Part shown: positions 1 through 64,000 of the stretch, in pieces
Position numbering within the stretch: position 1 is the stretch's first letter
Layout: the number at the start of each line of letters is the position of its first letter
Source: an uncultured Gammaproteobacteria bacterium
Lineage (GTDB): Bacteria > Patescibacteriota > Microgenomatia > Levybacterales > GWA1-39-11
Direction: 5' to 3'
Assembly: GCA_964485575.1 (NCBI GenBank)
Contig: CAZAJO010000005.1
Coordinates: 1,389 to 65,388, forward strand
Length of the DNA stretch: 64,000 bases
The notes under the pieces: model-generated
What the model was told of the DNA's origin: nothing
What the model saw: the letters and a program-made list of their open reading frames with translations, nothing else
The model's database searches: none
Program-made: the position numbers and the translations under genes

Positions 1-1119
1 ACCAGCAATATTTTGTGGAACACCAACTCTCACAGTCATAGATAGCATCCTTTTGGCTGATTCTTCAGCGCCAACTGTCTTTGCTCCACCGCCAGTTATG
101 ACAAGACCGGCTGGGGTTTGGGTAGCAAATCCGCTCTTCTTTATTTCAAGTGCAATCATAGTGAACAACTCATTGAGTCTTGGTCTTATGATGCCCTCAA
201 CCAATGTTTTTGAACTAACTTTTTTAATATCTTCAGGCAGATGAAGCTCATTCAGATCCAACTCATCTTCCTCTGCTCTATTTCTGCGTTGCCCCGTTTC
301 AGGATCAGGAACTCTTACCCGACGCGTGTAATGTTTTGAAAGATACAATTTTATCTTTTCTGCACTCTCAAGCGAAATCTTAAGTCCAATCGCCAAATCA
401 TTGGTGATGTGCCTTGCTCCAATTGGAATGACACTTGTATAAGAAAGTGACCCATCAGCATAAATGGCGATATTCGTAACACCGGCACCAATATCTGCAA
501 GAACTACTCCCAACTCTTTCTCCGTATCAGAAAGAACCGAGAGAGATGAAGCAAGTCCTGCAAAAACAAGGCTTTGAACATTTACTCCTGCTTCTGAAGA
601 AAGGATCTTTTCTACATTTTTGACGCCTGCTGAATTTGCCGTGATGATATGAGTATCAACCTCAAGCCTCACCCCTGACATTCCGACAGGATCCTTGATC
701 CCACCTTCACCATCGACGGTAAAAGTCTTTGGTATGACATGGATGATCTCTCTTGTTGAGGGGAGTGAAACAGCACCAGCTGCCTCAAGCACTCTTTCAA
801 CGTCATACTCTGATATCTCACCATCAGGTTGGCTGACTGCCACAACACCTTTAGAATTTTGGGACTCGATATTTACACCCGAGACAGACACAAAAACTCT
901 ATCAATTGAATGACCGGCCATCCTCTCAGCACTATCAAGGGAAGCATTTATCGCATCAGACGCCTCTTCTATATTTACAATCTGACCTTTCTTTACACCT
1001 TTCGAGGCTGATTCACTGACGCCGAGTATATTTATGATGTCTTCATCTACTCTACCGATAAGAGTAGCTACTTTTGAGGAACCAATATCGATTCCCACGA
1101 CAATATCTGCATTCTTCAT
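1..1119 (-). CDS. ftsA: Cell division protein FtsA (partial; C-terminus runs off the window start)
   Basis: Minus-strand translation from the ATG at 1119 reads MKNADIVVGIDIGSSKVATLIGRV..., the actin-like ATPase N-terminus typical of FtsA. It sits at the end of the dcw cluster. Confidence 0.75.
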   Translation of the reverse strand, partial: MKNADIVVGIDIGSSKVATLIGRVDEDIINILGVSESASKGVKKGQIVNIEEASDAINASLDSAERMAGHSIDRVFVSVSGVNIESQNSKGVVAVSQPDGEISEYDVERVLEAAGAVSLPSTREIIHVIPKTFTVDGEGGIKDPVGMSGVRLEVDTHIITANSAGVKNVEKILSSEAGVNVQSLVFAGLASSLSVLSDTEKELGVVLADIGAGVTNIAIYADGSLSYTSVIPIGARHITNDLAIGLKISLESAEKIKLYLSKHYTRRVRVPDPETGQRRNRAEEDELDLNELHLPEDIKKVSSKTLVEGIIRPRLNELFTMIALEIKKSGFATQTPAGLVITGGGAKTVGAEESAKRMLSMTVRVGVPQNIAG

Positions 1120-1235
1120 ATTTTAACTAGTTTAGTAAAAACACTAAAACTTTACAATGGGTTTATACAAAGTAAAGCTTATTGTTAAGTCTATTATAGC
1201 TTGACGATTGGTTTACGTCCGAAGGACGAAGCCAA

Positions 1236-1754
1236 TTAGAAACGCACTATTGGCTTATTGTACCTCAAATCTATAGAAATTGCTTGCTTCCCGTCTTCTA
1301 TTATCTGACGGGCTACGGCATCGGCCATATCAAGCTGCGCATTTATATCCTTTTCTTTTGAGAGTGTTACAAGAGTTGACCCATGCATAACAAATGTTAC
1401 AGACGCAGAATCTGAGGCAAATTCGATGTTGCTAATGTCCAAACCCTTATTTTGAAGAATGTTTTGAATCTGATCGTTGTCAGGATATCCATTACCCAAG
1501 GGGTTGAGAATGTTTAGATCTTTATGAAATACGCTAGGAAGAACATATGATCTTACAAAGAAAAGTAGTGCAGCCAGCATGAAAAGACCAAGCACCACAA
1601 GAAAAAACCTCATCAATAATTTCTTGTACTCTCTGTGTTTTCTTTCTTTGACGAATGGACGGATATCAGATCTTTTTCTCCTTTTGAAAAGAGAGACTCT
1701 CCGCTTAGCTCTCTTCTCTTGGGGTTGTTGAGCTTGCTTCTCTTCGTTTTCCAT
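1236..1754 (-). CDS. FtsQ/DivIB-like cell division protein (short, single TM)
   Basis: 172 aa with a basic N-terminus, one TM helix and a small periplasmic domain. It lies between murG and ftsA, where ftsQ sits in dcw clusters. Confidence 0.45.
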   Translation of the reverse strand: MENEEKQAQQPQEKRAKRRVSLFKRRKRSDIRPFVKERKHREYKKLLMRFFLVVLGLFMLAALLFFVRSYVLPSVFHKDLNILNPLGNGYPDNDQIQNILQNKGLDISNIEFASDSASVTFVMHGSTLVTLSKEKDINAQLDMADAVARQIIEDGKQAISIDLRYNKPIVRF

Positions 1755-2868
1755 ATCTACGTATTTGTTCTATAATTTTTTCTGGAGCATCAAAATGAAC
1801 ATATTTTTGTGCATTTTTTGCGTTACTTATATATTTTTTTTGTTCTTTTATCATAGCACGCATTTTTGTAAGCAATAAATCTGGCGTAAGTACGTTTTGT
1901 TGAATGTATTCTCCAAGCCCCGTATTTTGGAATAGTTGTGCATTTTCTAACTGCTCGTTTTTTTGTCCGATTGGAAGTGGGATAAGCAAACTCATAGTGC
2001 CCATACTCATCAACTCTAAAACTGTATTTATACCTGAGCGGGATACTACAAGCGTCGCTTTACTCATATAAGAAGCAACTTCTGACGGTGTAAAAAATTC
2101 ACTCACTATATAATTTTTCCTAATACTACTGCCAAGCATGTCATGAAAATTCTCAAATCTCTCAAAGTCCCCGGTTTCTTTTGAGTTTCCTGTCTGGTGC
2201 ACAACAACGTATTCAGAAAGTAATTCAGGCAAGATTTCGTAGACTAGATTGTTTATTGCATGAGCACCGGTACTTCCACCTGTAATGTAAATAATATCTT
2301 TAGTATTTTTAGGTTTTATATTTTCGGTTTTTAATATTTCTTCCCTTATCGGGTTACCGGTCAAAATAACATTCTTTCCTCTGAAATGTTTGATTGATGA
2401 ATCAAAAGAAACACAGATAACAGATGACACTTTTGCAATCAATTTACTTGATAGTCCAGCATTCTGGGTCTGCTCGTGAAGGACAACCGGAATTTTTAGG
2501 ATTGATGCGGCCAAAGCAACAGGAAGTCCGACATACCCTCCGAACGTAACGACAACATCAGGATCAAAATCTTTCAGGATTTTTAGAGCATCATAAATTC
2601 CTTTCGGAAATTTGAGGGCTGAGGGGATAGAGTGGGTGGTTAACTTACGTTGCAATCTCCCTGCTTTAATTTCAGAAAAGGCAATCCCCTCTTTCTTACA
2701 AATCTGGTATTCATATGTCTCGTTGGTATCACCTTCAAAAGCATACTTTCTCCCAATGACAAGCACTTCATCAGATCTGTCCAATTTTTTTATGACTGAG
2801 TAGGCAGGACTGAAATGTCCGCCGGTTATTACAATACGCATAATTTTATTTTCTACCAAAGCGACCAA
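1705..2868 (-). CDS. murG: UDP-N-acetylglucosamine--N-acetylmuramyl-(pentapeptide) pyrophosphoryl-undecaprenol N-acetylglucosamine transferase MurG
   Basis: GT28 two-Rossmann architecture (ITGGHFSPA... / GGSTGAH...). The true start is probably MRIVITGG at about 2841, because the annotated 5' end overlaps ftsW. Confidence 0.85.
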   Translation of the reverse strand: MVALVENKIMRIVITGGHFSPAYSVIKKLDRSDEVLVIGRKYAFEGDTNETYEYQICKKEGIAFSEIKAGRLQRKLTTHSIPSALKFPKGIYDALKILKDFDPDVVVTFGGYVGLPVALAASILKIPVVLHEQTQNAGLSSKLIAKVSSVICVSFDSSIKHFRGKNVILTGNPIREEILKTENIKPKNTKDIIYITGGSTGAHAINNLVYEILPELLSEYVVVHQTGNSKETGDFERFENFHDMLGSSIRKNYIVSEFFTPSEVASYMSKATLVVSRSGINTVLELMSMGTMSLLIPLPIGQKNEQLENAQLFQNTGLGEYIQQNVLTPDLLLTKMRAMIKEQKKYISNAKNAQKYVHFDAPEKIIEQIRRYGKRREASSTTPREES

Positions 2869-3985
2869 AATGACCTTTTTTTACGGAATGTAAAGAGCTT
2901 TTTTTACGCGGAGAATTCCCTTTCTCAAGAGCGATGTTGAACAGTAACCCTATCGCTACAAAATTAATAAGCATTGAACTTCCTCCATACGAAATAAATG
3001 GTAAAGGAACCCCAGTTAGGGGAATAAGAATCGCTTGGGATGCAAGATTTATCAAAGCCTGAGTCGTCACAAAAACAGTGATGCCTGTTGCTAACAATTT
3101 TCCGAACTGAGTTTTTGCATTCATAGCTATCAATATACCTATTGTTGAAAGCGCTACATAAATAGAAACCAATATTACACTTCCGATGTATCCTGCTTCC
3201 TCAGCAAATATCGCAAAAACAGAATCCGTCGTGTGCTCCGGAAGGTATGCGTATTTCTGGACAGAATTACCAAACCCTACTCCGGTAAATCCTCCTGACC
3301 CAAGCGCTATCACTATTTGTTTTGTGTGATAAGAGGTCGCGCTAAGATTGTTGACGTCAACATTCTGAAAGGCGGTTAGGCGCTTTACCCTATATGGACT
3401 TGCCCCGGCCAAAAGCACAATTCCGATAAGACCAACAATAAGAATCGGCGCAACTTCCCGCATTGAAGCACCAGAAACGTAATAAACGATAAAAGATGTC
3501 GCTCCGATAATAAATGATGTCTTCAAATCCGGTTGCAAAAGAACGAGCCCGCTTGCTATACCAAGTAGTATCAAAAATGCCATAAGTCGTCCTTTCTCCT
3601 TTACCGAAAGCCATGATGCGAGGTAGAGAGACAATGTGATTTTAAGAAGCTCTGATGGTTGGAAGATTGAGATCCCAAGGTTGATCCATCTATGTGAACC
3701 GTTGAGTTCAAGTCCAATGACCGGCATAAATACCAAAAGAAGCGTAACAAGAGTTCCTGCAAGAAGTGGAAGAGAGACGTTATAAAGAAACGTCTCTTTC
3801 AGACGAGACACTACAAAAGCAGCTGCGATCCCAAGCAAGATCCAGATGCTTTGATTTTTGATGAAATAGTATTTATCGTGTAGATCAAGTTGTGCTGTAT
3901 AGGAAGAGCTTTCGTAGAGAATAAATAGTCCAAGGCTTGTAAGAATTACAGTTACAACAAGAAGGGACAGGGCGAGTCTATTCAT
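2846..3985 (-). CDS. ftsW: FtsW/RodA/SpoVE family lipid II flippase/peptidoglycan glycosyltransferase
   Basis: 379 aa polytopic membrane protein of the SEDS family, flanked by murG and mraY. Confidence 0.8.
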   Translation of the reverse strand: MNRLALSLLVVTVILTSLGLFILYESSSYTAQLDLHDKYYFIKNQSIWILLGIAAAFVVSRLKETFLYNVSLPLLAGTLVTLLLVFMPVIGLELNGSHRWINLGISIFQPSELLKITLSLYLASWLSVKEKGRLMAFLILLGIASGLVLLQPDLKTSFIIGATSFIVYYVSGASMREVAPILIVGLIGIVLLAGASPYRVKRLTAFQNVDVNNLSATSYHTKQIVIALGSGGFTGVGFGNSVQKYAYLPEHTTDSVFAIFAEEAGYIGSVILVSIYVALSTIGILIAMNAKTQFGKLLATGITVFVTTQALINLASQAILIPLTGVPLPFISYGGSSMLINFVAIGLLFNIALEKGNSPRKKSSLHSVKKGHFGRFGRK

Positions 3986-4993
3986 TTAGTGTATGAATGC
4001 AAGATACAGACCGATAAGTGCAAAAGCAAATCCCATTAGCCATCCGCGCATAACAACCTTTGGCTCCTCCCACCCGCGCTTGAGGAAATACAGATGAAGA
4101 GGTGCAATAGGAAAAGCTTTTCTTTTCAAGAATTTCTTTGAAAGGATCTGGATAAGAGATGATCCTACTTCAACGATGTATACTCCTCCAATAACTGCAA
4201 CAGCCAATTCTTTTCCGGTCAGAAGTCCTATGACTGCAAGTGCTGCACCAAGAGACAAAGACCCCACATCCCCCAACCACAATCGGGCCTTATAGATATT
4301 GAAGTAAAGAAAAGCTCCTACGGAGCCTAAAAGGATAGCTATAAAGATGGCAAGAAAATCGTTGAGAAGTGTTTTTGAAATGACAAGAAATGCGCAAAGA
4401 CATATCAAAAGGACTCCACAAGAAAGACCGTCTAGACCATCTGTGATATTGAATGCATTTGTAAAACTCACGATAACAAATGCCGCAAAAAGGATATATA
4501 AAGGACCAAGCATTATTTCTCCCATTGCTGGAATATGTACAAATGTATACCCATTCATGAATAGAACCCACCCGATAAGAAGCCCTAATATCCATTGGAT
4601 GATGAATTTATGCTTGAATCTCAACCCAAAAAACCCGGTCCGCTCCACATTTAGTATCTTTTTTATGTCGTCGTAAAATCCGAGTGCTCCAAATGCAACG
4701 AAAGAAAAAAGGAGAACAAATAGCTCCCATGGCTTAACGTCAACCCTAAAAAGTCCATACGCCCAGAGAGTAAGGATAGTCACGACAAAGATAATAAGAA
4801 GCCCACCTCCGATGGGGGTTCCGACTTTCCAATCATGCATCTTGTCGAAAAGATACGTCCTATTGTTGAACACGTCTCTTGTCTTTTGTTTCTGTCTCTG
4901 AAGTTTCATCTTATAGAGGAAGTCTATAAATGGAACGATCAGGATAGAGGTTATGAAAAGAGAAAGAATCGCAAAACCAAATACTTTGTCCAT
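3986..4993 (-). CDS. mraY: Phospho-N-acetylmuramoyl-pentapeptide transferase MraY
   Basis: 335 aa polytopic membrane protein with MraY/WecA family motifs (NAFNITDGLDGL, GDVGSLSLG). Confidence 0.9.
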   Translation of the reverse strand: MDKVFGFAILSLFITSILIVPFIDFLYKMKLQRQKQKTRDVFNNRTYLFDKMHDWKVGTPIGGGLLIIFVVTILTLWAYGLFRVDVKPWELFVLLFSFVAFGALGFYDDIKKILNVERTGFFGLRFKHKFIIQWILGLLIGWVLFMNGYTFVHIPAMGEIMLGPLYILFAAFVIVSFTNAFNITDGLDGLSCGVLLICLCAFLVISKTLLNDFLAIFIAILLGSVGAFLYFNIYKARLWLGDVGSLSLGAALAVIGLLTGKELAVAVIGGVYIVEVGSSLIQILSKKFLKRKAFPIAPLHLYFLKRGWEEPKVVMRGWLMGFAFALIGLYLAFIH

Positions 4994-5071
4994 ATGTTTT
5001 TAAACAGAAAGTGATTATATATCACTATATGTCTATTTTACAACGAAGTGAAGGTGAAAAGGAAGAGATAT

Positions 5072-5716
5072 CTACTTTATGGTCTCACCGGACAGGTGGA
5101 CACCTCTAACAGGGACAAGTGGATAAACCAGGGTTTTTGTACCTAAAATCGTACCTGGATTGAGCACTGCGTTGACACCAATGAAGCAATCGTCCCCAAT
5201 AACACTTCCAAATTTCTGCATTCCCGTCGATATCCTAGTCTCACCGTCTCTTATCTCAATTTCTTTCTTATCAAATCTCCAGTTGGCAAGAGTAGCACTT
5301 CCGGAAAGATTTACGTTACTTCCGATAATACTATCCCCAATATAATTCAGATGTGCCAACTTTGATCCCGATAAGATGATGGAATGCTTCACTTCAGTTG
5401 CATGTCCTACGCGTACTCCTGAACCGATAAGTACTCCACCCCTCAGATATGCACTATGACCTATTGTAGAATTATCACATATGATTGCCCCACCCACTAT
5501 TTTGGCGTCACTGTCAATCTCAACATTCTTCCCGATATAGGTGTTTTCGGAGATTTCTTCAAATCCGGAGAAAAAAGGAGTGTCTTTAAAATTCTTTATG
5601 AAGTCATCAATTGACTTCAGTGCTTCCCAGGGATAAGTAGACTCCTCAAACAACTGCCTGAAGATGCCCAGGTCTTCAAAGAAATTTGAGAAATGAAACT
5701 GATTATTTTGATCCAT
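5072..5716 (-). CDS. Left-handed beta-helix (hexapeptide) acetyltransferase, GlmU C-terminal-like
   Basis: 214 aa with repeated [LIV]GxxxxI hexapeptide repeats. It overlaps the upstream nucleotidyltransferase ORF by 14 nt, so together they look like a split GlmU. Confidence 0.7.
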   Translation of the reverse strand: MDQNNQFHFSNFFEDLGIFRQLFEESTYPWEALKSIDDFIKNFKDTPFFSGFEEISENTYIGKNVEIDSDAKIVGGAIICDNSTIGHSAYLRGGVLIGSGVRVGHATEVKHSIILSGSKLAHLNYIGDSIIGSNVNLSGSATLANWRFDKKEIEIRDGETRISTGMQKFGSVIGDDCFIGVNAVLNPGTILGTKTLVYPLVPVRGVHLSGETIK

Positions 5717-6443
5717 CTGAAAGCAGTGTTTCCGCAGCTACGAGATCATCTTTTGTGTTAACTCCATGCCATTTACCATCAGTCAATTTGTGAGCAGCGA
5801 TTTTTCCTTTCTGATGAGCGATGATATCTATGATGTCTGTGATGTAATACTCACCCGTGACAGGATTTTTGTGAATTTCTGAGATATTGTCTTCCAGATA
5901 CTTTTTGTTGATGACATAACATCCTAAATTTACTTCTTTAATTTTCTTTTGTTCATCTGTCGCATTCTTCTCCTCTACAATTCCTATCACTTCGTTGTTT
6001 TCGTCACGGATTATTCTTCCAAGCCCTGTCGGGTCATCAGAATCCATAGTCACAAAAGTTATCTTTGCTCCTTCATCGATATGAGTCTGATAAAGATTTT
6101 TGAAAGTTGTTGCCGTATGAAGAAATGAATCATCTCCATATAATATAAGAAGGTCTTGAGTGTCACTAGGCACTTTAGGAAGTGCTGACACTACAGCATG
6201 CCCTGTTCCCAACTGTTCTGTCTGCTCTGCGACAATGATATCTTCTGAAAGCAAGGGAAGGACTGATTCTTTCGCAAACCCGACAACGACAACGATATGT
6301 GAAAGCCCTGCTTCTTTTAGAATAGAGAGTGTTCTTGCAAGCATGGGTTGCCCAGCAACGTGCATTGCGACTTTATTCGTGTCGGTTGACTGCATCCGTG
6401 TTCCACGGCCGGCAGCCAAAATAATTGCAGTCAAATTGCGCAT
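5703..6443 (-). CDS. Sugar-1-phosphate nucleotidyltransferase, GlmU N-terminal-like (UDP-GlcNAc pyrophosphorylase-like)
   Basis: N-terminal AIILAAGRGTRM pyrophosphorylase signature; 246 aa. Confidence 0.75.
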   Translation of the reverse strand: MRNLTAIILAAGRGTRMQSTDTNKVAMHVAGQPMLARTLSILKEAGLSHIVVVVGFAKESVLPLLSEDIIVAEQTEQLGTGHAVVSALPKVPSDTQDLLILYGDDSFLHTATTFKNLYQTHIDEGAKITFVTMDSDDPTGLGRIIRDENNEVIGIVEEKNATDEQKKIKEVNLGCYVINKKYLEDNISEIHKNPVTGEYYITDIIDIIAHQKGKIAAHKLTDGKWHGVNTKDDLVAAETLLSDGSK

Positions 6444-6444
6444 C

Positions 6445-7773
6445 TTAGTAATCCTCTTGGTCTTCTTTTATATCTGCTCCAACTGCAGACAGTCTTTCAA
6501 CAAATTTTTCATATCCACGCTCTATATGCTCTATCCCATAAACAACGCTTTCACCTTTTGCTATAAGAGAAGCAATGACAACCGTTGCTCCTGCTCGAAG
6601 ATCACTGACGGTAAGAACAGCATTGTGAAGGTTTTTTGGACCTGAAATTCTTATGGCCTGCTTGTAGGTAACTTTTGGATCGTAGTTGAAATTGTAAACC
6701 TCTTCAGGATTTGAAACCTCCGGATCAAAAAAGTCAATTTTAGCACCCATTTTTCGAAGTTCTGATACGTATCCAAATCTATTTTCATAAATTGTTTCGT
6801 GAATTGTTGATTCCCCAACGGCTTGGGTAGTTAAAATCGCCCAAGGTCCCTGCCAGTCGGTCTTGAATCCTGGCTCTGGTGCTGTTGTGACATTTGTTGG
6901 AGCGAGTCCATTTTTTGAGAAAAACCTTACTTTTCCATCTATCTCCTCGTATGTACCACCTGCACTTTCTAATTCTTTCAAAAATTCTCCGACATTTGTC
7001 AAATTGGCATTCTCAAGAAAGATATTCCCACCGGTAAGGATGGATAGCACTGCAAATGTTACTAATTCATTACCATCAGACACTATCTCGTACGATGTTC
7101 CGTGCAATTTCTCAACTCCCGTGATCTCTATTCTTCTTCCCTCAAGCCTTTTTATGTTAGCCCCCATATTATTAAGAAGCCCTATAAGGTCATCAATCTC
7201 GTGTTCTTCCGCAGCATTCTCAATAACAGTTGTGCCTTTTGCTAACGTTGCTGCCATGATCAAAGTCTCAGTTCCTGTATGGGTATTTTTTTCAAATCTG
7301 TACGTTGTGCCGGTAAGTCCTTCTGTTGTTGCATGATAATACCCGTCTTCAGATTTGTACTCTATTTTTGCACCCATCTGCTCAAGACCTTCAATATGTC
7401 TTTCGATAGGTCGCGCTCCGAGTCTGCATCCTTCAGGGTTGGGGACTACAGCGTTACCGGTTCTTAGTAACAAAGGGGATATAAACATCGATGAGGTCCT
7501 AACCCTTGCTCCTTCAGCAAGTGAAATAGTGTGGTTTTTTATTTCTTTTACGGTTATCGTAACCTCCCCATCCTGTCTTTCAACAGTTCCTCCAATTGAT
7601 TCTATGACCTCTAAAAGCGCTTCGATATCCGAAATCTCAGGAACATTTTTAAGAGTAACGGGCTCTGAGGTAAGACAGGCTGCAATCACTGCCTTTGTCA
7701 CGACATTCTTAGATCCCGAGATCCGGATCACACCTGAAAGAGCGTTCCCTCCTTTTATAATATATTGCTTCAT
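6445..7773 (-). CDS. murA: UDP-N-acetylglucosamine 1-carboxyvinyltransferase MurA
   Basis: 442 aa with the EPSP-synthase-like fold and N-terminal IKGGNALSGVIRISGSKN signature. Confidence 0.9.
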   Translation of the reverse strand: MKQYIIKGGNALSGVIRISGSKNVVTKAVIAACLTSEPVTLKNVPEISDIEALLEVIESIGGTVERQDGEVTITVKEIKNHTISLAEGARVRTSSMFISPLLLRTGNAVVPNPEGCRLGARPIERHIEGLEQMGAKIEYKSEDGYYHATTEGLTGTTYRFEKNTHTGTETLIMAATLAKGTTVIENAAEEHEIDDLIGLLNNMGANIKRLEGRRIEITGVEKLHGTSYEIVSDGNELVTFAVLSILTGGNIFLENANLTNVGEFLKELESAGGTYEEIDGKVRFFSKNGLAPTNVTTAPEPGFKTDWQGPWAILTTQAVGESTIHETIYENRFGYVSELRKMGAKIDFFDPEVSNPEEVYNFNYDPKVTYKQAIRISGPKNLHNAVLTVSDLRAGATVVIASLIAKGESVVYGIEHIERGYEKFVERLSAVGADIKEDQEDY

Positions 7774-7781
7774 AGTGATTA

Positions 7782-7850
7782 CGTTAACGTGTTCACGGGT
7801 TAACGCGTTCTAACTTTTTAACTCGTTAACTTTTTAGCCCGTAACTAACT
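7782..7850. repeat. GTTAAC-rich intergenic repeat element, copy A (murA/murC spacer)
   Basis: Reads cgttaacgtgttcacgggttaacgcgttctaactttttaactcgttaactttttagcccgtaac. It is about 85 percent identical to the reverse complement of copy C at 47125..47186. Confidence 0.7.
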
Positions 7851-9298
7851 TTATACACATCCCCAGCTCCAATTGTGAGTATTATGTACTCACTAGAGCT
7901 GAAGTTTTGGTCTAAGTATTCTATCACATCATCAAATTTTTCTTTGTATATGACGTCAACATTTTCGGAAAAAGCATCCACTAATTCTTTTTCAGAAATA
8001 GTATCACCCTCCGTATCTCTAGCAGATTTAAATATTGGCAGAAGCACTAACTTCTCAACTCCACTAAATGACATTGCAAAATCAGAAAGTAACGCTTTTG
8101 TCCTTGAGAATGTATGGGGCTGAAAAACACATACCAATTTTTTTTCTGGGTAACTTTTTTTGATGGATGAAATAGTCGTTACTATCTCCAATGGATGATG
8201 ACCATAATCATCTATAAGAAGTGCTCCATGAGGGGTAGTTCCAATTATTTCTGTCCTTCTTTTCGTACCGGTAAAAACCTTTAGCGCTTGACGGATTTTT
8301 TGATATTCATAACCTAATTCTGAAAGCAGAGCAACAACTGACATTGCATTTTTCGCGTTATGTATTCCTGAAATAGATAGCTCAAATAACCCCATCTCAC
8401 GTCCTTTTTTGTGAACTGTAAATTTAGTAGACAGACCAAAAGAAACAATTTTTGATATGACATAGTCATTCTCAACACCCTGACCATAAGAGACTACTGA
8501 AATGTCTTTTGTGATCTTGTCTTTAAAGGAAGACAAATATGTATCGTCACCATTTACAAACAATTTGCCACCACTTCTGATGTTGTCTGCAAGTTCCAAA
8601 AAAGCACCAACAATCTCGTCAGTGTCTTTGAAAAGGTCCGGATGATCAAAATCTATATTATTAAAGATTGCGTATCTTGGGGCAAGATAAAGGAATTTCG
8701 GAACCCGGTCATGCACGGGCTCTGAGGCATATTCATCGGCTTCTGCGATAAAATAGTCCCCACTCCCAAAATGTCCCGGGGCGGCTGAAGGAAACACCTC
8801 ACCGGTACCCACGCTGTATGAAGGGTCCAAATCTAGCGATGCCATGGTCGTTGCAAGAAGGGAAGAGATGGTGGTTTTTCCATGGGACCCTGCAACGGCA
8901 ATCCCCTGTATATTTTTGCCAAAAATATCACCTTTCATAAATATTGATAAAGCTTGCCCTTGAGAAAGAATTGCTATCTTGTTCTCCCGTGCCCACACAA
9001 CTTGTGGATTATCAAACCCCTTGTGTGCCCCTGTTGTCACGACTAGACAAAGAGCTTTTGATGTATCACTAAAAAAACTTTGGATCGAAGAAACGTCAAA
9101 CCCGGAAGACACAGCAATTTCTTTTTTTGCCAACCATACGCCTGTTATAAATTCCTCCTCAACATCAGATCCACTAACTGCAAATCCTGCCTCTTTTGCA
9201 ATAATGGCAAGCGGAGCCATCCCCACACCTTTGACTCCTACAAAGAATATTTTTTTTATTTTCTCAGGAACTCTCAACTCTTGAGTCTTATATTTCAT
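7826..9298 (-). CDS. murC: UDP-N-acetylmuramate--L-alanine ligase MurC
   Basis: N-terminal FVGVKGVGMAPLAIIAKEAGFAVSGSD, matching the MurC (HFIGIGGxGMSxLA) signature; Mur ligase central GSHGKTT P-loop. Confidence 0.8.
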   Translation of the reverse strand: MKYKTQELRVPEKIKKIFFVGVKGVGMAPLAIIAKEAGFAVSGSDVEEEFITGVWLAKKEIAVSSGFDVSSIQSFFSDTSKALCLVVTTGAHKGFDNPQVVWARENKIAILSQGQALSIFMKGDIFGKNIQGIAVAGSHGKTTISSLLATTMASLDLDPSYSVGTGEVFPSAAPGHFGSGDYFIAEADEYASEPVHDRVPKFLYLAPRYAIFNNIDFDHPDLFKDTDEIVGAFLELADNIRSGGKLFVNGDDTYLSSFKDKITKDISVVSYGQGVENDYVISKIVSFGLSTKFTVHKKGREMGLFELSISGIHNAKNAMSVVALLSELGYEYQKIRQALKVFTGTKRRTEIIGTTPHGALLIDDYGHHPLEIVTTISSIKKSYPEKKLVCVFQPHTFSRTKALLSDFAMSFSGVEKLVLLPIFKSARDTEGDTISEKELVDAFSENVDVIYKEKFDDVIEYLDQNFSSSEYIILTIGAGDVYKVSYGLKS

Positions 9299-9308
9299 AA
9301 TTGTATTT

Positions 9309-9342
9309 TGTTAACGGGTTTTAACTTTTTAACTCATTAACC
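9309..9342. repeat. GTTAAC-rich intergenic repeat element, copy B (murC/murE spacer, half-length)
   Basis: Reads gttaacgggttttaactttttaactcattaac, which matches the core of copy A. Confidence 0.6.
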
Positions 9343-10560
9343 TTTTAACATCTCTTTCACCACTTCTTGGTCGCTCCAGGCAACCTCCCCACTACCATAA
9401 TTCATTGATTTTTCGTGCCCCTTACCTGTAATTATCACTGAATCCTTTTGTCCGGCAATTGATATGGCAAATTCGATAGCTTTTTTCCGGTCGTCTATCT
9501 CATATACTGTTTTTCCTTCTAAGTGACCTTCTTCAGTTTCATTCAGAAATTCGTTACTAATGCCATCCTTTATTTGCCTATTTATATCCTCAACTTTTTC
9601 AGACCGGGGATCCTCAGACGTCAAAATAATGATGTCATCATAAAATGAGGCGACTTTGCCCATCTCAGGTCTTTTTCCACTGTCCCGAAGCCCGGCAGCA
9701 CCAAAGACATGGATAAGCTTTCCCTCGGTTCTTTTGCGTATTTCAGGCAAAATATTTTCAAATGAATTTGCGGTATGCGCAAAATCAACCATAATAAGAG
9801 GTCCTTTTGAGCTACCTATGACTTCTTGTCTACCATTTGGAGCTTCAAAGCTTTGGACAGCACTATCAATCGTCAATGGATCTATCCCAAGAGCAATGCA
9901 TGCAGCAGCGGACGCAATAATATTTTCAAGATTAAAGTCTCCGATAAGGTTTGTCTTTATCTGAAAGGGTAGATTGATCATTGAAAGATCATCGTCATTA
10001 TTGCCATGAAGCGAATAACTGATCATCTTTTCTTTTGGAAGTACTTTTTGGACTTCAGAAAACCACTGACCATTACTGTTGACTATCGCAAGATCAGATC
10101 TTTTAAGAAGTCTTAACTTTGTCCGAACATAATTCATGTAGTCTTTGTGATAATCCAAATGCTCGTGAGTAATATTTGTCAGAACCCCTATATTAAATTT
10201 CACTCCCCATACCCTATTTTGATCAAGAGCGTGAGACGTCACTTCAAGTACGATATGGGTGCATCCCATCTTTTTTGCGAGGCGGATATATTTTTGAATA
10301 GCAAATGGAGAAGGGGTCGTTACATGAAACCCGGTGTCGTATGCCTTCCCATCTATTATCGCTCCTATTGTTGAGATAACAGCAGCTTTTTTCCCCGCAG
10401 TACGCAAAATATGATAAATCAGATTTGAAGTAGTCGTCTTTCCATCTGTTCCCGTGACACCTATTACCGTAAGGCCCTTTGAGGGAAACCTGTTATAAAT
10501 GGTTGCTGTCAAAGCTTGTGCCAGGTGTCCCGTATTTTTTATTTTTCTGATGGTGGACAT
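9337..10560 (-). CDS. murE: UDP-N-acetylmuramoyl-tripeptide ligase MurE-like Mur ligase
   Basis: VIGVTGTDGKTTT P-loop, a VDFAHT motif and Mur ligase domain order. Assignment as MurE rather than MurF rests on the position and the DxAH motif, so it is inference. Confidence 0.7.
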   Translation of the reverse strand: MSTIRKIKNTGHLAQALTATIYNRFPSKGLTVIGVTGTDGKTTTSNLIYHILRTAGKKAAVISTIGAIIDGKAYDTGFHVTTPSPFAIQKYIRLAKKMGCTHIVLEVTSHALDQNRVWGVKFNIGVLTNITHEHLDYHKDYMNYVRTKLRLLKRSDLAIVNSNGQWFSEVQKVLPKEKMISYSLHGNNDDDLSMINLPFQIKTNLIGDFNLENIIASAAACIALGIDPLTIDSAVQSFEAPNGRQEVIGSSKGPLIMVDFAHTANSFENILPEIRKRTEGKLIHVFGAAGLRDSGKRPEMGKVASFYDDIIILTSEDPRSEKVEDINRQIKDGISNEFLNETEEGHLEGKTVYEIDDRKKAIEFAISIAGQKDSVIITGKGHEKSMNYGSGEVAWSDQEVVKEMLKG

Positions 10561-10579
10561 GTTTTAATTATACTAGTTC

Positions 10580-12265
10580 TCACTTGGATGGCTCAATGTT
10601 GTAGTACTGGATGATATCCCGGGCTATGGCAAAGAATGTTGGCGCTGCGGTCTCTGCACCATAAATTGAGGATTGAGGTCTGTTGACTATGACAAGCATT
10701 GTGATCTGGGGGTCCTCAGCAGGAAAAAAACCTACAAAGGAAGCGTTTGTGTTGGTGGGATCGTAATGTCCGGCAACCGGGATCTGAGCAGTACCAGTTT
10801 TTCCTGCGATATGATAATTTGGGATTTTCGCAAATTTTGCTTCTCCATTTTCAACAGCATTTACCATCATCCAGGTCATCACTTTTGCGGTGGCACTTGA
10901 AATCACTTGTTTTTCAACCTGTGGCTCAACATTTATGGTCTTGCCATCTGGAGTTAAGATCTTCTCAACAACCATTGGTTTCATCAATTTTCCTCCGTTT
11001 GCGATGGCGTTGACAGAAGCAAGAAGCTGAATTGGGGTTATTGAAATTCCTTGGCCAAAACTTGCAGTCATAAGATCAATATCTTTCCATTTCCTTGGAG
11101 AACGAAGCTCTTCAGTTACTTCTCCTTGGATGTCGATTCCTGTCAGTGTACCTATTCCAAAATTCTTGAGGTAGGTAAGGAACCGGTCTATCCCTAATTT
11201 TTTGGCTACAAATACCATGCCCGTGTTGTCCGAGTGCTGGATCACCTGGGTCATATTTATATTTGGTATATATTCATCATTCCATGTCTTTATCGAAAAT
11301 CCGTCTTGCTCTATAGGACCTGCACAGTCGTCACATCTGGTGTCCGGGGTAACCAATCCACTATCTATTCCTGCTGCCATGACAAGCACTTTAAAGGTAG
11401 AACCGGGCTCGTAAAGGTTTGAGACGATGGGGCTTGTGTAGTATTTACCGTCGTATTCCCAATATTTTTGTGGATCAAATTTTGGATAAGATGAAGCCGC
11501 CAAAACTTTTCCGGTCTTTGTCTGCATGATAATAACTGTCGCCCCCTCTGCCCCATATCTCTCAAGACCCTTTTTGAGCTCAGTATCTGCCATGTATTGG
11601 ATGGAGCGGTCGATGCTTGTGACGAGGTTCCTGCCATCTATCTTTTTGTCCTCACGAATTTCTGTAAGTATAGGATTGCCCACAGCATCTTTTATAAGAT
11701 ACGTACTTCCTGGTCTTCCGCGAAGCTGTCTGTCATAAAATCCCTCTATCCCAAAATATCCTTGATCCTCACCATCCTGATTTTTGCCTACAAACCCTAC
11801 TAAGTGTGCGGCAAGTGATGCCTCGGGATAATTTCTTTCTGTCTGCTGCTCGAACCCTAACGCATTAAGCTTTAGTGCCTCAATCTGCTTCCTTTGGTCG
11901 TATGAAAGTCTGCTTTGAAGACTCACCCAATATAAGTTTTCTGAAAGTCTGGCGGATATTGATGCTGCGTCTACAGCAAGAACAGGAGATAGTAATTTTG
12001 AATATGAATCCGTTGAATCCACTTTTTTTGGATTGGCGTAGAGAAGATAGCTTATCTTGTTTGTGGCCAGTGGAAAGTTGTCATGGAACAAAATGTCTCC
12101 TCTTTTTGCGGTTGTTACAAGTGACAAAGAACTTTGATCGCGTCCAGCAAGGCGCAATCCCTCTGCTTTTACCACCTGCCAGTAAAACAATTTAAATAAT
12201 ATGGCGATGTAAAAAAGGGCAAATGCTAGAAAGATTGTGATGAGACGTTTTTGGTCTCTTTTCAT
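10580..12265 (-). CDS. ftsI: Penicillin-binding protein transpeptidase FtsI (class B PBP)
   Basis: N-terminal TM helix plus the transpeptidase motifs STFK, SDN and KTG. Confidence 0.85.
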   Translation of the reverse strand: MKRDQKRLITIFLAFALFYIAILFKLFYWQVVKAEGLRLAGRDQSSLSLVTTAKRGDILFHDNFPLATNKISYLLYANPKKVDSTDSYSKLLSPVLAVDAASISARLSENLYWVSLQSRLSYDQRKQIEALKLNALGFEQQTERNYPEASLAAHLVGFVGKNQDGEDQGYFGIEGFYDRQLRGRPGSTYLIKDAVGNPILTEIREDKKIDGRNLVTSIDRSIQYMADTELKKGLERYGAEGATVIIMQTKTGKVLAASSYPKFDPQKYWEYDGKYYTSPIVSNLYEPGSTFKVLVMAAGIDSGLVTPDTRCDDCAGPIEQDGFSIKTWNDEYIPNINMTQVIQHSDNTGMVFVAKKLGIDRFLTYLKNFGIGTLTGIDIQGEVTEELRSPRKWKDIDLMTASFGQGISITPIQLLASVNAIANGGKLMKPMVVEKILTPDGKTINVEPQVEKQVISSATAKVMTWMMVNAVENGEAKFAKIPNYHIAGKTGTAQIPVAGHYDPTNTNASFVGFFPAEDPQITMLVIVNRPQSSIYGAETAAPTFFAIARDIIQYYNIEPSK

Positions 12266-12546
12266 TGGTTATAAGAAAGCTTAACCTGACGAAGTGAAAT
12301 ATAACTCTGATTTGATACAAATCCCAACTGAGCGGCTTTTTGCGAAATTGCTTCAAAAGACGTTTGATCAAGTACCTTTGAATTGAGGATTTGGTTCTCT
12401 TCGTCAAGAGCTGCTATTCTTGACTGCAAATTCTTTACAGATACGCTATCTGAAGCGAGTTTGCTTGAAAGATGGATATTGAGGAGTTCTAAACCAACTG
12501 CAGAAACAGCTAATAAAATTACGATAATTGTTAATAATTTGTTCAT
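12262..12546 (-). CDS. FtsL-like small bitopic cell division protein
   Basis: 94 aa with an N-terminal TM helix and a coiled-coil tail, between rsmH and ftsI. Confidence 0.45.
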   Translation of the reverse strand: MNKLLTIIVILLAVSAVGLELLNIHLSSKLASDSVSVKNLQSRIAALDEENQILNSKVLDQTSFEAISQKAAQLGFVSNQSYISLRQVKLSYNQ

Positions 12547-12605
12547 AGTTAGTTTACATAAAACTTCAAACTTAAAACTTTTAATTCTTTTTTAAAGTTT
12601 TTGGT

Positions 12606-13487
12606 TTATATTTTCTCAAAAATTCTCATTTTTGCGCTTCTGGCGCGTTTGTTTCCGGTTACTTCATTGTCATCTGCAACAAGTGGTTTTTTGGTGACGA
12701 CTATTCCCACCCCTTGCCTTTTTAAGGTCTCAAACATCTGCTTGATGACCCTATCTTCGAGTGAATGAAAGCTTATCGCAACAAGTCTAGCCTGTGGTAA
12801 AAGCATTTCAACTGCATCACTCACACCTTTTTTGATGACTCCAATCTCATTGTTGACCTCGATTCTTATTGCTTGAAAGATTTTTGTCGCTGGATGGATA
12901 GGGCCATCCTTATGAGAAATCTTCTCGCATATCTCCTTCAACTCTTTTGTCGTTCTTATCTCAGTTTTTCTCCTTTTCTCAACTATTGCGTCGGCTATCT
13001 CTTTTGCATTGTGCTCTTCACCGTATGTGTAAAAAATTTCAATAAGCTTGTCCTTCGGGTAGGAATTTACTACATCCAAAGCCGAAAGCGTAGCATCCAT
13101 GTCCATCCGCATATCCAACTCTTCATCGCGTCTAATACTAAATCCTCGTCCTGAGTTGTCCAGTTGGTATGACGATACTCCAAAGTCAAAAAGTATCCCG
13201 TCTACCTTCTCAAACCCATTTTCTTTTGCAATTCTTTTGATGTCTTCAAAATTTCCCTTTACAATTTTTAGCTTTTCAGTTTTAAGTTTTTCGTTTTGTG
13301 TTTGTTTAACAAACTCAATTGCGTCTGCGTCTTGGTCAATCCCAAGGACTATTCCTCCTTTTTGAAGAATAAGTCCAGTATGTCCTCCTCCACCCAATGT
13401 CGCGTCTATATAGTGCTTACCATCCGTTACGTTGAGACCATCAACTGCTTCTTCCAAAAGAACCGGTATATGGTTAAATTGCTTCAT
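12606..13487 (-). CDS. rsmH: 16S rRNA (cytosine1402-N4)-methyltransferase RsmH (MraW)
   Basis: HIPVLLEEAVDGL... DATLGGGGHT SAM-binding signature. Confidence 0.9.
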   Translation of the reverse strand: MKQFNHIPVLLEEAVDGLNVTDGKHYIDATLGGGGHTGLILQKGGIVLGIDQDADAIEFVKQTQNEKLKTEKLKIVKGNFEDIKRIAKENGFEKVDGILFDFGVSSYQLDNSGRGFSIRRDEELDMRMDMDATLSALDVVNSYPKDKLIEIFYTYGEEHNAKEIADAIVEKRRKTEIRTTKELKEICEKISHKDGPIHPATKIFQAIRIEVNNEIGVIKKGVSDAVEMLLPQARLVAISFHSLEDRVIKQMFETLKRQGVGIVVTKKPLVADDNEVTGNKRARSAKMRIFEKI

Positions 13488-13938
13488 CTGATTGCTCCTT
13501 CCTCTGAGTCAGACGGTTGTAATGCCTGACTGCAGTTTCCCTGATCTGCATCTCGCGTATCTTTCCATAATTTTGGTAAATTTCCTCGTCCCATAATTCG
13601 ATGCGTGTACCGACACCAACAAAAACTACTTTTGACTTTGTCTCAATATATTCCGCAAGGGCTACCGGCAGAACAAATCTATTTTTTGTGTCCAATGTAA
13701 CTGCGACCGCGCTACCATAGAAAAATCGTTCCAGATCCCGCACTTCAGGCAACAAACTCGAGTTATCTTTCAGGATTTTGGTTATTATTTCTTCTCCAGT
13801 CTCATATGGCAGAACAATCACAGACTTTTCAAACCACTTGGCTAAAAGTAATTTTTGACCTGTAATTCTTTTGAATTTATTTGGGAAGGTCAGCTGATTT
13901 TTGATTGTGAATTTCGATCTATAAAATCCAAGATACAT
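13474..13938 (-). CDS. mraZ: Transcriptional regulator MraZ
   Basis: 154 aa with a duplicated MraZ fold (YRSKFTIKNQLTFPNKF...), as the first gene of the dcw cluster. Confidence 0.8.
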   Translation of the reverse strand: MYLGFYRSKFTIKNQLTFPNKFKRITGQKLLLAKWFEKSVIVLPYETGEEIITKILKDNSSLLPEVRDLERFFYGSAVAVTLDTKNRFVLPVALAEYIETKSKVVFVGVGTRIELWDEEIYQNYGKIREMQIRETAVRHYNRLTQRKEQSDEAI

Positions 13939-14027
13939 TTGCTTATTGTACGCTCAAACCTCGTCAAAATCTATATCCAATTGCATCAACTAGACTACTT
14001 CCTCCTACTTTTTTAAGGTGCTTATTA

Positions 14028-14056
14028 GTTATAGAAGACTTTTCACGGGTTGTCAA
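14028..14056 (-). promoter_or_regulatory. Putative sigma70-type promoter of the mraZ-dcw operon (TTGACA-17-TATAAC)
   Basis: On the minus strand, TTGACA at 14056..14051 and TATAAC at 14033..14028 are separated by 17 nt, about 90 nt upstream of the mraZ ATG. Confidence 0.35.
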
Positions 14057-14168
14057 CACGTAGATGTGCCTATTTTGAGGGGTGAAAACACTATATAGGA
14101 TATTATTTTGTCTGAAGGTGATTCAGATCATTGCATATAAATAAAATGAGGAATATCATGCAGATATC

Positions 14169-15338
14169 ATGAGTATTTTCAAAAAGAAATTATTGATTAT
14201 TTTTACATTCTTAGCTTTATTTACTTTCATTTTTCCCCTATCTAGTTTTGCTTCAGAAAATTTTGTATCAAAAGACAATGTATTCCTACAGAAAGATGAG
14301 ACAGTCAATTCTGATTACTACGCTGCCGGAGGATCTGTTTTTATTGATGGGACTGTTGTTGGAGATGCGTATGTAGCAGGCGGAAATGTTGTCGTAAATG
14401 GACTTATCAACGGAGATCTTCTAACTGCAGGAGGAAATATCAGTATCAATGGACGGGTTACCGGAAATGTAAGGGCTGTTGGGGGACAGGTTGTTGTCAA
14501 CGGACAGGTTGACCGCAACGTGACTGTCGCCGGTGGCTCTGTCTCATTGCAACAGCCAGCAATCGTTAATGGGTCCATAACTGTTGTCGGAGGGAATCTT
14601 CTGATAGCCTCTCCAATTGGCAAAGGCGCGGTTCTTGCCGGAGGACAGGTCAATATAAATAATGTCATTGGTGGAGATGTTAGAGTTAGTGCCGAGCAGT
14701 TGACGGTACTTCAGAACGCAAAGATAAATGGAGGACTTACCTATTGGAGTCCAAATCAAGCTCATATTGTCCAATTCACGGTCAAAAATGGAGTTACTTT
14801 CCACAAAACTGAGCTGAAGGAGAACAACTACCAAAAACCTTCAAGAGAGAAAATCGCTGCAGCCGCTGCTGGCATCGGAGTCTTTTGGATCATAGTTAGC
14901 TTCTGTGCATCCTTCCTGGTTGGTCTTATTCTCCTTCATTTTGTCCCAGTATTTATGAAGGATATAAAGGATACGATCACTACATCACTTCTGAAAAGCA
15001 TGGGTGTTGGATTTATCACAATTCTACTGTTCCCATTTGCTATCGTAGTACTACTTATCACGCTTATAGGTATTCCTTTTGCAGCACTCTTAGGGGTAGC
15101 ATTTGTGCTCGTTGCACTACTCAATCAGATATTTATCGCATACGCTCTTGGCAAAAAACTTCTTCCAACTGGAAATGCACTTTCACTTTTTGCAGGCTTG
15201 GTGGTCTATAGTGTGGTCAGTTGGATTCCGGTCATCGGGTGGATGTTCAATGCCCTTGCTCTCTTTGTCGGCATGGGAGCTTTGGTCCAGGTCAAAAAGA
15301 AATTATACGATTCACTCCGAACAAAAAAACTCATCTAG
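14169..15338 (+). CDS. Signal-peptide protein with bactofilin/CcmA-like beta-helix repeats and a C-terminal multi-TM anchor
   Basis: The N-terminal signal peptide is followed by many GGxVxVNGxV repeats, then 4-5 hydrophobic helices at the C-terminus. Confidence 0.55.
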   Translation: MSIFKKKLLIIFTFLALFTFIFPLSSFASENFVSKDNVFLQKDETVNSDYYAAGGSVFIDGTVVGDAYVAGGNVVVNGLINGDLLTAGGNISINGRVTGNVRAVGGQVVVNGQVDRNVTVAGGSVSLQQPAIVNGSITVVGGNLLIASPIGKGAVLAGGQVNINNVIGGDVRVSAEQLTVLQNAKINGGLTYWSPNQAHIVQFTVKNGVTFHKTELKENNYQKPSREKIAAAAAGIGVFWIIVSFCASFLVGLILLHFVPVFMKDIKDTITTSLLKSMGVGFITILLFPFAIVVLLITLIGIPFAALLGVAFVLVALLNQIFIAYALGKKLLPTGNALSLFAGLVVYSVVSWIPVIGWMFNALALFVGMGALVQVKKKLYDSLRTKKLI

Positions 15339-15427
15339 AGATTACTCTTCTTCTTTTTCCATTGGGGCAATGAGGGTGCAATATGCATTCCTTCCTAGCA
15401 TTAATTTAAGTATGTTAGTATGTAAAG

Positions 15428-15976
15428 GTGACCTCAGTTTCACTAATTATAAAGAAGATACTACCAATCGTTTCCATATCAGTAATTGCCTTGTTGATAT
15501 TTTACTTTGTAACACCGCATGAATATAAAAATCCAAAAATTGGCAAAATAACAGTCGCAAATAGCTATGGTAATCAGGGAGTTTATCTCTCATTTAGTGT
15601 TGGTATTTCGTGTTCTCATGCTTTAAAAAATCCATTAACCGCAGAAGTTAGGTTCATAGATGACACGACATCTATTTCTGATATCAAATACACATTAATC
15701 CCAGTGAGTCGATATGGATGTGACTACGCAGAACCTATCAGTTTTCATACACTGATTCCATATGACCTTTTTACTTATGATCCATCACGCAACCAAAAAG
15801 TAATTATAAGTAGTGGAAATGAAAAGTTAAAAATGTATATCCAGCACGACCCAAGAACACGATTGGTAATAGTCACAAACACTACTCCAGATAAATACAC
15901 GTTACAATCAGAATCAACATCGTTTACGGAATCTTCAAGTTACAGAGTCATTGTAAATAACGTCTTCGGTAAATAA
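15428..15976 (+). CDS. Hypothetical protein with N-terminal TM helix
   Basis: 182-aa ORF with coding-like composition and no recognisable motif. Confidence 0.35.
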   Translation: MTSVSLIIKKILPIVSISVIALLIFYFVTPHEYKNPKIGKITVANSYGNQGVYLSFSVGISCSHALKNPLTAEVRFIDDTTSISDIKYTLIPVSRYGCDYAEPISFHTLIPYDLFTYDPSRNQKVIISSGNEKLKMYIQHDPRTRLVIVTNTTPDKYTLQSESTSFTESSSYRVIVNNVFGK

Positions 15977-16002
15977 CTTTTCTCTTGTGGTAAAATCGTC
16001 CC

Positions 16003-16437
16003 ATGGCTTTTGAACAGAGACCGCGGACTGTAAGTGAAGGATTTGAAGAAGCTTCTGAATATCTACTTCACACTGAGCATGACCTGGAAGCCCAAGCATT
16101 GTTTGTCAGACAAGCAAAGAAAGAACACTGTCTTTTCGCTAATAAAGAGGTTTTTACTGATTTTGGTGAGTATGACCTGAATGGCTTGGAGTGGGTATGG
16201 CTAAAATATGGCACTTCTGGGGTTGCTCGCTTTTTTAAGGGACATGCATTTGAAGAAAATTTATATGCGCTGCAAAGAGGTGATGAGATAGAGATATTGA
16301 GAGATGTTGATGAAAAATTTCTTCCTGGAAATGCGGGGCTTCAATATATGGTTGCACAAATCAGCTCATCAAGAGGTATCATCTATCAGTCTCCAGGATT
16401 TACTATGCCAGACTCTATTGAGGGTCCAATTTCGTGA
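16003..16437 (+). CDS. Hypothetical protein
   Basis: 144-aa ORF followed by a hairpin and T-run terminator. Confidence 0.4.
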   Translation: MAFEQRPRTVSEGFEEASEYLLHTEHDLEAQALFVRQAKKEHCLFANKEVFTDFGEYDLNGLEWVWLKYGTSGVARFFKGHAFEENLYALQRGDEIEILRDVDEKFLPGNAGLQYMVAQISSSRGIIYQSPGFTMPDSIEGPIS

Positions 16438-16446
16438 TAAATTCGT

Positions 16447-16479
16447 GCTCCTGAGGTCAGGAGCAGTGGGCTACTTTTT
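16447..16479 (+). terminator. Intrinsic terminator-like hairpin (GCTCCTG-AGGT-CAGGAGC) followed by a T-run
   Basis: A perfect 7-bp GC-rich stem at 16447..16464 is followed by CTTTTTAT. It lies 10 nt after the stop of the 16003..16437 gene and between convergent genes. Confidence 0.5.
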
Positions 16480-16821
16480 ATGACCAAAAATCAATTTGAG
16501 GTCAATTCCATTATCCTTTGCCCATGACTGTAATTCAGTCATCTCTTTTTCTCGCTTGTCCTTCCAGTCCGACTTCAATTGCTGCTTTTTCTCAAAAAGT
16601 GATTTGAATTTATCTTCAATCAACTTTTTTTGATCTGCAGTAATTTTACCTTGAGTAACAAGTGCAGATAGCCTTGTCTCAAGGTGCGTCTGGTGTTTTT
16701 GAGGGGAAACTTTGGAAAAATGCATACCCATCTTGCCAGGCCCATGTGCCATGGCTGGGGTTACAGTTAGCATGCTTCCCAGTGACAGAAATGTCACTGC
16801 TGAAATTATGTATTTTTTCAT
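16471..16821 (-). CDS. Small secreted protein (signal peptide, Lys/Glu-rich helical)
   Basis: 116 aa starting MKKYIISAVTFLSLGSMLTVTPAMA (signal peptide), then a charged helical region. Confidence 0.45.
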   Translation of the reverse strand: MKKYIISAVTFLSLGSMLTVTPAMAHGPGKMGMHFSKVSPQKHQTHLETRLSALVTQGKITADQKKLIEDKFKSLFEKKQQLKSDWKDKREKEMTELQSWAKDNGIDLKLIFGHKK

Positions 16822-16885
16822 ATATCACCTCCTCTCAAAAATCAGTTTGTCACACAAAACTTAAAATTAACTGATATTGAAATTG

Positions 16886-17386
16886 TTAGATGATGGGACA
16901 CATCGCAAAAGCGTGGACGTGGACTAGGGCAGAGTCAAAATGGATAGTCTCAACTCCAGTTACTGTCCCACTTTCTTCAAATTTGTCAGTAACTTTATAC
17001 GCATATTGCCATTTGTCATCCGGCTCAGGGGTGCAGTCCTCAAAAAGTCTAGTTCTTTCCCCCAATTCACCAAGTTTTTCAACGAGATAGTCACTCACAG
17101 CATTTTCATTAAGGCCGAAACCTTCAAGAACTTGAATGTCTGGAGCTCCACCGGCATAGACTCGAGTGTATTTTTGGTCACCAACAACTAGAACTTCTTG
17201 CCCTGCCCCTGTTCTTTTTCCCGTGACCCACTCATCGTGATACTCTCCACCCTCTATTTTCACATGACTCGCCTTCCCATCAACTATCCCTCCCCTTTTC
17301 ATAGCATGGATATGACCATCTCCAGCGTACCCGCCAAGAAGACCTTGCGTTAATCCATTTGCAATTAATTTCTCTGTATCCTTCAT
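16886..17386 (-). CDS. Hypothetical protein
   Basis: 166-aa ORF with slightly higher GC than its neighbours and no recognisable motif. Confidence 0.4.
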   Translation of the reverse strand: MKDTEKLIANGLTQGLLGGYAGDGHIHAMKRGGIVDGKASHVKIEGGEYHDEWVTGKRTGAGQEVLVVGDQKYTRVYAGGAPDIQVLEGFGLNENAVSDYLVEKLGELGERTRLFEDCTPEPDDKWQYAYKVTDKFEESGTVTGVETIHFDSALVHVHAFAMCPII

Positions 17387-17505
17387 AAAGGTATTTTAGT
17401 ACTAAAGAATCTCGAAATCCACATTTCCTAAATAAATTTATCTTATAGTTTGATTTGAACCTAGATTGTTGTTATAATTCCGTCAGTCTAGCTCAGGAGT
17501 AGAAC

Positions 17506-17859
17506 TTGTCAGGAAAGATTTACGTGGGTACCAGAGATGGTGCCTGGGTTGTAGGAGTGACGGTCGATGGCCAGAAACTCTTCAACTACGACAAGCACGG
17601 CGACCCCGACAACGGGTTCGAATGGGGATACGGAGGAGGCGGGCCTTTCGCCCTGTCCCTCTCCATCCTCTCCGATCACTACGACGTTGAACAAGGTGCA
17701 GACCCATTTGCGCACGACAGCCATCTGTACATCAAGGCGCAGCAGTTCAAGGAAGAAGTGATCTCCCAGCTCCCGCACAACGCGGGGTTCACTCTCACGA
17801 GTGAGCAGGTAGCCGAATGGATCGCGGACAAAGAGCCCGCTAGCAGGACTCGAACGTAA
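17506..17859 (+). CDS. Hypothetical protein encoded in a high-GC foreign segment (TTG start preceded by AGGAG)
   Basis: 117 codons with strong GC3 bias (aac tac gac aag cac ggc gac ccc...) in an otherwise AT-rich genome. AGGAG sits 7 nt upstream of the TTG start. The gene ends 4 nt before a 13-bp GNRA-capped hairpin. Confidence 0.55.
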   Translation: MSGKIYVGTRDGAWVVGVTVDGQKLFNYDKHGDPDNGFEWGYGGGGPFALSLSILSDHYDVEQGADPFAHDSHLYIKAQQFKEEVISQLPHNAGFTLTSEQVAEWIADKEPASRTRT

Positions 17860-17990
17860 CGACCCTACGGTGACATCCGCCCTTCGGAGCCGCAAGGCTT
17901 CGAAGGGCACCACCCAAAAATCCAGAAATTTTAGAAAAACCCAAATCCTCTGGCAAAAGCCCACTCCCGAAAAACCGTAAGTGCGAGCAG

Positions 17991-18596
17991 GTGTATACTC
18001 AATTTGTGAGAAATATTGAGGAAAATATCATCATGCATCTTAAGGCGTTTTTCTTTCCTCTTCTTTTTAAATTTGTCAAAACAGAAAATTTCTTGGAATA
18101 CCACATAGGTAATTTTTTTGATCGACCGAAAAAGAGAAAAAACACAGAAACCGATGAGCAGTATCTTGGAAGACTTACGCCTAGTCAAGCCGTTAGAATT
18201 TCTCAATACAATTACAATAAATGGTATTACAATAATGCTTCGTATCATGTCGTTCCACCTGATTTGAGCAATTGGGAAGAAGAAAGCAGAAAGACTCTTG
18301 AAAAGCTATTGGATGCACTATTTCTTATTGAGGAGCAATGGAAAGATCTTTATAGAAAATCACTTGATAGAAAAATTGTTGAACTAAAAAAGCCCAAAAA
18401 GAATAAAGGTCTTGAAATCAAAAGCACAATCCTGACTTTTTTACTTGGATGGGTGTTTATATTTATTGGAGGAATAATAATCATGTTTGTTGTGATGGGA
18501 TTTAACCACCTACTTCTTGCCCTTCACATCCCCATCATAAAAGAAGTACCAATTTTTGGTACAAAAATGGAAATCCCTCCCCCACCTAAAAGATAA
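17991..18596 (+). CDS. Hypothetical membrane-anchored protein
   Basis: 201 aa with a C-terminal TM helix and a Pro-rich tail. Confidence 0.4.
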   Translation: MYTQFVRNIEENIIMHLKAFFFPLLFKFVKTENFLEYHIGNFFDRPKKRKNTETDEQYLGRLTPSQAVRISQYNYNKWYYNNASYHVVPPDLSNWEEESRKTLEKLLDALFLIEEQWKDLYRKSLDRKIVELKKPKKNKGLEIKSTILTFLLGWVFIFIGGIIIMFVVMGFNHLLLALHIPIIKEVPIFGTKMEIPPPPKR

Positions 18597-18637
18597 AATT
18601 GGAGATCAATCGGAAAATTTGAAAAAAAAAGAATAAT

Positions 18638-19096
18638 TTAGCAGGAAATTTCGAGGGCTTGCACTCCATTAAATTCCTCATAACCCTCAGTGAGCCTTTT
18701 ATTATTTGCTTCTTTAACAAAGTTAAGTAAAATTCCAGTACCCCAAACTTCTTCATTTTCTCTAACTTGTTTCCTCAACTCTTGTATATATCTTTTTACC
18801 TGAACTGGAAATTCCTCCTTGATACCTGGCTCCGCCTTTAACTCTACGATAACAGCAGTTTTACGTCCATCATTTTTAAGCCAAACTACAAGATCTGGCC
18901 TAACGTCCCCAATGATATGTCCACTGTACGTTATTGGTAATGGCCTTTCGGTCTCATACATAATTCCTTTATCTCGAAGGGCTGTTTCCATGGCGTTGTG
19001 ATAAATCCCTTCAAGCCACCCCGGACCAAGCTCGGTCATGATTGACGAAGCGCACTCTTTTAAAGTAGCTATTAATTGTCCAACTTGCTCTTCCAT
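18638..19096 (-). CDS. GxxExxY protein (PD-(D/E)XK nuclease superfamily)
   Basis: Contains GWLEGIY, which fits the family-defining GxxExxY signature, at the usual N-terminal position; 152 aa. Confidence 0.7.
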   Translation of the reverse strand: MEEQVGQLIATLKECASSIMTELGPGWLEGIYHNAMETALRDKGIMYETERPLPITYSGHIIGDVRPDLVVWLKNDGRKTAVIVELKAEPGIKEEFPVQVKRYIQELRKQVRENEEVWGTGILLNFVKEANNKRLTEGYEEFNGVQALEISC

Positions 19097-19133
19097 AATT
19101 ATATTGTAACTCTATAACATCTTCTCCTCAATA

Positions 19134-20060
19134 TTATTTATCAGGGGCTGCATCATATGATTCCTTAACAATTGGAAAAACATAATTCAAATCTTTAGGG
19201 TTACTTATCTCAACCCACCACAAAGGAGTTTTACCCCAAGCATATGATGCTGGGATTTTTGTAAATCTTTTTTCCTTGTCATTTATTACTTCTTTTCTAA
19301 CAGTGATTCTAAGCTTTTCTTTAAAAAAATGGATAGCAACAAAGTTGTACCAGCTTACTTTGTAGCCGATGTAATTTCCTACCGGCTTTTCCTGAATTTT
19401 ACTATCTAAACCAAAAATTTGTTCACGCAGTTCCTGGAATAAGTCCTGAATATTTTTAGATGACTTTTTTAAATGGTCCTCAACAGTATAGGTTACGATT
19501 TCCTTTGCTGCAGTTCCTGTAAGACTACTCGATGATTTTTTCTCAAGCTTTTTATCACCACCTATTGGATTTATTTGGTCGTACTCAATAAGTCCTCCCT
19601 CGTATATGCCCACTTCCCACAACTCGAAAGGCAAATTAGGTGAGAGTGCTCTTTTTTGATAGGTACTAAATTTGGGACCGATGAACATTACTCGTGTCTG
19701 TCCCCAGTCGACATTTTTCTTGTCTATTGTCTTCCCAGTTTTTGTAATATATTCAAGCAAAACATCGGCCTTATGATCCAATACTAAATTAAGATAAGTC
19801 TGTCCTTGGTCCATCAACGAGAAATTTTCAACCTTCTTGTATTCGATAATTACAAAAGAATTGATAGCGGTATCAAAAGCAAGAGAATCGAGCCAAAAGG
19901 ACTCTATATTAAATTCTGTTGCTATAAATTCTAGACCGAAAAGTTCTTGTAAATTGTACTCAGTAAAATTCTGAAGTTCTTTTTCTTTTTTGAAATGAGA
20001 ATCAAACCCAACTTCTCGGACAGGTGTTAACTTTTTCCCATTTATTTTAAATAAAGCCAT
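19134..20060 (-). CDS. PD-(D/E)XK restriction-endonuclease-fold protein with C-terminal DUF4268-like domain
   Basis: N-terminal D...IIEYKK matches the D-(D/E)xK core motif; 308 aa. The family assignment of the C-terminal half is from memory. Confidence 0.5.
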   Translation of the reverse strand: MALFKINGKKLTPVREVGFDSHFKKEKELQNFTEYNLQELFGLEFIATEFNIESFWLDSLAFDTAINSFVIIEYKKVENFSLMDQGQTYLNLVLDHKADVLLEYITKTGKTIDKKNVDWGQTRVMFIGPKFSTYQKRALSPNLPFELWEVGIYEGGLIEYDQINPIGGDKKLEKKSSSSLTGTAAKEIVTYTVEDHLKKSSKNIQDLFQELREQIFGLDSKIQEKPVGNYIGYKVSWYNFVAIHFFKEKLRITVRKEVINDKEKRFTKIPASYAWGKTPLWWVEISNPKDLNYVFPIVKESYDAAPDK

Positions 20061-20369
20061 TTGAGGTGAATTATATTTGAGTGTAAGCTCAAATACAAGC
20101 TATATGCTTATACGCTCAGTTCAAAACAAAAGCAATTGAGGCCAAACTATAAGTCAAATAAAATATCACTAAACTCAATAGCCTAGGGTATATATGCTTA
20201 TAGGATATTAGCTAGATAGAAGAATACAAAGCCATTTGATCTTCGTTGGCTTTTTTTACAATTTCTTTCAACATTTTCTTTTTCTCGTCGGCCTTTGACA
20301 AGACAAAAAATCTAGAAAAATCTGTAGTAGGAATAAACGATTTTTTCTTTAAAAAGCTAAATACCATAG

Positions 20370-21065
20370 TTAATCTAACAATTTTTCGAGTTCAATTGTA
20401 GTATACATCCTCTTGATATAATAATCAACCTTATCCTTATTAAGTTCTAGGGCATCGAGATTTTGTTGAAAATTTTTTACTACAATGTTAAGTTTAATCT
20501 TATTTCCATAGAGTTTCTTTGCATTATTAACATTATCTATTGATTTAATATAGGCCTTTATAAAAACTTTTTTAGGAACGTTTCTGAACTCTTTCAATTC
20601 CCTTTTCTTTGTATAAGCCCAAGAAAGTAATGGATCCTGATATAGAAAATAAATTTCTACGTTCCTATTATGCTTGAGGGAATGATCAATATTCCCCAAT
20701 GCATCATTATATGCAAAAGTTCCATCAAGGATTATATTCAATCCCATTTTACATGCATAGTCATAAAGAATATTTACTCCTTTAGTTGCCGCCTTTTGGA
20801 AAATATATGCTTTTTTTCCTTTATAACCACTTACGAATTTTCTTATTTCATCAGCGTCAATAATTACAGGCTTTTCCTTAAATGATTCAGCAAGTCTTCG
20901 AGAAAACTCAGTTTTTCCTGCTCCTGGTGAGCCGGCCATGAAAATTGTAGTAGGATAACTATCTGTTGGGGTATTCTCTGGAACAAATTTTTTAATTAGA
21001 TCTTTTCTGTGATCTTTTATCCACAAGTGGGCATCTTCACTTTCTTTTAATTCGTGTTCTTCCAT
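20370..21065 (-). CDS. Zeta-toxin family P-loop kinase (PezT/zeta-like)
   Basis: Walker A MAGSPGAGKT near the N-terminus, at zeta-toxin-like length (231 aa) and with similar downstream motif spacing. Confidence 0.6.
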   Translation of the reverse strand: MEEHELKESEDAHLWIKDHRKDLIKKFVPENTPTDSYPTTIFMAGSPGAGKTEFSRRLAESFKEKPVIIDADEIRKFVSGYKGKKAYIFQKAATKGVNILYDYACKMGLNIILDGTFAYNDALGNIDHSLKHNRNVEIYFLYQDPLLSWAYTKKRELKEFRNVPKKVFIKAYIKSIDNVNNAKKLYGNKIKLNIVVKNFQQNLDALELNKDKVDYYIKRMYTTIELEKLLD

Positions 21066-21131
21066 AGCTTCATTTTACAAAGATAGTTAGCAAATTGCTA
21101 TTTAACATAAATTCTATTACGTCGTTAATAC

Positions 21132-22106
21132 TTAACTTACTACATCAATAAAATGTATTTGTTTATTTTTTCCCCAGTCCATAATTTTTACATACCTACC
21201 ATTGTGTTTTGTTGGGTGATTTAATTTACAACCCTCACATTCATATTTTTCAACTTTATCTGGGGTTTCCCAAAAAAGAGTTTTTTCACCTATTGTAACC
21301 TTTGTTTCGTGATGACAGCTCATGGGTATGACATATTTAAGGCCGTCCATCTGAAATATATTCCAGCTTATAATTTCAGCAAATTCTTCCAGCACATAAA
21401 GAGGTGGTCGTCTATTAAATTTAGCTTTATAGTGATCAATGAGTGTATAAAGTAGATTTTCGCGAGCAATTAAAATATTGTCACCTTGCCATTCGTAACC
21501 ATAGGAACTCTGATATGCAACTTTTGCCCACTTAATCCATTCTTTTGGCTTTTTACAGTATTTAGAAACGTAATGAAGCTTCTTGTCGAGAAAACCAACC
21601 CGGTTCTCAATCTTTATAACTGCTCCATGAGCAATTGGATTGTACCGACTTACTATAAAAGGCGCCTCACCACAAGCAATTTCAAGTTTTATTTCAGCAA
21701 CATAACTTTGCCAATTGGTTTCAGTTACTGAATTCTCATCAACCAATTTATTCATTTGGTCAATAATATGAAGTGGAGTGAACACTTCTCCCTTTTCTCT
21801 TGTACGAAAGCGCTGCTCTTCGCGGCTTTTAACAGCACGAGGCTGAATCAGCTTGCCATTAAGTCCAGTCACCAATTCAGGTTTTATCTGATTTTTTTTT
21901 GAAAACTCTTTACCGTATTTTTCGTAAGAATCAGTTGCCCAGATAATGTTCTTTTTTGTGGTCCTATCAATAAGAAGAATATCTAGAAGCTTGCCTTTCC
22001 GTCGAAGCGTGTTTTCAAGGATGTCAGCATTTTTTTCCGGTGCCATGTTATTCCACGGCTTTGACATGTGTTTCGATGAATTGAATTTCTTTCTCATCAA
22101 GTCCAT
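21132..22106 (-). CDS. Methyltransferase-like protein (gamma-class N6-MTase motifs X and I only, no NPPY) with C-terminal Cys/His Zn-ribbon-like cluster
   Basis: Contains GEVFTPLHIIDQM (motif X) and LEIACGEAPFIV (motif I), then a C-terminal CHH...CEGC cluster. It lacks (D/N)PP(Y/F/W). The true start is probably the ATG at 22046 (MAPEK), 1 nt after the stop of the upstream giant gene. Confidence 0.5.
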   Translation of the reverse strand: MDLMRKKFNSSKHMSKPWNNMAPEKNADILENTLRRKGKLLDILLIDRTTKKNIIWATDSYEKYGKEFSKKNQIKPELVTGLNGKLIQPRAVKSREEQRFRTREKGEVFTPLHIIDQMNKLVDENSVTETNWQSYVAEIKLEIACGEAPFIVSRYNPIAHGAVIKIENRVGFLDKKLHYVSKYCKKPKEWIKWAKVAYQSSYGYEWQGDNILIARENLLYTLIDHYKAKFNRRPPLYVLEEFAEIISWNIFQMDGLKYVIPMSCHHETKVTIGEKTLFWETPDKVEKYECEGCKLNHPTKHNGRYVKIMDWGKNKQIHFIDVVS

Positions 22107-25100
22107 ACTTTTTATAAAGCTGTCTGTCTATATCTGCGATGGATTTGGTCCAATCGATATCTGAATCAGATGTAAAGTCTTGGATAGGTATATATATCCA
22201 TTTTGATGGTGGGTTATCTTGCGTAATCTTTAGCACACCTAACAAGCACCTTAATAATTTTGTTTTGATATATTTTGCAGCATTAATTGCCTCAATTTCT
22301 TTATCAAAAGCCCCAATACTTATGAATGTCGGTGTAGCTGAATCTGATGGTCCACCAACTACCGGTTTACTCAAAATTTCACCAAAGGAACCACTACCGT
22401 TTGCCTTGGGAATAAAAATCTTCCATTTGCCTAGATTATTTTTTTGAGGATAGCGCGGAACCATAAATTTTTTCTCTATCCATCGCCATACTCTTTCTCC
22501 CCGATATAAGCCTAAAATTCTATAGTAATCACTTGAGTTGCTAGGATTTTGCTTCTTGAAAACATCAGTTAAGGATTCAAAAGTTGATGACTTCAATTCG
22601 TATTCTTCATTTGGTCCAAGCTCTGTGACCTCCGGGTGCTTTGCTTGAATATTCAAAAGTCGATCTTTTTTGGAATTTGGATATTCTTTTAGAAATTCTT
22701 CGTTAAATTTCAGGTCTGATCTTCCCCCAAGCATGATTGATGAAAGATTATTTTCACTGCCAGGATTGACCTTTGAAATTATTATTCTTAAATTTGCGTC
22801 TGGAATAAATTTCTTGATAGCACCAAAATTCTTGTTTTCGTCATAATAAATAATAGCTACTCCTCCTTTTATATCAGTGTTCGGAAACACTTCTTTTGAA
22901 TTTGGGTTGTAATACTGAACTTTTAAATGAGCATTATTCAGCATCTTTAAATTCCATAGCTCAGGCGTTAATCCTGCATTAAAAAGGAAGCGAGCAGGAG
23001 AAATTATGCAGTATTTTTTACTAATTCTCTCCGCTAAATCATAAAAATATTGGTAAATAGGTTCTTGTCGATTGTATCCATCGGAAGATACCTGATATGG
23101 GGGGTTCCCAACAACAACGTCAAATTTCATATTTTTGTCTTCATTAAATTTAACTAATAATTCTTCTTCTGTATTCGTTATTCCTTGCCTTAATTTCTTT
23201 ACTAGATCTTCTATATATACAACATTCATCCTCGCACCACCATATCCAGCTAGCGTACGACGGGTTATCATTTGAGCCATTGGACTTTTACAGAGCACGA
23301 AAATATTGTCTGATAGAACTTTATTCCAAAGTTGTCTAGATATTTTGTCCTCAGGATTTTTGGCCTTTCTTAACTGCCTTGAATATATGTTATAGGTCGC
23401 AAGTAAGGGATAGAGCCCTGATTTTGAATTTATCTCAAGTATTTTAGTGTCGTCTTGTGACCAAATCTCTGTAGCCTCACCTTGAATTTTCCATTCTGGC
23501 TTTCCTGATTGATCAATAATTCCACCACGGAAGTCATGACCACCCAAAGTCATAACCATTTGCATATTTACAACATTCCATGGAGTGAGTACTGTCTCCT
23601 TATCTGGATTCTTGAAAGTTGCGAATATCTCAGCTATCGCCTGTATTCGTTCAGTTGGCAAAAGATCATCGCAGTCATAAGTTTTTGCTCGAATGCTGCG
23701 GGTAACACCACGAAATACTTCTTCATCATAATATTTAATGAAGCTTCGGAACAAATCTTTACTTAGTCCTGCCGGCATAAATTCTTTCCATGATTCTTCA
23801 TCAACAAGATCAATAAAATCTTGCAGGGTAATATCTTTATGAAGAGAAACATTAGCTCCATAGACCATCATTGGCATACGTATACTAACGGCTCGCAAGA
23901 TACTAATGGCACTCCTTTTTTGCTCTCGTGCTTCCTTGAGTTTTCTTAGCGCTTCTTTCTCTTCTTCTGATAGTTCTCTTTTTTGTTTCTTTCGTTCTTC
24001 TTCCTCGGCTTTTTGTATTTCAAGATCTGTCATTCCAAGACTATTAACCTCAATCTCGTTAATACGTTCATTTGTACTTGAACCAATAATGGCTTTCAAT
24101 TTATTAAAATTATTGATCGCTAATTCATCCAATTTAAGTAGCTCATCATTGTACAGTTTGGGGTCATCAAACCCATTGCGACTTACACGATCAATAATCG
24201 CCTTCTTAAGCTGATTAAGCATCGAGCCTACATCGTAAGGCTTCATAGATCCTCCTTCTGCTGCAAGAATAGGACAGAAATTAAGAAATTGGCTCATTGC
24301 GTCTTTTTGCTCAGGTGTATTTGTCTTGCCTGATTTATGATTTAGCTCTATAGCTTCGGCAATTAGCTTAAGAGTGCGGTCAGGAGCAAAATCGAACACA
24401 TACCCTTGGGTCTTAAGCTTTCCGTCAATTTTTGCTGGTGTTTGACATCGAAATGCAGTCTGTAAGTAAGCAGTAGCAGAGCTTGTATCTGACATCATAA
24501 AGACTGCTGTCCATTCCGGAATCGATGCACCTGTGGTCAGACGCTGACCCGTAAGTGTAATTGTGTACTCATTGGCCTTTATAGCATTTGTCACTCGCTC
24601 TTTTGCATCCTTATCTTCCTCGTCAACATGATTATTTCCTGAAATGTTTACTATTCCGAACTGACCAAAAATTGGGTGTTCTTTGAGCAACTTCTCCATA
24701 GCTTCAATAACTTTAACTCGATTAGGCAATAGCCACAAAGAGTGCTTATTGTAGTTACGGTATTCTTCTGTTGCATATGGAAACTTTGTTTGGAGTGTAT
24801 TGTCCACTAGTAAATCCAAGAATTTATTAACCATCTCTTCATGAACAAACTCTGCAACATCATTACCTTCATCGTCTTTATGTACTCGAAAAAATTCATG
24901 GAATTTGAAAGCACCATCTAGTGCATCTTTAAATTCAGTACCAAGACTTCCGATGTGACTTGCATATTTATCAATATCATAAGTAAACATGCTAAGAGCC
25001 GGTAATTCAGCATAGGGATTTGGCTTACCAGGATGATGCACGTCCCAGAAGAACTTCTCTTCCTGCTCCATCACATAATCCCAAGTATAAATATCTCTTT

Positions 25101-26073
25101 CTTCGTGCTTATGTAAAATATTAAATGGTGTACCTGAAAGTTGAAGAGTGAAGTTTCTTGGAATTTTTTCAAAAGTAGCTTCTCCTAGGATGCTTTGAGT
25201 ACCTTCATGAGCCTCATCTACGATAAGCATATCCCAAGTTGCATCGAAGACTTCATCGTTTTTATCAAATCCTCGCGCACCTGAATGAGCTGCTTCATCT
25301 ACAACAACTCTTTTGGAAAGACGTAAATCTTGTAATGAAGCAAAATAAATAAAAGGCTTATCACCTTTAACAAGTGTGCTAATATTTTCACCCTTAGTTC
25401 TGGATGAATATTCGTAATTTGTGCCTTCAAATACTTTATTAAAGTCGTCATACCAGTCTACACTTACGCTCGGACGATGCGTAACGATGAGCACCTTTTT
25501 CATCTCATTATCTTTGGCTACCTGCATAGCAGCTGATGTTTTACCAAAGCGCATTTTGGCATTCCAGAGAAAATGTTTACGATTTTGCTTGATTGCCTTG
25601 GTGGTTTTTTCTATAGCATCAAGTTGATTAGGTCTGAAGACAAATTCTCCATGCTTTTCATTTATTCTTTCTTCGGTATTAAGAGAAATCCGGCCTTCTC
25701 TAGCAGCGTTTATTGCATTTTTTGCTACATCAAGACTGATTTCAAACCATTCAGAATGATAATTTTTTGTATTTTCTGATTTTCGCTGGAAACCTGAACG
25801 CATCAATATTCGATGCACGGGTTTATCAACATCTTCAGGCTTATTGCCTGGAGTGGTTAAGATTTCAGCCAATAGTAATTTGTATGCCACGTCAGCTGTC
25901 TTTGTCTGTTGCTCGATGCGTTTTCTTGCAGCTTTTTCTATGGCTTCTTTTGAATTTATTGTTGTCGTTGCAGCACCAATCTTGAGCCGTCCCTTGTGAC
26001 TTCCGTCCCCAATGGTATAAACGTAAATGACTCCGTAGGAGAAAGTCTCATGAATTACATGTTGATTATCCAT
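22048..26073 (-). CDS. T5orf172 (GIY-YIG-like) - SF2 helicase - N6-adenine DNA methyltransferase - C-terminal target-recognition-like fusion protein; Type ISP-like single-chain restriction-modification candidate
   Basis: The N-terminus has YVYTIGD...GRLKIGAATT...HSEWFEI, a T5orf172/MUG113 signature. The helicase part has motif I RFGKTSAA, motif II LIVDEAH and motif III LSGTP. The MTase part has motif X VLTPWNVVNMQMV, motif I ILEINSKSGLY and motif IV VVVGNPPYQ. A roughly 340-aa C-terminal region would act as the target recognition domain. Confidence 0.7.
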   Translation of the reverse strand: MDNQHVIHETFSYGVIYVYTIGDGSHKGRLKIGAATTTINSKEAIEKAARKRIEQQTKTADVAYKLLLAEILTTPGNKPEDVDKPVHRILMRSGFQRKSENTKNYHSEWFEISLDVAKNAINAAREGRISLNTEERINEKHGEFVFRPNQLDAIEKTTKAIKQNRKHFLWNAKMRFGKTSAAMQVAKDNEMKKVLIVTHRPSVSVDWYDDFNKVFEGTNYEYSSRTKGENISTLVKGDKPFIYFASLQDLRLSKRVVVDEAAHSGARGFDKNDEVFDATWDMLIVDEAHEGTQSILGEATFEKIPRNFTLQLSGTPFNILHKHEERDIYTWDYVMEQEEKFFWDVHHPGKPNPYAELPALSMFTYDIDKYASHIGSLGTEFKDALDGAFKFHEFFRVHKDDEGNDVAEFVHEEMVNKFLDLLVDNTLQTKFPYATEEYRNYNKHSLWLLPNRVKVIEAMEKLLKEHPIFGQFGIVNISGNNHVDEEDKDAKERVTNAIKANEYTITLTGQRLTTGASIPEWTAVFMMSDTSSATAYLQTAFRCQTPAKIDGKLKTQGYVFDFAPDRTLKLIAEAIELNHKSGKTNTPEQKDAMSQFLNFCPILAAEGGSMKPYDVGSMLNQLKKAIIDRVSRNGFDDPKLYNDELLKLDELAINNFNKLKAIIGSSTNERINEIEVNSLGMTDLEIQKAEEEERKKQKRELSEEEKEALRKLKEAREQKRSAISILRAVSIRMPMMVYGANVSLHKDITLQDFIDLVDEESWKEFMPAGLSKDLFRSFIKYYDEEVFRGVTRSIRAKTYDCDDLLPTERIQAIAEIFATFKNPDKETVLTPWNVVNMQMVMTLGGHDFRGGIIDQSGKPEWKIQGEATEIWSQDDTKILEINSKSGLYPLLATYNIYSRQLRKAKNPEDKISRQLWNKVLSDNIFVLCKSPMAQMITRRTLAGYGGARMNVVYIEDLVKKLRQGITNTEEELLVKFNEDKNMKFDVVVGNPPYQVSSDGYNRQEPIYQYFYDLAERISKKYCIISPARFLFNAGLTPELWNLKMLNNAHLKVQYYNPNSKEVFPNTDIKGGVAIIYYDENKNFGAIKKFIPDANLRIIISKVNPGSENNLSSIMLGGRSDLKFNEEFLKEYPNSKKDRLLNIQAKHPEVTELGPNEEYELKSSTFESLTDVFKKQNPSNSSDYYRILGLYRGERVWRWIEKKFMVPRYPQKNNLGKWKIFIPKANGSGSFGEILSKPVVGGPSDSATPTFISIGAFDKEIEAINAAKYIKTKLLRCLLGVLKITQDNPPSKWIYIPIQDFTSDSDIDWTKSIADIDRQLYKKYGLDEKEIQFIETHVKAVE

Positions 26074-26092
26074 AAAATAACTTCTTGAGGGT

Positions 26093-26098
26093 ATTCTA
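26093..26098 (-). promoter_or_regulatory. Extended -10 element (TGgTAGAAT) upstream of the giant RM-like gene
   Basis: On the minus strand, TGGTAGAAT lies 20 nt upstream of the ATG at 26073, with an A-tract further upstream. The same TGGTA(C/G)AAT architecture recurs at 26722-26730 and 27412-27420. Confidence 0.4.
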
Positions 26099-26179
26099 CC
26101 ACTCTTGAGGCTGAAATGCTATTTTTTGAGGATTCTCGATTCTTCTATAATTATAACTCTATTAACAAATGCTGCACTT

Positions 26180-26434
26180 CTATGTGTGACATAAAAATCC
26201 CAAAGACCACCAATAACAATGACCAGAAAAAATATCAACAAACCACTTAACTATATATATCCAATAATTAATGGTCCAAAGAACAATGGATAGTACCACA
26301 ATTATCCCTATGATGTTTCTTCCAAGATTCTGCATTTTTTGGGAAGATTTTATTTCGGTACTTTTTTCTAATTCATCTTTAATTACTTTGGGTAAATCTG
26401 GATAAGTCATAAAAGTTTTTATATGAGAATTCAA
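26180..26434 (-). CDS. Small hypothetical membrane protein
   Basis: 84 aa with one TM helix; coding status uncertain. Confidence 0.3.
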   Translation of the reverse strand: MNSHIKTFMTYPDLPKVIKDELEKSTEIKSSQKMQNLGRNIIGIIVVLSIVLWTINYWIYIVKWFVDIFSGHCYWWSLGFLCHT

Positions 26435-26670
26435 ATATCATTTTTTTGTTCAAACATTTTTAAGAGCAGGGGTTCTGAAATGGCTACCGTTACTGCTCCT
26501 CCAAAAAAACTCCCTGTAATTTCCTTAATGATTAATCCGATAATTAAGGCTACTATAGTAGCAATTATTATGCCAAATTTTTTATACTTCTGTTTTGATG
26601 TTGATTGGGAATCGTTTTTTCTCCTTCTTTTTCGAAGCAGATAAAAAATGAAAGTAACAGGAAGAAGCAT
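26431..26670 (-). CDS. Small hypothetical membrane protein
   Basis: 79 aa with a basic N-terminus and one TM helix. Confidence 0.3.
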   Translation of the reverse strand: MLLPVTFIFYLLRKRRRKNDSQSTSKQKYKKFGIIIATIVALIIGLIIKEITGSFFGGAVTVAISEPLLLKMFEQKNDI

Positions 26671-26796
26671 AATAATTAGAAAGAAAATCGAAGTAAAAAT
26701 ATCAAATAAAAATTTTATGTCTATACCAAAATTGTACCACTAGACAAGTGCGAAGCAAGGAGAGGTTTTCTGAGGCTGGATTGCTAATAATTTTAC

Positions 26797-27411
26797 CTAA
26801 TCGACTTTGAGGTATTTGTCATCCGAAAGGCCTGCGCTTCGGCGGAGCTCGTATAGTCTTCCAAATTGAAAAAGGATTTCATTCTTTTTCTGATGGTAAC
26901 TTGCTATAGCATCTGATAACACCTCGGGGTTATTTTGCCAAATAGACGAATCTGTCACAATATCCATATCTTGTTGTTGAAGATAAAAAAGACGAGAAAT
27001 ATCTTGATACCCATCTATTACCTGCCTGTATTCCAATTCTCTTTTAGTGTCGGTAGGAGCCTGCGTGCTATTTGCCGAAGTTGCAGATCCGGCTATTACT
27101 CCAAAAAGAAATATTCCAAAAATTGCAGAAGCGCCCCAAATTACTCTAGGAATTGCTGACAATATGCGTATGGGATATTTTTTTAATCCCAGTACTCGAA
27201 TTCCAATTGAAGTGTGAGAGAACCATCTATATATTGCCTTACGCTTAAAAAATATTACTGTACCTCCAACAAAATAAAGAAAGAGAAAGAAGTTGGAAGG
27301 ATTCTGGTATATAAATACATAAAAAAGAAGAACAGAAAGACCCAAAATTGAATAAGCTAGTAACCGTATCCTGTCGTGAAAGTAACTCTTTTTTCTGCCT
27401 GCCATACTCAA
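26797..27411 (-). CDS. Hypothetical polytopic membrane protein
   Basis: 204 aa with 3-4 TM helices. The likely ATG start at 27405 is 6 nt after a TGGTACAAT -10 element, so the mRNA may be leaderless. Confidence 0.4.
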   Translation of the reverse strand: MSMAGRKKSYFHDRIRLLAYSILGLSVLLFYVFIYQNPSNFFLFLYFVGGTVIFFKRKAIYRWFSHTSIGIRVLGLKKYPIRILSAIPRVIWGASAIFGIFLFGVIAGSATSANSTQAPTDTKRELEYRQVIDGYQDISRLFYLQQQDMDIVTDSSIWQNNPEVLSDAIASYHQKKNEILFQFGRLYELRRSAGLSDDKYLKVD

Positions 27412-27534
27412 ATTGTACCACCTGACACTAGCATAACAAGGAGAATTTTTTTGAGGGTGGGATGGTTTTGTTGTTAAATTTTTTAAATAAGACTAAACTT
27501 ATTATGTGCTTATTCACGGGAAGGGGGTGAATAT

Positions 27535-28542
27535 ATGAAAAAAATAATTGGATTTTTTGCGATTTTTGTTTGCTTACTCACTTTTGTTACCACATCATTT
27601 GCTGATAACAATGAGCATCGGGTGAACCGAGATAACTGGCACGACAACGATGACCACAATGAAAGCAAATGGAAAATTGCTTCTTCATGTGAGATCACTT
27701 ACACGCTAGACAATGTCGGCTATACTCACACTTACGCTCTTACCAATGGTAATAACGGTGCTTTTTCAGGAACAGGAAGTTACAATCCTGACCCTTCATA
27801 CACCGAAACAATTACTGGAAATGTAACGGGCAACGCTGTCACGTTCCATGTCCTCTACACTGGTACAAGTGCAGGTTATACGCTTGATGCAACTGGGGCA
27901 GTTAGTAATACCGGAGTAATTTCCGGTACTGCAACAGATAGTCTTTCACGCTCATTCACTTTTGCAAGCACAGCTTCATGTGCTACAAAGGGAGGTGATG
28001 ACCATCACAATTTGCGACTTGATTGGAGACGTGAGTTGACAGCTTCAAAGTGTAACGCTGTTGGTAGACCTATTGTTAACGTTAGACAAAAGGTCAAAAA
28101 CGACGCAGACTCAGGCTTTGCAGGATATTGGGCAATGGACCAATATACAAGAGAGATAACTGTCTACAAAACTGCAACAGTCGGAACGTATTGCGCGACC
28201 GTAGCGTATGACGGAAAGTTTGTGTCATTTGCAGGCGCGAGCCCAAATAACACAGGGACAATTGCAGCAGGTATAAAGGGAGAAATGAATGGTGGATATA
28301 GATCTACTCTATTTACGGGTACATTACTTGCTACCCCTTTATGGCCAACACATGGAAATGTTGGTACGACTGACTACAATTGCGATAACTTAGGAAATTG
28401 TCCTGGTCGAATCGACTGGACAACAAAGTATTTCTCAACTACATCAGGATTTGAGCTTGCATGGTGGGGTTGGATATACAACACTCAGCATCATGGAACA
28501 TGGATAAATGCCATTTCCGGAAGTGTGGGAGATATTCTTTAA
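27535..28542 (+). CDS. Secreted Thr/Gly-rich hypothetical protein
   Basis: Signal peptide MKKIIGFFAIFVCLLTFVTTSFA; 335 aa, Cys-containing and extracellular-like in composition. Confidence 0.5.
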   Translation: MKKIIGFFAIFVCLLTFVTTSFADNNEHRVNRDNWHDNDDHNESKWKIASSCEITYTLDNVGYTHTYALTNGNNGAFSGTGSYNPDPSYTETITGNVTGNAVTFHVLYTGTSAGYTLDATGAVSNTGVISGTATDSLSRSFTFASTASCATKGGDDHHNLRLDWRRELTASKCNAVGRPIVNVRQKVKNDADSGFAGYWAMDQYTREITVYKTATVGTYCATVAYDGKFVSFAGASPNNTGTIAAGIKGEMNGGYRSTLFTGTLLATPLWPTHGNVGTTDYNCDNLGNCPGRIDWTTKYFSTTSGFELAWWGWIYNTQHHGTWINAISGSVGDIL

Positions 28543-28650
28543 AGGATGTGTCCTAATTGTCGCCTCGCATCTTGTCCCGAGGCGGCAATGGTGAGTGGGG
28601 TTATTTTAATTTTTTTGAGGGTGGCGTTTTTTGCTTTGGAGATAAATTCG

Positions 28651-29034
28651 CTATAAATTTCGTCGGTTTTCGACTTCATCAAATTTAGTATTAGAGTCCT
28701 CTACCAGAGCAGGGTTTGCCAATGCTAATTCATGTCTGATAATAATTCCTGATAATTCAGTGAATAATTCATCCCATGTTTCAACAGATTCAACTAGGGC
28801 CATGTCAAAATCTTTTGGAGTGATTCTCGTCTGGGTAAGCAAAGAGTAAAAAAGTTCAGATGGTGTTGCACTAGATTCTGCTACCGAATCCCTTGCGGCA
28901 TCCCAGTATGTATAAAATTCCTCATATCCATACTCATTTATATAAATTCCTCCCTCGTTATATTTCCTTTCCGCATTAGTTACGAGTCCAGATAATGTAG
29001 GTAATTCCTGAGGTTGTGCATCTATTTCTTTCAT
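28651..29034 (-). CDS. Acidic hypothetical protein
   Basis: 127-aa ORF, highly acidic. Confidence 0.35.
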   Translation of the reverse strand: MKEIDAQPQELPTLSGLVTNAERKYNEGGIYINEYGYEEFYTYWDAARDSVAESSATPSELFYSLLTQTRITPKDFDMALVESVETWDELFTELSGIIIRHELALANPALVEDSNTKFDEVENRRNL

Positions 29035-29164
29035 AAGCTGATTGTAGCACCAACTTTTTCTAAAACAAGAATGTTTCTTGAGACTTTATTGCAAGTTTTT
29101 TAATTTTGAGTTTTTGTCCTCTTTCCTTATAAAATAAATGTGATCTGTCTCACTGTAAATATTT

Positions 29165-29635
29165 TTGCTTTTTTATACTATGTATATAATGAAAATTCTT
29201 AAGATCCTTTTTTTCACAATTATTTTTCTTGTTATTCCAATCAAAGTGCATGCGGAAGGGATTTATACAACCGATAAGCTAATTACTGTTGATACCGGAA
29301 AGCAGAGGCTTTATGCATGGGAAGGGGGACACATTCTCAAAGAATTTAAAGTTTCGACCGGAATGCGATATACTCCTACGGTCAGAGGCAGTTTTTCAAT
29401 CCGCACAAAAATTGAAAAGCAAGACATGAAGGGAAGCTTCCCACCTTATGAGCCTTACTTTATCAAAGATGTTCCCAATGTTATGTACTTTTATGGGGCG
29501 TATGCAATTCACGGAACCTTCTGGCACAATAAATTTGGGTCCCGAGCTTCCCACGGGTGTGTCAATTTACCGGTGGCGGATGCAAAATGGGTTTATGACT
29601 GGGCCCCCGTCGGAACCCGAGTAGAAGTTTTTTGA
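29165..29635 (+). CDS. L,D-transpeptidase (YkuD catalytic domain)
   Basis: Signal peptide/TM plus the catalytic motif SRASHGCVNLP (the HxxxxxxSHGC of L,D-transpeptidases). Confidence 0.8.
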   Translation: MLFYTMYIMKILKILFFTIIFLVIPIKVHAEGIYTTDKLITVDTGKQRLYAWEGGHILKEFKVSTGMRYTPTVRGSFSIRTKIEKQDMKGSFPPYEPYFIKDVPNVMYFYGAYAIHGTFWHNKFGSRASHGCVNLPVADAKWVYDWAPVGTRVEVF

Positions 29636-29637
29636 GC

Positions 29638-30141
29638 TTATTTTAATTTTTTAAGAAATAGTTGTTCTCTTTCCGAATATTGCATTCCAAGCTCGGCAGC
29701 AAGTGCTTCGTATCTTGGTTTTACCATGGCAGAAACAGCTACCTCAACTCCTTCGATCATATAAGCAGGAGGCATGTACATTTCTCTATATGGGCTTTCT
29801 GGATGAGTAGCAATTTCATGGATTTGATCGGCAAAAAGTCGCACCACATGAACTCCACTTACTACTCTATACCCTTCTTGCCTTGTTGCTCCCTGAAATT
29901 GGAGTATAGAAAGAGCATCGCCCTCGTCTCCCATGCTTGCAACAAATCCCTCACGTCCTTTATATCGAAGTATAAGACTCAAATCCCCGGTTGTTGGGGT
30001 TCGAAGAACAGATCTTTCATCTCCTTTTAACAAACCCAACTCCAGTCTTTGAGCATCAACAGGAGGTGCAATTTCCCTCTTTATATACCTTCCTAAATCT
30101 TCCGGTATTAGTGGTTGATAATATTCTCCTGGTCTTGTCAT
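29638..30141 (-). CDS. Hypothetical protein
   Basis: 167-aa ORF with no recognised motif. Confidence 0.4.
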   Translation of the reverse strand: MTRPGEYYQPLIPEDLGRYIKREIAPPVDAQRLELGLLKGDERSVLRTPTTGDLSLILRYKGREGFVASMGDEGDALSILQFQGATRQEGYRVVSGVHVVRLFADQIHEIATHPESPYREMYMPPAYMIEGVEVAVSAMVKPRYEALAAELGMQYSEREQLFLKKLK

Positions 30142-30362
30142 AAGGAGAAATTATATCACACAATCAAGAATTTTGAGGTTAATTTTCTTTTTTTCTGTCA
30201 ATCCTTTCCTGTACTTTTGAACAAAATTATCTTTGTAAAAGCTCCTTCTCGTTGTGTCATAAGGTCTTTACATACCCACCTTGTTACATTGCACTGTAGC
30301 ACTGTAACAATGTAATGATTTTGGAGTCTGTACAAAAATCGTGCTAATATAATAATTCAGTT

Positions 30363-30701
30363 ATGGCGACACTTCAGTCAACTGTGGACTTTATAACTTC
30401 TCAAATAGACAACGCGGGGATGATAACCAGTCGCAAGATGTTTGGGGAATATGCACTTTATTGTGAAGGGAAAGTCATCGCATTTGTCTGTGACGACTCA
30501 TTATTTCTCAAACCTACAAAAGAGGCAAAGGAATTTTTCCCTGAATCACAAGACGCTCCTGCCTACCCCGGGTCAAAAATGTATATGTTAATTCCGGAGG
30601 AGAAATGGGAAGACAGAGAATTCATGTCAGAACTTGTAACTATTACCTATTCCGCTCTTCCAGCAGTCATACCAAAACGAGTTAAAAAGTTAAAGAGTTA
30701 A
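30363..30701 (+). CDS. TfoX N-terminal domain family protein
   Basis: RKMFGEYALYCEGKVIAFVCDDSLFLK matches the TfoX/Sxy N-terminal domain signature. Confidence 0.6.
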   Translation: MATLQSTVDFITSQIDNAGMITSRKMFGEYALYCEGKVIAFVCDDSLFLKPTKEAKEFFPESQDAPAYPGSKMYMLIPEEKWEDREFMSELVTITYSALPAVIPKRVKKLKS

Positions 30702-30722
30702 AGATTATTTTAATCTCAAATG

Positions 30723-31625
30723 TTATAAGGATTGATCTCCTTGAAGTATTTTTATTGCGCGGTCCTTGTCATGTCTGAAGAGAAATCTCCTTTTATGTGA
30801 TACTCTATTTTTTTTATCAATCTGACTTTCTACCATACCAACAGGAACTTTACCTGAAAGTGCTTCAAAATGTCTTGTCTGATTATTTCTATATCGAAGC
30901 CCTGCTTCATCTACAAGCTCTTTTAGGGTCATAAGGCACCCGGAAGGACCAATATTATGTCTATAAAAACTCATCCGTACTTTGTCTAATAATTCTTGCG
31001 CTCTTTCATCAGACATTTGGGGTTCTTTCAATGCTTCATTGATTTCGCGAGCTATATCCAATCCCACAAGTTGATGGGGTATATTGATATTTAACTCTCT
31101 CAATAATCGTCTTCTACTGCTTGCCTCTTCAATCGTCAAACCAAATTCCAACATGACTCCTTGAGCAGTTGCGCCTGTTTTTACGCTCTGAATTATTTTA
31201 TCTACCCCGGTCCCTCTTGATATTGACGATTTTACTTTTGCCCAACCTGTACGAGGTTTTGCTAGCCGTAATTCTTCAAGGGGATATTGAGCTTGTAAAT
31301 CTTCAGGGCTGTATTGATGTAAAAGCCTAACTGCAATATCCCTTCTTCCATAAACGTAAGATTCTGTACCGAAATATTTTTCACCGATATCTTTTGCAGA
31401 AAGTGGTGTATTAAAATAATCATCCGCTACAAGCAAACTTTGGACCCTATCTTTTCTTTTGTCTCCCTCAACGGATGAGAGTACTGCATCATAAACACCT
31501 AATTCGCGAGCTCTATTTAAGAACTCTAACGTATCCGAATACGGTCGCTTACAAGGAGGACATGTTTCAGAAGCACTATAAACTTCCGTATTATTTGGTG
31601 ATATGTGTGATAAGTCTACTTCCAT
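30723..31625 (-). CDS. Hypothetical protein
   Basis: 300-aa ORF with no recognised motif. Confidence 0.4.
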   Translation of the reverse strand: MEVDLSHISPNNTEVYSASETCPPCKRPYSDTLEFLNRARELGVYDAVLSSVEGDKRKDRVQSLLVADDYFNTPLSAKDIGEKYFGTESYVYGRRDIAVRLLHQYSPEDLQAQYPLEELRLAKPRTGWAKVKSSISRGTGVDKIIQSVKTGATAQGVMLEFGLTIEEASSRRRLLRELNINIPHQLVGLDIAREINEALKEPQMSDERAQELLDKVRMSFYRHNIGPSGCLMTLKELVDEAGLRYRNNQTRHFEALSGKVPVGMVESQIDKKNRVSHKRRFLFRHDKDRAIKILQGDQSL

Positions 31626-31686
31626 ACAAAAAAGATCAAGGAGGTATAGTAGCAGATTACAGGATGAAATTCAATATCTTTTGAGG

Positions 31687-32343
31687 CTAGATCGGCTTGA
31701 GAATTTCTTTGAAATCATTTTGAGGTTTGTTGACTAGAGAACTTATTTGCCACGCCTTCATTTTGTCTGAAGGAAATGGGTCTAGAAATTTTTCTATTCG
31801 CTCCTGCTCAATCATGTCAGGATCCAACCACTCATCCTCCTCTTCCCGAGATAAAATAACAGGCATTCTGTCATGAATTGGCTTCATGATGCTATTTGGA
31901 ACAGTTGTAATTATGGCAAATGATAATAATTTTTTCCCATCAATTTCAGTCTCATTGTAAATTCCAGCGAATGCAAAAACATCTTCATCAACAAGTTTTA
32001 TAGCATAAGGAATCTTAATATCCGGTTTTCTCTGCCATTCAAAGAAAAAAGATGCAGGGACTAGGCACCGACGCTCAATAACTGATTTTTTGAACATCGT
32101 CTTTTCAAAAATAGTCTCGGCCCTTGCATTTATGACATAACCTTTATTTTCTTTCGCCCAAAAAGGTAACATCCCAAATTGCATCAATTGCACTTTTTTT
32201 GGAGAATTTCTTGTAATTATTGGAGCTTCTTGAGATGGGGCTAAATTGTATCTGGTGGTGTTATGAACAGTCGCACTTTCTATTTCAAAGCGTCGCCAAG
32301 AGTCTCCTGTCAACATGAATCCATACCTTCCACACATAATCAC
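31687..32343 (-). CDS. SOS-response-associated peptidase (SRAP/YedK/HMCES, DUF159) abasic-site processing protein
   Basis: N-terminal MCGRY with the catalytic Cys2, at typical SRAP length and with the conserved core. Confidence 0.8.
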   Translation of the reverse strand: MIMCGRYGFMLTGDSWRRFEIESATVHNTTRYNLAPSQEAPIITRNSPKKVQLMQFGMLPFWAKENKGYVINARAETIFEKTMFKKSVIERRCLVPASFFFEWQRKPDIKIPYAIKLVDEDVFAFAGIYNETEIDGKKLLSFAIITTVPNSIMKPIHDRMPVILSREEEDEWLDPDMIEQERIEKFLDPFPSDKMKAWQISSLVNKPQNDFKEILKPI

Positions 32344-32478
32344 ATTATAAACCTACATTGCTATCACATCGAGCAGGGAGGTGATGGAAAGAGAGGTCCG
32401 CAAGGGGAAATTATAGCATGATCAATAAAAATTATACTCCAGGATGATGTTCAAGTTCAAAAGTGGTATAATCCACGC

Positions 32479-33030
32479 ATGAAAGATAGAGAACCCATTT
32501 TTGGGCCACCCAAAAACCCTATTGAAATTGTCTCGTCTGAGACTGGTATTTCCTTGCGTCAATTGACGCCTGATGACGCTCGCGTGGCATTTGATCTGAT
32601 TGATCGCAATCGAGAGCATTTATCTCAATTTGGTGACGTCACCGCAAGAAATTACGTGACGTATGATCAGATGTTAAATAGCATCATTCTCCCTAGAAAT
32701 CCATTTCGCCTCAGATTTGGCATTAGAAATGCTGAAGGAATATATGTTGGCAGTATCAACGTAACTCCACAGGTAGAAACACGAACCGTTGGTGAGATAG
32801 GATACTATATCGGAGAAGAATTTCAGGGAAATGGTTACACTAATTCTGCCGTTGAAGCACTCTCTGCCTACGCTTTCGAAAATTTAGGGTATGAAGAGCT
32901 TTTTGGCTCTGTTGTTGATGGAAATACCGGTTCTGTTAGAGTTCTTCAAAAGGCAGGGTATATTGAACGTGAAAGACTAACTTTAAATGACACAGTCCTT
33001 ATCCAATTATATAAAGTAAAACCGGTCTAG
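32479..33030 (+). CDS. GNAT family N-acetyltransferase (RimJ/RimL-like)
   Basis: GNAT acetyl-CoA binding core (...GYYIGEEFQGNGYTNSAVEAL...); 183 aa. Confidence 0.75.
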   Translation: MKDREPIFGPPKNPIEIVSSETGISLRQLTPDDARVAFDLIDRNREHLSQFGDVTARNYVTYDQMLNSIILPRNPFRLRFGIRNAEGIYVGSINVTPQVETRTVGEIGYYIGEEFQGNGYTNSAVEALSAYAFENLGYEELFGSVVDGNTGSVRVLQKAGYIERERLTLNDTVLIQLYKVKPV

Positions 33031-33668
33031 CAGTGGCCTTCGGGGATTGTAATAATTACAGTTGTATATCCAAAAGCCTTGATAAGAGCAGTTAATTGAT
33101 TACGGGCGTTAGTTGCAGCACTTTGCAAAATCCCACCCTCGCAAGCTGCCGTTCTAATGGAATTTTCTGCAGAAAGTCTAGCTACTGACTCCAGATCCTT
33201 ATCCCCTTGAGTCAGGTATCCTAACTTTCTGTCATAAACTCTCGTCTTTTCATTATCAAGTCTGGCAACAAGTATTTCAGGTGCAGGAAGTGTAAGCTTC
33301 ACCGTTGATCCCTCAATTTTAATATCATTTTCACTAAGTTTTGAGAGATCAATCCCTCCTGTCACTTTTCCGTTTGCTATCAGTAAAATTTTATCTCCAA
33401 AAAGTACTTGCTTAAATGCGTTATCCTCATTTTTTCCTGCCTCTATGATCTTTTCTACGCTAAATTCTGCAGACTCGTATCTGTTGAGTGAGCGGATTTG
33501 AGTTATTACCGACTCACCATTTTTGATGGTTACAGATGGCTTTTTAGGCTTTAATAGAAAATAAATACCACTAATGAGAATGATGGTTAAAATAAAGAGG
33601 AAAATAATTTGAGTGCTTGAGAATAGTTTTTTCGAAACTATTGGAGATTTTACCTTATCCTCTTCCAT
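33027..33668 (-). CDS. DUF4230-like membrane-anchored protein
   Basis: N-terminal TM helix followed by a soluble domain. The family call is from memory of the DUF4230 architecture. Confidence 0.5.
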   Translation of the reverse strand: MEEDKVKSPIVSKKLFSSTQIIFLFILTIILISGIYFLLKPKKPSVTIKNGESVITQIRSLNRYESAEFSVEKIIEAGKNEDNAFKQVLFGDKILLIANGKVTGGIDLSKLSENDIKIEGSTVKLTLPAPEILVARLDNEKTRVYDRKLGYLTQGDKDLESVARLSAENSIRTAACEGGILQSAATNARNQLTALIKAFGYTTVIITIPEGHC

Positions 33669-33772
33669 ACAAATAGTATACCATGCGACCTATATATGAA
33701 ACTTGGAAAAGTCTCACTCTACTGCTGCTACTATTGACTTCCTACCTATAAAATTGTTCTAATTAATATGAT

Positions 33773-34930
33773 ATGAAAAAATCCGGACATAAAAAAAAGC
33801 TAGCCAAACGTAGTAATTCCAAATCAATTTCTGTAGTTCGCTTTCGGTATATCAGTATCGGTTTGGGTCTTGTTGCCTTAATTATCGCAGGAAACCTACT
33901 CATTTCTGCCTCAAGCACAGTACATGTCCTGGGCACTTCAACAAGCAATCTACTTGCACGAGGTGGTGATGAATCGCACGATGAGAGTGAATCGTCCGGG
34001 CAACATTCTGATAACAGTAATTCCGGGAGTAGTAGTTCTAATTCAAACTCAGATTCTCCTTCTACAACCAACGACAAACAAACCTCAGCAAGCACAACTA
34101 CAGATAGTGGTCCTTCTCAAAGCACAAAGGTAGATTGTGTCGGCCCAGATGGAAAGCATTTTGTTACAAGTTTTCACGATTGTCAGGAATTGAACGTAAA
34201 ATGGAATAATAGTAATTTTAAATTCACCGTTGTTAGCAACGCCTCCTCAGGCACTAGTAAAATTGTGTCTGCAAATGAAGTCAAAGAACATAGTGAACCA
34301 AAGACAAAAACTCTCGAAATAAAAACAGAAAATACCAAAACGGAAGTGAATTTAGAAAAAAATGGCAGACATATAGAGATCAAAAAGGAGGACGACGGCA
34401 AACTCCACATAAGCTCTAAAGATGAGGATGGGACAGAAGTTGAGCTTGAACAATCCGACGCATTGGAGAAGCTGAATGATTCACTTAAAGATCAGGGTAT
34501 AGAAATAGGGACCGGATCTGCATCCAAATTTACTTTCAAAGCAGGCAAGGTCGAAACTCATACCGATTTTCCACTATCAGTTGATCCATCAACCAACCAA
34601 CTATCAGTTACCACTCCAAGCGGTACTCATGAACTGACTATCCTTCCCGATCATGCTATTCAAAACCTGCTTGATCTTAAGGTTTTTTCGAATATCCTAT
34701 CTACCGCTGATTCCAACACAGCAAGCGCTGAAGCATCGAATAATATCGTCGGACTTACAGAAATTGATAATCAGCCGGCATTTGAAATCGAGGGAGTGGC
34801 AAATAAAAAACTGTTAGGTATATTCCCAGTAGCATTCACCAAGAAAGTTTTTGTTTCATCGGATAACGGTAAAATTCTGAAGACAGAGCAACCAACATTT
34901 GACAACTTCCTCGAGAAAATTTCCTTTTAA
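33773..34930 (+). CDS. Secreted Ser-rich hypothetical protein
   Basis: TM/signal anchor, then a low-complexity Ser/Asn-rich linker and a C-terminal domain. Confidence 0.45.
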   Translation: MKKSGHKKKLAKRSNSKSISVVRFRYISIGLGLVALIIAGNLLISASSTVHVLGTSTSNLLARGGDESHDESESSGQHSDNSNSGSSSSNSNSDSPSTTNDKQTSASTTTDSGPSQSTKVDCVGPDGKHFVTSFHDCQELNVKWNNSNFKFTVVSNASSGTSKIVSANEVKEHSEPKTKTLEIKTENTKTEVNLEKNGRHIEIKKEDDGKLHISSKDEDGTEVELEQSDALEKLNDSLKDQGIEIGTGSASKFTFKAGKVETHTDFPLSVDPSTNQLSVTTPSGTHELTILPDHAIQNLLDLKVFSNILSTADSNTASAEASNNIVGLTEIDNQPAFEIEGVANKKLLGIFPVAFTKKVFVSSDNGKILKTEQPTFDNFLEKISF

Positions 34931-34942
34931 CTTTTACCAAAA

Positions 34943-35668
34943 TCAAATACCTGAGACGTGGAAGAGGCGTCCGATAGAGTACGTCACAACCATTGCGATA
35001 ACTCCCCCACCTACAACTCTAATCGTTGCACGAAGTGAACTAGCCCCACCAATCTTTGCACTTATTACCCCGGTTGCTGCAAGGGCAACGACAACTGAAG
35101 CAAAAGCAACCGGCACCCGAAGACTTGCCGGTGGAAGAATTATTGCAACAAGTGGGATAAGTGCTCCTGCTAAAAACGCACAGGCTGATGCAATGGCCGC
35201 GTGCCACGGGTTTGTCAGATTGTCTGGATCAATACCAAGCTCTATATCAACGTGAGCTGCAAAAGCATCTTTTTTTGTAAGCTCTTTAGCAACAACTGTT
35301 GCAGTCTTTTTGCTCAAACCTTTACGCTCATACAAAGAGATAAGCTCTAGTAATTCTGCGTCAGGAAAATTTTTCAACTCATCCCTCTCTTTTTTAAGTA
35401 GAGCATGCTCTGTGTCTCTTGAACTACTGACTGATACATACTCCCCTGCAGCCATAGATATTGCACCAGCAATGATTCCTGCAATGCCTGCAGTTATAAT
35501 GGCACCAGATGAGCTTGTTGCACCTGCTACGCCAAGGACAAGACCAGCGATAGATACTATCCCATCATTTGCTCCAAGAACTGATGCGCGAAGCCAGTTG
35601 AGTTTGCCTACCGTGCTTTGAGCATGGGGCTCTATATTTGAAAATGCTTGTTGTGTTGAGATAGACAT
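34943..35668 (-). CDS. VIT1/CCC1 family iron/manganese transporter
   Basis: VLGANDGIVSIAGLVLGVAGA signature of the VIT family, with C-terminal TM helices. Confidence 0.75.
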   Translation of the reverse strand: MSISTQQAFSNIEPHAQSTVGKLNWLRASVLGANDGIVSIAGLVLGVAGATSSSGAIITAGIAGIIAGAISMAAGEYVSVSSSRDTEHALLKKERDELKNFPDAELLELISLYERKGLSKKTATVVAKELTKKDAFAAHVDIELGIDPDNLTNPWHAAIASACAFLAGALIPLVAIILPPASLRVPVAFASVVVALAATGVISAKIGGASSLRATIRVVGGGVIAMVVTYSIGRLFHVSGI

Positions 35669-35738
35669 ATTTTCTTTATTGTATACCTACATTCACATCC
35701 GTTGTGTGATCTAGATCATTTGACTTGATACATAAGAA

Positions 35739-36308
35739 GTGCAATCATTTATTATGGCACAAAATGAGTCCATCCAATTTCCTGAGCCACCGATTTCAAG
35801 ATATATATTTTCGGATGTAAAAATGTCATGGCTATGGCTTCTACTCCGTTTGTATGTAGGATATGCGTGGCTTAGTGCAGGTTGGGGAAAAGTAACAAAT
35901 CCTGCTTGGTTTGGGCCTGAGGCAGGAAAGGCACTTACTGGATTTCTCATGGGTTCTCTTGAAAAAACATCAGGTGCTCATCCTGACGTAAGCGGTTGGT
36001 ACGCAGAATTCATCAAAAGCGTTGCACTTCCTAACGCTGCCGTGTTTTCCCATGTTGTTGCACTTGGAGAGCTTCTCGTCGGAATTGGATTAATCTTGGG
36101 TATTTTTACCGGAATTGCCGCATTCTTTGGAGCATTTATGAATATGAATTTCCTTTTTGCCGGAGCCGTGAGCACCAACCCATTACTTTTTATAATTCAA
36201 CTACTCTTAGTCCTTGCATGGAGAACGGCTGGCTGGATAGGAGTCGACCGCTATTTATTACCTGTTCTTGGAACTCCTTGGAAAAAAGGGAAACTCTTCA
36301 AAAAATAG
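35739..36308 (+). CDS. DoxX family membrane protein
   Basis: LLRLYVGYAWLSAGWGK signature and four TM helices. Confidence 0.7.
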   Translation: MQSFIMAQNESIQFPEPPISRYIFSDVKMSWLWLLLRLYVGYAWLSAGWGKVTNPAWFGPEAGKALTGFLMGSLEKTSGAHPDVSGWYAEFIKSVALPNAAVFSHVVALGELLVGIGLILGIFTGIAAFFGAFMNMNFLFAGAVSTNPLLFIIQLLLVLAWRTAGWIGVDRYLLPVLGTPWKKGKLFKK

Positions 36309-36309
36309 A

Positions 36310-36615
36310 TCAGCTTTTCTTAAGCGGAGTATAGACTTTCTTTTTAGTGGTTGTTGTAGACTTCTTTTTAACTGGCATTGACGATTTTGGGGTCTTTTTC
36401 TCTTTACTTTGAGAGCCTGCAAATTCTTCAACTTTCTTTTTAACAGTCATTCCAATCTTTACTGCCTCATCTGAGACTTCATCGATCGTTTTTTTGATTT
36501 TTTCTTGATTCTTTTTATTGGATAGGTATACTGCAGCAGCACCTAATGCTGCGCCAGCAATTGCAGATCCTACAGCAACTGCTTCGCCAACTGTTTGTTT
36601 TTTCTTTTTTCCCAT
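36310..36615 (-). CDS. Lys-rich hypothetical protein with one TM helix
   Basis: The annotated ORF 36310..36687 overlaps metK by 65 nt. The internal start MGKKKKQ at 36615 removes the overlap. Confidence 0.4.
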   Translation of the reverse strand: MGKKKKQTVGEAVAVGSAIAGAALGAAAVYLSNKKNQEKIKKTIDEVSDEAVKIGMTVKKKVEEFAGSQSKEKKTPKSSMPVKKKSTTTTKKKVYTPLKKS

Positions 36616-36622
36616 AACGTCA

Positions 36623-37750
36623 TTATACACCACTCTTTCCAGTTGAGATCTTTTCCCAAGGAAAACCTGTGCGACCGAAGTGACCATAGGCAGCAGTTGA
36701 GCTGTAAATCGGTCGTGCCAACTTTAACGTTTCGATAATAGACCTGACTGACGTATCAATGAGCTTATCCTTAAAATCAAATAGCGCCTTCTCACTCACA
36801 GTAGATGTACCGAAGGTCTCAATTGTCTGCATTAGAGGTCTTGGCTGCCCTATGACATATGCAAGACCAACTTCACATTTTGTAGCAAGACCAGATGCTA
36901 CAATATTTTTTGCGATATAACGGGCAGCATATGCTCCTGATCTGTCGACTTTACTAGGATCTTTTCCAGAGAAAGCGCCACCACCAACCCGCGCGTATCC
37001 TCCATATGTGTCAACGACAATCTTTCTACCCGTAAGTCCAGCATCTGACTCCGGACCTGGGATATGCCACAATCCTGTACCGTTAATAGTTATGTCTGAG
37101 TCTTTCGGAAGCTCTAGTTTGTATTTTCTAAGAACGGGTCTGAAGACATTTTTGATGATCTCATCCCTAACTTGATCAGCTTCCGTCTTTTCATCATGGG
37201 CAACTGCTGCAACGAGTTTTTCTATCCCAATCGGGATACCTTTTTCGTATTTGACTGTCACTTGAGCTTTCCCATCTGGGCGTAGCCATTTCAATATTTT
37301 CTTCTCCCTCACCTCATCTATGCGCTCAACTAAAGCATGTGCCATTCTTATGGGTAAGGGCATCAACTCAGGTGTTTCATTACAGGCATACCCAAACATC
37401 ATGCCTTGATCTCCTGCTCCATCAAGGTCAACACCCATTGCAATTTCTGGAGATTGAGCGTGTATACTGTTGGTGAAAGAAGATTTCTGGCTGAATCCCC
37501 ATGCGGGAACAGTATACCCAAGTTCCTTTACTTTATTTCTGGCTATTTTTTCAAAATTGATTTTTGACTTAGTTCTTATCTCACCAAAAAGACAAATTTG
37601 ATTTGCACCGGCAACAGTCTCTATGCCACATCTGGAATTTGGGTCAGAGGCAAGAGCTGCATCCACAATTGCGTCACTTATCTGATCGCAAATCTTGTCG
37701 GGATGTCCTGCACAAACTGATTCTGAAGTAAAAAGGTAATTCTTTGACAT
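36623..37750 (-). CDS. metK: S-adenosylmethionine synthetase MetK
   Basis: GHPDKICDQISDAIVDA signature. The true start is probably the ATG at 37750 (MSKNYLFTSESV), not the upstream TTG at 37768. Confidence 0.9.
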   Translation of the reverse strand: MSKNYLFTSESVCAGHPDKICDQISDAIVDAALASDPNSRCGIETVAGANQICLFGEIRTKSKINFEKIARNKVKELGYTVPAWGFSQKSSFTNSIHAQSPEIAMGVDLDGAGDQGMMFGYACNETPELMPLPIRMAHALVERIDEVREKKILKWLRPDGKAQVTVKYEKGIPIGIEKLVAAVAHDEKTEADQVRDEIIKNVFRPVLRKYKLELPKDSDITINGTGLWHIPGPESDAGLTGRKIVVDTYGGYARVGGGAFSGKDPSKVDRSGAYAARYIAKNIVASGLATKCEVGLAYVIGQPRPLMQTIETFGTSTVSEKALFDFKDKLIDTSVRSIIETLKLARPIYSSTAAYGHFGRTGFPWEKISTGKSGV

Positions 37751-37757
37751 AATTTTT

Positions 37758-37846
37758 TCCTTGGGCAAGGACGCATCGCTTTGGCAAGCTTGGCACCGAT
37801 AAATTTACGGTTGCCGTTCGTAGCTATACGAAACTCTTGATGCAGA
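37758..37846 (-). promoter_or_regulatory. Candidate SAM-I-family (S-box-like) riboswitch with SD-sequestering hairpin in the metK leader
   Basis: The minus-strand leader reads UCUGCAUCAAGAG...CGGCAACC...GGUGCCAA...AAAGCGAUGCG. It shares the exact octamers AUCAAGAG, CGGCAACC and GGUGCCAA, in the same order, with the canonical yitJ/metF S-box, as I recall it. P1 pairs GCAUC with GAUGC, and UCCUU/AAGGA pairing sequesters the SD. Confidence 0.4.
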
Positions 37847-37883
37847 TATTATTTAAACAAATTGGGAAAAGAAAAACAAGAGA

Positions 37884-38372
37884 TTATTTACTCTTGTTTA
37901 AGACGTTGTAGATGGATTTGGCACCTTTTGCAGTAGGAGAGGCAATAACAGCAGGAATATCATCAACTATACTAACTCCTACTCCTATCAGACTGCTCTC
38001 TACATATCTATTTGCACCACTCGTAAGACCAGCAGCAACAGCTCCACCTATCGCCGCCCCCACAACTTTCCCCCCGATCCCTTTACCCGATTCATTTGCT
38101 ATGCCAACACCTGCTATAACTCCACCCGCCGCCGCCGGGAGAAGATCACTCACCTCACTAGCAACAAGTGGCAACGAAACGAGATGATTAAGAGCCGTCA
38201 AGGCAAGAGAAACACCAACCGCTGAGGTTTGGTGAGGATACTTTTTTAAAAAACCCACTGACTTATCGTAGATACTTGCAAAAAAACGACTTTGACTTTC
38301 AGGGTTGTTCTGCAATATCTCACCGGGGATATCTAGAGGTAAAATTCCCTGCTCTGCTACTCCTTCTTCCAT
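37884..38372 (-). CDS. Gly/Ala-rich hypothetical membrane protein
   Basis: 162-aa ORF with hydrophobic Gly-rich stretches. Confidence 0.35.
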   Translation of the reverse strand: MEEGVAEQGILPLDIPGEILQNNPESQSRFFASIYDKSVGFLKKYPHQTSAVGVSLALTALNHLVSLPLVASEVSDLLPAAAGGVIAGVGIANESGKGIGGKVVGAAIGGAVAAGLTSGANRYVESSLIGVGVSIVDDIPAVIASPTAKGAKSIYNVLNKSK

Positions 38373-38377
38373 GAAAA

Positions 38378-38890
38378 TTAATTGTCAGATGCTATATCGA
38401 GGTCTTTTTTAACAACTGCTGTTGTTCCATCTTTGAGGGTAAGACGGATAATAAATGAAATCTTTTTAACACCCTTGTCATATTTACAAGTACCCGAGCT
38501 ACACGTACCAATCGTAATCTTTCTCTCAATTGAACTATCCCCTGGATTTAATTCCCCTGAGCCAATTGCACCTCTCGGAACTAACTCATCATTTACTAAA
38601 GCGTCATAACTCATCTCGTAGTCAAATGCGGTGAATTTACTAACATCATTTATCTTCATCGTAACCTCTGTAACAGCTGCATTTGGTATCAGCTCAAGTC
38701 CAATTTCCTCAGGCTTCATCTCTATCGCCTCCTCCTCAGCTGTTATCTCAGGACCAGTCCCCTCTTGGGCCTTTTTTGAATTCATCATGTATACACCTAC
38801 TGCAACAAGAATCACGACAATAACGGCTCCTATGCCAAGCATCGCCCATTTGTTTTTCATCAATTTCTTCATTGTGTTCATTGTAATCAT
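38378..38890 (-). CDS. Secreted/membrane-anchored hypothetical protein
   Basis: N-terminal TM helix, then an acidic extracytoplasmic domain; 170 aa. Confidence 0.4.
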   Translation of the reverse strand: MITMNTMKKLMKNKWAMLGIGAVIVVILVAVGVYMMNSKKAQEGTGPEITAEEEAIEMKPEEIGLELIPNAAVTEVTMKINDVSKFTAFDYEMSYDALVNDELVPRGAIGSGELNPGDSSIERKITIGTCSSGTCKYDKGVKKISFIIRLTLKDGTTAVVKKDLDIASDN

Positions 38891-39132
38891 AGGGAAAATG
38901 ATAAGTCAATGGGTTAGACTTATGAGTAAATTATTCGTCGATTGCAGGTCTGTACTTGAGATTTTATATGAGCGAACGAAGTAAACAGCCGGAAAGGCGA
39001 AGCGTACTCGCGAAGTCCGGGCTGTCAGTGAGAGAATGAAAAATCGAACGTTCAAGGCTGCTCCTCGACGAGAGCTTTTGGTTCTTTTCTCGGCAGAAAA
39101 GAACAAGAAATTAAGGATTAAATTGAAAATGG

Positions 39133-39153
39133 ATCCCGCATCGAGTGCGGGAT
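39133..39153 (-). terminator. Hairpin ATCCCGCA-TCGAG-TGCGGGAT downstream of proS
   Basis: An 8-bp perfect stem lies 13 nt after the proS stop, followed on the minus strand by a U-rich CCAUUUUCAAUUU. Confidence 0.45.
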
Positions 39154-39166
39154 GACAGAAAAACAT

Positions 39167-40585
39167 TTATACGAGTTTTTGTGCGAGGAAATTTCTTAGC
39201 TCTGATATCTTCATCCTGACCTGCTCCATAGTATCTCGGTCCCTAACTGTTACCGTATCAGACTCCAAGGTATCAAAATCTACAGTAATGCAGTACGGTG
39301 TCCCTATCTCATCTTGAGCAAGGTAACGCTTTCCGATATTTCCCCGTGCGTCAAAATTTATATAAAAACTTTGTGAAAGATCCTGGTAAATTTCCTGTGC
39401 TTTTGACATGAGCTCTGGCTTATTGGCAAGCAGTGGAAATACAGCAGCCTTAAAAGGAGCTAACTTCGGGGAAAGCTTGAGTACCGTTCTTGAATCAGTC
39501 TCCTCGTATGCGTCAGACAAAGCCATCAAAAATATCCTGTTGATACCAACTGCAGGCTCTATCACGTGAGGGAGCGTCTTTTTTCCTGTTTGGCTATCTA
39601 CAACTTTCAGTTCCTTCCCCGATCCCTTCTCATGCTGGGAAAGATCATAATCAGTCCTATAAGCAAGTCCCCACAATTCCTTAAATCCAAATGGAAATTT
39701 GTATTCGAGATCCTCTGTCCTTTTACTGTAAAATGACCTCTCTTCGTCACTATGCTCTCGCCATCTGAGATTTTCCTCGCGGATTCCGATCGTTTTTGTG
39801 ATGAATTCCCACATCTTCTTCTTCCAATCTTCGTATAATTCTTCCCAATTTGACACTTCCGGATCAAAGAAGAACTCTATTTCTCCTTGTTCAAACTCCA
39901 AAGTACGAAAAACAGAATTTCCTGGAGTGATCTCATTTCTAAAACTTTTTCCAAGCTGTGCAATACCAAATGGCAACTTTACGCGGTTACTCTCCATGAC
40001 ATTCTTGAAATTGACAAACATTCCCTGAGCGGTCTCTCCCCGTAGATATGCAAGACTTTGATCTCCTTCAACTATTCCAAGATGTACGGGAAATAGAAGA
40101 TTGAACTTTCGTACTTTCGTCCAATCATGCTTACCGCAATTTGGGCAAAGGATCTTGTTCTCAGAAATTATCTTATCCAATTCCTCATCAGACAAACCTT
40201 CGACTTTGACTTCTTTTTCCCCACTCAAACTTTCTTCGATAAGATGGTCTGCTCTCTTTCTTAACTTACAATTTTTACAATCAACCAAAGCATCAGCAAA
40301 TCCCCCCACATGGCCTGAAGCCTTCCATATCTCCTGATGTGAAATCAAAGACCCTTCAAGACCTACTATGTCATCTCGTCTATGAACAAATGTCTCCCAC
40401 CAAAGTGATCTGATATTTCTCAAAAGCTCAGTTCCAACCGGACCGTAATCGTAGGTGTTTGCTACTCCTCCATAGATCTCAGATCCAGGGTAAATAAAAC
40501 CCCTACGCTTGGCTAACGCTACTATTTTTGAAAGACCTGTGTTTTCCATAAGGTAAGAGGAGTATAACAAAATGAGGCAAAACAA
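39167..40585 (-). CDS. proS: Prolyl-tRNA synthetase (archaeal/eukaryotic-type class II)
   Basis: 472 aa with class II aaRS motifs and a C-terminal Zn-binding-type extension typical of archaeal-type ProRS. Confidence 0.85.
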   Translation of the reverse strand: MFCLILLYSSYLMENTGLSKIVALAKRRGFIYPGSEIYGGVANTYDYGPVGTELLRNIRSLWWETFVHRRDDIVGLEGSLISHQEIWKASGHVGGFADALVDCKNCKLRKRADHLIEESLSGEKEVKVEGLSDEELDKIISENKILCPNCGKHDWTKVRKFNLLFPVHLGIVEGDQSLAYLRGETAQGMFVNFKNVMESNRVKLPFGIAQLGKSFRNEITPGNSVFRTLEFEQGEIEFFFDPEVSNWEELYEDWKKKMWEFITKTIGIREENLRWREHSDEERSFYSKRTEDLEYKFPFGFKELWGLAYRTDYDLSQHEKGSGKELKVVDSQTGKKTLPHVIEPAVGINRIFLMALSDAYEETDSRTVLKLSPKLAPFKAAVFPLLANKPELMSKAQEIYQDLSQSFYINFDARGNIGKRYLAQDEIGTPYCITVDFDTLESDTVTVRDRDTMEQVRMKISELRNFLAQKLV

Positions 40586-40657
40586 ACAATAATTGAGATG
40601 GATCCCTGGTCAAGCTCGCCTCGCTAATGCTTGTCGAAGCGGGCCAGGGACGACAAG

Positions 40658-41197
40658 TTAAACAGTGTCGAAATTGCCGATGACTCTGGATTTAATCTTT
40701 CGCTCTATAATGCTTTCTATAAATTGCCGGGATTCTGCCTCCGTCGAAAATTTATTTTTCATATTCCAATACCCTAAGTTTGTCAGAAGGTCAGTCTCAA
40801 ATTTCAGGATTGCCTCGTCACTAAATTCTCCATCCCGTAAAAAAGTGCCTACGAGCGTGAACATCTCAGCATTTACTTGGCCTTGAGGACAAAGATTGTC
40901 TATAAGTTCGCATACAAGAAATGAAACCTCGCACTGCTTTAGTGTATCTTTCCTTTTTTCAAAAGAGTTAAGAAGAGATGTCTCGGTCAGTATAAAGTTT
41001 TTGGATGTTTTTATGGAATTGAAGCGTACCAAATTAAGAAGCTCTATATGAGAAGATCTTTTGCTCGTTATTTTCCGGACACCTTTGGCAAGCACCTCAA
41101 CCTTTCCATTGTTTTGGGTAAAAATAGTAACAAATCTGTCTGCTTCTCCTAGATTTATACGCTTAACGATAAAACCTACATCATTAAGATATGTCAT
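40658..41197 (-). CDS. recO: DNA repair protein RecO-like
   Basis: N-terminal OB-fold region (GEADRFVTIFTQNNGKVEVLAKG) typical of RecO; short form of 179 aa. Confidence 0.55.
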   Translation of the reverse strand: MTYLNDVGFIVKRINLGEADRFVTIFTQNNGKVEVLAKGVRKITSKRSSHIELLNLVRFNSIKTSKNFILTETSLLNSFEKRKDTLKQCEVSFLVCELIDNLCPQGQVNAEMFTLVGTFLRDGEFSDEAILKFETDLLTNLGYWNMKNKFSTEAESRQFIESIIERKIKSRVIGNFDTV

Positions 41198-41202
41198 TGG
41201 GG

Positions 41203-43158
41203 TTAATAACTAAGATTCAACTCCACGTCAGTCCTCAGATCAATTACAGGCATCTTCTTGCCGTTAACTTTGATTGTTGTTGGGATATTGTCTACTCCTG
41301 GCTGCTTTTGGATCAAAAGCGGAAGCACGCCACCTGATGGCTTGAATGGAAGTGTATATTCATATGTCACAGTCGCCTTACCCAATGGATTTACCGTGAA
41401 GAATGCATCAAAAACGGTCTTGCCTAGATCTTCAGAAGTTCCTACTTTTACTTGAGAACCCTTTGAACTATCCAAAACACTTCCTTTTGGCACCAATACT
41501 CTTTGATAGTTCCTCAATGTCGCATTCAAACAAAGACCTCCACGCTCCAGATTACAGTCTGAATGTGGCTTTGGATTCTTGTAGTCTATAGTCACTTTTT
41601 TCTTGACTGTCCCATTAGATCCTATCGTGTAATCAACTTCCATAGATTTTACGACGAAAAGATTTGATTTCTGTCCACCAAAGTTTGCATCATTCACATA
41701 GAGATAATCTCCGTTAAAGTCTTTTACCCGACCTGCCCAATTGAGGGCTTCTATGCCTTGTTGTGCGTTCTTATCATTGAGGGCAAAGAGAATATTTTTC
41801 TCATTAGCATCGATTATGAATTGCTGAAATAATCTACCCCAATATAATTTCGGTGAAGACTTAAGAGCTTTATTGAGAGTTGCTAGCATCAGATCTCCCA
41901 ACAGGCCTTTCCTATTTGTCTTGACATAATTTACCGGACGAGATATTTCATTTTCCAGAGCATAAACCACTTGTGGACAATCACATGCAGGATCGTTATC
42001 GGCCGTGAATTTCAAGCCATCTGCCTCAACTTCCCCAAGAATCCTTATGATATTAACAAAGAAATGGGTATTGACTGCAATAATCCCGTCAACATCTGAT
42101 TTTTGAGACGACTTCTGATATAAAGCGTCAAAGTCTTTCATTGAGACGATGAAATCAGGAGACAGATTGATGTCTCTTATGAACTGCTGCGATACACTTG
42201 GGAAATATTTTTTGATGATAGGAGATGCTGCCCCGTGAGAACCGATACTATTATCAAGACTATAGATGTCTGAAGAATTATCGACTTTGATATCCCCCTC
42301 TTCTACCCTAAAGACTGAATAATATGTCAAAAATCCACCAGTCGGACGTAGTTCTGCATCGTTCTGGAAAAGCATGAGGTATTTTCTACCCTCATTCTCA
42401 CCAAGAAGTGATGGGAGTGCTTTGATGAGAGGCTTTCCTTGCCCTACAGCAATAACAGCTCCATCCATGACGTTTCTTGCTTGCTCCAAACCTTCACGTA
42501 CTTTCTTTAATTTACCTATTGGGGGATAGTGTTTTGTGTTTACTTGGTCTACTTCCTTTTGGGCCAATTTCAATTTTTCCTCAATCTTATCTATCTGAGG
42601 CACAACTTTACCCATGGTCTTAACTGCAGTTCTGATGCGGTCTTGTGCTGTTCCCCCAGTAAAAGTCCCTTTTCCTTTAAGACCCAAAACGTCAACGTAG
42701 GGGATAAGCGCGTCAGCTGTAACAATCCCTGCGTCAATACTGTAAGAACCTGCTCTTATGAGATGGTCAGCGTCGTTATAGTAGCCGGATGCCAATGGGA
42801 CAAATTTAAGGAATGCGAGTCCATGAAGTTTTGACTCAAGTACTCCAACTTGGGTTTGTGTCTTTGCCAATTCCTCACGAGCAGCTGCAATATCCTGCTC
42901 TTTCAATTTTGCAAAAGCTGCACTTGCCTGAGTTTTTGTGACCATTGCCTGCTTATAAACAGCAAAAGCCTTTATCCCAATAAATACGGTCAGTATGACA
43001 AGAACGGCAATGATAATCCCAGTGGACGTAAAAAGCTTCTTGTGCTTCTTGAATGAAAATCTTCTATTTCTACGAATAGTTTTTGATGTCATAGATTCTG
43101 GAGCTGCTTTCTCTTCCGGACGTGCTAAATCAATTTTTTGAAAACCTTTTTCTTCCAT
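41203..43158 (-). CDS. DUF4012-like membrane-anchored extracytoplasmic protein
   Basis: N-terminal TM helix and a large periplasmic domain containing NDAELRPTGGF. It is the lead gene of the glycosylation locus. Confidence 0.55.
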   Translation of the reverse strand: MEEKGFQKIDLARPEEKAAPESMTSKTIRRNRRFSFKKHKKLFTSTGIIIAVLVILTVFIGIKAFAVYKQAMVTKTQASAAFAKLKEQDIAAAREELAKTQTQVGVLESKLHGLAFLKFVPLASGYYNDADHLIRAGSYSIDAGIVTADALIPYVDVLGLKGKGTFTGGTAQDRIRTAVKTMGKVVPQIDKIEEKLKLAQKEVDQVNTKHYPPIGKLKKVREGLEQARNVMDGAVIAVGQGKPLIKALPSLLGENEGRKYLMLFQNDAELRPTGGFLTYYSVFRVEEGDIKVDNSSDIYSLDNSIGSHGAASPIIKKYFPSVSQQFIRDINLSPDFIVSMKDFDALYQKSSQKSDVDGIIAVNTHFFVNIIRILGEVEADGLKFTADNDPACDCPQVVYALENEISRPVNYVKTNRKGLLGDLMLATLNKALKSSPKLYWGRLFQQFIIDANEKNILFALNDKNAQQGIEALNWAGRVKDFNGDYLYVNDANFGGQKSNLFVVKSMEVDYTIGSNGTVKKKVTIDYKNPKPHSDCNLERGGLCLNATLRNYQRVLVPKGSVLDSSKGSQVKVGTSEDLGKTVFDAFFTVNPLGKATVTYEYTLPFKPSGGVLPLLIQKQPGVDNIPTTIKVNGKKMPVIDLRTDVELNLSY

Positions 43159-43231
43159 ATACCTACGGTAATTTATTTAAACACAATTAAAAGTTTGATT
43201 GCAACTCAGATGGTTATTATACCAAATATGA

Positions 43232-43870
43232 TTACATTGCGCCTTTTCCGGAGAACATAGCGATAGGAGTCTTTAATAACAGATAGAAATCGAAAAGTAT
43301 TGACCTTCTCTTTGCATATGAAGCGTCCAGCTGAATCCTCTTATCAAAGTTTATCTGACTCCGCCCTGTTACTTGCCATATACCGGTGATACCAGGCTTT
43401 ACAGACAACACAACTTTCACAGCGTCTCTGGTAAAGGGGTATTTTTTCTGTTGATCACGAAGCTCATCCGGGTAATATGCACGGGGACCAACAACACTCA
43501 TGTCCCCTTTCAGAACATTGACGAATTGTGGAATCTCATCAAAAGAATATTTTCGTATGAAACGTCCGACCGATGTAATCCTTGGGTCATCCTTCAGTTT
43601 GTATCCACCCTTCTTATATTCTGATAGAAGATCTTTGTATTTTGGGTCGTTGACCAATATCTCATGAGCATTTGCTACCATAGATCTGAATTTATACATA
43701 CGAAAAGACCTTCCCCCTTCACCTATACGGGGTGGAGTGTCAGCCAGAAGTGGCCCTTGAGAGTTGAGGCGTATAGCAATTGCCGTCAATAAAATAACAG
43801 GTGAGAAAAAAATAAGAGCGACAATTGAGATGAGAATATCAAGCAGACGTTTTGAGACATCATACAGCAT
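43232..43870 (-). CDS. Polyprenyl-phosphate sugar phosphotransferase (bacterial sugar transferase, WbaP/ExoY C-terminal domain family)
   Basis: YKFRSM...DEIPQF...GDMSVVGPRA signature of PF02397 with a single N-terminal TM helix. Confidence 0.85.
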   Translation of the reverse strand: MLYDVSKRLLDILISIVALIFFSPVILLTAIAIRLNSQGPLLADTPPRIGEGGRSFRMYKFRSMVANAHEILVNDPKYKDLLSEYKKGGYKLKDDPRITSVGRFIRKYSFDEIPQFVNVLKGDMSVVGPRAYYPDELRDQQKKYPFTRDAVKVVLSVKPGITGIWQVTGRSQINFDKRIQLDASYAKRRSILFDFYLLLKTPIAMFSGKGAM

Positions 43871-43872
43871 AT

Positions 43873-44958
43873 TTAGGTTAGTGATTCATGTTCTGTGCCT
43901 GATAGACTTTCGACAAGTTTTTTGATCTTGGGGACCGAATCTTTAGGACAAACAAGGACTACATCTTGCGTATTAATCACAAGATATGCAGAAAGGTCGA
44001 TTCCAACGACTAACTGATTGGTATAGTTAAAGACAAGACTGTCGGTAGAATCCTCAACCATAACCTTTCCTTTTGTGACATTCTCATCTTGCGTCTCTGA
44101 CAAAGCCTCTTTCAGTGCTTCCCATGCCCCGATATCACTCCATCCTATGTCTACCGAAAGAACTCTTCCCATTGAGGTATCCATCTTCTCAAGGATTGCG
44201 TTATCAAATGATATTTTTTCGATCGTTGGATAAATAGAAGAAAGAGTACTGTCGTAATCGGGAGTATCGATACTATCGTGAATTTGCTTCAACTGAGAAT
44301 AAAGCTCAGGAGCGTATCTTTCGAATAAAGACCACAAGAATCGTGGTGTCGTGACGAAATATCCGAGATTCCAAGAATGATGACCGTCACTGACAAACCG
44401 CTCAGCGACTGACAAGTGTGGCCTATATTGAAATCCTGTAAAAGAAAATACCGGGGTATCTCCGATCCGTCTCAACTCATCTCCAAATTCGATGTATCCA
44501 AGGTTCTGATTTGCAAACCGTGGCTTTTGACCAACAAAAACGATCACCTCATGCTCGTTGTTGACTACCTGCTCGGCACTTCTGAGAGCATTTCTGAAAG
44601 CCTGTTCATCTTTTACCAGATGGTCACTTCCCCACAGGATGGCAAATGGTTCATCGGGGAATTTACGTGCAAAAAGCGCGGTAACAAGTCCAACAGCCGG
44701 ACCAACGTCACGCATTTCAGGCTCTACCAAAATATTTTCGTGGGGAAGCTGAGGTAGCTGCTCCCTGACTGTCTCTTCGTAGTGTTTTCCTGTTGAAATA
44801 TAGATATCTTCCCAAGAGAATTCAGGAAATAATTTCTGCACTGCTATCTGAAGCATTGATTGATCGCCAACGATTTTTTCGAACTGCTTTGGTGTGTGCT
44901 TACGCGAAAGAGGCCATAACCTCGTTCCGACTCCTCCTGCAAAAATTACTACTTTCAT
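43873..44958 (-). CDS. Mannose-1-phosphate guanylyltransferase-like NDP-sugar pyrophosphorylase
   Basis: N-terminal VIFAGGVGTRLWPLSR signature, with no cupin domain. Confidence 0.75.
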   Translation of the reverse strand: MKVVIFAGGVGTRLWPLSRKHTPKQFEKIVGDQSMLQIAVQKLFPEFSWEDIYISTGKHYEETVREQLPQLPHENILVEPEMRDVGPAVGLVTALFARKFPDEPFAILWGSDHLVKDEQAFRNALRSAEQVVNNEHEVIVFVGQKPRFANQNLGYIEFGDELRRIGDTPVFSFTGFQYRPHLSVAERFVSDGHHSWNLGYFVTTPRFLWSLFERYAPELYSQLKQIHDSIDTPDYDSTLSSIYPTIEKISFDNAILEKMDTSMGRVLSVDIGWSDIGAWEALKEALSETQDENVTKGKVMVEDSTDSLVFNYTNQLVVGIDLSAYLVINTQDVVLVCPKDSVPKIKKLVESLSGTEHESLT

Positions 44959-46043
44959 ATATATTTATTTCTCTTCAATAAAGACATGAATGACGTCTTG
45001 AATTTCTTTTCAGAAAAAAGGCGCCCGTTCTTTCGACAATCTTTACCATTATAACGACTGTCTTTGAAATTTATCAAGACTTGAGAAAGAGAACCAACAG
45101 TCGGCTGATCAAAAAATGTCCCCGTAACACCCTCTTTTACTATTTCAAGGGCTCCACCAGCCTTGTATGCGACGACCGGTTTTCCGGCAAGCTGTACCTC
45201 AACCATAGTTATTCCAAAATCTTCTTCGCCGGGAAATAGTAAGGCCCTGCAGTTTTGGTAATAATAAATAAGCTCTTGATCAGTCACTTTTCCTTTAAAC
45301 TCAATCGTATCCCCGGCAATGGCTGATAGTTTCTCCAATTCATTCCCCTCGCCAATAACGATAAGATTTAACTTTAATTTCGTACAGGCTTTTACCGCCA
45401 GATCAATTTTTTTGTAATCCACCAACCGGGATACTACCAAGAAATATTTTTTTCCGTAATTTTTCCCGACCGGACCCACTTTTTCGCTAAATAGTCTGTC
45501 TGCAGGTGGATATATTACAACGCTTTCTCTTTTATAGTATTTTTTTATGCGCCTTTGGACCGTACGGGATATCGCAATCATCATATCCGGCCTAGTTGAA
45601 GCGGCTAGATCCCATTTTTTCAGATACCAAATGAGAGGATAGGCGATAAATTTTAGTATTGGATCCCTAAAATATTGATCAAAACCACTCCACAAATACC
45701 TTGTCGGTGTAAGACAAATGCATATATGGGGTACATTCGGAGGCACTATAACCCCTTTTGCTGCTTCACTTGTGACACTTATCACAAGATCAAATCCTGA
45801 AAAATCAAAAGATTCAAATGCAAAAGGCATAAGATAAGGAATAAGTTCGTGTTTTCTGTTAAGAATAGGGATATTTTGCAAGTAGGAGGTTCTTACGGTA
45901 AATTTTTTGGCCCAAGGGGTATTTTTTTTGTTGTAGATTGAGGTAAAAAGTATTGGTTTTTTAAATAATTCTGATAAGGATTCCAAGACACGCTCGGCGC
46001 CTCCAATCTTGTTAACCCTGTCATACACTATTGCAACTTTCAT
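44955..46043 (-). CDS. Glycosyltransferase family 4
   Basis: C-terminal E-x7-E region EDFGITMVEVQLAGKPVV, typical of the GT4 (GT-B) family. Confidence 0.8.
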   Translation of the reverse strand: MKVAIVYDRVNKIGGAERVLESLSELFKKPILFTSIYNKKNTPWAKKFTVRTSYLQNIPILNRKHELIPYLMPFAFESFDFSGFDLVISVTSEAAKGVIVPPNVPHICICLTPTRYLWSGFDQYFRDPILKFIAYPLIWYLKKWDLAASTRPDMMIAISRTVQRRIKKYYKRESVVIYPPADRLFSEKVGPVGKNYGKKYFLVVSRLVDYKKIDLAVKACTKLKLNLIVIGEGNELEKLSAIAGDTIEFKGKVTDQELIYYYQNCRALLFPGEEDFGITMVEVQLAGKPVVAYKAGGALEIVKEGVTGTFFDQPTVGSLSQVLINFKDSRYNGKDCRKNGRLFSEKKFKTSFMSLLKRNKYI

Positions 46044-47106
46044 ATATTTTTAATGTCTTTGTAACCGCATCATCCCAAGAAAATTTTTTACTTTGTGATA
46101 GTCCTTTTTTGATAAGACTTTTTCTCAAAGCTTCATCTTGAAGGACCTTCTTCATCTTTTGCACTAGATCCTGACTATCTTCAGGATTGAAATACATGAC
46201 TGCATCGTCCCCAATTTCGGCAAAAGAACTGGTATCAGCACAAACCACGGGGCAGGAAAGACTCATTGCTTCTAAAATAGGCAAACCAAATCCTTCCATT
46301 AAAGAAGGGGATACAACTAACTTCGCATTAGTATAATAATCGAAAAGTGCCTGATCATCAATATCGTGGAGAAAGGAAACGTCGGAAAAACTACTCTCAA
46401 GTCTTTCGTAGAAAAAATCGTTTCTTCCAATACAAACCAGATCTATGTCCATCTCTTTGCGTAGAAGTAGATACGATGATAAAAGTCTCTTCAAATTCTT
46501 ATGGGGATAAGCGTTTCCGACATAGAGAATATAATTTTGTGAAACAAGATCTGTTTTTGATATACGGTCTTTTATAAGAGGGTCAAATCCCTCATACACT
46601 ACCTCTAACTTATTTATTGGCGCCTTATAATGATCTATCAATTCGTTCTTTGTTGCATTTGAGGGAACGATTATTTTTTTTGCTTTCTTAACTGCTGACT
46701 TTGTGATCTGCTTGTATGCTAAATATTTTGCATAATAAACCGGAAGTGCATGCGAACTTGATATCCCTGTCGGATAATGATCAATTATGAGATCGTGGAT
46801 TGTTATGACAAAACTTCCTCTATAAAAAACCGGGAAAGAAAAATAAGGGAAATGAACCAGGTCAAGATCGTGCCGTTCTAATATCTCTTTGAATTTCCAC
46901 TGCTCTGATATCGTATGCCACTTCACATCAGCTAGAACTTTCTTGAAATTCGGGTTCTTAAATTGCACTTCGTTAAATGCCTTACGAGTAAGAAATATTG
47001 TGAAGGTGTGAGAACTTTTTTTACTTTCCAGTCCAGTAACTATATTTCTGATGTAGCGGCCAACACCGCTTTCATACCATAACCGAGCATCGATACCTAT
47101 GTTCAT
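46021..47106 (-). CDS. Glycosyltransferase family 4
   Basis: EGFGLPILEAMSLSCPVVCADTSSFAEI motif, typical of GT4. Confidence 0.8.
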   Translation of the reverse strand: MNIGIDARLWYESGVGRYIRNIVTGLESKKSSHTFTIFLTRKAFNEVQFKNPNFKKVLADVKWHTISEQWKFKEILERHDLDLVHFPYFSFPVFYRGSFVITIHDLIIDHYPTGISSSHALPVYYAKYLAYKQITKSAVKKAKKIIVPSNATKNELIDHYKAPINKLEVVYEGFDPLIKDRISKTDLVSQNYILYVGNAYPHKNLKRLLSSYLLLRKEMDIDLVCIGRNDFFYERLESSFSDVSFLHDIDDQALFDYYTNAKLVVSPSLMEGFGLPILEAMSLSCPVVCADTSSFAEIGDDAVMYFNPEDSQDLVQKMKKVLQDEALRKSLIKKGLSQSKKFSWDDAVTKTLKIYESCNSV

Positions 47107-47124
47107 AGTTTATTCATTTATAAA

Positions 47125-47186
47125 GTTAACGAGTTAAAAAGTTAAAGTGTTAACGCGTTAACACGTTAACAAGTGAACCCGTAAAC
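47125..47186. repeat. GTTAAC-rich intergenic repeat element, copy C (GT4/GT2 spacer)
   Basis: Reads gttaacgagttaaaaagttaaagtgttaacgcgttaacacgttaacaagtgaacccgtaaac. Confidence 0.7.
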
Positions 47187-48079
47187 TACGATGTTAATTT
47201 TTTGAGCTTGATACCAATTTTAACCAAACCAGTAACTATTGGATTGTACTTATTCTTATAGTGCTTGTCATAAAATATTTCCATAGCTCGAAACCTGTGA
47301 TAAGTTGCAAGTTTTTTTGTAGATTTAGATGCTTTTGTTATACCTTTTGACACTTTCTTAATTCCGCTTGAGACTCCCTTCATATGTAATGCCGCAAATT
47401 CAGGGACAAAATAGATCTTATATCCTGCCTCTTTGATACGATAACAAAAATCAATATCCTCCCCATAAAAGAAGAAGTCCTCATCCCACCATTCTAATTT
47501 ATCACCAAGGCCGCGAGGCACTATCATAAATGATCCAGCCAAAGCATCTATCTCGTGCGTTTTAGAAAGATCGAGATATGTCATGTTGTATCCTCCAAAT
47601 TTCTTTGACTTGGGAAATACTTTTGATAGTCCTGAGAAATGGGATAATGCCCTAAAAGGAGTCGGAAAACCCCGATGTGATGAGTCGTCTAAGGTTCCAT
47701 CCGGCAATTTCATAAAGCATGTTGCTGCTCCACATTCAGGGTGCCCCTTCATGAATTCTATCATTCCATCGATTGTTTTTAAGTACATCTTTGTGTCAGG
47801 ATTTAGGAAAAGCAGATATTTTCCTGAGGATTTCTTTATTCCTAAATTATTCCCTTTAGAAAATCCATAGTTCCTGTCGTTATGAATATAAACTACTTTG
47901 TCATTGTCTTTGAAGTTTTCCAAAACAACATTCTTTGTCTCATCATTTTCACTGTTATCAGATATGATGATTTCAAACGTGTGATCAGTGGTCGTTTCCA
48001 GAACTGAATTAACACAACCGACAATAGTGTCAGTTGAATTGTAGGAAACGATTACTATGGATACGTCAAGACTTTTCAT
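47186..48079 (-). CDS. Glycosyltransferase family 2
   Basis: N-terminal VSIVIVSYNS... and a DNSEND-type DxD region, as in the GT-A fold. Confidence 0.8.
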   Translation of the reverse strand: MKSLDVSIVIVSYNSTDTIVGCVNSVLETTTDHTFEIIISDNSENDETKNVVLENFKDNDKVVYIHNDRNYGFSKGNNLGIKKSSGKYLLFLNPDTKMYLKTIDGMIEFMKGHPECGAATCFMKLPDGTLDDSSHRGFPTPFRALSHFSGLSKVFPKSKKFGGYNMTYLDLSKTHEIDALAGSFMIVPRGLGDKLEWWDEDFFFYGEDIDFCYRIKEAGYKIYFVPEFAALHMKGVSSGIKKVSKGITKASKSTKKLATYHRFRAMEIFYDKHYKNKYNPIVTGLVKIGIKLKKLTS

Positions 48080-49251
48080 AAAGATTTTTTCCAGACTGAC
48101 ATCAACTCATTCCCAATCCCTTCCCAGTCGTAATATTTTTCGATAAGATTTCTTGAATTTCTGGCAAGCTTTTCACGCAGCATACTGTCATCATATAGTT
48201 GCTTGATTTTTTGTACGTATTCATCACCGGTTCTGGCACCCAAGAAATGTTCTCCCTCAAAAGCCCTAAGACCACCGAGTCTTTCAGGCTGGGCAACAAT
48301 AGGGATCCCCAACGACATCGCTTCAAGAACTTTAAAATTTGTTCCTCCGCCTATTCTTATCGGAAAAATAAGCATATCAGCCTTTCTATATTCTGCTATC
48401 AGATCTTCAACGAAATCTTTCATAATAATTCTTTTATTATTGAACTTAAATTTTTCATTACATTTCTTTCCGATTATGGTAAGTCTCACATCGTCGTCAA
48501 GCTTTTCAAAAACGTTCTTGTAAAAAAATTGGACTGCATCAACATTCGGGAAATAACTGAAATTACCGACAAACAAAATATTTTTTTTGATTGACGGGTC
48601 GTATTCATACTTGTAAAGACTTGGCTCTATACCATTTGCCACGATATGGCATTTCACTTTTGTCAGATCCCCTAAAAAATCAGCTTCTGATTGAGTTATC
48701 GTGGTTACCATATCTGCATTTTTGACCATATAAAGTTCTTCATTTTTCAAACGTTTCGCTTGATAATAAACAAATGGTTTTAGATAAAACTTTGAGAGTT
48801 CTTTTGCATAGTCGAAATACAGCTGGAACTCGATATTTTCAGTTCCTAAAATTTGTTTTACCCCCAAGCGTTTTAACTCCGGACCGATGAAAAAACCGGT
48901 ATAAGTAGATTCGAAGTGAACGATATCAATCTTCTCTTCTTTTACAAGGGCAATTATTTCAGAGAATACTTCCTCATTTTTATAGAGAGTCTGAAAAATA
49001 GACGAATTCCTGATCACAGTCTTTGTGAAATTTGTTATGGCGGAAAGTTTTGCCCTTTTTTTAACTTTTATGCTTTTGACCCCCAAAGCTAATATTTCAT
49101 TATTTGAATCGGGATTATAGTCTTTCCGGACGTAAGAATAGAGAAATACATCAGCTTTTTTTGCCGTATATTTCAAGAGGTGATACGCCCTATTTTTACC
49201 ACCTGAAGTGGTTGGGTAAGGAAAATCGTATGTTACAAAAAGAACCCTCAT
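48076..49251 (-). CDS. Glycosyltransferase family 4
   Basis: Two-Rossmann GT-B architecture with a C-terminal donor-binding E-x7-E-like motif. Confidence 0.7.
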   Translation of the reverse strand: MRVLFVTYDFPYPTTSGGKNRAYHLLKYTAKKADVFLYSYVRKDYNPDSNNEILALGVKSIKVKKRAKLSAITNFTKTVIRNSSIFQTLYKNEEVFSEIIALVKEEKIDIVHFESTYTGFFIGPELKRLGVKQILGTENIEFQLYFDYAKELSKFYLKPFVYYQAKRLKNEELYMVKNADMVTTITQSEADFLGDLTKVKCHIVANGIEPSLYKYEYDPSIKKNILFVGNFSYFPNVDAVQFFYKNVFEKLDDDVRLTIIGKKCNEKFKFNNKRIIMKDFVEDLIAEYRKADMLIFPIRIGGGTNFKVLEAMSLGIPIVAQPERLGGLRAFEGEHFLGARTGDEYVQKIKQLYDDSMLREKLARNSRNLIEKYYDWEGIGNELMSVWKKSL

Positions 49252-50733
49252 TTATTTGGAAAGTGTGGCTACGATATCGGGTTGGCAATTGCGAAGATCA
49301 ATGATCACATATGTTCCGGTTTTTTCAACGACTGTACACTTTGCTATCCAATAGTTAGTAGTATCATCAAAATTTACAGACACTAAGTGAGTCGCGCCTT
49401 CTTTTATGTATTGAGGAATCTTGTCTCCCCCATAGGTAAATCCGTGTCTATTCGTCTGATACAGAAATGCCGAATCATTGTCGTAAGGAGCAATAACTAT
49501 TGCGTCTTTGGGCAATATCCTATCGACTGCTTTACCCGCCTCAACAATTTCAGGATGGTTGATGTTAAAGTATCCTCTAACCTCATACCACCCAAATGCA
49601 AACATCATCATAAGTAAGGCAACTCCAACTAAAGCGTTTACTCCCCGCCTTACCTGTCCTATGCCGTGAGTCAGTAAAAAATCAAATCCAAGAGCTATCA
49701 AAACGCACCCGATAGGCACAATCGGCATTTGGTAGTAATCGTGCGTCACATTTCCTTTAGCGATAACGACAAAGAATGCAAAAATCCCCAGGAGCCATGC
49801 GATATAAAAATATCCTTCCTTCTTTCTATGACTGCCAACAATCCCCAACCAAAAAAGAACAAATCCACCTGTCGCAAAGATGAGTCTATTCATTCGGTCA
49901 TATATAAGCCATCTGAAATAGGCACCAGTAAAACGAATGTTCCCTTGGTTAAATAACCACGTAGTTCCAAACATTCCCTCAGGGTGTTGATAGATGTGAT
50001 GCCTCCACCATAAGAATGGTACAAGAACCAAAAGTGAAAAAACGTACACACTCCATTTCAGAACCAACCTCCATCCCCATTTTCTGTAAAAAAGATAGAA
50101 AATCGGGATTACAAGAACTAGCGCATACGGTTTTTCAAGAATCGCCAATGTCCCGGCTATTCCTGAAAGAATCATAAATATGATGTTTTCTTTCTCCAAC
50201 CATTTGCTTACAAGATAAAGCGTTGTGACACTAAAGAATATATACATGGGATCAGGCAGGATGACTTGTCCATAAAAGATGTTATATGGCAAGAAAGCAA
50301 ACACCAACGAAGCAACAAGAGCAACTCTCTTTGAAGAATAGAAAGACACCAGAAGATACATGAAAAGAATCGTTGATACTGAAAAGAAAATGCTGATCAT
50401 CCTGGCATATTCTTCATGGATCCCAAATTTTTGATACGCGAAGTAAGTAAGTATGTTGTAGAGCGGAAATTCTGCAAAAAAGTATCTGTTAGGATTTGGC
50501 TGCCCTGTTTCATTGAGAGGATTTAGAGCATCATACTGAGGATAGAAAGGATTGAATCCGTCTTTCACAAAATTCCGAGAAACAGCAGCAGTGTCTGCTT
50601 GACGCCAACTATGCCAATCTGCAACAGGGTTGTGGATCCTATATGTCCTAACAAAAATTGCCCCAAGAATGATTGGAATCAGCAAAAGAATCGTATATTT
50701 TGAATCAAAAAGAATATCTAGTATTTTTTTCAT
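49252..50733 (-). CDS. GT39/GT83 (PMT/ArnT-like) polytopic membrane glycosyltransferase
   Basis: 493 aa with about 11 TM helices, an N-terminal loop RTYRIHNPVADWHSWRQADTA and a C-terminal soluble domain. Confidence 0.6.
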   Translation of the reverse strand: MKKILDILFDSKYTILLLIPIILGAIFVRTYRIHNPVADWHSWRQADTAAVSRNFVKDGFNPFYPQYDALNPLNETGQPNPNRYFFAEFPLYNILTYFAYQKFGIHEEYARMISIFFSVSTILFMYLLVSFYSSKRVALVASLVFAFLPYNIFYGQVILPDPMYIFFSVTTLYLVSKWLEKENIIFMILSGIAGTLAILEKPYALVLVIPIFYLFYRKWGWRLVLKWSVYVFSLLVLVPFLWWRHHIYQHPEGMFGTTWLFNQGNIRFTGAYFRWLIYDRMNRLIFATGGFVLFWLGIVGSHRKKEGYFYIAWLLGIFAFFVVIAKGNVTHDYYQMPIVPIGCVLIALGFDFLLTHGIGQVRRGVNALVGVALLMMMFAFGWYEVRGYFNINHPEIVEAGKAVDRILPKDAIVIAPYDNDSAFLYQTNRHGFTYGGDKIPQYIKEGATHLVSVNFDDTTNYWIAKCTVVEKTGTYVIIDLRNCQPDIVATLSK

Positions 50734-53700
50734 TTATTTTTTGGTTATCCTTTTTAGACTTCCATCCGGCTGGAACTCAAATGCCCATTTTGTCAGAGAT
50801 GAAAAGACATCTTGAGGAACATCACTGACGGTAGGAACAGTTATGACATTTACGGTATCTGACTTGAAAGCAAACCACACCGCATCAGAAAGTCCAACTG
50901 GCAAGATCCATGCGTTACCACTCTTTACTGGGACGTTTGCAAAATAAAGATCGACTTTTTGCTCGGACCATGCATCAGAATACAGTGAATCGATTGATGC
51001 TAAAAAGCGCTGTATTTTTTCACCGGACCCATTCCACTCAATTATCGCCTGTTGGGCTTGGACAACATGCACCAGACAAAAAACAGCAACAAGAGTCCCT
51101 ATGGCAGAAATCGCCACATCTTTACCATAAGACAGAAGGTATCTATATAATTTCGCTATAAAAACAACGAAAATCATAATAACCCCAAACGAAGCAAGAT
51201 AGGAGTATCTGAATGTTATGTTACCAAGGCCTAAGAACGGAAGAAGACATATGATGATAAAAAGGGAAGAGAATAAGATAATCCTTTTTTCATTTTGTGA
51301 GAGATTTTTGATAAGTATCTTCCCTCCAAAATATGCTAAAACCCCAAAGATAACCAGAATAAGAAGCGCAACAGGTATGTTGGTTTTTGTAGCATCACGC
51401 AATTTTTCGTAGAAAGGATAGCTTAACGGTCCGAAGAGTGAGATAAGTACATACCCAATAGTATTCCCGACTGCGTTGAATGGTAATTTTAAGATGTTGT
51501 AACTATAGTCCCCATTAAACCAGTGGGTATGAGACATGACTCTTACGACAAAATAAATAACATCAGGAATGAAGATGAGCAAGAATAATTTATTCTTCAG
51601 GAATTCGAAAATAGATTTCAGACCGTAATTTGGAAGTTCAATGAAAAGATATGCCATCATCAAGAATGGTGTTACAATCCCTAGCTCATAGAAAGTGAGG
51701 GCTATCAATGACGACACAAGCGAAACTGATAAGAAGAATATATTTTTCGTCTCGTGCCATTTTATGAACATGAGAAGTCCTAAAAGGATGAATACTGCAT
51801 TGAATAAATGACCGGTTGCCGATATCCACAGTACTATTTCTATGTAACCACTGGCAACCAAAAACATCAGGCTTGATGCAGCTGCCATCATGTTATTCTT
51901 AAATATTTTTCTTGAGACGAGATATAGAAGAATTACAACAATTAGATGAAGCCCAATCGAAACCATGTGGTAGACAACTTGATTGAGCGAGAAGAAATGA
52001 TAAAAAACAAGGAAATATGCCTTGGTCCCGGGTCTATAGAAGAATCCGGCCGAGTTGAAGAAGTATGAGAATATCGTCGATGGGACACTACCACAAGTCT
52101 GCATAAGATACTTACAATCTGCTGCCCACCGGAACCAGGTAAAGTCATCACCAATAAAATAACTCCCGATTGTTGTTGAAAAGATAGCTGTAGTCATGAG
52201 AATAAAATAAGTTATCGTGGCATAAGTTGAAGATGCTATCTTCACAAGCTCTTTGTATAAATTGAAATGTTTCGTCTGGTACAAAGACAATGCGCCAACG
52301 ACAACTCCAACAAGCAACCACAGAGTAAAAGCTACCTTCGATGCTTCAAAAACATCAATTAAGGTAGCGTTTAGGGCAAGTCCAATTACCCCAGCACTAA
52401 ATCCTAAGATAAAATACCGAATGACCGGTGAATCAACGCTTGGAAGTACTCTCTTGATATATACTCCAAGAACGATAAATATCAAAAGGAAAGATACCGT
52501 ACCCAATAACCCAGTCTCTCCAAGCAATCTGAGGTAGTTATTATCAACAGCCAAGCTGACCGATCCATATCCGCTTCCGAAAAACAAATTTCTCGTAAAT
52601 GCGAGCAATGTTTTTGGCCATTCACCCTGAAATCTCGTCGTAAATGATAGATCATATGCAGATGCCTTCTTGACGAGGTAGTCACCTTGGACGATCTGGA
52701 TTGCAGCTGAATCGGTAGCCTTTCCTGGAGGATATTCATAGAAAAAGTTTGGCAGTCTTTTTGTAACCGGGGACAATGACAGATTTATATATGAACTTCC
52801 CTGCGGTAATGTCTCACCGGTCGAGGTGACTACAGCATCAATGATGGCAACATTTGTTGGTAGTAGGTATTTCCTCAGGGCAAAAGGAACATGATCTGAG
52901 GCTGGATATTTATACAATGGGGTCAGTGATTCTGTCGTAGTGTCCACTTTATCTTTCTCTTGAAGAAGTGTTCTCTCGCTTAAGTACTTTCTTGGAGCAA
53001 ATCTGACCTGCCCAATTGGTGCGCCAGTTGCAGCATCAACCAAAACATCAACCTCTTTCACGGTGTTATCAAACCGTGCCAGAAGTGAGGAACGGGAATA
53101 AAGAAATACAGCTCCAACTATGAGTATCAAAGGAACAAACAGAAAAATAAGTTTTTTCTTGTAAAAGAGAAACGTTACAAGAAGAGCGACAGCTAGAGCA
53201 AAAAAGGATACCCGAGAAACGGTCAGAAACATAAGCGCCAACCCTAACGCTGCGGTTATCAAAAGGAAAATTTTTATAAAAATATTTTTGAACCCAAAGA
53301 AAAGACTCACTAAAATTGGGATAATTAGAACCAAATAAGCGGCGAGGTCATAATGCCCTGCAAAAGTTGATGATACTCTGTTGAGAGGTGAAATAAGTAT
53401 TGGAATACCCTTCGCATACTCTTCATTCATGGTGAGATAGGCTGGAAATGATAGATATTTCTGTCCAAACCCGTAAAGAATAACTCCAAGAAGTGTTACT
53501 ATGACGGTCCATATCGAAGCAAACACAAATTTTTTGCTTTTGACTGCGGAGAAAGCAACGAAGAATAAACTGAGGTATTCGATGTGACGAAGATATTCAA
53601 GTAAAGCGACATTTGGGAATACATCTTTGATCTGAGGAAAGATAATAACGACACCATGAACTGTTACTATTGCACCAACTATCCAAAAGGCCATAATTGG

Positions 53701-53916
53701 GATAGTCAAAGGAGACTTGAGGGTAACCTTCTTTTTGACAAGCATCACAAACCAAACCAGAAGGACAAAAAGCACGAGGAAATCCTCAACTCTAACATAA
53801 ACCCAAGTATTTTTAACGTCAATTAAGGGTAATTTTGGATAGAGCGGTATAAAAAGCATCAAAAGGAGGACTAGGGATGGAAAAAGATATTTCAGGATAG
53901 TGTTAAATAACTTCAT
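50734..53916 (-). CDS. Giant polytopic membrane protein with O-antigen ligase/polymerase (Wzy_C)-like domain fused to a second multi-TM module
   Basis: 1060 aa with more than 20 TM helices. The DNNYLRLLGETGLLG segment resembles the conserved Wzy_C/WaaL-family motif. A large extracytoplasmic loop is followed by a second TM-rich half. Confidence 0.55.
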   Translation of the reverse strand: MKLFNTILKYLFPSLVLLLMLFIPLYPKLPLIDVKNTWVYVRVEDFLVLFVLLVWFVMLVKKKVTLKSPLTIPIMAFWIVGAIVTVHGVVIIFPQIKDVFPNVALLEYLRHIEYLSLFFVAFSAVKSKKFVFASIWTVIVTLLGVILYGFGQKYLSFPAYLTMNEEYAKGIPILISPLNRVSSTFAGHYDLAAYLVLIIPILVSLFFGFKNIFIKIFLLITAALGLALMFLTVSRVSFFALAVALLVTFLFYKKKLIFLFVPLILIVGAVFLYSRSSLLARFDNTVKEVDVLVDAATGAPIGQVRFAPRKYLSERTLLQEKDKVDTTTESLTPLYKYPASDHVPFALRKYLLPTNVAIIDAVVTSTGETLPQGSSYINLSLSPVTKRLPNFFYEYPPGKATDSAAIQIVQGDYLVKKASAYDLSFTTRFQGEWPKTLLAFTRNLFFGSGYGSVSLAVDNNYLRLLGETGLLGTVSFLLIFIVLGVYIKRVLPSVDSPVIRYFILGFSAGVIGLALNATLIDVFEASKVAFTLWLLVGVVVGALSLYQTKHFNLYKELVKIASSTYATITYFILMTTAIFSTTIGSYFIGDDFTWFRWAADCKYLMQTCGSVPSTIFSYFFNSAGFFYRPGTKAYFLVFYHFFSLNQVVYHMVSIGLHLIVVILLYLVSRKIFKNNMMAAASSLMFLVASGYIEIVLWISATGHLFNAVFILLGLLMFIKWHETKNIFFLSVSLVSSLIALTFYELGIVTPFLMMAYLFIELPNYGLKSIFEFLKNKLFLLIFIPDVIYFVVRVMSHTHWFNGDYSYNILKLPFNAVGNTIGYVLISLFGPLSYPFYEKLRDATKTNIPVALLILVIFGVLAYFGGKILIKNLSQNEKRIILFSSLFIIICLLPFLGLGNITFRYSYLASFGVIMIFVVFIAKLYRYLLSYGKDVAISAIGTLVAVFCLVHVVQAQQAIIEWNGSGEKIQRFLASIDSLYSDAWSEQKVDLYFANVPVKSGNAWILPVGLSDAVWFAFKSDTVNVITVPTVSDVPQDVFSSLTKWAFEFQPDGSLKRITKK

Positions 53917-54833
53917 GATATGTTCTTCAAGGCCTTTTGATAGGTTTCAACTAGCGTCCGTCTTCCGAAAACACTTGCAATAAAAATTATAAGTGCGGCC
54001 TTCAAACTAAGCAAGTTCTTGACGTACTGTTGCATAAAAAGACTACTGTGTTTTGAGTTGAATATCTGAATACCTTTATAAATATTTACGATGGCAAATT
54101 CCCGGTTAGAACTACCTTGACCTTGATGTCTTATCACAGCACATGGCATATAAATAGTCTTAAATCCCAATTCTTTTGCGCGGAAGCAAAGGTCCATATC
54201 CTCAACATACATAAAGTAGTCCGCGTCGTATCCATTCAACTGCTTGAAAACTTCGCCTCTGATAGCGACAAACCCACCACTCACATAGTCGACTGTGGTA
54301 GTTTTTTTGGGAGCAAACCGCAGCGAAAAGATATTCTCCAACCCAATGGCAAACAAAAAGAATGTTACCGCGTTGTAGAATTTTCCTGCTGTTTTTTCAT
54401 CTTGCCCTTTCGAATCAACAAGTCTTAACCCCACAACACCCAATTTGTTGTCTGTTTGAAATCTATCAATCAATGCCTCGAAATCCGATTCCAAAAGTTG
54501 GGAATCCGGATTTATTATGACTAAAATCTCTCCATTCGCTTTTTTAGCGGCAAGATTGATACCACTTGCGTATCCTAGATTTTCCTTACTTTTTTCAAAT
54601 TGAACATGTCCCTCCCATTCTTTTTTTTCGGAAAGATACTTTGAGATTTTTTGGATCGTGTCATCTGAAGAATCATTGTCAACAATAACAATCTCAAAAT
54701 CCCCTTTCTTTAATTTTGAATCAATTTTTTCAGATAGAGAATCCAAAAGAGGATATATATAGGAAGAAGAATTATAGGTAAGAATTAGAAATGAGATGGG
54801 CATAAATTTAGCGGAACCAAGCTGCCCTTCCAA
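53913..54833 (-). CDS. Glycosyltransferase family 2
   Basis: ISFLILTYNSSSYI... and a VDNDSSD (DxD) motif. Confidence 0.8.
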   Translation of the reverse strand: MEGQLGSAKFMPISFLILTYNSSSYIYPLLDSLSEKIDSKLKKGDFEIVIVDNDSSDDTIQKISKYLSEKKEWEGHVQFEKSKENLGYASGINLAAKKANGEILVIINPDSQLLESDFEALIDRFQTDNKLGVVGLRLVDSKGQDEKTAGKFYNAVTFFLFAIGLENIFSLRFAPKKTTTVDYVSGGFVAIRGEVFKQLNGYDADYFMYVEDMDLCFRAKELGFKTIYMPCAVIRHQGQGSSNREFAIVNIYKGIQIFNSKHSSLFMQQYVKNLLSLKAALIIFIASVFGRRTLVETYQKALKNIS

Positions 54834-55413
54834 GCTTGTATGTCAATGTTGATTCGTCACGTGTACCAATTTCTTTTGCCGGAACTCCTCCAACAATTGT
54901 TAACGGTGGTACATCCTTTGTGACGACTGCTCCTGCACCAACAACAGCACCGCGTCCGATAGTGACCCCTGGCAAGATAATAGCCCTTGGACCTATAAAG
55001 ACGTAGTCCTCAATAACGACTGACTCTTTTACAGTATCTTCAACTGTCGCAAAATTTGCGGATTTTATATCATGTTGTGAATTGTAAATCATAACCTCTG
55101 ATGCAATATCAACGTGATTTCCAATAGTAAGTGGGGCCCTTCCATCAAGGACAGCAAACTCACCAATTATTGTGTCCTTTCCAATTTTAATGTTTGAAGG
55201 CTTGTAAAATCTTGTTCCCATATGAAGTGCTGAACCCTTTCCTATTTCGACACCGGATATTCTGTATAAAAACCTTCGATAATGATGGAAAGGAACAAAT
55301 CCTGCGATGTGAAGTTTAAAAACCCAGAATTCAAGAAGAATTGTTTTAATTCTAAATAATGCCTTGCTTGAAACTTCATTTCCAGATAGTTCGCGTCCTG
55401 TTTTGTCTTTCAT
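54808..55413 (-). CDS. Hexapeptide-repeat (LbH) sugar O-acetyltransferase
   Basis: Tandem hexapeptide repeats (IGKDTIIGEFAVLDG... IGPRAIILPGVTIGRGAVVGAGAVV). Confidence 0.8.
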   Translation of the reverse strand: MKDKTGRELSGNEVSSKALFRIKTILLEFWVFKLHIAGFVPFHHYRRFLYRISGVEIGKGSALHMGTRFYKPSNIKIGKDTIIGEFAVLDGRAPLTIGNHVDIASEVMIYNSQHDIKSANFATVEDTVKESVVIEDYVFIGPRAIILPGVTIGRGAVVGAGAVVTKDVPPLTIVGGVPAKEIGTRDESTLTYKLGRAAWFR

Positions 55414-56534
55414 AGTTTAACTCCCGCTACTTCTTCAATTGCACTAAGTACTTCTTTTGCTGCTTTCTCCCATGTAAATTTCTTATAATGTTCCCGTCCA
55501 CGCTCTATCATTTTCTCCCTTAAAGATCTATCTGTCAAAACTTTTTCGATTGATTTCTTGATATCATCAACATCCTCCGGCTCAAAATATTGCGCAGCAT
55601 CCCCACCAGCTTCCGGAAGAGAAGAAACGTTACTTGTAATTACAGGGCATCCATATCGCATTGCTTCTAAAACTGGTAATCCAAACCCCTCGTAAAGACT
55701 TGGAAGCACAAAAACTTCAGCCTTTCTATAGAAATTCGGAAGATCTTCATCTGAGATGTAATCAAGAAACACAACCTTGTCTTTTACGTTATACTTTTCA
55801 GGAGCAGACAAAATGTCTTCATACAACCATCCTTTTTTACCTATTATCACTAATTGGTGGTCTGATGAAATTTCTTTGGGAAGTCTTGAAAATGCTTCAA
55901 TAAGTCTTGAAATGTTCTTCCTCGGCTGAAGAGTTCCGACAAAAAGGATGAATTTTTGATTGACTCCAAATTCTTTTAGATCTTTTTCAGAGGGTGCATT
56001 CATAGATAAATTCTTTAGTCCCAAATGTACAACTTTTACTTTTTCCGGCCTTACTTTGTAGTACTTAATTATATCATTTTTACTACTATTACTAATGGTT
56101 ATGACTTTCTTTGCTTTCTTAACCGAATATTCAGTCCATTTTGTCAATTGATACAGATCATTTTTCTTGAAAGTTTGTGGATAGTGAAGATACGACAAAT
56201 CCATGACAGAGACTATTGTAGGGATTCTGGAAAAACGTGGTCCGTAGTGTGTCAATGTCAGAAAAACATCAGGCTTTCTTGATGTCGTTATGAGATGGAT
56301 TGGAAGCCCGATTTGAGTCCAAAGCTTTGACGGTTTTACAACTTTATAGTTCCACCACGAAGTTTTATTAGGCAAATGCTCCAAAGGATCAGACTTCAGA
56401 TAGATCGTATAGTTATAGTCATTATCATTTACCTCACGAAATGCATAAAGCTTTATCAGTATTTGATATGCGTACTCAGAAATTCCGACGCGGGAGAGAA
56501 CATTTGCCTCATTTGCATCAATACCGATATTCAT
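55410..56534 (-). CDS. Glycosyltransferase family 4
   Basis: EGFGLPVLEAMRYGCPVITSNVSSLPEAGGDAA motif. Confidence 0.8.
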   Translation of the reverse strand: MNIGIDANEANVLSRVGISEYAYQILIKLYAFREVNDNDYNYTIYLKSDPLEHLPNKTSWWNYKVVKPSKLWTQIGLPIHLITTSRKPDVFLTLTHYGPRFSRIPTIVSVMDLSYLHYPQTFKKNDLYQLTKWTEYSVKKAKKVITISNSSKNDIIKYYKVRPEKVKVVHLGLKNLSMNAPSEKDLKEFGVNQKFILFVGTLQPRKNISRLIEAFSRLPKEISSDHQLVIIGKKGWLYEDILSAPEKYNVKDKVVFLDYISDEDLPNFYRKAEVFVLPSLYEGFGLPVLEAMRYGCPVITSNVSSLPEAGGDAAQYFEPEDVDDIKKSIEKVLTDRSLREKMIERGREHYKKFTWEKAAKEVLSAIEEVAGVKL

Positions 56535-56569
56535 ACTGTTAATTGTATAATAACTATTATACTTAGAAC

Positions 56570-58153
56570 ATGTTTAAATTAGTATTTTCGGGAAAACTGA
56601 GAATTATCCTAACTGTTTTAATTGTTGCCTTCTTGTTTGGTGTACTATACAAACTCTATATCCCAAGAATAAATGCTTTTGGATGCTTTGATGACTGCTT
56701 TAACATAGTCGGTGGTTATTTCATTTTGGGTGGAAAAACACTCTACAAAGATCTTTTCTTCAACCACCAACCGGGAATGGCTATATTAAGTGCTGCCATT
56801 CAAGCAATTACTCATCCTGATTCTATCCCAGAACTGATACTTCGCCATAGACAAGTCATTTTTCTCATATCCTTTCTTGCCACCTTGATCATTACAATAA
56901 GGTTTGGCCTGTTTTTCATACTTTTTTCTATTCTTTATGAGTTAACAAAATTTTATGTATTCGGTGATAGATTTTTGGCAGAGGGAATAGTTGGATACTT
57001 TCTGATTTATCAACTTGGAGCAAATCTTGAAAAAATGCTTTTCAAAAAAGTTCACAAAATAGATATCTTCCTCATACCAATGTTTACGTGGGCGGTGATA
57101 TTTTTACGTGAACCTTTTACGCTTGTTACGGCAGTATTGTTTGTATCCTACTTTTTTTCAACCCCAAAGCTTGTAGATAAGGAGGCCAAAACATATTTAG
57201 CAGCTTTTGCGATTCCAACAATAATCACCCTACTTTGCACATATCTTCCCGGTTATTTCTTCAATATGGTGACGGTCAACAAAATAATTCTTAATTCCGA
57301 ATCACAAGGACAACCGCTACCTGTCAGACTTATAAAAAGCCTACTTTATCCTTTTTATCTTCTTGTTGGTAGTGAAAACTGGAATTATTTCAGGACAATA
57401 ACTGCTTCTTTTTCAATCTTTTTCATAGTCACATCGGTTGTATTTCTGAAGTATCTAAAAAAACCATTTGTGTTATTTCTTATTATTGGTATTCTTGCGT
57501 TATCTAACCTAAGACCCCCCGTTGCCAATCAAACGTTCTATGAAAGTTTTCATATTGCACCATGGTATGGACTTCTGATTTTTTCAATTATTTTTCTTGT
57601 GAAGACAATCAATCTCAAATCCAAAAAAATTGCTTTAGCACTTGTAGTTTTTATCTTACTGTTCGGTGTTTATATAATCTCAGACCTTAGATATTTTGGA
57701 TACGAAAAAACGGATCTTCAAAATGAATTCTTCACAAATTACAGTGTGGTCATGGGAAGAGGAACAATTATTAGAGACCTTTCAGACAGTAAAAGCACTC
57801 TCTTTCTTGATGACTATGACGATCTTGTATATTTTGAAGCAAAATTGACGCCTTCCTACAAATACAGCTGGTACACATCCTTCATGAATCAGGTACCAAA
57901 ATACATCGATGCACGGGAAGAAATGTTTATGAATTATCCTCCGGATTTTTATTATGGAGACTGCAAAGGTGGCCAAGGTGTTTTACCGACTTACATCAAA
58001 AATAATTATCTTGAAGTGTTTGAAGGAGAGAATGTGACATGCATTCATGTTTCAAAAGACAGAATCGGAAAATTTACTGACAAACAGAAGGAATTGACAC
58101 ACACAATCTACTCCTTAAGAGAGAGTACGAAAGCTGCAACGCTAAACAATTAA
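56570..58153 (+). CDS. Hypothetical polytopic membrane protein (possible polysaccharide polymerase/glycosyltransferase)
   Basis: 527 aa with about 12 TM helices. It is the only plus-strand gene embedded in the glycosylation locus. Confidence 0.45.
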   Translation: MFKLVFSGKLRIILTVLIVAFLFGVLYKLYIPRINAFGCFDDCFNIVGGYFILGGKTLYKDLFFNHQPGMAILSAAIQAITHPDSIPELILRHRQVIFLISFLATLIITIRFGLFFILFSILYELTKFYVFGDRFLAEGIVGYFLIYQLGANLEKMLFKKVHKIDIFLIPMFTWAVIFLREPFTLVTAVLFVSYFFSTPKLVDKEAKTYLAAFAIPTIITLLCTYLPGYFFNMVTVNKIILNSESQGQPLPVRLIKSLLYPFYLLVGSENWNYFRTITASFSIFFIVTSVVFLKYLKKPFVLFLIIGILALSNLRPPVANQTFYESFHIAPWYGLLIFSIIFLVKTINLKSKKIALALVVFILLFGVYIISDLRYFGYEKTDLQNEFFTNYSVVMGRGTIIRDLSDSKSTLFLDDYDDLVYFEAKLTPSYKYSWYTSFMNQVPKYIDAREEMFMNYPPDFYYGDCKGGQGVLPTYIKNNYLEVFEGENVTCIHVSKDRIGKFTDKQKELTHTIYSLRESTKAATLNN

Positions 58154-58689
58154 AAAAGAGGTAACCCCGGGTAAATAACTTTGAGTTTGCTTTTTTCAAT
58201 ATTTAATAGTTTGCCTGCATCATTTTTAGTTGAATCTGAAATACAAAATATTAAGTCACTCTCCTTCTTGACCCAAGAGAGTTTTTTCTTTTGCACATTT
58301 ATTATTTTCGCATCTGTCTCCTTTGGAAATTTATAGATGATTAGATCATAAAGAATTGTTGCTTTTTTTGCTTTTTTTGTCGGTGGTTCAGTCCAGTCTG
58401 AAGTAATAAATAAATCAACAGGTCCGATGAATGATTCTATCGGGAACTTATGGATGTTATTCCACATAAGATTGAGAGCTGCAGGTGGGAATCTAAAAGT
58501 TTTTAATGAAACGTTTGGGTTTTTCACAAACTCATCAACTGAGGGCGGTACACTCCTTCTTAAAGACGAAAAAAATAATACATATTCATTACCATTCTGT
58601 CTGATAAGCTCACGAACCAGATTTTCTAAATAGTTAGCAACGCCGGTGTTTGAATATGCTAATTGGCTTACATCAATTCCTATTTTCAT
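58150..58689 (-). pseudogene. Truncated GT4 N-terminal domain (possible gene remnant)
   Basis: 179 aa starting MKIGIDVSQLAYSNTGVANYLENL, which parallels the N-termini of the GT4 genes at 46021..47106 and 55410..56534. It lacks the C-terminal donor-binding domain. Confidence 0.4.
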
Positions 58690-58700
58690 ATTAATTAATT

Positions 58701-58733
58701 GTTAACAAGTTAAAAAGTTAAAATGTTAACGAG
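58701..58733. repeat. GTTAAC-rich intergenic repeat element, copy D
   Basis: Reads gttaacaagttaaaaagttaaaatgttaacgag, nearly identical to the 5' half of copy C. It overlaps the stop codon of the four-helix-bundle gene. Confidence 0.65.
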
Positions 58734-59115
58734 TGGAAAATTCTCCATCACTTTTTTTTGCTTGTAAATATCTTGCAAATTTACCTATCATACTAGAAAG
58801 TTTTACAAGCTGATCACTTATAGCTAAAAATTCCTGCTCAGTAATATATCCAATTTCCTTACTTATATATAATTGAGTTCGTAGTTCGCCACATGAACCT
58901 TTTGCTATTCTCAAAAAATAAATAAATTCGTTATTATTGTTTCTCTCAAATCCCTCGGTAATGTTTGATGCTACTGAAACTGAAGCTCGTCGAAGTTGAT
59001 CAGTCAAACCGTAATCTTTTATAAATGGTGCTTTTTTTGTCATCTTATAAATTATTACAGCTATCTCAGTGGACAGTTTCCAAATCTCAAGTTCTTCAAA
59101 TTTGTGTACTTTCAT
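58726..59115 (-). CDS. Four-helix-bundle protein (23S rRNA intervening-sequence protein family, TIGR02436-like)
   Basis: 129 aa containing SVASNITEGFER...AKGSCGELRTQL, which matches the family signature as I recall it. Confidence 0.75.
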   Translation of the reverse strand: MKVHKFEELEIWKLSTEIAVIIYKMTKKAPFIKDYGLTDQLRRASVSVASNITEGFERNNNNEFIYFLRIAKGSCGELRTQLYISKEIGYITEQEFLAISDQLVKLSSMIGKFARYLQAKKSDGEFSTR

Positions 59116-59128
59116 AATCTAATTAATG

Positions 59129-59184
59129 TAACCCTTTAACCCTTTAACCCTTTAACCCTTTAACCCTTTAACCCTTTAACCCTT
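59129..59184. repeat. Tandem octamer repeat (TAACCCTT)x7
   Basis: Seven perfect head-to-tail units span the stop region of the 59168..60082 gene and the intergenic spacer up to the 4HB gene. Confidence 0.9.
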
Positions 59185-60082
59185 TAACGTTTATTTTACT
59201 GATCTTCCTTGTCTCTTTGTTGCCCAAGTATCCTAAGAAGTGCATTAATTCCACAATGATTGTGAGCCTTTGATATCGTCTCTTTAACATGAAATGCTCC
59301 CTATCCCCTACCTCTTCGTTCTCTTTCTGTTTTTCGGGGTACTTAAATGGAACAGTAACTGACACTACTCTTAACCCTTTAAAAAGGGCCTTAACGACAG
59401 GGAAAAATTGAGCATTTGAATATTCTTCAAGGTTGAATAATTTGTGCTCTAAGAGCGTATCAAATGGATTTGCATCGTAATGCGAAAAGAGATATTTCAA
59501 CTTCTTTGGGTCATTTTTAAATACCCGGGCTCCAAAAAAAACGTCAAGGTCCTCTGCGTGTGGTGATAAGAGTCCGTTTGCTCTCAAAGCTTCACTGTAA
59601 AGAAGATTTGCCTCAACTTCTGATTCAAACATGTAAGAGGGGTAGGTTTTTTTGAAGAGTGTAACCTCCCGCCTTGGGATAACCAAGTCAGCCTGATCAT
59701 TCAATACGGGGGCAACAATTTCTCTCATGCAGTCGGTCACGAGAGATACCTTTTCAATCTCTGTCATCACAATCGCTTTTACTCCAGGAATTTTTGATGC
59801 CTCAAAGATGGCCTTTCTCCTATTTGGCGATCTTTTAGGTATCTTCGCTTTGAAAAGCTTTACACCAGGAATTCTTTTAAGCTCTGCATAAAGAGTTTTT
59901 GAGCTTCCACCATCTACCAAAACGACCTTGTATCCTACCCCTGCAGCAAATTTTACAGAATATAAAATAAGGTCACCCCGAATCTTATCAGTGTGTTTTA
60001 TACTTTTCAGGGGACCGCTATACCATTTAGGTAGATATACAATACCAATCAAAGCAATTTCAGAAGGCTCAAAAGACTCCAT
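59168..60082 (-). CDS. Hypothetical protein (possibly glycosyltransferase-related)
   Basis: 304-aa ORF whose last three codons (KG-LKG) are encoded by the octamer repeat. Confidence 0.4.
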   Translation of the reverse strand: MESFEPSEIALIGIVYLPKWYSGPLKSIKHTDKIRGDLILYSVKFAAGVGYKVVLVDGGSSKTLYAELKRIPGVKLFKAKIPKRSPNRRKAIFEASKIPGVKAIVMTEIEKVSLVTDCMREIVAPVLNDQADLVIPRREVTLFKKTYPSYMFESEVEANLLYSEALRANGLLSPHAEDLDVFFGARVFKNDPKKLKYLFSHYDANPFDTLLEHKLFNLEEYSNAQFFPVVKALFKGLRVVSVTVPFKYPEKQKENEEVGDREHFMLKRRYQRLTIIVELMHFLGYLGNKETRKISKINVKGLKG

Positions 60083-60085
60083 GTA

Positions 60086-60304
60086 TTAATGATACCGTTT
60101 TTTTATGAAGAAAAGAAGACTGGCAAGGAGAAAAAAGAAAAAGGCATACATAATAAGCCTTTGACCGGTAAAGAAAACCCAAAAAGCGAAGAAAGGTATA
60201 GAGACAATCAAGCAAATTATACCGGCCCAAACCAACCACTCATATCTTTGCCTATATAGTAGAAAAAGAGTAAATACAATAAACACGATATCCTGTATTT
60301 TCAT
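60086..60304 (-). CDS. Small hypothetical membrane protein
   Basis: 72 aa with two TM helices. Confidence 0.3.
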   Translation of the reverse strand: MKIQDIVFIVFTLFLLYRQRYEWLVWAGIICLIVSIPFFAFWVFFTGQRLIMYAFFFFLLASLLFFIKKRYH

Positions 60305-61527
60305 TATTTTTCAGTGAAAATCTTGATAATTTCTTCTCTCTCAGAACGAGTAAGTTCTGCGTTGTTTCCAAAGTAAAGTCCCTGCTCATGAATTAATTTC
60401 GCATTTGAGTTCTGCTCTAGATACTTTTTCATATACTTACTGAAGAATGGTTGCTGAGCCATATCTCCCCCAACGATTGGTCTTATCTCGACTCTTTCAT
60501 TACACTTCTTAACAAGCTCATCTCTAATTTTTTGAGTCTTGCAGATAACTGGGAAGGCAAAATTTGAGAATGTATCCAGATGACTATATCTGACAGGGTA
60601 ATATCTCGGGTCTGAGTAAATTTTCTTTGCCAACTCCTTAAAATTGGACTCTCTCTTTTCTACTATTTCTGGCAAATATTTTATTTGAGTGTTTCCTACA
60701 AATCCATTTATCTCTGTCGGTCGAAGATTATAACCCAAATCATAAAAAGTGTACCGTGAGTAAAATGTAGAGTTGACTTTAAATTTATCCCTTATCTTCT
60801 GTTGTTTTTTTGAAGTTAAGTTCCTATCCCAACCATGAGCTCTAACCAGGCGTAATTGGTTTGCTAGGTTGTCATTGTCAGTGCAAATTGCGCCACCCTC
60901 TATAGTTGACATATGATGCCCAACATAAAAAGAGATAGTTGAAGCGAGTCCAAAATTACCAAGTCTAGTACCTTTGTAGACTGTTCCTAACCCTTCACAA
61001 TTGTCTTCAATAAGGATTATCTTATTTTTTTTGCAATAATCACGTATCCTATCTATATCATCGGTAAATCCCAACAAGTTTGTAAGAAAAATCATTTTCA
61101 ATTTATACTTTTTTAATGTTTCTTCAATTTTTATACTAGATACATTTAGGGTGTCTAACTCAACATCAATCGGAATTGCTGTTAGACCTAGTTGAATAAG
61201 AGGCATTACATTAGTTGACCAAGTAAGAGCAGAAAATCCTACAAGATCTCCTTTTTTCAACTTCCCTAAATTAAGCAGTGCCTGTATTAACGCTAGGTTT
61301 GCTGAGCTTCCTGAATTTACGAATATACAGTGTTTGCTTCCCTGATATTTAGCGAAATTTTCCTCAAATTTTTGACACTCTTGACCAAAACTTAAAAATT
61401 TTGCCTTTAAAATAAAATTTGCGAGCTTTTGCTTCGTCTCTCTTTCTTTATAGAATGTGGATTTGACTAATTTAATCATTTTTTTTCTTGGTGAATTTAA
61501 CTGAAATATATACCAATCCAATAACAA
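60304..61527 (-). CDS. DegT/DnrJ/EryC1/StrS family PLP-dependent sugar aminotransferase/dehydratase
   Basis: The fold-type I PLP enzyme core, with a Lys region FYVGHHMSTIEGGA typical of DegT-family sugar aminotransferases. Confidence 0.8.
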   Translation of the reverse strand: MLLDWYIFQLNSPRKKMIKLVKSTFYKERETKQKLANFILKAKFLSFGQECQKFEENFAKYQGSKHCIFVNSGSSANLALIQALLNLGKLKKGDLVGFSALTWSTNVMPLIQLGLTAIPIDVELDTLNVSSIKIEETLKKYKLKMIFLTNLLGFTDDIDRIRDYCKKNKIILIEDNCEGLGTVYKGTRLGNFGLASTISFYVGHHMSTIEGGAICTDNDNLANQLRLVRAHGWDRNLTSKKQQKIRDKFKVNSTFYSRYTFYDLGYNLRPTEINGFVGNTQIKYLPEIVEKRESNFKELAKKIYSDPRYYPVRYSHLDTFSNFAFPVICKTQKIRDELVKKCNERVEIRPIVGGDMAQQPFFSKYMKKYLEQNSNAKLIHEQGLYFGNNAELTRSEREEIIKIFTEK

Positions 61528-63382
61528 AAGTACTGATACTTACTAAAAATAATATTGACACCCAGTTTTGTGGTTCATAACTAATTTCGATATTATAACT
61601 GTCATTATTAGGTATTACAAAGCTATTGAGCCCGTGATAAGATTTTGACTTGATTGTTTCAATTCCCGTTCTCATAATCCAATTGCTATCGTAAGTGTCT
61701 CCAAAAATTAAGACATCGTTTGATGAGGGAAGTATTGAAAGTCTATAAAAATTTGGATTGCTTGAAATTATCTTTATCCTTCCATTAGAATTTTCTTCAG
61801 CAAATCTAAAATGCTCTTCATAACCTTTTGTTTTGAACAGAATAATCGATCCAAAAGCTCTATCTTTTGTAAGGTAGGGAATCTTCTCAAGTTTTTCTAT
61901 TGAAAGATTGTATTGTGCCCTGTCAAATTTTCCATCGTCAACAAAAATCTCCCCCTCAGTGTCTGAAGGCACAACAATATATTTGACAGAAAGCTCTGAC
62001 AACCTTTGCTCCATGTTAGGATTTGATAGTTCGTGAAGCATCCCTTTCATACTTTGATCTTTAAATATCTCGCCTCTTCCGATTGCCGGATGGTTGTTTG
62101 AGAAATACCCGAATCTTTGGATTTGTGGAATCCACAATGTTCTATAAAACTCTGGCTGTTGAGTTATGAATTTCTTATACTGTATATAGTCTGAGGAGAC
62201 TGTTCTTAATTTAAATATTCCAGTTATTTTCCCTTGGAAAAGAGGGAAGGATAACACAATCCATAATATGGTGAAAGAGATAAAGACAATATTATTTGAT
62301 TTCTTTTTTAATTTTTTGAACTTGGAAAGTATTGAAACAAGATATTGAAGACCAATTGGTATGAGGAGTGCATAACAAAAAGCTATAGGAATATAAAATT
62401 TTGTAGGATCTCGAAACATGGAAAACCCGGGGACACTTTTTAGAAATTGAAGATATACAAAACCAAGAGGATCATTAACACCTTTTGCCAGGAAGATAAA
62501 CAACAGCAAAACAAGCGTTATAGTAACAATTTTTTTAGTTTGCTTTTTATTATTATTTAGTAATGAAACGAACGCTATTGTTGGAATTAGAATAAATTCA
62601 GGACGCATGAAATGTACCCTTCCAAAAATATTCTCCGGCCAATTCGGGTGAAGTAGAGAAATGGTGTTCTCAAGTTTTGCAAAACTGAAGAATGAAAAAT
62701 CATTGGTTGAAGCATAAATAGTAGGAGTGATCTTTGAACCCGCGTAATAAAGTAATATTGGCACTACCCAATATCCATGGGTTAAGAAAATCAAAATTAG
62801 TGGTAGCAATATCGTATATTTAAATGCCTTAAAGAATGCTTTTAGCTCTCCCATGAAAAGAAGCAATCCAAGCAAGATACAAGTTATAAAAAATATGCGC
62901 GGATCAAAAAGAAGTTGAAATGAAAAAACCAATCCAAAGAAAATAGAGTTTCTTAGGTCTGGTTTTCTTGCATTTTTAAGAAATCTAAAGACCACTAAAG
63001 GTACCATGCTATAGGAAAGTGCAACGCCTAATTGCCCCCCGGAAAAAACCATCAGGAAATAAGTGTTGCCAATATAGACAAGGCTAGAGATTATTGCAGA
63101 TTTTTTATCGCAGTCCCACAAAAATCTTGACAGTAGGTACATGGATAAAAAGCCAATAAGTATTGAAGGGATTATCCAACACAAAAGGCCTATTGCATCC
63201 CAAGAAAATCCAATCCTAGAAAGCAAGGAAGTCATATAGAGATATCCGGTTATCCAAAGCGTATTTAGCTGCGGTTGTCCTACTCCTGTATTAAGACTGG
63301 AATCCCATGCTGATGGAATGCCTGAGAAATTGATAACATTTTCAGGAAAGAAAAATCTCCAATCACCACCGGCTATATTCAT
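61472..63382 (-). CDS. Large polytopic membrane protein (YfhO-like / putative glycosyltransferase)
   Basis: 636 aa with more than 12 TM helices and a C-terminal soluble domain. The 5' end overlaps the DegT gene, so the start is probably internal. Confidence 0.45.
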   Translation of the reverse strand: MNIAGGDWRFFFPENVINFSGIPSAWDSSLNTGVGQPQLNTLWITGYLYMTSLLSRIGFSWDAIGLLCWIIPSILIGFLSMYLLSRFLWDCDKKSAIISSLVYIGNTYFLMVFSGGQLGVALSYSMVPLVVFRFLKNARKPDLRNSIFFGLVFSFQLLFDPRIFFITCILLGLLLFMGELKAFFKAFKYTILLPLILIFLTHGYWVVPILLYYAGSKITPTIYASTNDFSFFSFAKLENTISLLHPNWPENIFGRVHFMRPEFILIPTIAFVSLLNNNKKQTKKIVTITLVLLLFIFLAKGVNDPLGFVYLQFLKSVPGFSMFRDPTKFYIPIAFCYALLIPIGLQYLVSILSKFKKLKKKSNNIVFISFTILWIVLSFPLFQGKITGIFKLRTVSSDYIQYKKFITQQPEFYRTLWIPQIQRFGYFSNNHPAIGRGEIFKDQSMKGMLHELSNPNMEQRLSELSVKYIVVPSDTEGEIFVDDGKFDRAQYNLSIEKLEKIPYLTKDRAFGSIILFKTKGYEEHFRFAEENSNGRIKIISSNPNFYRLSILPSSNDVLIFGDTYDSNWIMRTGIETIKSKSYHGLNSFVIPNNDSYNIEISYEPQNWVSILFLVSISTFVIGLVYISVKFTKKKND

Positions 63383-63387
63383 TTGAC

Positions 63388-63774
63388 TTATTTTTCTTCC
63401 TTTATTATTCTAATGAAATTAATGACAATTATCGAGAAGAATAACATATAACTGATTTGGGCAAATGTGTCGGCAACATCATATAGATGTAGGTATGACA
63501 AAGGCATCGCAAAGATAAGAAGAAGGAAGGCAAACTTAAGAATTTTTGTGACTCTTGGTTTTAGAAGAATTAGTAGCAATACAATCGACACTATAAGGGG
63601 CAAAGTCGGGATAAGCCCAAGCAATATACTTGCGTATGGAACGGACTTTAAAAGATAGGTCCCGCTAAAACCAACAATTACGATCAGTATTTCCGGTAAG
63701 AAAAGCCTATACCACGCGAATAGTTGTCTACTTTTTTTAAGAAATGAGTGGATCTTATTTTTTAACTTTTTCAT
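63388..63774 (-). CDS. Small hypothetical membrane protein
   Basis: 128 aa with 3-4 TM helices. Confidence 0.35.
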   Translation of the reverse strand: MKKLKNKIHSFLKKSRQLFAWYRLFLPEILIVIVGFSGTYLLKSVPYASILLGLIPTLPLIVSIVLLLILLKPRVTKILKFAFLLLIFAMPLSYLHLYDVADTFAQISYMLFFSIIVINFIRIIKEEK

Positions 63775-64000
63775 AGATAAGAAAAGCTAGTATGCTCAAA
63801 AGTGAAAGGCCAGAAATAATAAATCCAAGGGTAACCAGTCTCTGGGACTTATACGTTATACTCCCTGAAGCGTCTTTTCCTACTATCCATGCGTTTGCAT
63901 ATCCATTTGCCAAGAATTTTGCATTATTCCCAGTTGTTTCCCATTCTTTACTAAATGAGAATGGAAGCAATACTAACCCACTTTTTCCTTTCTCGTAGGA

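Follow-up and report, generated by a model that had tools for sequence, protein, structure and literature searches.

[quoted passage not shown] In the Type IIG enzymes of the Eco57I/MmeI kind, the restriction endonuclease and the methyltransferase (MTase) share one chain, the cut is made at a fixed distance and there is no ATPase motor. Toxins of the zeta/PezT family act by phosphorylating UDP-GlcNAc and are neutralised by a partner. A further arrangement is the DnmA(YeeA)-YeeB-YeeC cluster, in which an MmeI-like N6-adenine MTase, an SF2 helicase and a T5orf172 nuclease are encoded in one conserved cluster (PMC9973331). No restriction or phage defence was seen for this cluster in Bacillus subtilis, so that such loci can be relics or epigenetic, while the Vibrio crassostreae homologues of DnmA and YeeB are reported to have an effect on phage sensitivity (PMC9973331).

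The locus described here is an island of minus-strand open reading frames (ORFs), of which five, g1 to g5, were annotated from the ORF list of a 64-kb window, meaning the whole stretch of DNA that was analysed. Their coordinates bear out the original prediction of five co-directional genes with short gaps, the intergenic distances from g1 to g5 being 37, 309, 66 and 1 nt in order. The last of these presumes that g4 starts at the conserved Met21, whose ATG at 22046 lies one base past the TAA of g5. The end of the island had been placed at 26180 and has to be moved, as g5 starts at 26073 and positions 26074-26179 are intergenic DNA upstream of it. The supposed spacer of 309 nt has the length claimed for it but is not empty; it holds a conserved 51-aa ORF that starts 2 nt past the g3 stop, and the island therefore consists of six genes:

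18638-19096, minus strand: g1, 152 aa, GxxExxY / PDDEXK_3 protein in an exchangeable slot
19134-20060, minus strand: g2, 308 aa, PADLOC candidate PDC-S18, PD-(D/E)XK-like in its N-half, C-half matching DUF5655
20212-20367, minus strand: 51-aa ORF, conserved partner of g3, putative antitoxin or regulator
20370-21065, minus strand: g3, 231 aa, zeta-toxin-family P-loop kinase
21132-22046, minus strand: g4, 304 aa (the longest ORF, to 22106, gives 324 aa), predicted half-MTase and partner of g5
22048-26073, minus strand: g5, 1341 aa, putative restriction-motor-methylase core

The most probable description of this locus is a composite defence island, lying in a strain-variable chromosomal stretch by the dcw cluster and made up of four independent modules: the g5+g4 RM enzyme, g3 with the 51-aa ORF, g2, and g1. 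The only functional links predicted from the sequences are between g4 and g5 and, separately, between g3 and the 51-aa ORF. The data themselves show the gene content, the synteny statistics, the domains and folds assigned, the reshuffling of modules and the swapping of alleles between strains.

The co-directional, tightly spaced genes occur in the same order in at least 10 metagenome contigs, as might be expected if g1 to g5, or all six genes, formed one integrated defence system, with the zeta kinase and both accessory nucleases coupled to the restriction enzyme as effectors of abortive infection. However, the contigs that share this order come from sibling strains that are 88-95% identical, so the order reflects common ancestry and not independent linkage. 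Beyond that species, in g5-anchored genome loci searched to a distance of 10 kb from the g5 homologue, g3 and g1 homologues were each found in 0/72 and g2 homologues in 4/72; near g2 homologues in g2-anchored metagenome loci, g3 was found in 0/80, g1 in 3/80 and g4/g5 in 3/80. Genes of the g3 family sit in four unrelated neighbourhoods, where the neighbours include CBASS, MutH/Dcm/SNF2 and NmeDI/MazG genes. Exchange is visible even among the siblings: the g1 slot of contigs L078, L079 and L082 holds a 251-254-aa PDDEXK_1 gene instead (in L079 the gene is cut by the contig end and has no Pfam call), and strains with the same island carry g5 alleles of down to 78% identity alongside a g3 that is 100% identical. 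In favour of integration, g2 homologues directly adjoin g4-g5 pairs in four independent genomes (L011, L015, L030 and L032), and g2 lies next to g4/g5 homologues in three more contigs from metagenomes, of which one does not extend far enough to show g5; in the g2-anchored loci L139 and L141 these homologues are at distances from g2 of 1.9 kb and under 100 nt. From these genomes and contigs, PDC-S18 (g2) may have a loose functional affinity to RM enzymes, but the g2 homologues near g5 are 31-37% identical where the accompanying g4 and g5 are 62-67% identical, which implies separate acquisitions. We regard a single integrated system as extremely unlikely. The original prediction had offered both possibilities, together with a comparison of gene neighbourhoods as the means of checking them. 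The multi-component version, with kinase and accessory nucleases backing the restriction enzyme, does not survive that comparison, since in none of the 72 genomes did a g3 or g1 homologue come within 10 kb of a g5 homologue. The composite island is upheld, as three of the modules match RM or defence-candidate models or occupy defence neighbourhoods elsewhere. The five-gene 'system' thus dissolves, and tight co-directional packing inside one species is no evidence of a functional unit.

That the island lies in an accessory stretch beside the dcw cluster was confirmed: MraZ, RsmH, a PBP and Mur ligases are found to its left at 7.8-13.9 kb, and the DNA between these genes and the island varies among sibling strains. 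The region has a GC content of 38% and many of its genes are without a family assignment, from which a bacterium of the Patescibacteria type is the probable host. There are no tRNA genes in the window, and around the island no flanking direct repeats except for a 57-nt promoter-like duplication. Scans for promoters and terminators gave no more than background level, and a megablast of the whole island against plasmids gave no match. A GC-rich patch at 17.4-18.0 kb is a DUF6166 gene, for which an Rfam search found nothing. Between g3 and g2 the spacer has a 12-nt repeat, TATAAGCATATA, that exceeds chance only marginally, with 7/100 shuffles reaching the same level. Small membrane-protein ORFs upstream (26180-26670) and a 204-aa ORF were considered as members of the system and rejected, as their homologues lie near no g5 relative.

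The zeta-toxin-like kinase of the original prediction was readily recovered in g3, which matches Pfam Zeta_toxin (PF06414) at 115.5 bits against a cut-off of 22.3 (E=2.8e-33), has a weak match to PezT (2p5t, E=2.7e-4), and contains the Walker A motif 'GSPGAGKT', 'IIDADEIR' and an intact 'IDxD' region. The family is largely confined to Patescibacteria, which account for most of the 1231 homologues. Directly after every g3-family gene examined there is a homologous ORF of 51-63 aa with the invariant pattern 'DFS.FF...EKK...AN.DQ..L'; the 51-aa ORF belongs to no Pfam family and has no similarity to epsilon or PezA. No antitoxin gene of the epsilon/PezA type lies upstream of g3, where the neighbour is g4, 66 nt away. 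Since a homologous small ORF comes after the zeta-like kinase in every case examined, the two are a putative reverse-order toxin-antitoxin pair. By analogy with known zeta systems, g3 and the 51-aa ORF are most likely a reverse-order toxin-antitoxin or abortive-infection pair, or a stabiliser of the island, formed by the kinase and its conserved, translationally coupled small partner. As the partner lies downstream and does not resemble epsilon or PezA, the toxin-antitoxin reading is one by analogy. A reverse-order family, apparently typical of Patescibacteria, would thereby be added to the zeta-type toxin-antitoxin systems.

The g2 protein matches the PADLOC PDC-S18 model (PDLC04945) at E=2.6e-84, with residues 1-302 on profile positions 1-301 of 302. 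Its N-half carries a PD-(D/E)XK-type D...ExK...QG..Y pattern with conserved D58, D63, E73, K75, Q85-G86 and Y89, and its C-half matches DUF5655 (E=8.6e-11). It had been called a DUF4268 nuclease, which has to be rejected because DUF4268 gave no Pfam match even at E<=10 and DUF5655 was the only family found. Elsewhere its neighbours, as read from sequence alone, include a large type IIG-like protein (9/47 loci) and an HsdR-like protein (7/47), and HsdS-like proteins and MTases also occur among them. We found no paper naming PDC-S18. The protein is a stand-alone defence candidate, a predicted nuclease that is habitually located beside RM systems. The GxxExxY assignment of g1 stands, with matches to TIGR04256 (cut-off 35, score 65.9 bits) and PDDEXK_3 (PF13366, 77.6 bits, E=1e-21) and with the motifs 'GWLEGIY' and 'PDLVV...IVELK' (GxxExxY; D...ExK) on direct reading. 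It is a predicted PD-(D/E)XK protein whose slot is taken by a different nuclease in other strains.

The largest gene, g5, does encode a nuclease-helicase-MTase as first proposed, with the Pfam domains T5orf172 (residues 17-123), ResIII (144-317) and Eco57I (923-1063), and has 7588 homologous database proteins (E<=0.001) of 36-78% identity across phyla. The following parts can be distinguished:

25705-26025, minus strand: T5orf172 (GIY-YIG superfamily) putative nuclease, residues 17-123, PF10544 at 25.1 bits against a cut-off of 20
24169-25683, minus strand: SF2 helicase/translocase, approximately residues 131-635, Pfam ResIII / SWI2_SNF2 / DEAD
23143-23904, minus strand: N'-half, approximately residues 724-977, resembling an MTase N-half with altered SAM motifs
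22051-23142, minus strand: C-half, residues 978-1341, with beta4 'KFDVVVGNPPYQ', the remainder of the MTase fold and the target-recognition region
22200-23194, minus strand: hypervariable segment, putative target-recognition domain, codons ~960-1291 with a core at 1086-1266

The nuclease domain has a family-conserved 'VIYVY...LKIG...SEWFE', and the helicase motifs (Walker A 'FGKT', DEAH, 'SGTP' and 'QTAFRCQ') are near-invariant in 25 homologues, in which the catalytic-type motifs of nuclease, ATPase and NPPY are invariant. The NPPY lies at 23095-23106, residues 990-993. In N' the motifs 'ETVLTPW', 'EINSKSGLYPL' and 'CKSP' are altered but invariant, and judging from these residues SAM binding may still be possible. 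The hypervariable segment is the most variable stretch of the family alignment, in contrast to the conserved g4, and it is swapped between sibling strains, whose contigs are 88-95% identical on both sides and unalignable inside. An AF2 model of residues 700-1341 (pLDDT 80) has Foldseek matches to CamA, BrxX/PglX, LlaBIII and DrdV; in this model beta1-beta3 of N' are continuous with beta4-7, so that N' and C make one complete Rossmann domain in cis. No PDB chain matched g5 at the sequence level, and no Mrr or PD-(D/E)XK domain was found in it by Pfam.

The g4 protein had been described as a pseudo-MTase with a Zn-ribbon, which is close: it is MTase-like, has no NPPY and carries a Cys/His cluster (C-x-H...C-x2-C...H). 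The description can be refined to a predicted SAM-binding half-MTase that belongs with g5. It corresponds to the N-terminal half of a gamma-class N6-adenine MTase, a Rossmann N-half that retains motifs X, I, II and III for SAM binding and ends before motif IV. That motif, (N/D/S)PP(Y/F/W), is absent from g4, from 38 aligned homologues and from the Lactobacillales-type partners; beta5-7 and the target-recognition domain are also missing, and no column is invariant beyond the strand that precedes the catalytic loop. There are 6058 homologous database proteins (E<=0.001), and source annotations name g4 homologues 'restriction endonuclease subunit M'. When the profiles of g4 and g5 were compared with each other, no homology between N and N' was detected.

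In a tblastn survey g4 adjoins g5 in 53/60 informative loci, on its downstream side in the close clade and on its upstream side in the distant one. Of the other seven loci, six have a diverged partner of 224-255 aa with 'GEVFTP...LEPSAGEGAFL', and none of the five such partners scanned contains NPPY. The seventh locus, L024, a candidate for a natural g5 without the C-half, was rejected as a disrupted g5 copy. The near-universal synteny argues against g5 being sufficient alone, and the identities of g4 and g5 co-vary (r=0.97, n=50). The same modules are distributed differently elsewhere. Phage FNU4 gp28 is a g4-like N fused directly to a C-half homologous to that of g5, phage PTm1 encodes the N and C halves as separate genes (the stand-alone C-half being gp277), and in 47/80 viral loci the phage encodes only a g4-like N-half. 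Variant-B loci combine N and C, separate or as a fused N-C, with a nuclease-helicase-N' protein (R') of 1100-1150 aa. These R' proteins stand alone, end exactly at g5 residue 977, are 34-36% identical to g5 over the helicase region, and align with N' at their C-terminus (hhalign probability 89%, E=2e-6). The splitting and fusing of modules in these ways indicates one complex. Homologues of g4-g5 occur in Patescibacteria, Firmicutes, Bacteroidota, proteobacterial MAGs, conjugative plasmids and phages, and we found no paper describing the family or its architecture.

We conclude, from comparison of these sequences, that g4 and g5 are a predicted obligate pair forming one ATP-dependent RM enzyme of three modules. 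The R' module consists of a GIY-YIG-type nuclease, an SF2 translocase and the divergent N', which resembles an MTase N-half; C is the NPPY catalytic half with the target-recognition region, and N is g4 with its canonical SAM-binding motifs. Here R' and C are fused as g5, with N separate. The hypervariable C-terminal region would read an asymmetric DNA site, and the NPPY pocket would methylate adenine at N6 in host sites, with g4 required for this protective SAM-dependent reaction. Invading DNA lacking the methylation would trigger ATP-driven translocation and be cut by the N-terminal nuclease, much as in Type ISP. Every biochemical activity given here, and the division of labour among N, N' and C, is what we infer from these features.

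The contribution of g4 is the part of this scheme that can most readily be argued otherwise. Because the AF2 fold is complete in cis there is no obvious place for g4, and its role as supplier of SAM binding is uncertain. That complete fold, the PADLOC MTase_II match of g4 (E=4e-93) and the 'subunit M' names would suit a g5 that is a complete Type IIG/ISP enzyme in need of no partner, with g4 a second, self-sufficient MTase as M.Eco57I is beside Eco57I. We think this very unlikely: the parts missing from g4 are missing in all its homologues, phages fuse or pair the same N-half with a g5-type C-half to give a full enzyme, and g4 is unchanged when the specificity region of g5 is swapped, where an independent MTase would have to track specificity. 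It is somewhat less improbable, but still unlikely, that g4-g5 is inactive as a defence here and, as has been proposed for the B. subtilis cluster, is an RM locus of epigenetic or relic nature or else a selfish addiction module. The B. subtilis cluster has the same three domain types and gave neither restriction nor phage protection (PMC9973331), and many of the hosts are small-genome Patescibacteria. Against this, the Vibrio homologues do affect phage sensitivity (PMC9973331), and the invariant catalytic-type motifs, a specificity region that diversifies between sibling strains, the presence of the family in defence-type gene neighbourhoods as well as on conjugative plasmids, and phages that carry cognate orphan methylase forms are typical of active RM arms races. 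An extension of the three-module RM enzyme, which we put forward tentatively as a doubtful though real possibility, is that it represents a large uncharacterised ATP-dependent RM class in which the C-half pairs either with N' as part of the nuclease-helicase chain (restriction mode) or with free g4 (methylation mode), the choice gating self-protection against attack. As a corollary, phages with only the N-half would use their g4-like protein as a Ral-like anti-restriction factor, so that the host enzyme methylates the phage DNA. If a half-MTase does act in trans, it would be a new way to couple or gate methylation and restriction, and the phage gene family would be explained as counter-defence. 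Automatic RM annotation would also be corrected, because g4-type proteins would not be stand-alone methylases; in pipelines the pair appears as 'Type IIG enzyme + Type II methylase', and its anatomy fits neither.

Compared with known systems, g3 resembles epsilon/zeta and PezA/PezT in its strong Zeta_toxin match, weak PezT match and tightly coupled small partner gene, but differs in that this partner, 51-63 aa long, lies on the downstream side and shows no likeness to epsilon or PezA. The likeness of g2 to PDC-S18 is end to end, and its relatives lie beside RM genes. DnmA-YeeB-YeeC has the same three functions as g4-g5, a likeness by domain description, and its split layout is comparable to the variant-B loci with their MTase and nuclease-helicase protein; it differs in having three proteins and another domain order, with no half-MTase partner or N' described. 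With the Type IIG/IIL enzymes (Eco57I, MmeI, DrdV) g5 shares an NPPY gamma-MTase and target-recognition domain in chain with a nuclease, a Pfam Eco57I domain, a PADLOC REase_MTase_IIG match and a fold like that of MmeI and DrdV, and as in Eco57I with M.Eco57I a separate 'M' gene adjoins it. However, g5 carries an ATP-dependent helicase motor of ~500 aa and the 'M' gene, g4, is only half an enzyme. A Type IIG assignment was rejected since the SF2 motor is complete and the IIG model aligns only to residues 979-1338, the last 360. The Type ISP enzymes LlaGI and LlaBIII share with g5 an SF2 ATPase followed by a gamma-class N6-adenine MTase and a C-terminal target-recognition domain in one chain. 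In contrast to their Mrr-type PD-(D/E)XK nuclease, g5 has a T5orf172/GIY-YIG domain, a half-MTase gene is linked to it in essentially all informative loci, and the modules are also found as separate genes. With its enzyme functions predicted, g4-g5 is a new architectural variant of ATP-dependent RM.

The five genes of the candidate defence island are consecutive open reading frames (ORFs) on the minus strand, as the original prediction had them. The exception is the start of g5, which had been put at 26180 and lies at 26073.

18638-19096, minus strand: g1, ORF, GxxExxY protein
19134-20060, minus strand: g2, ORF, PDC-S18 protein
20212-20367, minus strand: 51-aa ORF in the 309-nt g3-g2 spacer, start 2 nt past the g3 stop
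20370-21065, minus strand: g3, ORF, zeta kinase
21132-22106, minus strand: g4, ORF, half-methyltransferase; the conserved Met21 (ATG at 22046) is an alternative start
22048-26073, minus strand: g5, ORF, giant nuclease-helicase-methyltransferase

The intergenic distances are 37 nt (g1-g2), 309 nt (g2-g3) and 66 nt (g3-g4), and a g4 start at Met21, one base past the g5 TAA, would leave 1 nt between g4 and g5. The length predicted for the g2-g3 spacer was correct, but the spacer is not empty, as it holds the 51-aa ORF. Between this ORF and g2 the 12-mer TATAAGCATATA occurs at 20101-20112 and 20191-20202 (minus strand), 90 nt apart and nowhere else in the window; the repeat barely exceeds chance (7 of 100 shuffles) and might serve g2 as an operator or promoter element.

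The left neighbour of the island is the dcw cluster, as predicted, with MraZ, RsmH, a PBP and Mur ligases. The DNA between this cluster and the island differs from one sibling strain to another, and a scan of it gave no family matches. A 117-aa DUF6166 ORF (17506-17859, plus strand) in the variable DNA to the left of the island looks like a recent foreign acquisition. The surrounding 17001-18000 has a GC content of 49%, against roughly 38% for the window, and there is a GC-rich hairpin at about 17875-17905, 3′ of the ORF. The window has no tRNA, and no pair of repeats flanks the island. Elsewhere, a 57-nt direct repeat (26723-26779 and 27404-27460, 75% identical) has copies ending in a Shine-Dalgarno-like CAAGGAGA, 5′ of 79-aa and 204-aa ORFs, and is probably a duplicated promoter/leader. 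A SAM-I/IV riboswitch (Rfam RF01725, 37743-37848, minus strand, 47.5 bits against a gathering score of 41.1) lies just 5′ of a 381-aa ORF at 36623-37768.

The genes had been proposed to form either a multi-component system or a composite island, and we compared these readings through linkage of homologues in other genomes. Around g5 homologues in 72 loci of different species (36-77% identity; Patescibacteria, proteobacterial MAGs, Lactobacillaceae, Clostridia, Bacteroidales, Bifidobacterium and others), homologues of g3 and of g1 were found within 10 kb in none of the 72 and of g2 in 4, and a g4 homologue was found in 53. Around g2 homologues in 80 metagenome loci there was no g3, with g1 in 3/80 and g4/g5 in 3/80; the commonest g2 neighbours, from cluster sequences inspected by eye, resemble a type IIG-like MTase-REase, HsdR, HsdS and a beta-class MTase. 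Three distant contigs have a g1 homologue 3′ of a g2 homologue, at 160 nt (L099, L100) or about 1.5 kb (L104). Four g3-family members on long contigs adjoin CBASS genes, a MutH/Dcm/SNF2 cluster, NmeDI/MazG genes or DUF4325 genes, and none of the four has g4/g5, g2 or g1 beside it. At least 22 metagenome contigs encode the exact g3 protein and share the gene order; their DNA is 88-95% identical to the window, so they represent sibling strains, whose common order is not independent evidence. Even among siblings, g1 is swapped for a 251-254-aa PDDEXK_1 gene directly after g2 (L078, 5671-6426; L082, 3041-3805); the same replacement is apparent at L079 (6363-6680), where the contig ends inside the gene and Pfam gives no assignment. 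In sibling contig L077 the g5 allele is 78% identical overall and g3 100% identical. The five genes are thus not linked as a set elsewhere and the island is composite: the linkage counts and the g1 swap contradict a system of all five genes and agree with a composite island. The original prediction is therefore partly supported, and, viewed as an island, the locus is ordinary. The pair of g3 and the 51-aa ORF, g2 and g1 most likely work independently.

Of these independent members, g1 scores above the curated thresholds of TIGR04256 (GxxExxY) and PDDEXK_3. The g2 protein matches the PADLOC candidate PDC-S18 from end to end (E=2.6e-84), and its C-terminal half matches Pfam DUF5655; the DUF4268 nuclease named in the original prediction gave no match in the Pfam search and is replaced by these assignments. 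The N-terminal half of g2 retains the D...D...ExK...QG..Y pattern typical of PD-(D/E)XK nucleases, and on this motif alone appears PD-(D/E)XK-like. The g3 protein is a P-loop kinase of the Zeta_toxin family (E=2.8e-33) and a remote relative of PezT, with 1231 homologues, mostly in Patescibacteria, in variable neighbourhoods rich in defence genes. An ORF of 51-63 aa lies at -4 to +5 nt after every g3-family gene examined, and the five small partner proteins align, with invariant ‘DFS.FF’, ‘EKK’ and ‘AN.DQ..L’ segments. The 51-aa protein matches no Pfam family, and no epsilon/PezA-like gene was found 5′ of g3. By analogy with epsilon/zeta and PezAT, we infer that g3 and the 51-aa ORF may form a reverse-order zeta-type toxin-antitoxin or abortive-infection pair.

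The synteny of g4 and g5 is obligate: all informative loci have the pair. The order is g5 then g4 in the close clade; in the distant clade (36-44% identity) g4 lies 5′ of g5, often behind an HTH gene, for example on Enterococcus faecium conjugative plasmids. One E. faecium plasmid (NZ_CP116515.1, 7705-15186; L073) carries, in this order, an HTH regulator, a g4-like gene, a 1412-aa Eco57I-domain protein, a DUF262 gene and a hypothetical gene. Database annotations of g4-type proteins disagree (‘restriction endonuclease’, as for this g4-like gene, ‘subunit M’ or ‘type II restriction enzyme’). BLAST found no g4 in seven g5 loci. Six of these, together with L041 and L049, where the g4 matches were only weak (26%), have a diverged 224-255-aa neighbour with ‘GEVFTP...FLEPSAGEGAFL...YGIE..EDN...GNALT’; the seventh, L024, has a disrupted g5 copy. 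Across homologues, g4 identity rises and falls with g5 identity (Pearson r=0.97, n=50), so the two are inherited as a unit.

No Pfam family matches g4, which matches the PADLOC ‘MTase_II’ model (E=4e-93). Its invariant residues are the SAM-binding motifs of gamma-class N6-adenine methyltransferases: motif X ‘EVFTP’, motif I ‘LEIACGEAPF’, motif II ‘YGYEWQGD’ and motif III ‘NIFQMDGL’. After these comes a Cys/His cluster, and g4 ends at the strand after which the NPPY catalytic loop usually comes; NPPY and a recognition domain are absent from all g4 homologues checked. Judged by its motifs, g4 is half a methyltransferase. The g5 protein combines T5orf172, which we take to belong to the GIY-YIG clan of Pfam, with a ResIII/SF2 helicase and an Eco57I-type methylase; the PADLOC Type IIG model matches only its last 360 residues. 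An AF2 model of residues 700-1341 (pLDDT 80) comprises a methyltransferase domain and a C-terminal DNA-recognition-like domain and resembles CamA, BrxX/PglX, LlaBIII and DrdV. In this model the catalytic NPPY half with its target-recognition region (C), which starts ‘MKFDVVVGNPPYQ’, shares a sheet with the domain before it, N′, which is like a methyltransferase N-half; the free N-half (N) is g4. N′ has unusual substitutions conserved in both clades, ‘ETVLTPW’, ‘EINSKSGLYPL’ and ‘CKSP’, with Lys in the usual place of the first G-loop glycine in the second and of the motif II ribose-binding acid in the third.

These modules are shuffled between lineages. In Fusobacterium phage FNU4 gp28 (546 aa), an N-half with 45% identity to g4 runs straight into a C-half with 36% identity to g5 residues 980-1338. 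In Tenacibaculum phage PTm1 the halves are separate genes with an HTH gene between them: gp277, which starts ‘MKFDIIVGNPPYQ’, aligns as a homologue of the g5 C-half at 982-1080 and 1212-1340, and the g4 homologue is gp279. Of 80 loci from a viral collection that have a g4-like gene, 25 also carry the helicase. N and C are adjacent genes in 5/80, two of these contigs ending inside the C-half gene, and are fused with no helicase detected in 3/80; they are also fused in helicase-bearing L201 and L204. In 47 of the 80 the N-half, of ~261 aa, had no g5-type C-half within 6 kb by tblastn; three of these N-only loci (L212, L209, L246) were also scanned for ORFs, and none of the ORFs contained NPPY. 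N-only loci make up most of L205-L252 (e.g. L212:5959-6741), many on contigs of 55-60 kb from one sample set (3300045988). The phage N-only protein could be an anti-restriction factor against g5-type enzymes or have its partner elsewhere in the genome.

In a further layout, variant B (L180, L188, L190-196, L200-204), N and C (or N-C) are followed by a 1100-1150-aa protein, R′, of T5orf172, helicase and N′, whose end falls exactly at g5 residue 977, the N′/C junction. Profile-profile alignment finds the R′ C-terminus collinear with g5 724-977 (probability 89%, E=2e-6), and g5 is thus a variant-B R′ fused to a C-half. Depending on the lineage, the N-terminus of C is joined either to N or to N′. 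This fusion/fission (‘Rosetta stone’) pattern is classical evidence that N (g4), N′ and C would act in one assembly.

Alleles of g5 are swapped between sibling strains, whose islands (L076-L085) are 88-95% identical except in g5 codons from about 960/1086 to 1266/1291. This variable block (22200-23194) is non-alignable between siblings, is the least conserved part of the family alignment, and in its pattern of divergence bears the signature of target-recognition-domain exchange, as in Type I, IIG and ISP enzymes. Because g4 keeps 90-95% DNA identity across g5 alleles, it is not the specificity determinant.

The C-terminal region of g5 would read an asymmetric site, and the NPPY pocket would methylate host DNA with g4 required; only g4 holds the canonical SAM-motif set. 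Unmethylated foreign DNA would license ATP-dependent translocation and GIY-YIG-type cleavage, as in Type ISP enzymes (PMC3553950). An attractive alternative is that g4 might instead be a second N-half whose use shifts the enzyme between methylation and restriction. This would fit the two N-type modules per C in every layout, but it is at odds with the AF2 model, which folds N′ and C together in cis.

We found no papers on a half-methyltransferase partner or N/N′/C shuffling in our incomplete literature collection. The finding is of moderate interest because g4-g5 is a new architecture with thousands of relatives, phage-borne forms included. The ATPase motor rules out a Type IIG assignment of g5, whatever its Eco57I domain and its labels in databases suggest. 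The closest multi-gene analogue, likened by domain description alone, is DnmA-YeeB-YeeC (MmeI-like methyltransferase, helicase and T5orf172 protein), which was inactive in B. subtilis and whose homologues altered phage sensitivity in Vibrio crassostreae (PMC9973331). Type ISP enzymes, which g5 may resemble in its working, have an Mrr-type nuclease and are self-sufficient, whereas the g5 nuclease is not Mrr-type and g5 is apparently not self-sufficient; g4-g5 is a new architectural variant of ATP-dependent restriction-modification.

Follow-up and report, generated by a model that had tools for sequence, protein, structure and literature searches.

The window (the whole 64,000-nucleotide stretch of DNA that was analysed) carries a pair of adjacent genes that probably form a two-gene, ATP-dependent restriction-modification (RM) system that follows the plan of a Type ISP enzyme. 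This reading is supported by the domain matches of the large protein (1341 aa), by its collinear structural alignment with Type ISP enzymes and by a target-recognition domain (TRD) block that swaps independently. The second gene encodes a 304-aa half-methylase, here called the partner. The pair is an ordinary copy of a common and already annotated defence pair and no unique invention. All features described below lie on the minus strand.

Modules of the large protein

The large gene (22048..26073) begins with an ATG and comprises 1341 codons plus the stop; the sequence-only reading had placed it correctly, leaving the strand unstated. The encoded protein contains a T5orf172 nuclease head, an SF2 helicase, a coupler, a gamma-class N6-adenine methyltransferase (MTase), a TRD and a conserved C-terminal domain. 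The order claimed earlier, from nuclease head through SF2 motor and gamma-class MTase to a variable recognition region, was recovered, and all the motifs quoted for it are present in the translation: IYVYTIGD, GRLKIGAATT, HSEWFEI, FGKT, DEAH and SGTP for the head and helicase, and ETVLTPWNVVNMQMV, ILEINSKSGLY and NPPY for the MTase. Profile HMMs matched the T5orf172, ResIII/SF2 and Eco57I-type N6-adenine methylase domains. The expected catalytic residues are kept in all three modules across 68 homologues (40-72% identity, from several phyla), the set from which residue conservation is given here. A search of NCBIfam returned no family for the large protein or for the partner.

The head is a T5orf172 domain of the GIY-YIG clan (aa 13-125, 25699..26037), identified by Pfam PF10544, predicted secondary structure and conservation. 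The Pfam match (aa 17-123) scored 25.1 bits (E 2.5e-5) in the full protein, where the curated cut-off of PF10544 is 20 bits, and 30.8 bits (E 4.4e-7) when the domain was searched alone. Of 20 diverse homologues, 16 matched PF10544 and 9 matched MUG113. The proposal of a T5orf172 rather than an Mrr/PD-(D/E)XK head is borne out by this match, and the domain search found no Mrr or PD-(D/E)XK match in the head. Residues Y17, K31, G33, R52, H87 and E108 are invariant or nearly so, Y17, R52 and E108 strictly, and K31-I-G33 is the equivalent of the 'YIG' element. The model predicts a beta-beta-alpha-beta-alpha core (pLDDT ~75-87) with strands at residues 13-21, 30-37 and 64-71 and helices at 42-57 and 83-92. 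A profile of the head compared with PDB sequences gave nothing meaningful. An active nuclease among T5orf172 proteins is Odn/Gp88 of ICP1 (PMC8263062).

The SF2 helicase-like ATPase (aa 144-640, 24154..25644) has two RecA lobes and is the best-conserved region of the large protein. The ResIII profile matched aa 144-317 (E 1.5e-16), and the motifs identified were I (GKT, Walker A), Ia (THRP), II (DEAH), III (SGT) and VI (Q538/R542). G177-K178-T179, D286-E287-A288-H289 and S313-G314-T315 are invariant across the 68 homologues. Structure comparison shows the motor to be similar to SauUSI and to Snf2-type translocases. It is followed by a mostly helical, coupler-like linker (aa 641-820, 23614..24153), assigned from secondary structure and its position within the collinear LlaBIII/LlaGI alignment; around aa 683-730 the linker has a charged coiled stretch.

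The gamma-class N6-adenine MTase catalytic domain (aa 821-1080, 22834..23613) was delimited by the Eco57I profile (aa 923-1063, E 1.5e-21), the model and motif alignments. Its motifs occur in the order X (NPDKETVLTPW), I (ILEINSKSGLY, atypical) and IV (NPPY); N990-P991-P992-Y993 is invariant across the 68 homologues, as is motif X. Family-wide, motif I reads EINSK(S/T)G, with a single Gly and a Lys replacing the first Gly, and every homologue has [C/A/N]K[S/T]P, without an acidic residue, at the motif II position. The MTase had been called complete: this holds for the canonical motif IV but not for motifs I and II, which are atypical throughout the family. Methyltransferase activity of the large protein is not assured, because motif I is non-canonical and the motif II acid is absent. 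Non-Gly residues in motif I are tolerated in M.TaqI-like enzymes. The domain was modelled at a pLDDT of 83.5 with a complete Rossmann fold of its own (confident beta1-beta4), and its best predicted structural matches are CamA, PglX/BrxX, LlaBIII and DrdV; the modelled MTase-TRD half matches these four as well as LlaGI and MmeI.

The sequence-only reading had assigned the last ~340 aa to a TRD. Hypervariability is confined to aa ~1081-1200 (22474..22833); aa 1201-1341 are conserved again. In homologues 63-78% identical overall, the variable block is only 12-28% identical to the query, with indels, and in the wider family 7-20% identical with gaps up to 60%. One homologue (P0001) is 86% identical to the query in the backbone and only 35% in this block, and three others (P0002-P0004) are 79% identical in the backbone and 72-74% in the TRD. 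As judged from these alignments, the block is exchanged separately from the conserved backbone, as expected of a TRD, and behaves like an RM specificity module. No extra silent TRD cassettes were found in the window. The conserved C-terminal domain (aa 1201-1341, 22051..22473), with DIDWTKSIADIDRQLYKKYGLDEKEIQFIETHV near its end, was recognised by alignment and by the PADLOC profiles PDLC03375 (aa 1215-1338) and PDLC03626 (REase_MTase_IIG, E 1e-48, best stretch confined to aa 979-1338). This domain also occurs in stand-alone MTases, both half and whole ones.

An extended -10-like string, TGGTAGAAT (26093..26101), lies 19 nt upstream of the ATG of the large gene and had been taken as its own promoter. 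The string is present, but promoter-like sites are no commoner than in shuffled sequence (23 found in the region, 28.6 +/- 6.6 expected), and it is therefore no evidence of a separate promoter.

The half-methylase partner

The partner gene (21132..22046) starts with the ATG at 22046, and a single base separates this codon from the TAA of the large ORF (translational juxtaposition). In 78 of 84 loci the two genes are adjacent on the same strand, the other six being cut by contig ends; all 78 assessable loci thus carry the partner, in an order that varies by clade while adjacency is kept. The pairing is obligate. The large protein had been described as a single polypeptide acting as an autonomous unit, a description that overlooked this neighbour and that the 78 loci contradict.

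The partner contains motifs X (EVFTPL) and I (LEIACGEAPF), the string YGYE and the residues C244/C270/C273/H281, and lacks both motif IV and a variable region. Its motifs and homologues identify the partner as the N-terminal, SAM-binding half of a gamma MTase, with canonical-looking motifs X, I and II. PADLOC has separate profiles for each methylase half: the partner corresponds to the PDLC03390 half (E 3e-93) and the C-terminal ~350 aa of the large protein to the PDLC03375 half. Fusions of the partner domain to NPPY-TRD halves, to the coupler-MTase region or to a ResIII helicase were identified, and in single-chain relatives of 630-720 aa the partner domain runs straight into the NPPY-TRD-C-terminal half that the large protein also has. 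Pfam gave nothing consistent on 48 partner homologues, and the partner profile gave nothing meaningful against PDB sequences. The link of the partner to N6_Mtase comes solely via a 230-aa variant from lactic acid bacteria, which has a weak, below-cut-off match to MmeI_Mtase.

Two other views of the partner were rejected. It shows no similarity to the N-terminal half of the large protein's MTase in profile-profile comparison and is therefore not a simple duplicate of it. A PD-(D/E)XK nuclease like the one at the N terminus of Type IIG enzymes is incompatible with the single-chain relatives: there beta4-NPPY directly follows the partner domain, which must therefore supply the Rossmann strands beta1-beta3. 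Loci that seemed to lack the partner were checked for canonical SAM-binding motifs in the large protein; the motifs there are non-canonical too, and these loci proved to carry the 230-aa variant.

Comparison with known systems and distribution

For aa 1-1200 of the model, the closest solved structures found with Foldseek were LlaBIII (4xqk_A, E 4e-13, 1147 columns) and LlaGI (5ffj_B, E 3e-11, 1115 columns), collinear over more than 1100 columns. Uncertainty in how the domains of the model are placed relative to one another (pTM 0.50) keeps the full-length TM-scores low (0.16-0.20). Neither enzyme, nor anything else meaningful, was recovered from all PDB sequences by phmmer with the whole protein or by hmmsearch with the family profile. 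The Type ISP architecture claimed earlier stands on module order and predicted structural match, but not on detectable sequence homology to LlaGI/LlaBIII. Like these enzymes, the window protein joins a nuclease, an SF2 ATPase, a helical coupler, a gamma N6-adenine MTase and a TRD in one chain, and its family is also plasmid-borne in lactic acid bacteria. It differs from them in the head (T5orf172/GIY-YIG-like instead of Mrr/PD-(D/E)XK), in the conserved domain after the TRD and in the atypical MTase motifs I and II. Moreover, Type ISP enzymes act as single polypeptides, whereas the window system includes an obligatory second gene.

DnmA(YeeA)-YeeB-YeeC, for which an RM-like, ATP-dependent action with methylation of one strand is predicted (PMC2731913, PMC9973331), shares with the window protein a gamma MTase with TRD, an SF2 helicase, a T5orf172 nuclease and a location in defence islands. 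This system methylates DNA in B. subtilis, where it showed no restriction (phage or transformation phenotype) under the conditions tested, and homologues of it in Vibrio confer protection from phage (PMC9973331). It consists of three separate polypeptides with an MmeI-type MTase and no described half-methylase partner, whereas the window protein is fused and had no match to the MmeI_* Pfam domains. Type IIG/IIL enzymes (Eco57I, MmeI, DrdV, BpuSI) likewise combine a nuclease, an Eco57I-class gamma MTase and a TRD in one chain; they have a PD-(D/E)XK head, no ATPase motor and fixed-distance cutting. The window protein instead has a T5orf172 head and an SF2 ATPase, and the PADLOC IIG profile covers chiefly its final ~350 aa rather than its whole length. 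The PDLC03390 + PDLC03375 MTases (single chains of 630-720 aa or split into two ORFs) contain the same two halves as the window pair, in which the halves are parted by the T5orf172-helicase-coupler region and by a second, divergent N-terminal MTase half. The modelled MTase-TRD module is also close to PglX/BrxX of BREX, and in MANTIS (MtsA-D) methylases can need accessory proteins and the effector is a helicase-nuclease (bioRxiv 10.64898/2026.09.23.753747). No other BREX or MANTIS genes (PglZ, BrxC/L, AAA+ MtsA) were seen in the window, whose large protein carries motor, nuclease and MTase in a single chain, unlike those multi-protein systems.

The large protein has more than 7,500 homologues. 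Its family was identified in the genomes of at least 596 species and in 88 plasmid records, including many plasmids of lactic acid bacteria; it is common on those of Enterococcus and Lactococcus. Plasmid homologues include those of pCV56A (WP_014570254/WP_014570255) and pKLC4 (WP_015007087/WP_015007086). In the window as well as at homologous loci, the pair has defence genes as neighbours: PDC-S18, a zeta-toxin-like kinase, Mrr and GmrSD. Some copies are decaying, for example one with an in-frame stop (L072). No near-identical DNA was found in phage records. The architecture had been put forward as possibly novel, a view at odds with the thousands of homologues, the many plasmid copies, the routine NCBI annotation and the helicase/GIY-YIG relatives already mentioned in 2009 (PMC2731913) and 2012 (PMC3553950). 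Searchable literature yielded no biochemical characterisation of any family member.

Proposed mechanism and alternatives

Type ISP enzymes such as LlaGI and LlaBIII place m6A on one strand of an asymmetric site, translocate with the help of ATP and cleave when head-to-head sites collide. By analogy with them, we infer methylation, ATP-driven translocation, cleavage and a role for the partner. The TRD and MTase domain of the large protein would read a short asymmetric site and test its adenine for methylation. N6-adenine methylation would protect host sites, and unmodified sites would license the SF2 motor to translocate along the DNA. The N-terminal T5orf172 (GIY-YIG-like) nuclease would then cut the DNA, probably following collision or dimerisation and at some distance from the site. 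Methylation, the self-protection arm, would most likely require the 304-aa partner, an obligatory accessory subunit, or be controlled by it.

It is possible, although unlikely, that the MTase domain of the large protein is a sensor of site and methylation that alone does not bind SAM productively, so that transfer needs the partner and partner binding would control modification versus restriction. The motifs are complementary (NPPY, a degenerate motif I and a motif II position that lacks the acid in the large protein; X, I and II in the partner), the single-chain relatives and the PADLOC profiles per half point the same way, the two genes co-occur obligately, and methylases activated by accessory proteins have a precedent in MANTIS (bioRxiv 10.64898/2026.09.23.753747). 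Against this, the large protein is modelled with its own complete Rossmann fold, with no evident room for another N-terminal half. The tolerance of M.TaqI-like enzymes for non-Gly residues in motif I argues in the same direction. Only tentatively can the partner be regarded as a trans-acting SAM-binding half, without which the large enzyme would sense unmethylated sites and restrict but could not methylate; self-protection and attack would lie on two polypeptides of one former methylase gene, split by insertion of the nuclease-helicase.

It is decidedly improbable that the genes form a methylase-helicase module with an epigenetic or orphan role and no restriction activity, as proposed for DnmA-YeeB-YeeC of B. 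subtilis. That analogous three-gene cluster did show no phage or transformation phenotype (PMC9973331) and there are decaying copies such as L072, but the catalytic residues of nuclease and ATPase are strictly conserved across phyla, the TRD has the diversification typical of arms-race selection and the gene is located on plasmids and in defence islands. The chance is slighter still that the protein is a modification-dependent (Type IV-like) enzyme or a repair/recombination helicase-nuclease whose MTase-like module merely binds DNA: the resemblance of the motor to SauUSI and Snf2-type translocases and the atypical SAM-binding motifs would suit it, but NPPY and motif X are invariant, and a hypervariable TRD with a SAM-binding subunit is better explained by methylation that protects the host than by repair.

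Should the predicted ATP-dependent RM function hold, the family would be among the most widespread ATP-dependent single-chain restriction enzymes, and a GIY-YIG-type nuclease would be shown to work within the Type ISP design. Study of the obligatory half-methylase partner could bring to light a new mode of coupling or gating the methylation that protects the host.

Domains and conservation of the large protein

The large open reading frame is located at 22048-26073 on the minus strand (1341 codons, ATG start), and all the motifs quoted in the sequence-only reading are found in its translation. Pfam matched all three modules: the nuclease head as T5orf172 at aa 17-123 (25.1 bits with the full protein and 30.8 bits with the domain alone, cut-off 20), the helicase as ResIII at aa 144-317 (E 1.5e-16) and the methyltransferase (MTase) as Eco57I at aa 923-1063 (E 1.5e-21). 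PADLOC labels the protein REase_MTase_IIG (E 1e-48), chiefly over its final 350 residues, and no family was matched in the NCBIfam search.

In 68 full-length homologues of 40-72% identity, the predicted catalytic residues are invariant in the head (Y17, K31, G33, R52, H87 and E108), the motor (GKT, THRP, DEAH, SGT and Q538/R542) and the methylase (NPDKETVLTPW and NPPY). Among close relatives identity is 80-92% in the motor and 50-70% in the MTase, drops to 12-28% with indels at aa 1081-1200, and conservation returns at aa 1240-1341, a pattern repeated in the wider set of 68. Homologue P0001, whose backbone is the nearest of all (86%), is just 35% identical in the variable block, yet three others (P0002-P0004) with a 79% backbone are 72-74% identical there. 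Such a block, shifting independently of the backbone, is at the sequence level the signature of a swappable target-recognition domain (TRD). Beta1-beta4 of the N-terminal half of the protein's own MTase were modelled confidently by AlphaFold; its motif I is EINSK(S/T)G, and an acidic residue at the motif II position was identified in no homologue.

AlphaFold models were obtained for aa 640-1341 (pLDDT 83.5) and aa 1-1200 (pLDDT 72, pTM 0.50). The Foldseek matches of the C-terminal half are CamA, PglX/BrxX, LlaBIII, DrdV and LlaGI, and the top ranks of the aa 1-1200 model are the Type ISP enzymes LlaBIII (4xqk_A, E 4e-13, 1147 columns) and LlaGI (5ffj_B, E 3e-11, 1115 columns). Since the model is uncertain in how its domains are placed relative to one another, TM-scores over these lengths are low (0.16-0.20), and therefore the match backs a predicted collinear architecture and not a common quaternary arrangement. 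No sequence relationship to LlaGI or LlaBIII was detected with HMMER.

Some homologues deviate from this layout. Two encoded on lactic-acid-bacteria plasmids of Lactococcus and Leuconostoc (L085 3518-3952 and L086 3566-4000) carry about 145 extra N-terminal residues ahead of the T5orf172 head. The one in Lactobacillus delbrueckii subsp. bulgaricus (L072, ~8290-8865) is probably a decaying copy, since a stop codon interrupts its MTase region in frame and the first ~48 residues are missing. Extra fragments resembling the C-terminal region, distant from the main gene, were identified in two loci (L045 1192-1503 and L034 11302-11427) and may be silent specificity cassettes; none was found within the window.

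The half-methylase partner

A second gene of 304 codons lies on the same strand, with its ATG at 22046, one base past the TAA of the large frame, and its end at 21132. The large gene had been proposed to be an autonomous unit, a claim contradicted by this partner, which adjoins it on the same strand in 78 of 84 loci, the relevant side being cut by a contig end in the other six. Its position is downstream of the large gene in the Patescibacteria clade but upstream in most other clades, and unrelated metagenomic contigs likewise carry the partner, at 67-68% identity, behind the large gene. The two families are of similar size, that of the partner counting at least 6,060 matches (2,016 representatives at 50% clustering). 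PADLOC labels the partner 'MTase_II' (PDLC03390, E 3e-93), and NCBI names in the family include 'restriction endonuclease subunit M'.

The partner contains EVFTPL (motif X), LEIxCGEAPF (motif I) and YGYE (beta2 and its acidic residue), a content complementary to that of the large protein, together with conserved C244, C270, C273 and H281. It has no hypervariable region and therefore does not, alone, read a variable DNA target. In lactic acid bacteria it is replaced by a 230-aa plasmid variant (NCBI 'N-6 DNA methylase'), a homologue of the window partner (E 2.7e-8) whose SAM-binding motifs, FLEPAAGDGNFLV and IYGIE, are fully canonical. The variant scores above threshold against Pfam N6_Mtase, covering only profile positions 20-105 of 311. 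In single-chain relatives of 630-720 aa (PADLOC PDLC03390 plus PDLC03375), MKFDxVIGNPPYQ comes immediately after the partner domain, and then a variable region and the C-terminal domain of the large protein. Judging by this layout, the motifs and the N6_Mtase match of the variant, the partner is the N-terminal, predicted SAM-binding half of a gamma methylase, and the C-terminal half that matches it forms the end of the large protein. The partner domain also occurs fused to the coupler, MTase and TRD region without helicase (P0344, 933 aa) and to a ResIII helicase (P0333, 1125 aa), which suggests that the related systems make up a modular family.

Distribution and genomic setting

The enzyme had also been presented as novel, but the family is very common and already annotated in databases, with more than 7,500 matches at E<=1e-10 among 5.8 billion proteins and relatives in at least 596 species (one genome scanned per GTDB species). 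Among the species matches listed, the closest belong to Patescibacteria/Saccharibacteria (62-72% identity), and a clade of 40-46% identity spans Bacteroidota, Bacillota, Spirochaetota, Verrucomicrobiota and others. The family was identified on 88 plasmid records (Enterococcus 39, Lactococcus 9) and in only 4 phage records. The exact protein is also present in a public read-set assembly.

The window is chromosomal, containing MraW and PBP genes and a prolyl-tRNA synthetase-like gene, and a possible origin in Patescibacteria is indicated by its closest relatives. Downstream of the pair, all on the minus strand, are three defence-type genes: a zeta-toxin-like kinase (20370-21065) for which no antitoxin is evident, PDC-S18/DUF5655 (19134-20060, E 2.6e-84), a candidate system in PADLOC, and a PD-(D/E)XK protein of the GxxExxY type (18638-19096). 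These genes, together with a GC content of 0.33-0.38 over ~18-28 kb against about 0.40 around, suggest a small defence island. Mrr or GmrSD is found immediately upstream at homologous loci. None of these neighbours is conserved with the gene pair, so they belong to the island rather than to the system. Directly upstream of the large gene, two small hydrophobic frames of 84 and 79 aa (26180-26670, minus strand) are also called as genes in an identical public contig (L087), but beside homologues elsewhere they are not conserved. A SAM-I/IV riboswitch aptamer (Rfam RF01725, 47.5 bits, gathering score 41.1) was identified at 37743-37848 on the minus strand, at the 5' end of the frame listed as 36623-37768.

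Proposed function

T5orf172 appears in published lists of nuclease domains from N6A R-M systems (PMC4738411) and of defence-island families (a PMC7251935 table that cites Makarova 2011), and its nuclease activity was shown in Odn of phage ICP1 (PMC8263062). MmeI homologues with a helicase and a GIY-YIG protein as flanking genes were described by Morgan et al. 2009 (PMC2731913), and the 2012 Type ISP paper (PMC3553950) mentions related helicase-domain RM enzymes using other nuclease families, 'e.g. GIY-YIG'. DnmA-YeeB-YeeC of B. subtilis, a split analogue, methylates GACGAG with no detectable restriction, and its Vibrio homologues influence phage sensitivity (PMC9973331). A lactococcal methylome study of 2025 (PMC12418389) describes plasmids with fused R-M enzymes and 'I SP' systems. 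The literature search found no paper characterising the large-protein family or describing the half-methylase partner.

The most likely reading, held as rather probable, is that the two genes form an ATP-dependent restriction-modification system of Type ISP-like design whose nuclease head is T5orf172. By analogy, the MTase-TRD module would recognise the site and sense its methylation, the SF2 motor would translocate and the head would cut. The partner would be an accessory subunit that binds SAM and probably belongs to the methylation arm. The restriction-modification character originally proposed is reasonable on the domains, invariant residues and variable TRD, its mechanism being drawn by analogy. 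A stricter version, in which methylation would depend entirely on the partner, has a low probability; against it counts the complete Rossmann fold of the large protein itself. A non-restricting epigenetic role, or a Type IV-like or repair role, is less likely because the nuclease and ATPase residues are conserved, the TRD is diversified and the context is that of mobile elements and defence islands. The gene pair of the window is an ordinary representative of a very widespread family, already annotated in databases and of predicted function, and the point worth pursuing is its universally linked half-methylase gene.

Follow-up and report, generated by a model that had tools for sequence, protein, structure and literature searches.

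A small protein encoded beside T5orf172-helicase-methyltransferase genes is a candidate detached AdoMet-binding half of a split adenine methyltransferase

The locus analyzed here raises the question of why the gene of a large restriction-modification-like protein of 1341 aa (hereafter the partner) should be followed directly by that of a 304-aa protein (the module) which resembles a methyltransferase and has no catalytic motif of its own. Both lie within a window of 64,000 nucleotides, the whole stretch of DNA that was analyzed (Table 1). We observe conserved methyltransferase motifs in the module, a near-obligate linkage of the two genes, natural fusions and fissions among their relatives, and phages that keep only the module and the half of the methyltransferase bearing the catalytic NPPY motif (the NPPY half). 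We give about even weight to the reading that a Type ISP-like enzyme has here a split gamma-class adenine methyltransferase, of which the module, rather than being a specificity subunit, forms the detached AdoMet-binding half.

Table 1. Positions in the window of the two genes and of their domains and motifs
Feature	Residues	Position (nt)	Strand	Content or basis
Module gene (304-aa protein)		21132..22046, stop codon included	-	Methyltransferase N-half-like domain, then zinc ribbon
Module motif X, GEVFTPLHIIDQM	86-98	21753..21791	-	EVFTP conservation; profile alignment
Module motif I, LEIACGEAPFIV	121-132	21651..21686	-	Conservation; AF2 secondary structure
Module candidate motif II, YGYEWQGDN	182-190	21477..21503	-	Tentative
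Module candidate motif III, WNIFQMDGL	228-236	21339..21365	-	Tentative
Module zinc-ribbon-like CCCH cluster (C244, C270, C273, H281)	244-283	21198..21317	-	
Gene junction		22044..22050	-	Partner TAA, 1 nt, module ATG; read directly
Partner gene (1341 aa)		22048..26073	-	T5orf172 nuclease-like domain, SF2 helicase, linker, N', NPPY half and recognition region
Partner T5orf172 domain, presumed nuclease	17-123	25705..26025	-	Pfam PF10544, E 2.5e-5
Partner SF2 helicase-like ATPase	about 136-700	23974..25668	-	Pfam ResIII, SWI2_SNF2, DEAD; phrog_16 DNA helicase
N', the partner's own methyltransferase N-half		23182..23673	-	Alignment, consensus
Partner C-half	965-1341	22051..23181	-	beta-4 with NPPY, motifs V-VIII, variable region, C-terminal helix

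The maximal open reading frame of the module gene (21132-22106) would encode 324 aa. The ATG at 22046 is favoured as its true start, because conservation in the alignment of homologues begins at 'DILEN', because relatives in which the module gene comes first begin at the equivalent position, and because the longer version overlaps the 3' end of the partner gene. The junction reads GTC AAA GCC GTG GAA TAA (stop 22050-22048), C (22047), ATG (22046-22044), and since these letters were read directly, the spacer of a single nucleotide proposed by an earlier sequence-only reading is real. Junctions between partner and module are equally tight in relatives (1-5 nt). Searches for promoters and terminators around the operon did no better than shuffles, and the small open reading frames upstream of the partner gene resemble membrane peptides, not regulators.

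The pairing itself, which that reading had called unusual, turns out to be the rule. The module family comprises about 6,000 clusters at 90% identity (6,060 homologues found) from Patescibacteria, Proteobacteria, Bacteroidota, Firmicutes, spirochaetes, an archaeon and phages, and a gene with T5orf172, helicase and Eco57I methyltransferase domains stands beside the module in 73 of the 74 informative loci out of 80 sampled at species level. The distance is at most 100 nt in 63 of the 80, within 3.5 kb in nine and farther in one, and only a single locus lacks the partner. The earlier reading was right about the tight coupling in the window, and such near-universal linkage supports a split enzyme. 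Neighbouring Zeta-toxin, DUF5655 and DUF4357 genes were considered as core components and rejected, as they flank only 1, 7 and 17 of 155 loci, respectively. The module family is uncharacterised: it has one PADLOC model and no Pfam or NCBIfam model, and our literature searches found no paper on the family or on the architecture of module plus partner.

Scans of the module against Pfam, NCBIfam and PHROGs gave no match, nor did a PDB sequence search with the protein and two profiles, and a relaxed Pfam scan of 37 members returned only noise, save for one fused fragment. The one PADLOC model that it matches is the REBASE-derived PDLC03390, 'MTase_II' (E 3.2e-93), in two stretches, the better of which joins module residues 109-301 to positions 135-321 of the 327 in the profile; gp279 of the Tenacibaculum phage PTm1 matches positions 1-317.

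The likeness to methyltransferases exceeds chance at the level of sequence. The conservation of the two motifs already proposed for the module, X and I, was scored in 87 non-identical relatives. The gamma-class motif X (xxFTPxxhhxxM), which lies upstream of motif I, is present, with its EVFTP kept in 85-86 of the 87, and it aligns in profile-profile comparison with motif X of the partner methyltransferase (E 0.005-0.007) as well as with that of giant-virus methyltransferases (E 1e-3). Residues E87, T90, E122, C125, G126, E127 and P129 show little or no variation. The conserved stretch LE122IACG126EAPF130 provides what is expected of motif I, namely an acid that closes beta-1, then a glycine loop and an aromatic residue, and AlphaFold2 (AF2) predicts a beta strand at residues 120-123 followed by a loop; its placement on the DPAAGMGNF of canonical N-halves comes solely from a low-confidence hhalign MAC alignment. 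Past motif X, profile-profile alignment with methyltransferase N-halves yielded nothing significant, and hhalign of the module with the partner's own N-half (N'), under several gap and alignment modes, aligned motif X alone; together with the absence of Pfam and PDB sequence similarity beyond this motif, this argues against the split-half reading.

Motifs II and III, which in this class provide the acids that bind the ribose and the adenine of AdoMet, are more tentative. Position 185 is acidic (E or D) in 87/87 sequences, and N229, Q232, M233, D234 and G235 are invariant in the same set. The Pfam Eco57I alignment starts inside the module part in two of four relatives where module and NPPY half are fused, in P0147 at candidate motif II (profile position 3, equivalent to strand beta-2 of the partner) and in P0130 at candidate motif III (profile position 24). 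An alternative register given by hhalign MAC, in an alignment that is not significant, would put the WQGD of the module on motif III. Both the invariance of motifs X and I, the acid at 185 and D234, and the point at which the Eco57I alignment begins in these two fused proteins, support the view of the module as an N-half.

Of 36 diverse stand-alone members, only P0216, a fragment of a fused form, has motif IV, [DNS]PP[YFWH]; the module of the window and the other 35 lack it. The earlier proposal that the protein has no (D/N)PP(Y/F) therefore stands on closer alignment too. We rejected the RRPPLY at residues 211-216 as a decayed NPPY, since it is unconserved (consensus GRRPSL) and falls between two helices. 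Also missing are motifs V-VIII and the target-recognition domain, whose equivalents are found in the partner C-half. The description 'degenerate methyltransferase' is consequently right as to a methyltransferase origin, but not if taken to mean a full-length enzyme with a decayed active site. These absences, and a C-terminus occupied by a zinc ribbon, make it scarcely conceivable that the module acts on its own as a Type II methyltransferase, the role that its strong PADLOC match, the label of that model and the source name 'restriction endonuclease subunit M' would give it.

In the C-terminal region, four putative ligands in two knuckles (C244, C270-x-x-C273 and H281) are kept in 82-83 of the 87 sequences, as expected of a zinc ribbon, and AF2 predicts beta hairpins and a short helix (pLDDT about 71-84); a Pfam scan of the module found no significant zinc-ribbon match. 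The cluster had been noted before as CHH...CEGC...H, of which the CCCH part is conserved but H245 and H246 are not. The whole AF2 model has moderate confidence (pLDDT 72, pTM 0.75) and is largely helical with two or three short strands (the Rossmann-like fold of methyltransferases has seven), and Foldseek found no match for it in the PDB, methyltransferases included, a point against the split-half reading. The model of a fused relative, in which the module might be seen packing against the NPPY half, is of too low quality for interpretation (pLDDT 64, pTM 0.40) and does not display a fold completed by the module, which also counts against that reading.

Another reading is suggested by the product name 'restriction endonuclease' that PGAP gives to relatives on Enterococcus and Pediococcus plasmids in RefSeq. 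A nuclease subunit would agree with the many invariant acidic residues, the D154-x-K156 and the Cys/His cluster of the module, but no nuclease family in Pfam, NCBIfam, PHROGs or PADLOC matches it, its helical model has neither a PD-(D/E)XK sheet nor an HNH core, the partner already has a T5orf172 nuclease-like domain, and phages retain the module without the helicase. We regard a nuclease function as very improbable.

The partner has Pfam matches to ResIII (E 1.5e-16) and Eco57I (E 1.5e-21) besides that to T5orf172, and matches PADLOC REase_MTase_IIG (E 1e-48). Most partners keep the T5orf172 domain, a member of the GIY-YIG clan, at their N-terminus. The methyltransferase region of the partner, with a profile of which a PDB search gave no match, is made up of N' and the C-half. 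N' contains motifs X (ETVLTPWNVVNM), I (ILEINSKSGLYP), II (NIFVLCKSP, without the acidic residue) and III (VVYIEDL), and is homologous to the canonical N-half of giant-virus proteins (E 1.8e-7 to 1.5e-14). The C-half has its NPPY at nt 23095-23106 (residues 990-993), varies at about residues 1105-1205 and has a conserved helix at its C-terminus; it is homologous to the C-half of the fused relatives (E 2e-56) and to the free protein gp277 of phage PTm1. In systems associated with a module, N' lacks the acid of motif II (NIFVICKTP or QVYGLAPT) and the G-x-G loop (LEINSKSG or DLYMKSG), whereas giant-virus relatives with no module nearby retain both (DPAAGMGNF, and LFMAE or LYMGE). It is therefore N', not the module, that has the more degenerate of the predicted AdoMet-binding motifs, which favours the module as the working half.

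A further line of evidence comes from the layouts of the module, which can be free, joined to the helicase, or fused with the NPPY/recognition half, directly ahead of it. In the fused relatives (about 650-720 aa), a module including its zinc ribbon is followed by a joint of about six residues and by a part beginning 'MKFDxxxGNPPYQ...' that is homologous to the partner C-half; these proteins hold no N-half besides the module. Next to them, in four of the four cases examined, lies a protein of about 1115 aa with T5orf172, helicase and N', which stops right past motif III and has no NPPY; the pair from Prevotella, for example, has chains of 665 aa and 1115 aa. Three-gene versions also exist, in the order module, free NPPY half and helicase-N'. 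Finally, five phage contexts (PTm1/PTm5, FNU4, L184, L194 and L251) have the module and the NPPY half only, split or fused, with no helicase and no N'. Phages typically retain modification functions, and the fact that they keep these two parts and drop the helicase indicates a role of the module in methylation itself, not only in sensing. The split-half reading is thus supported by fused proteins and phage sets in which the module is the only N-half-like element, by the truncated neighbours and the three-gene splits, and by the existence of separate REBASE-derived PADLOC models for the module and for the free NPPY half (PDLC03375). Among the phage contexts, L184 adjoins tail genes and L251 lies near a terminase.

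Under the split-half reading, a gamma-class N6-adenine DNA methyltransferase would receive its AdoMet-binding N-terminal half from the module, with motifs X and I and probably II and III. The module would be a subunit that this Type ISP-like restriction-modification enzyme cannot do without, and the large chain would join the nuclease-like T5orf172 domain, the SF2 helicase motor, a partly degenerate second N-half and the NPPY half with its recognition region. It may bind AdoMet and dock onto the NPPY half of the partner, supplying or completing the AdoMet pocket required for methylation of host DNA, and helicase, nuclease and N' would then drive ATP-dependent restriction of unmethylated DNA.

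We consider distinctly less probable, yet the most serious alternative, that the module is a non-catalytic accessory subunit, a methyltransferase-derived remnant outside the active site, with N' and the NPPY half forming the working enzyme; it could act as an AdoMet sensor, as an assembly or coupling factor, or as a zinc-ribbon DNA clamp regulating the switch between restriction and modification. In the window and at most loci N' directly precedes the NPPY half in canonical order, so that the partner alone could be a complete methyltransferase, and the giant-virus relatives apparently are complete without any module. The divergence of the module follows that of the helicase (r 0.71) more than that of the catalytic half (r 0.35), P0205 is a helicase chain with a module fused to its N-terminus, and the module model is not recognisable as a Rossmann fold. 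An accessory role is difficult to reconcile, however, with the fused proteins and phage sets in which the NPPY half has no other N-half-like element, with the losses in N' of residues that module-free relatives keep, and with the invariance of the putative AdoMet-contacting residues of the module.

The two N-halves could also be alternatives to one another, an idea that we rate as rather improbable: one NPPY/recognition cassette would serve both, and the module would be a modification/restriction switch acting in trans. Paired with N', whose ribose-binding acid is lost, the cassette would recognise its site without being able to methylate it, leading to translocation and cutting; paired with the free module and its presumably intact AdoMet pocket, it would methylate. 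Phages with module and cassette would then have stolen the modification state only, and specificity would be exchanged by swapping cassettes.

Type ISP enzymes combine a nuclease, an SF2 helicase-like motor, a linker, a gamma-class adenine methyltransferase and a recognition region (PMC3553950, PMC2790908). The partner has the same domain order as LlaGI and LlaBIII, including a helicase ATPase and a gamma-class methyltransferase with a recognition domain in one chain. It differs in its N-terminus, which is T5orf172-like instead of an Mrr/PD-(D/E)XK nuclease, in a methyltransferase that can be split at the beta-3/beta-4 boundary and whose sequence has no detectable relationship to PDB chains, and in that a single polypeptide suffices in Type ISP, whereas here, by genetic inference, a second conserved one is essentially always present. 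With Eco57I/MmeI-type enzymes (Type IIG/IIL) the module shares motifs X and I and the partner its Pfam Eco57I and PADLOC REase_MTase_IIG matches, but these enzymes lack a helicase and keep X-I-II-III-IV-VIII in one contiguous domain, and the present system pairs each catalytic half with two N-halves, one of them on a separate chain with a zinc ribbon. Methyltransferases that are naturally split, with motifs spread over two polypeptides that must assemble, include M.AquI alpha/beta and M.EcoHK31I alpha/beta; they resemble the present case in this distribution, but are C5-cytosine enzymes without motor, nuclease or redundant half-domain. In Type III enzymes, only one Mod protomer is catalytic at a given site. 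These enzymes (Mod2-Res) are likewise ATP-dependent motor-nucleases with more than one AdoMet-binding unit (PMC12707154), but their Mod protomers are identical full-length methyltransferases, whereas the second unit here is a half-domain of a different family. The giant-virus helicase-methyltransferase fusions (IMG/VR GVMAG contigs) have a homologous helicase and NPPY half and an N-half homologous to N'; they have no module within 8 kb, and their N-half retains the canonical motif I and the acid of motif II.

If the module does provide the AdoMet-binding half in trans, these very common helicase-linked restriction enzymes would be unlike every characterised type in three respects: the split at the beta-3/beta-4 seam, the two N-halves per catalytic half, and the exchangeable catalytic-plus-recognition cassette. 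They would offer a testable handle on the balance between self-methylation and cutting in motor-driven restriction enzymes that modify a single strand. Annotation pipelines currently label the module 'restriction endonuclease', 'subunit M' or 'Type II methyltransferase', and not one of these names fits it; assigning methylomes to genes would need both genes of such systems.

A specificity subunit was among the roles first suggested for the module and, as a separate small subunit beside a methyltransferase, like HsdS or BcgI-B, with a zinc ribbon that could bind DNA, it has the outward features of one. However, few parts of the system are better conserved: relatives whose helicase is only 32% and whose N' is only 17-20% identical still have modules 66-70% identical to that of the window, and the module is as conserved as the helicase, with no variable segment in the alignment. 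The variable, swappable and recombining unit is the NPPY/recognition half. A target-recognition role is therefore most unlikely for the module. The NPPY/recognition cassette evolves independently of the other parts of the system, and silent or inverted copies of it adjoin some systems.

The 304-aa gene, whose product we call, together with its homologues, the module, directly follows the giant gene, and its ATG lies one base past the giant gene's stop, as read originally from the sequence alone. The 324-aa ORF given earlier (up to 22106) is the maximal ORF. Because the large gene runs into its first 20 codons, alignable conservation among homologues starts at 'DILEN', and relatives with the module gene first begin at an equivalent methionine, we take 22046 as the probable start. 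The large protein, in which we distinguish the helicase-bound methyltransferase N-half (N') from the NPPY-bearing C-half, also matches a REBASE-derived Type IIG model of PADLOC.

Coordinates of features in the window, in its two proteins and at homologous loci (L numbers)
Feature	Position	Strand	Remark
Large gene, 1341-aa ORF	22048-26073	minus	TAA at 22050-22048
T5orf172 (Pfam)	large protein 17-123		
ResIII (Pfam)	large protein 144-317		
Eco57I (Pfam)	large protein 923-1063		
C-half	large protein 965-1341		
NPPY	large protein 990-993		
Weakly conserved stretch	large protein ~1105-1205		likely recognition region
Module gene, 304-aa ORF	ATG 22046, end 21132	minus	
Motif X GEVFTPLHIIDQM	module 86-98		
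Motif I LEIACGEAPFIV	module 121-132		
C-terminal Cys/His cluster	module C244...C270-E-G-C273...H281		
Zeta-toxin/AAA_33 kinase-like gene	20370-21065	minus	Pfam E 2.8e-33
DUF5655 gene	19134-20060	minus	PADLOC candidate PDC-S18, E 2.6e-84
Defence-gene cluster	18000-28000		
DUF5655 gene	L006 3008-3895; L001 3157-3990		
Extra C-half ORFs	L132 12405-14218; L140 12933-13868; L180 9030-9965; L143 4993-5943		L140 and L180 on same contig
Atypical module locus	L030 426-9968		Flavobacterium MAG
Probable transposase-interrupted fused gene	L011 7878-11406		plasmid NZ_CP065398
Split large gene	9012-12985		L112 and 14 similar IMG/VR loci
~245-aa module variant	L194 7237-7980; L212, L213, L225, L253 7248-7985		

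The module represents a large and conserved family without a name. No model in Pfam, NCBIfam or PHROGs matches it, the sole database match being the REBASE-derived PADLOC model PDLC03390 ('MTase_II', E 3.2e-93). Among 90%-identity clusters, 6,060 homologues were found; the 120 top-ranked ones (67-100% identity) come mainly from Patescibacteria-like metagenomes and carry few names ('restriction endonuclease subunit M', 'type II restriction enzyme'). An exhaustive search of 50%-identity representatives gave 1,677 clusters. The gene itself is not new, since its family already stands in databases as a putative 'M' gene.

Methyltransferase motifs X and I, the absence of (D/N/S)PP(Y/F/W) and the terminal Cys/His cluster, all claimed in the sequence-only reading, are confirmed. 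Over 87 non-identical relatives, EVFTP, L-E-I-x-C-G-E-A-P-(F/Y), R134-Y135, R149-x-G-x-x-D154-x-K156, Y-G-(Y/F)-(E/D)-W-Q-G-D and W-N-I-x-Q-M-D-G are (near-)invariant, and the four ligands predicted to bind zinc are kept in ~95%. No motif IV was found in stand-alone members; that the module is an autonomous methyltransferase is poorly supported, as is a nuclease role. Against real N-halves, motif X alone aligns significantly (E 1e-3 to 7e-3), and motif I aligns sensibly in a low-confidence MAC alignment only. Candidate motifs II and III can be tentatively assigned from their pattern and from Pfam Eco57I alignments in two fused relatives, which begin at 'VYGFEWQGD' (profile position 3) and 'ISWNLWQMDG' (position 24), corresponding to beta-2 and beta-3 in the large protein; in an alternative register, WQGD may be motif III. 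Structure prediction, suggested originally as a check on a methyltransferase fold with a zinc ribbon, yielded a hairpin-rich C-terminus and left the fold unconfirmed: the AF2 model (pLDDT 72, pTM 0.75) is chiefly helical with short strands at 120-123 and 181-184, its lowest-confidence parts are the invariant loops 127-132, 186-189 and 235-240, and Foldseek found no match in the PDB. The model obtained for a fused relative was of too low a quality to interpret. That the module is half of a Rossmann fold is plausible.

Far from being unusual, as first supposed, the pairing with a helicase-methyltransferase protein is the defining context of the family. When all ORFs of 80 species-level genome loci were scored with profiles for the module and five large-protein segments, the partner was adjacent (<=100 nt) in 63, within 3.5 kb in nine with defence-island genes inserted (e.g. 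a 23S-IVP protein or a DUF4062/HATPase_c_4/Fic-like_C gene), farther off in one and absent from one (L033), the flank being too short for a call in six. The large gene precedes the module in the Patescibacteria and gammaproteobacterial clade to which the window belongs, and follows it in Firmicutes, Bacteroidota, spirochaetes and a methanogen-related archaeon. At a Flavobacterium locus (L030), the module comes after an MmeI-like Eco57I/TaqI_C methyltransferase (871 aa), a Schlafen AlbA_2/HATPase_c_4 protein, an SNF2-PLD helicase-nuclease (1120 aa) and a Bro-N protein, with no usual partner inside the available flank.

Many relatives are fusions of 630-720 aa, comprising the entire module with its zinc ribbon, about six residues, and then 'MKFDFVIGNPPYQ...', the start of a region homologous to the C-half of the window (E 2e-56). 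Four of these systems have, directly after the fusion gene, one for a ~1115-aa protein with T5orf172, helicase, linker and methyltransferase N-half (X, NQIFTPK; I, FADLYMKSG; II, VYGLAPTE; III, LRQADSL), which ends directly after motif III and lacks NPPY. Other layouts are module plus free C-half (~345 aa) plus helicase-N'; module plus N'-C-half plus helicase (L081); and a helicase chain that carries the module at its N-terminus (protein P0205). These arrangements argue that the system always consists of three pieces, namely the module, a helicase-bound N' and a C-half beginning exactly at beta-4, with the beta-3/beta-4 boundary as a natural seam.

Some loci show further rearrangements. On a Bifidobacterium longum plasmid (L011), an IS256 transposase separates a module part from an NPPY part of what was probably once a fused gene. 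At L112 and its like, the large gene is split into ORFs of 1079 aa and 244 aa (C-half) with a one-base overlap; a frameshift or a phase-variable break in the C-half may account for this. Upstream of free C-half genes there is also a divergent module variant, shorter at ~245 aa and matched only in part by the module profile.

Homologues of the large protein also occur on IMG/VR GVMAG contigs of Nucleocytoviricota (L216-L250), where a helicase is fused to an adenine methyltransferase in proteins of 1350-1530 aa and the nearest 8 kb contain no module. These are fully canonical from motif X to IV (X, GEVFTP; I, DPAAGMGNF; II strand, LFMAE or LYMGE; III, YEGDTL; NPPY retained). N' is clearly orthologous to their N-half (hhalign E 1.8e-7 and 1.5e-14). 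It forms two deeply divergent classes, class 1, including the window (motif I, LEINSKSGLY; II strand, NIFVICKTP), and class 2 (FADLYMKSG; QVYGLAPT), and the acidic residue ending beta-2 is absent from both. Judged by these motifs, the resident N-half has lost canonical AdoMet-contact features wherever the module is present. AdoMet-contact positions are well known from gamma-class enzymes, M.TaqI among them, and E122, E/D185 and D234, invariant in the module, are putative contacts of this kind.

Module identity to that of the window is 66-70% even where the helicase is 32% and N' 17-20% identical, and C-half identity lies anywhere between 18% and 73%, irrespective of the other parts. Pairwise identities across 83 systems correlate between helicase and N' at r 0.94, among the three C-half segments at r 0.63-0.73, and between module and helicase at r 0.71, and the module and catalytic segment reach r 0.35. 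Together with the weakly conserved stretch of the C-half, this indicates that the C-half is an exchangeable cassette and the module a constant component, not the specificity determinant; a role as specificity subunit, as one suggestion had it, is poorly supported. Extra C-half ORFs (~265-324 aa) lie directly 3' of some large genes, in some cases inverted, and resemble silent cassettes through which recombination could switch specificity, comparable to Type I hsdS shufflons.

The strongest hint that the module and C-half are the methylating unit comes from phages. Tenacibaculum jumbo phages PTm1 and PTm5 carry, with no helicase or N', three consecutive genes: gp277 (344 aa, beginning 'MKFDIIVGNPPYQ'; free NPPY-half model PDLC03375, 3.5e-114), gp278 (an HTH protein) and gp279 (a 335-aa module; PDLC03390, 6e-113). 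Fusobacterium phage FNU4 has a fused module-C-half copy adjoining an integrase. On three IMG/VR contigs, the pair or fusion has no helicase within the available flanks and adjoins tail genes (L184) or a tRNA nucleotidyltransferase and another methyltransferase (L194), or has a large terminase nearby (L251). Phages commonly take up the modification half of restriction systems, and here they retain only these two parts. We consider it most likely, at about even chances, that the module docks on the C-half and supplies or completes the AdoMet site through which the host is methylated. The main rival, less likely, is that N' and the C-half are the functional methyltransferase, the module serving as a regulatory or assembly subunit without catalytic activity; that the C-half alternates between both N-halves, switching between restriction and modification states, is improbable.

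Module and large protein are proposed to form a Type ISP-like enzyme with T5orf172 nuclease, SF2 motor, linker and a methyltransferase/recognition unit, the latter unusual in having two N-halves and one catalytic half. The closest characterised architecture is that of Type ISP enzymes LlaGI and LlaBIII (PMC3553950, PMC2790908), from which the present system differs in its nuclease type and its extra subunit with a split fold, and sequence similarity to solved structures is undetectable. We found no literature on the module family, on the split of its methyltransferase or on the two N-halves.

In the window, the module gene is followed after 66 nt by a Zeta-toxin/AAA_33 kinase-like gene of the same orientation, with no evident epsilon-type antitoxin ORF; among 155 loci, this neighbour occurs only here. 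DUF5655 and DUF4357 genes were rejected as core parts and are occasional companions, found near such systems in 7/155 and 17/155 loci, respectively. GC content falls to 0.33-0.36 over the defence-gene cluster versus ~0.40 over most of the remaining window, consistent with a horizontally acquired island, and is 0.34-0.35 also in the last 8 kb.

Follow-up and report, generated by a model that had tools for sequence, protein, structure and literature searches.

A SAM-I/IV riboswitch in the metK leader of a Levybacteria-like bacterium, most likely a translational OFF switch

The leader of metK, the SAM synthetase gene, in the 64,000-nucleotide stretch of DNA analysed here (hereafter the window) is a genuine SAM-I/IV riboswitch, a member of a class already described. 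The riboswitch is placed at the extreme 5' end of a Levybacteria-like metK mRNA and is most likely a switch that turns translation OFF, with the aptamer's own 3'-terminal hairpin also holding the putative ribosome-binding site. A match to the existing Rfam model and covariation among orthologous leaders bear out the original prediction, made from the sequence alone, of a variant SAM-clan aptamer on metK with a short P2 "as in SAM-IV or I/IV". The features of the locus are collected in Table 1.

Table 1. Positions in the window of metK, the parts of its leader and the adjoining transcription signals.
Feature	Position	Strand	Evidence or remark
metK CDS	36623..37750	(-)	375 aa, complete; PF00438, PF02772, PF02773, E-values 1e-34 to 1e-58
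RF01725 (SAM-I/IV) match	37743..37848	(-)	cmscan 47.5 bits against a gathering score of 41.1; model positions 1-99 of 99
A-rich spacer AAAAAUU, hairpin to AUG	37751..37757	(-)	possible weak PK-2 strand with L3
3' hairpin UCCUU-GCCC-AAGGA, 1 nt after P1	37758..37771	(-)	aligned to the model's 3' hairpin
SD-like arm AAGGA	37758..37762	(-)	
Anti-SD arm UCCUU	37767..37771	(-)	
P1 3' strand GAUGC	37773..37777	(-)	fold, orthologue pairs and RNAalifold
Junction hairpin GCUU-GCCA-AAGC, P3 to P1 3' strand	37778..37789	(-)	SAM-I P4 position; 4 bp and tetraloop
P3 with asymmetric internal loop GGCAACC...GGUGCC and 9-nt L3 UAAAUUUAU	37792..37815	(-)	upper-case model positions and fold
P2, 6-bp stem, 4-nt loop and closing G-C	37816..37834	(-)	MFE fold; covariation; RNAalifold
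J1/2 core AAGAG	37834..37838	(-)	conserved model positions; near-invariant among orthologues
P1 5' strand GCAUC	37839..37843	(-)	pairs with 37773-37777
Candidate extended -10, TGTTTAAAT	37851..37859	(-)	matches the genome's TGnTAnAAT pattern; kept upstream of P1 in relatives
Intrinsic terminator of the upstream gene, 9-bp stem and T-run	37874..37899	(-)	terminator scan; 5' bound of the metK transcription unit

The minus strand at 37751-37850 reads exactly as quoted in the original prediction, and the probable metK ATG placed there at 37750 opens a reading frame with the N-terminal, central and C-terminal Pfam domains of S-AdoMet synthetase. From 5' to 3' the leader is composed of GCAUC AAGAG, UUUCGUAUAGCUACGAA, CGGCAACC GUAAAUUUAUC GGUGCC and AA GCUUGCCAAAGC, followed by GAUGC G, the hairpin UCCUU GCCC AAGGA, the spacer AAAAAUU and the AUG. 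When both strands of the 64 kb were compared with 4227 Rfam families, RF01725 was the sole match above its gathering score (E = 1.2e-4). It is the best model of clan CL00012 at the locus, one overlapping, lower-scoring clan match having been dropped, and every conserved position of the model is matched by the window leader. The extent first proposed for the element was thus essentially right: the element itself runs from 37843, the first base of P1, to 37758, the end of the 3' hairpin. It lies in sense orientation in the 5' leader of a SAM metabolism gene, directly upstream of metK and ending 7 nt before the AUG. The existing Rfam model finds the element directly, and it would be flagged in any Rfam-based annotation of these MAGs.

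The unconstrained minimum free energy (MFE) fold of the leader (-27.7 kcal/mol; z = -2.13) reproduces all five helices, including the GCAUC/GAUGC P1 helix that had been proposed by inspection. P2 is straight in this fold, lacking both an internal loop and a K-turn. The core of P3 is invariant in the 14 leader sequences compared (see below), and its GCAACC/GGUGC internal loop forms, with P1 and the AAGAG of J1/2, the binding core of the SAM clan. A covarying hairpin between P3 and the 3' strand of P1, where SAM-I carries P4, makes the junction four-way. In isolation the 5-bp hairpin that follows P1 has a predicted dG of -2.9 kcal/mol. A pseudoknot of the PK-1 type, between AGCU in the P2 loop and AGCU in the junction, was considered and rejected, as the complementarity is lost in two orthologues with P2 loops GUAAA (L162) and UGGU (L164).

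Orthologous loci were gathered from metagenomes and MAGs by similarity of MetK, blind to the leader, and the sample is therefore unbiased as to the RNA. Fourteen distinct leaders were analysed, the window and 13 orthologues of the same architecture. The cmscan run that had been proposed as a check placed RF01725 above its gathering score both in the window and at the same position in eight orthologous loci (L083, L086, L162, L164, L165, L166, L168 and L169). Three others match it below that score (L002, L170 and L171), and L001, L173 and L174 share the architecture by eye and by segmentation. Neither L001 nor L084 gave any Rfam match at E <= 1; by eye the former is of SAM-I/IV type and the latter SAM-I-like. 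The element is not universal among CPR metK leaders: an Rfam scan of L004, L022 (Magasanikiibacteriota) and L055 (Gracilibacteria) likewise returned nothing at E <= 1.

Comparison of these leaders provides strong evidence for the fold. All five P1 pairs are kept in all 14; the first is G-C in seven, A-U in six and G-U in one, and the two central A-U/U-A pairs are constant. A plain MAFFT alignment misaligns the variable helices, so basal helix pairs were counted in a fixed register, taken from conserved anchors after segmenting the leaders at invariant motifs. By this count 97% of cells are paired and 16 of the 24 pairs have changed on both sides, although the extraction leans towards structure because the registers of the junction and 3' hairpins were taken from folding and inspection. 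The covariation score is 0.648, against 0.204 +/- 0.023 for shuffled controls (none of 500 as high), and falls to at most 0.14 when partners are slid by one to three columns. Changes on both sides affect five of the six basal pairs of P2, all three of the junction hairpin and all four basal pairs of the 3' hairpin. The junction hairpin is present in all 14 leaders with differing helix sequences, and its summed MFE of -30.3 kcal/mol compares with -0.7 +/- 1.3 kcal/mol for shuffled sequences (0 of 2000 as good). RNAalifold, applied to the unfitted MAFFT alignment as a cross-check, recovered only P1, P2 and P3; among its 18 pairs, 8 show changes in both partners. Taken together, P1, P2, P3 and the junction and 3' hairpins covary among orthologous metK leaders, as was anticipated for a true riboswitch.

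The host was suspected to be a member of the CPR, and its protein relatives agree, pointing to a Levybacteria-like member of the Microgenomates. This placement is drawn from named relatives at 74-82% identity and from the nearest species-representative genomes. The neighbouring GlyRS has relatives with CPR names only, among them Candidatus Levybacteria at 82% and 75% and "Patescibacteria group" at 74-76%. The nearest MetK proteins in species-representative genomes are from Patescibacteria and Saccharibacteria MAGs (59-62% identity), and a large protein collection holds many relatives at 78-94%, named mostly Levyibacteriota, Microgenomates and Saccharimonadales; two relatives carry non-CPR names (Verrucomicrobiae and Sulfotelmatobacter). 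An identical MetK is also found on Logan contigs.

Two layouts are found downstream of the aptamer. The extended type is that of more distant relatives (L174, L168, L171, L083, L086, L001 and L002); here an A-rich tail comes after the 3' hairpin and leads to a separate hairpin with a U-run. The U-run abuts the metK AUG in L083, L086 and L171, and the 3' arm of the second hairpin is AGAGG-like in L083 and L086. In five of six of these leaders the 5' arm of the terminator or sequestrator has its complement in a junction segment (...GAGAGGA...), at -5.8 to -9.8 kcal/mol. The arrangement is that of a classical antiterminator or anti-sequestrator, and in these relatives the element is clearly a switch. 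The compact type (the window, L162/163, L164/165, L169, L173, L166/167 and L170), whose MetK proteins are at least 85% identical, has neither the second hairpin nor the U-run. In each of the seven leaders a gap of 4-7 nt, 7 nt in the window, separates the AUG from the 3' arm of the aptamer's own hairpin (AAGGA, AAGGG or AGGGA). The compact and extended 3' hairpins have the inner motif CUGAGC...CGAAGG in common (L170 compared with L174), which argues that the compact hairpin is an element of the aptamer and not a relic terminator. GAGAGG is still present in the junction hairpin of L170, suggesting that leaders of the compact form once had the terminator and lost it.

What, then, could serve as the switch in the compact leaders? 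The original prediction held that the leader carries an SD-sequestering expression platform in which the anti-SD UCCUU pairs with the SD AAGGA. As structure this stands, the UCCUU/AAGGA hairpin being present in the MFE fold. A separate platform does not, for the hairpin is the 3' hairpin of the SAM-I/IV model itself and the SD-like sequence is its 3' arm. Nor does the idea of a two-state switch in secondary structure survive, since the window leader has neither a terminator nor an alternative (anti-sequestrator) pairing, and the partition function gives the SD as paired with a probability of 0.92 whether P1 is allowed or forbidden. A partner for the anti-SD arm was sought across the whole aptamer in the compact clade, and none was better than expected from shuffled sequence. 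Since the hairpin is predicted with or without P1 and no anti-sequestrator is found, sequestration of the SD would have to depend on tertiary stabilisation promoted by the ligand. The 3' hairpins of the closest relatives have a much greater stability (-7.7 to -10.3 kcal/mol), and occlusion could on that account be partly constitutive.

A tertiary contact of this kind might be provided by PK-2, a pseudoknot between L3 and the tail, which was assessed by duplex energies, by shuffling of tails and by permutation of cognate against non-cognate tails. In the window AAUUU of L3 could pair with AAAUU, the five bases before the AUG, but these five A-U pairs contribute just -0.7 kcal/mol, a value equalled or bettered by 56% of shuffled tails. 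A comparison over ten lineages gives cognate tails no significant advantage over non-cognate ones (p = 0.19). A clearly non-random PK-2 is found in L086 alone (8 bp; 0.1% of shuffles as good), and L086 and L174 have the sole G-C pair of PK-2 in the same register. In close relatives L3 and the spacer are nearly invariant, and the P2 loop and the interior of the hairpin vary freely. The shared register and this conservation speak for a weak PK-2 between L3 and the spacer, which for the window is retained as a possibility.

The role of the AAGGA arm has to be seen against translation initiation in this genome. SD-like motifs precede 7 of the 57 ORFs of the window, which is the background rate, and as they are rare in the genome, it is by comparison with other metK leaders that AAGGA is taken to be an SD. 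In 12 of the 57 ORFs, against an expectation of 0.14, a TAnA[AC]T box stops exactly 6 nt short of the ATG; with the box at this spacing before many ATGs, most mRNAs here are probably leaderless. metK would accordingly be among the few genes that need internal initiation, with which an SD-like element would be in keeping. A generic sigma-70 scan called no promoter directly upstream of P1; the extended -10 listed in Table 1 is a candidate by its resemblance to the genome's own pattern. With the 6-nt spacing of the leaderless genes, transcription would start at about 37844/37843, 0-1 nt before P1.

The mechanism best supported for the window follows from work on env87, a SAM-I/IV RNA in which SAM is reported to promote long-range interactions of the 3' (PK-2) subdomain that are required for regulation (Trausch et al., 2014, in the account given by PMC8525861). 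In the window leader the sequences establish the fold and its conservation, the place of the SD-like arm and the lack of a terminator or alternative pairing; ligand binding, the sign of regulation and the transmission of the signal are what we infer. When SAM is abundant it would bind the core and lock P1. The SAM-bound core would then promote folding of the 3' subdomain, with the hairpin stacked beside P1 and perhaps a weak pseudoknot between L3 and the spacer. The SD-like AAGGA and the spacer would thereby be held in structure, so that less 30S subunit could bind and less SAM synthetase would be made. At low SAM, both P1 and the 5-bp hairpin, which is weak, would breathe and the ribosome could load. 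Sensor and expression platform would thus be one and the same piece of RNA.

The alternative that most needs weighing accepts a genuine SAM-I/IV sensor but takes the UCCUU/AAGGA hairpin to be constitutive, with control exerted elsewhere (mRNA stability, the 5' end being buried in P1 when SAM is bound; Rho; or the weak L3-spacer pseudoknot alone) or largely lost in the compact clade. The indifference of the predicted hairpin to P1 and the absence from the compact clade of the anti-sequestrator seen in its relatives both speak for it, as does the background frequency of SD-like motifs in the genome. The terminator-bearing leaders L001 and L174 moreover have a GG-rich 3' arm with no AUG nearby, so that the sequence of the arm is in itself no evidence of SD function. 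Against this, the distance between the 3' arm and the AUG is held at 4-7 nt in seven diverged leaders, and in related lineages the metK leaders consistently carry, within a regulated hairpin, an element of the AGGA/GAGG type that precedes the AUG by 7-8 nt. The whole aptamer is strongly conserved, an argument that some output has been retained, and if SAM protected the 5' end the result would be an ON switch, whose sign is wrong for metK. On balance we regard a constitutive hairpin as unlikely, while granting it some weight, and favour the translational OFF switch.

The four-way junction, with a small hairpin at the position of P4, would also suit a SAM-I (S-box) riboswitch of the classical kind whose P2 is truncated, and classical SAM-I elements do occur in sister CPR lineages, in the orthologous leaders of metK (L003, 49.8 bits; L082, 45.6 bits). 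The junction hairpin also led us to consider a hybrid of SAM-I and SAM-I/IV. The Rfam consensus lacks this hairpin, but an optional hairpin is already present at that place in many members of the original Weinberg alignment, so that it does not discriminate between the two classes and the hybrid was dropped. The window element has the same ligand-binding core and junction topology as SAM-I (RF00162), which regulates metK in many bacteria, whereas in SAM-I there is a K-turn in P2 and a pseudoknot between the P2 loop and J3-4, P4 is longer, P1 is not followed by a hairpin, and the platform is usually a terminator/antiterminator. The straight P2, the loss of AGCU/AGCU pairing in two orthologues, the conserved, covarying hairpin 1 nt after P1 and the higher score of RF01725 over the overlapping clan match make the S-box reading very improbable. 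We think it equally improbable that a SAM-clan fold here senses another ligand, e.g., SAH or another adenosyl compound, given that all core positions of SAM-I/IV are present and the gene that is regulated makes SAM. The SAM-I crystal structure of Montange and Batey (2006) is said to have the carbonyls of two P1 A-U/U-A pairs facing the sulfonium, and it is the A-U/U-A pairs of P1 that are constant in the 14 leaders. The margin of 6.4 bits over the gathering score is modest, and chance resemblance in an A/U-rich intergenic region devoid of RNA function might be proposed on that account; the comparative data, in which many orthologous leaders match RF01725 and five helices show strong compensatory covariation, refute this and leave it a negligible probability. 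A SAM-I/IV riboswitch is thus the assignment that we retain.

SAM-I/IV was described in 2010, as a "SAM-I/SAM-IV variant" from "several phyla, marine", with a core of the SAM-I/SAM-IV type and a P2 that lacks the internal loop and, probably, a pseudoknot at its tip (Weinberg et al., 2010, PMC2864571 and supplement). The window element agrees with the class in its binding core, in a P2 without an internal loop or a conserved tip pseudoknot, in the junction hairpin that is optional between P3 and P1, in the hairpin directly 3' of P1 with an A-rich tail, and in its association with genes of SAM and sulfur metabolism. It would also share a probable translational OFF switch in which the signal is carried by the 3' subdomain. 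Crystal structures of a member of the class, env87, were reportedly obtained by Trausch and colleagues in 2014 (4L81/4OQU). The window differs from the original alignment, where the SD is found either in the PK-2 strand or in the tail beyond the hairpin, in that its SD-like element is an arm of the 3' hairpin; it also differs from described members in an L3-tail complementarity that amounts at best to five A-U pairs, not above chance, and in its CPR host.

SAM-IV (RF00634) likewise has a hairpin 3' of P1 in its PK-2 subdomain and controls translation. To our knowledge it is essentially restricted to Actinomycetales. Its P2 has an internal loop with PK-1, and it has no junction helix between P3 and P1 (cryo-EM; PMC6890682), whereas in the window P2 is straight and the junction hairpin is present. 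Functional analogues are found further afield. In SAM-II, SAM-III/SMK box, SAM-V and preQ1-II riboswitches the SD is inside the ligand-bound fold, and there is no separate platform or mutually exclusive alternative helix; their folds and pockets are unrelated to those of the window element.

The knowledge of the SAM-I/IV class itself is unchanged by the window element. Its modest interest lies in the data suggesting that the 3' hairpin of the aptamer has been fused with the ribosome-binding site and the antiterminator logic of its relatives lost. A bolder reading can be offered, tentatively and with considerable doubt: that the compact clade has no expression platform at all, the terminator/antiterminator having been lost, PK-2 having degenerated and the 3' hairpin of the aptamer having become the ribosome-binding site, so that the decision is purely tertiary in a genome whose mRNAs are mostly leaderless and without an SD, and that SAM-I and SAM-I/IV have, in addition, interconverted at a single locus. 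On a MetK tree (rough NJ, without support values) leaders of the two classes appear interleaved, and L002 joins a SAM-I-like internal loop in P2 with the 3' hairpin of SAM-I/IV. Interleaving and this mixed leader could be the record of such a direct conversion between the classes.

The CPR/Patescibacteria have tiny genomes with few recognisable regulators, and the control of their gene expression is very poorly understood. No paper on a natural SAM riboswitch (SAM-I/IV or other) in these bacteria was found in the literature searched, which is weak evidence. A review considers riboswitches promising for inducible expression in Patescibacteria (PMC11665869), and the window element is a natural ligand-responsive part for such tools. 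SAM-I, SAM-I/IV with a terminator and compact SAM-I/IV, all on metK, constitute a natural experiment on the gain and loss of expression platforms and peripheral aptamer elements. For the organisms themselves, a conserved, covarying SAM riboswitch on metK means that metabolite sensing has been retained, and is under selection, in CPR of the Microgenomates type.

Other CPR lineages (Saccharibacteria/Saccharimonadales) have classical, K-turn-bearing SAM-I in their orthologous metK leaders rather than SAM-I/IV. The SAM-I and SAM-I-like leaders among the loci gathered by MetK similarity (L-numbers) are listed in the table; Rfam at E ≤ 1 returned no match for those of L172 and L084. A rough neighbour-joining tree of MetK, which carries no support values, shows SAM-I and SAM-I/IV interleaved. 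Are there forms that combine features of both? The P2 internal loop of the L002 metK leader (about 126-297) resembles GAGAUCU.GCU, the K-turn region of SAM-I in L003, and the same leader also carries a SAM-I/IV-type 3' hairpin followed by a terminator. It scores only 32.9 bits with the SAM-I/IV model RF01725, and may represent an intermediate architecture.

Around the window's metK, the intergenic space towards the upstream gene is extremely compact, since the TAA stop of that gene sits in the loop of its own terminator and the candidate metK promoter lies within about 15 nt downstream of this terminator on the minus strand. On the other side, a small ORF begins 8 nt past the metK stop. Its position is kept in the relatives L081, L162 and L164, and it is therefore probably co-transcribed with metK under the same riboswitch.

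Across the window, most genes appear to be leaderless. In 12 of the 57 long ORFs (0.14 expected), a TAnA[AC]T box ends exactly 6 nt 5' of the ATG, and TGn often stands directly 5' of such boxes. SD-like motifs precede just 7 of 57 ORFs, which is the background rate (12%). On the minus strand lie 48 of the 57 ORFs. The 1341-aa ORF probably encodes a fused restriction-modification enzyme, type IIG/type III-like, and the cell-wall synthesis genes are consistent with a CPR bacterium that makes peptidoglycan.

Features in the window and in orthologous metK loci
Feature	Location	Strand	Remarks
Cell-wall synthesis genes	6445-12265	-	MurA-type EPSP-synthase fold, Mur ligase, PBP transpeptidase
1341-aa ORF	22048-26073	-	ResIII helicase/restriction domain and Eco57I-type methylase domain
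Small ORF, about 101 aa	36310-36615	-	Weak YtxH-like Pfam match, below cut-off
Intrinsic terminator of upstream 162-aa gene	37874-37899	-	
Example ATGs with TAnA[AC]T-type box	27405, 29034, 32479, 33668, 16003		
metK leader, L003	1306-1416		Classical SAM-I with K-turn
metK leader, L082	1-119		Classical SAM-I with K-turn
metK leader, L172	about 1780-2000		SAM-I-like by eye, long insertions
metK leader, L084	about 1240-1340		SAM-I-like by eye, long insertions

The module CCUGAGC(N3-5)G(Y)CGAAGG recurs inside the 3' hairpins of many relatives (L164, L169, L170, L173, L174 and L086), and occurs once as an insertion within P3, in L002. It is made up of three Watson-Crick pairs, apparent tandem G.A/A.G pairs, a G-C pair and a pentaloop. 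From the window's 3' hairpin (UCCUU-GCCC-AAGGA) it has been lost. The P2 of L173 (about 1860-1920), from a relative whose MetK shows 90% identity, holds a structured insertion of ~45 nt in a leader that is otherwise of the compact type, illustrating the great freedom of variation at the P2 periphery.
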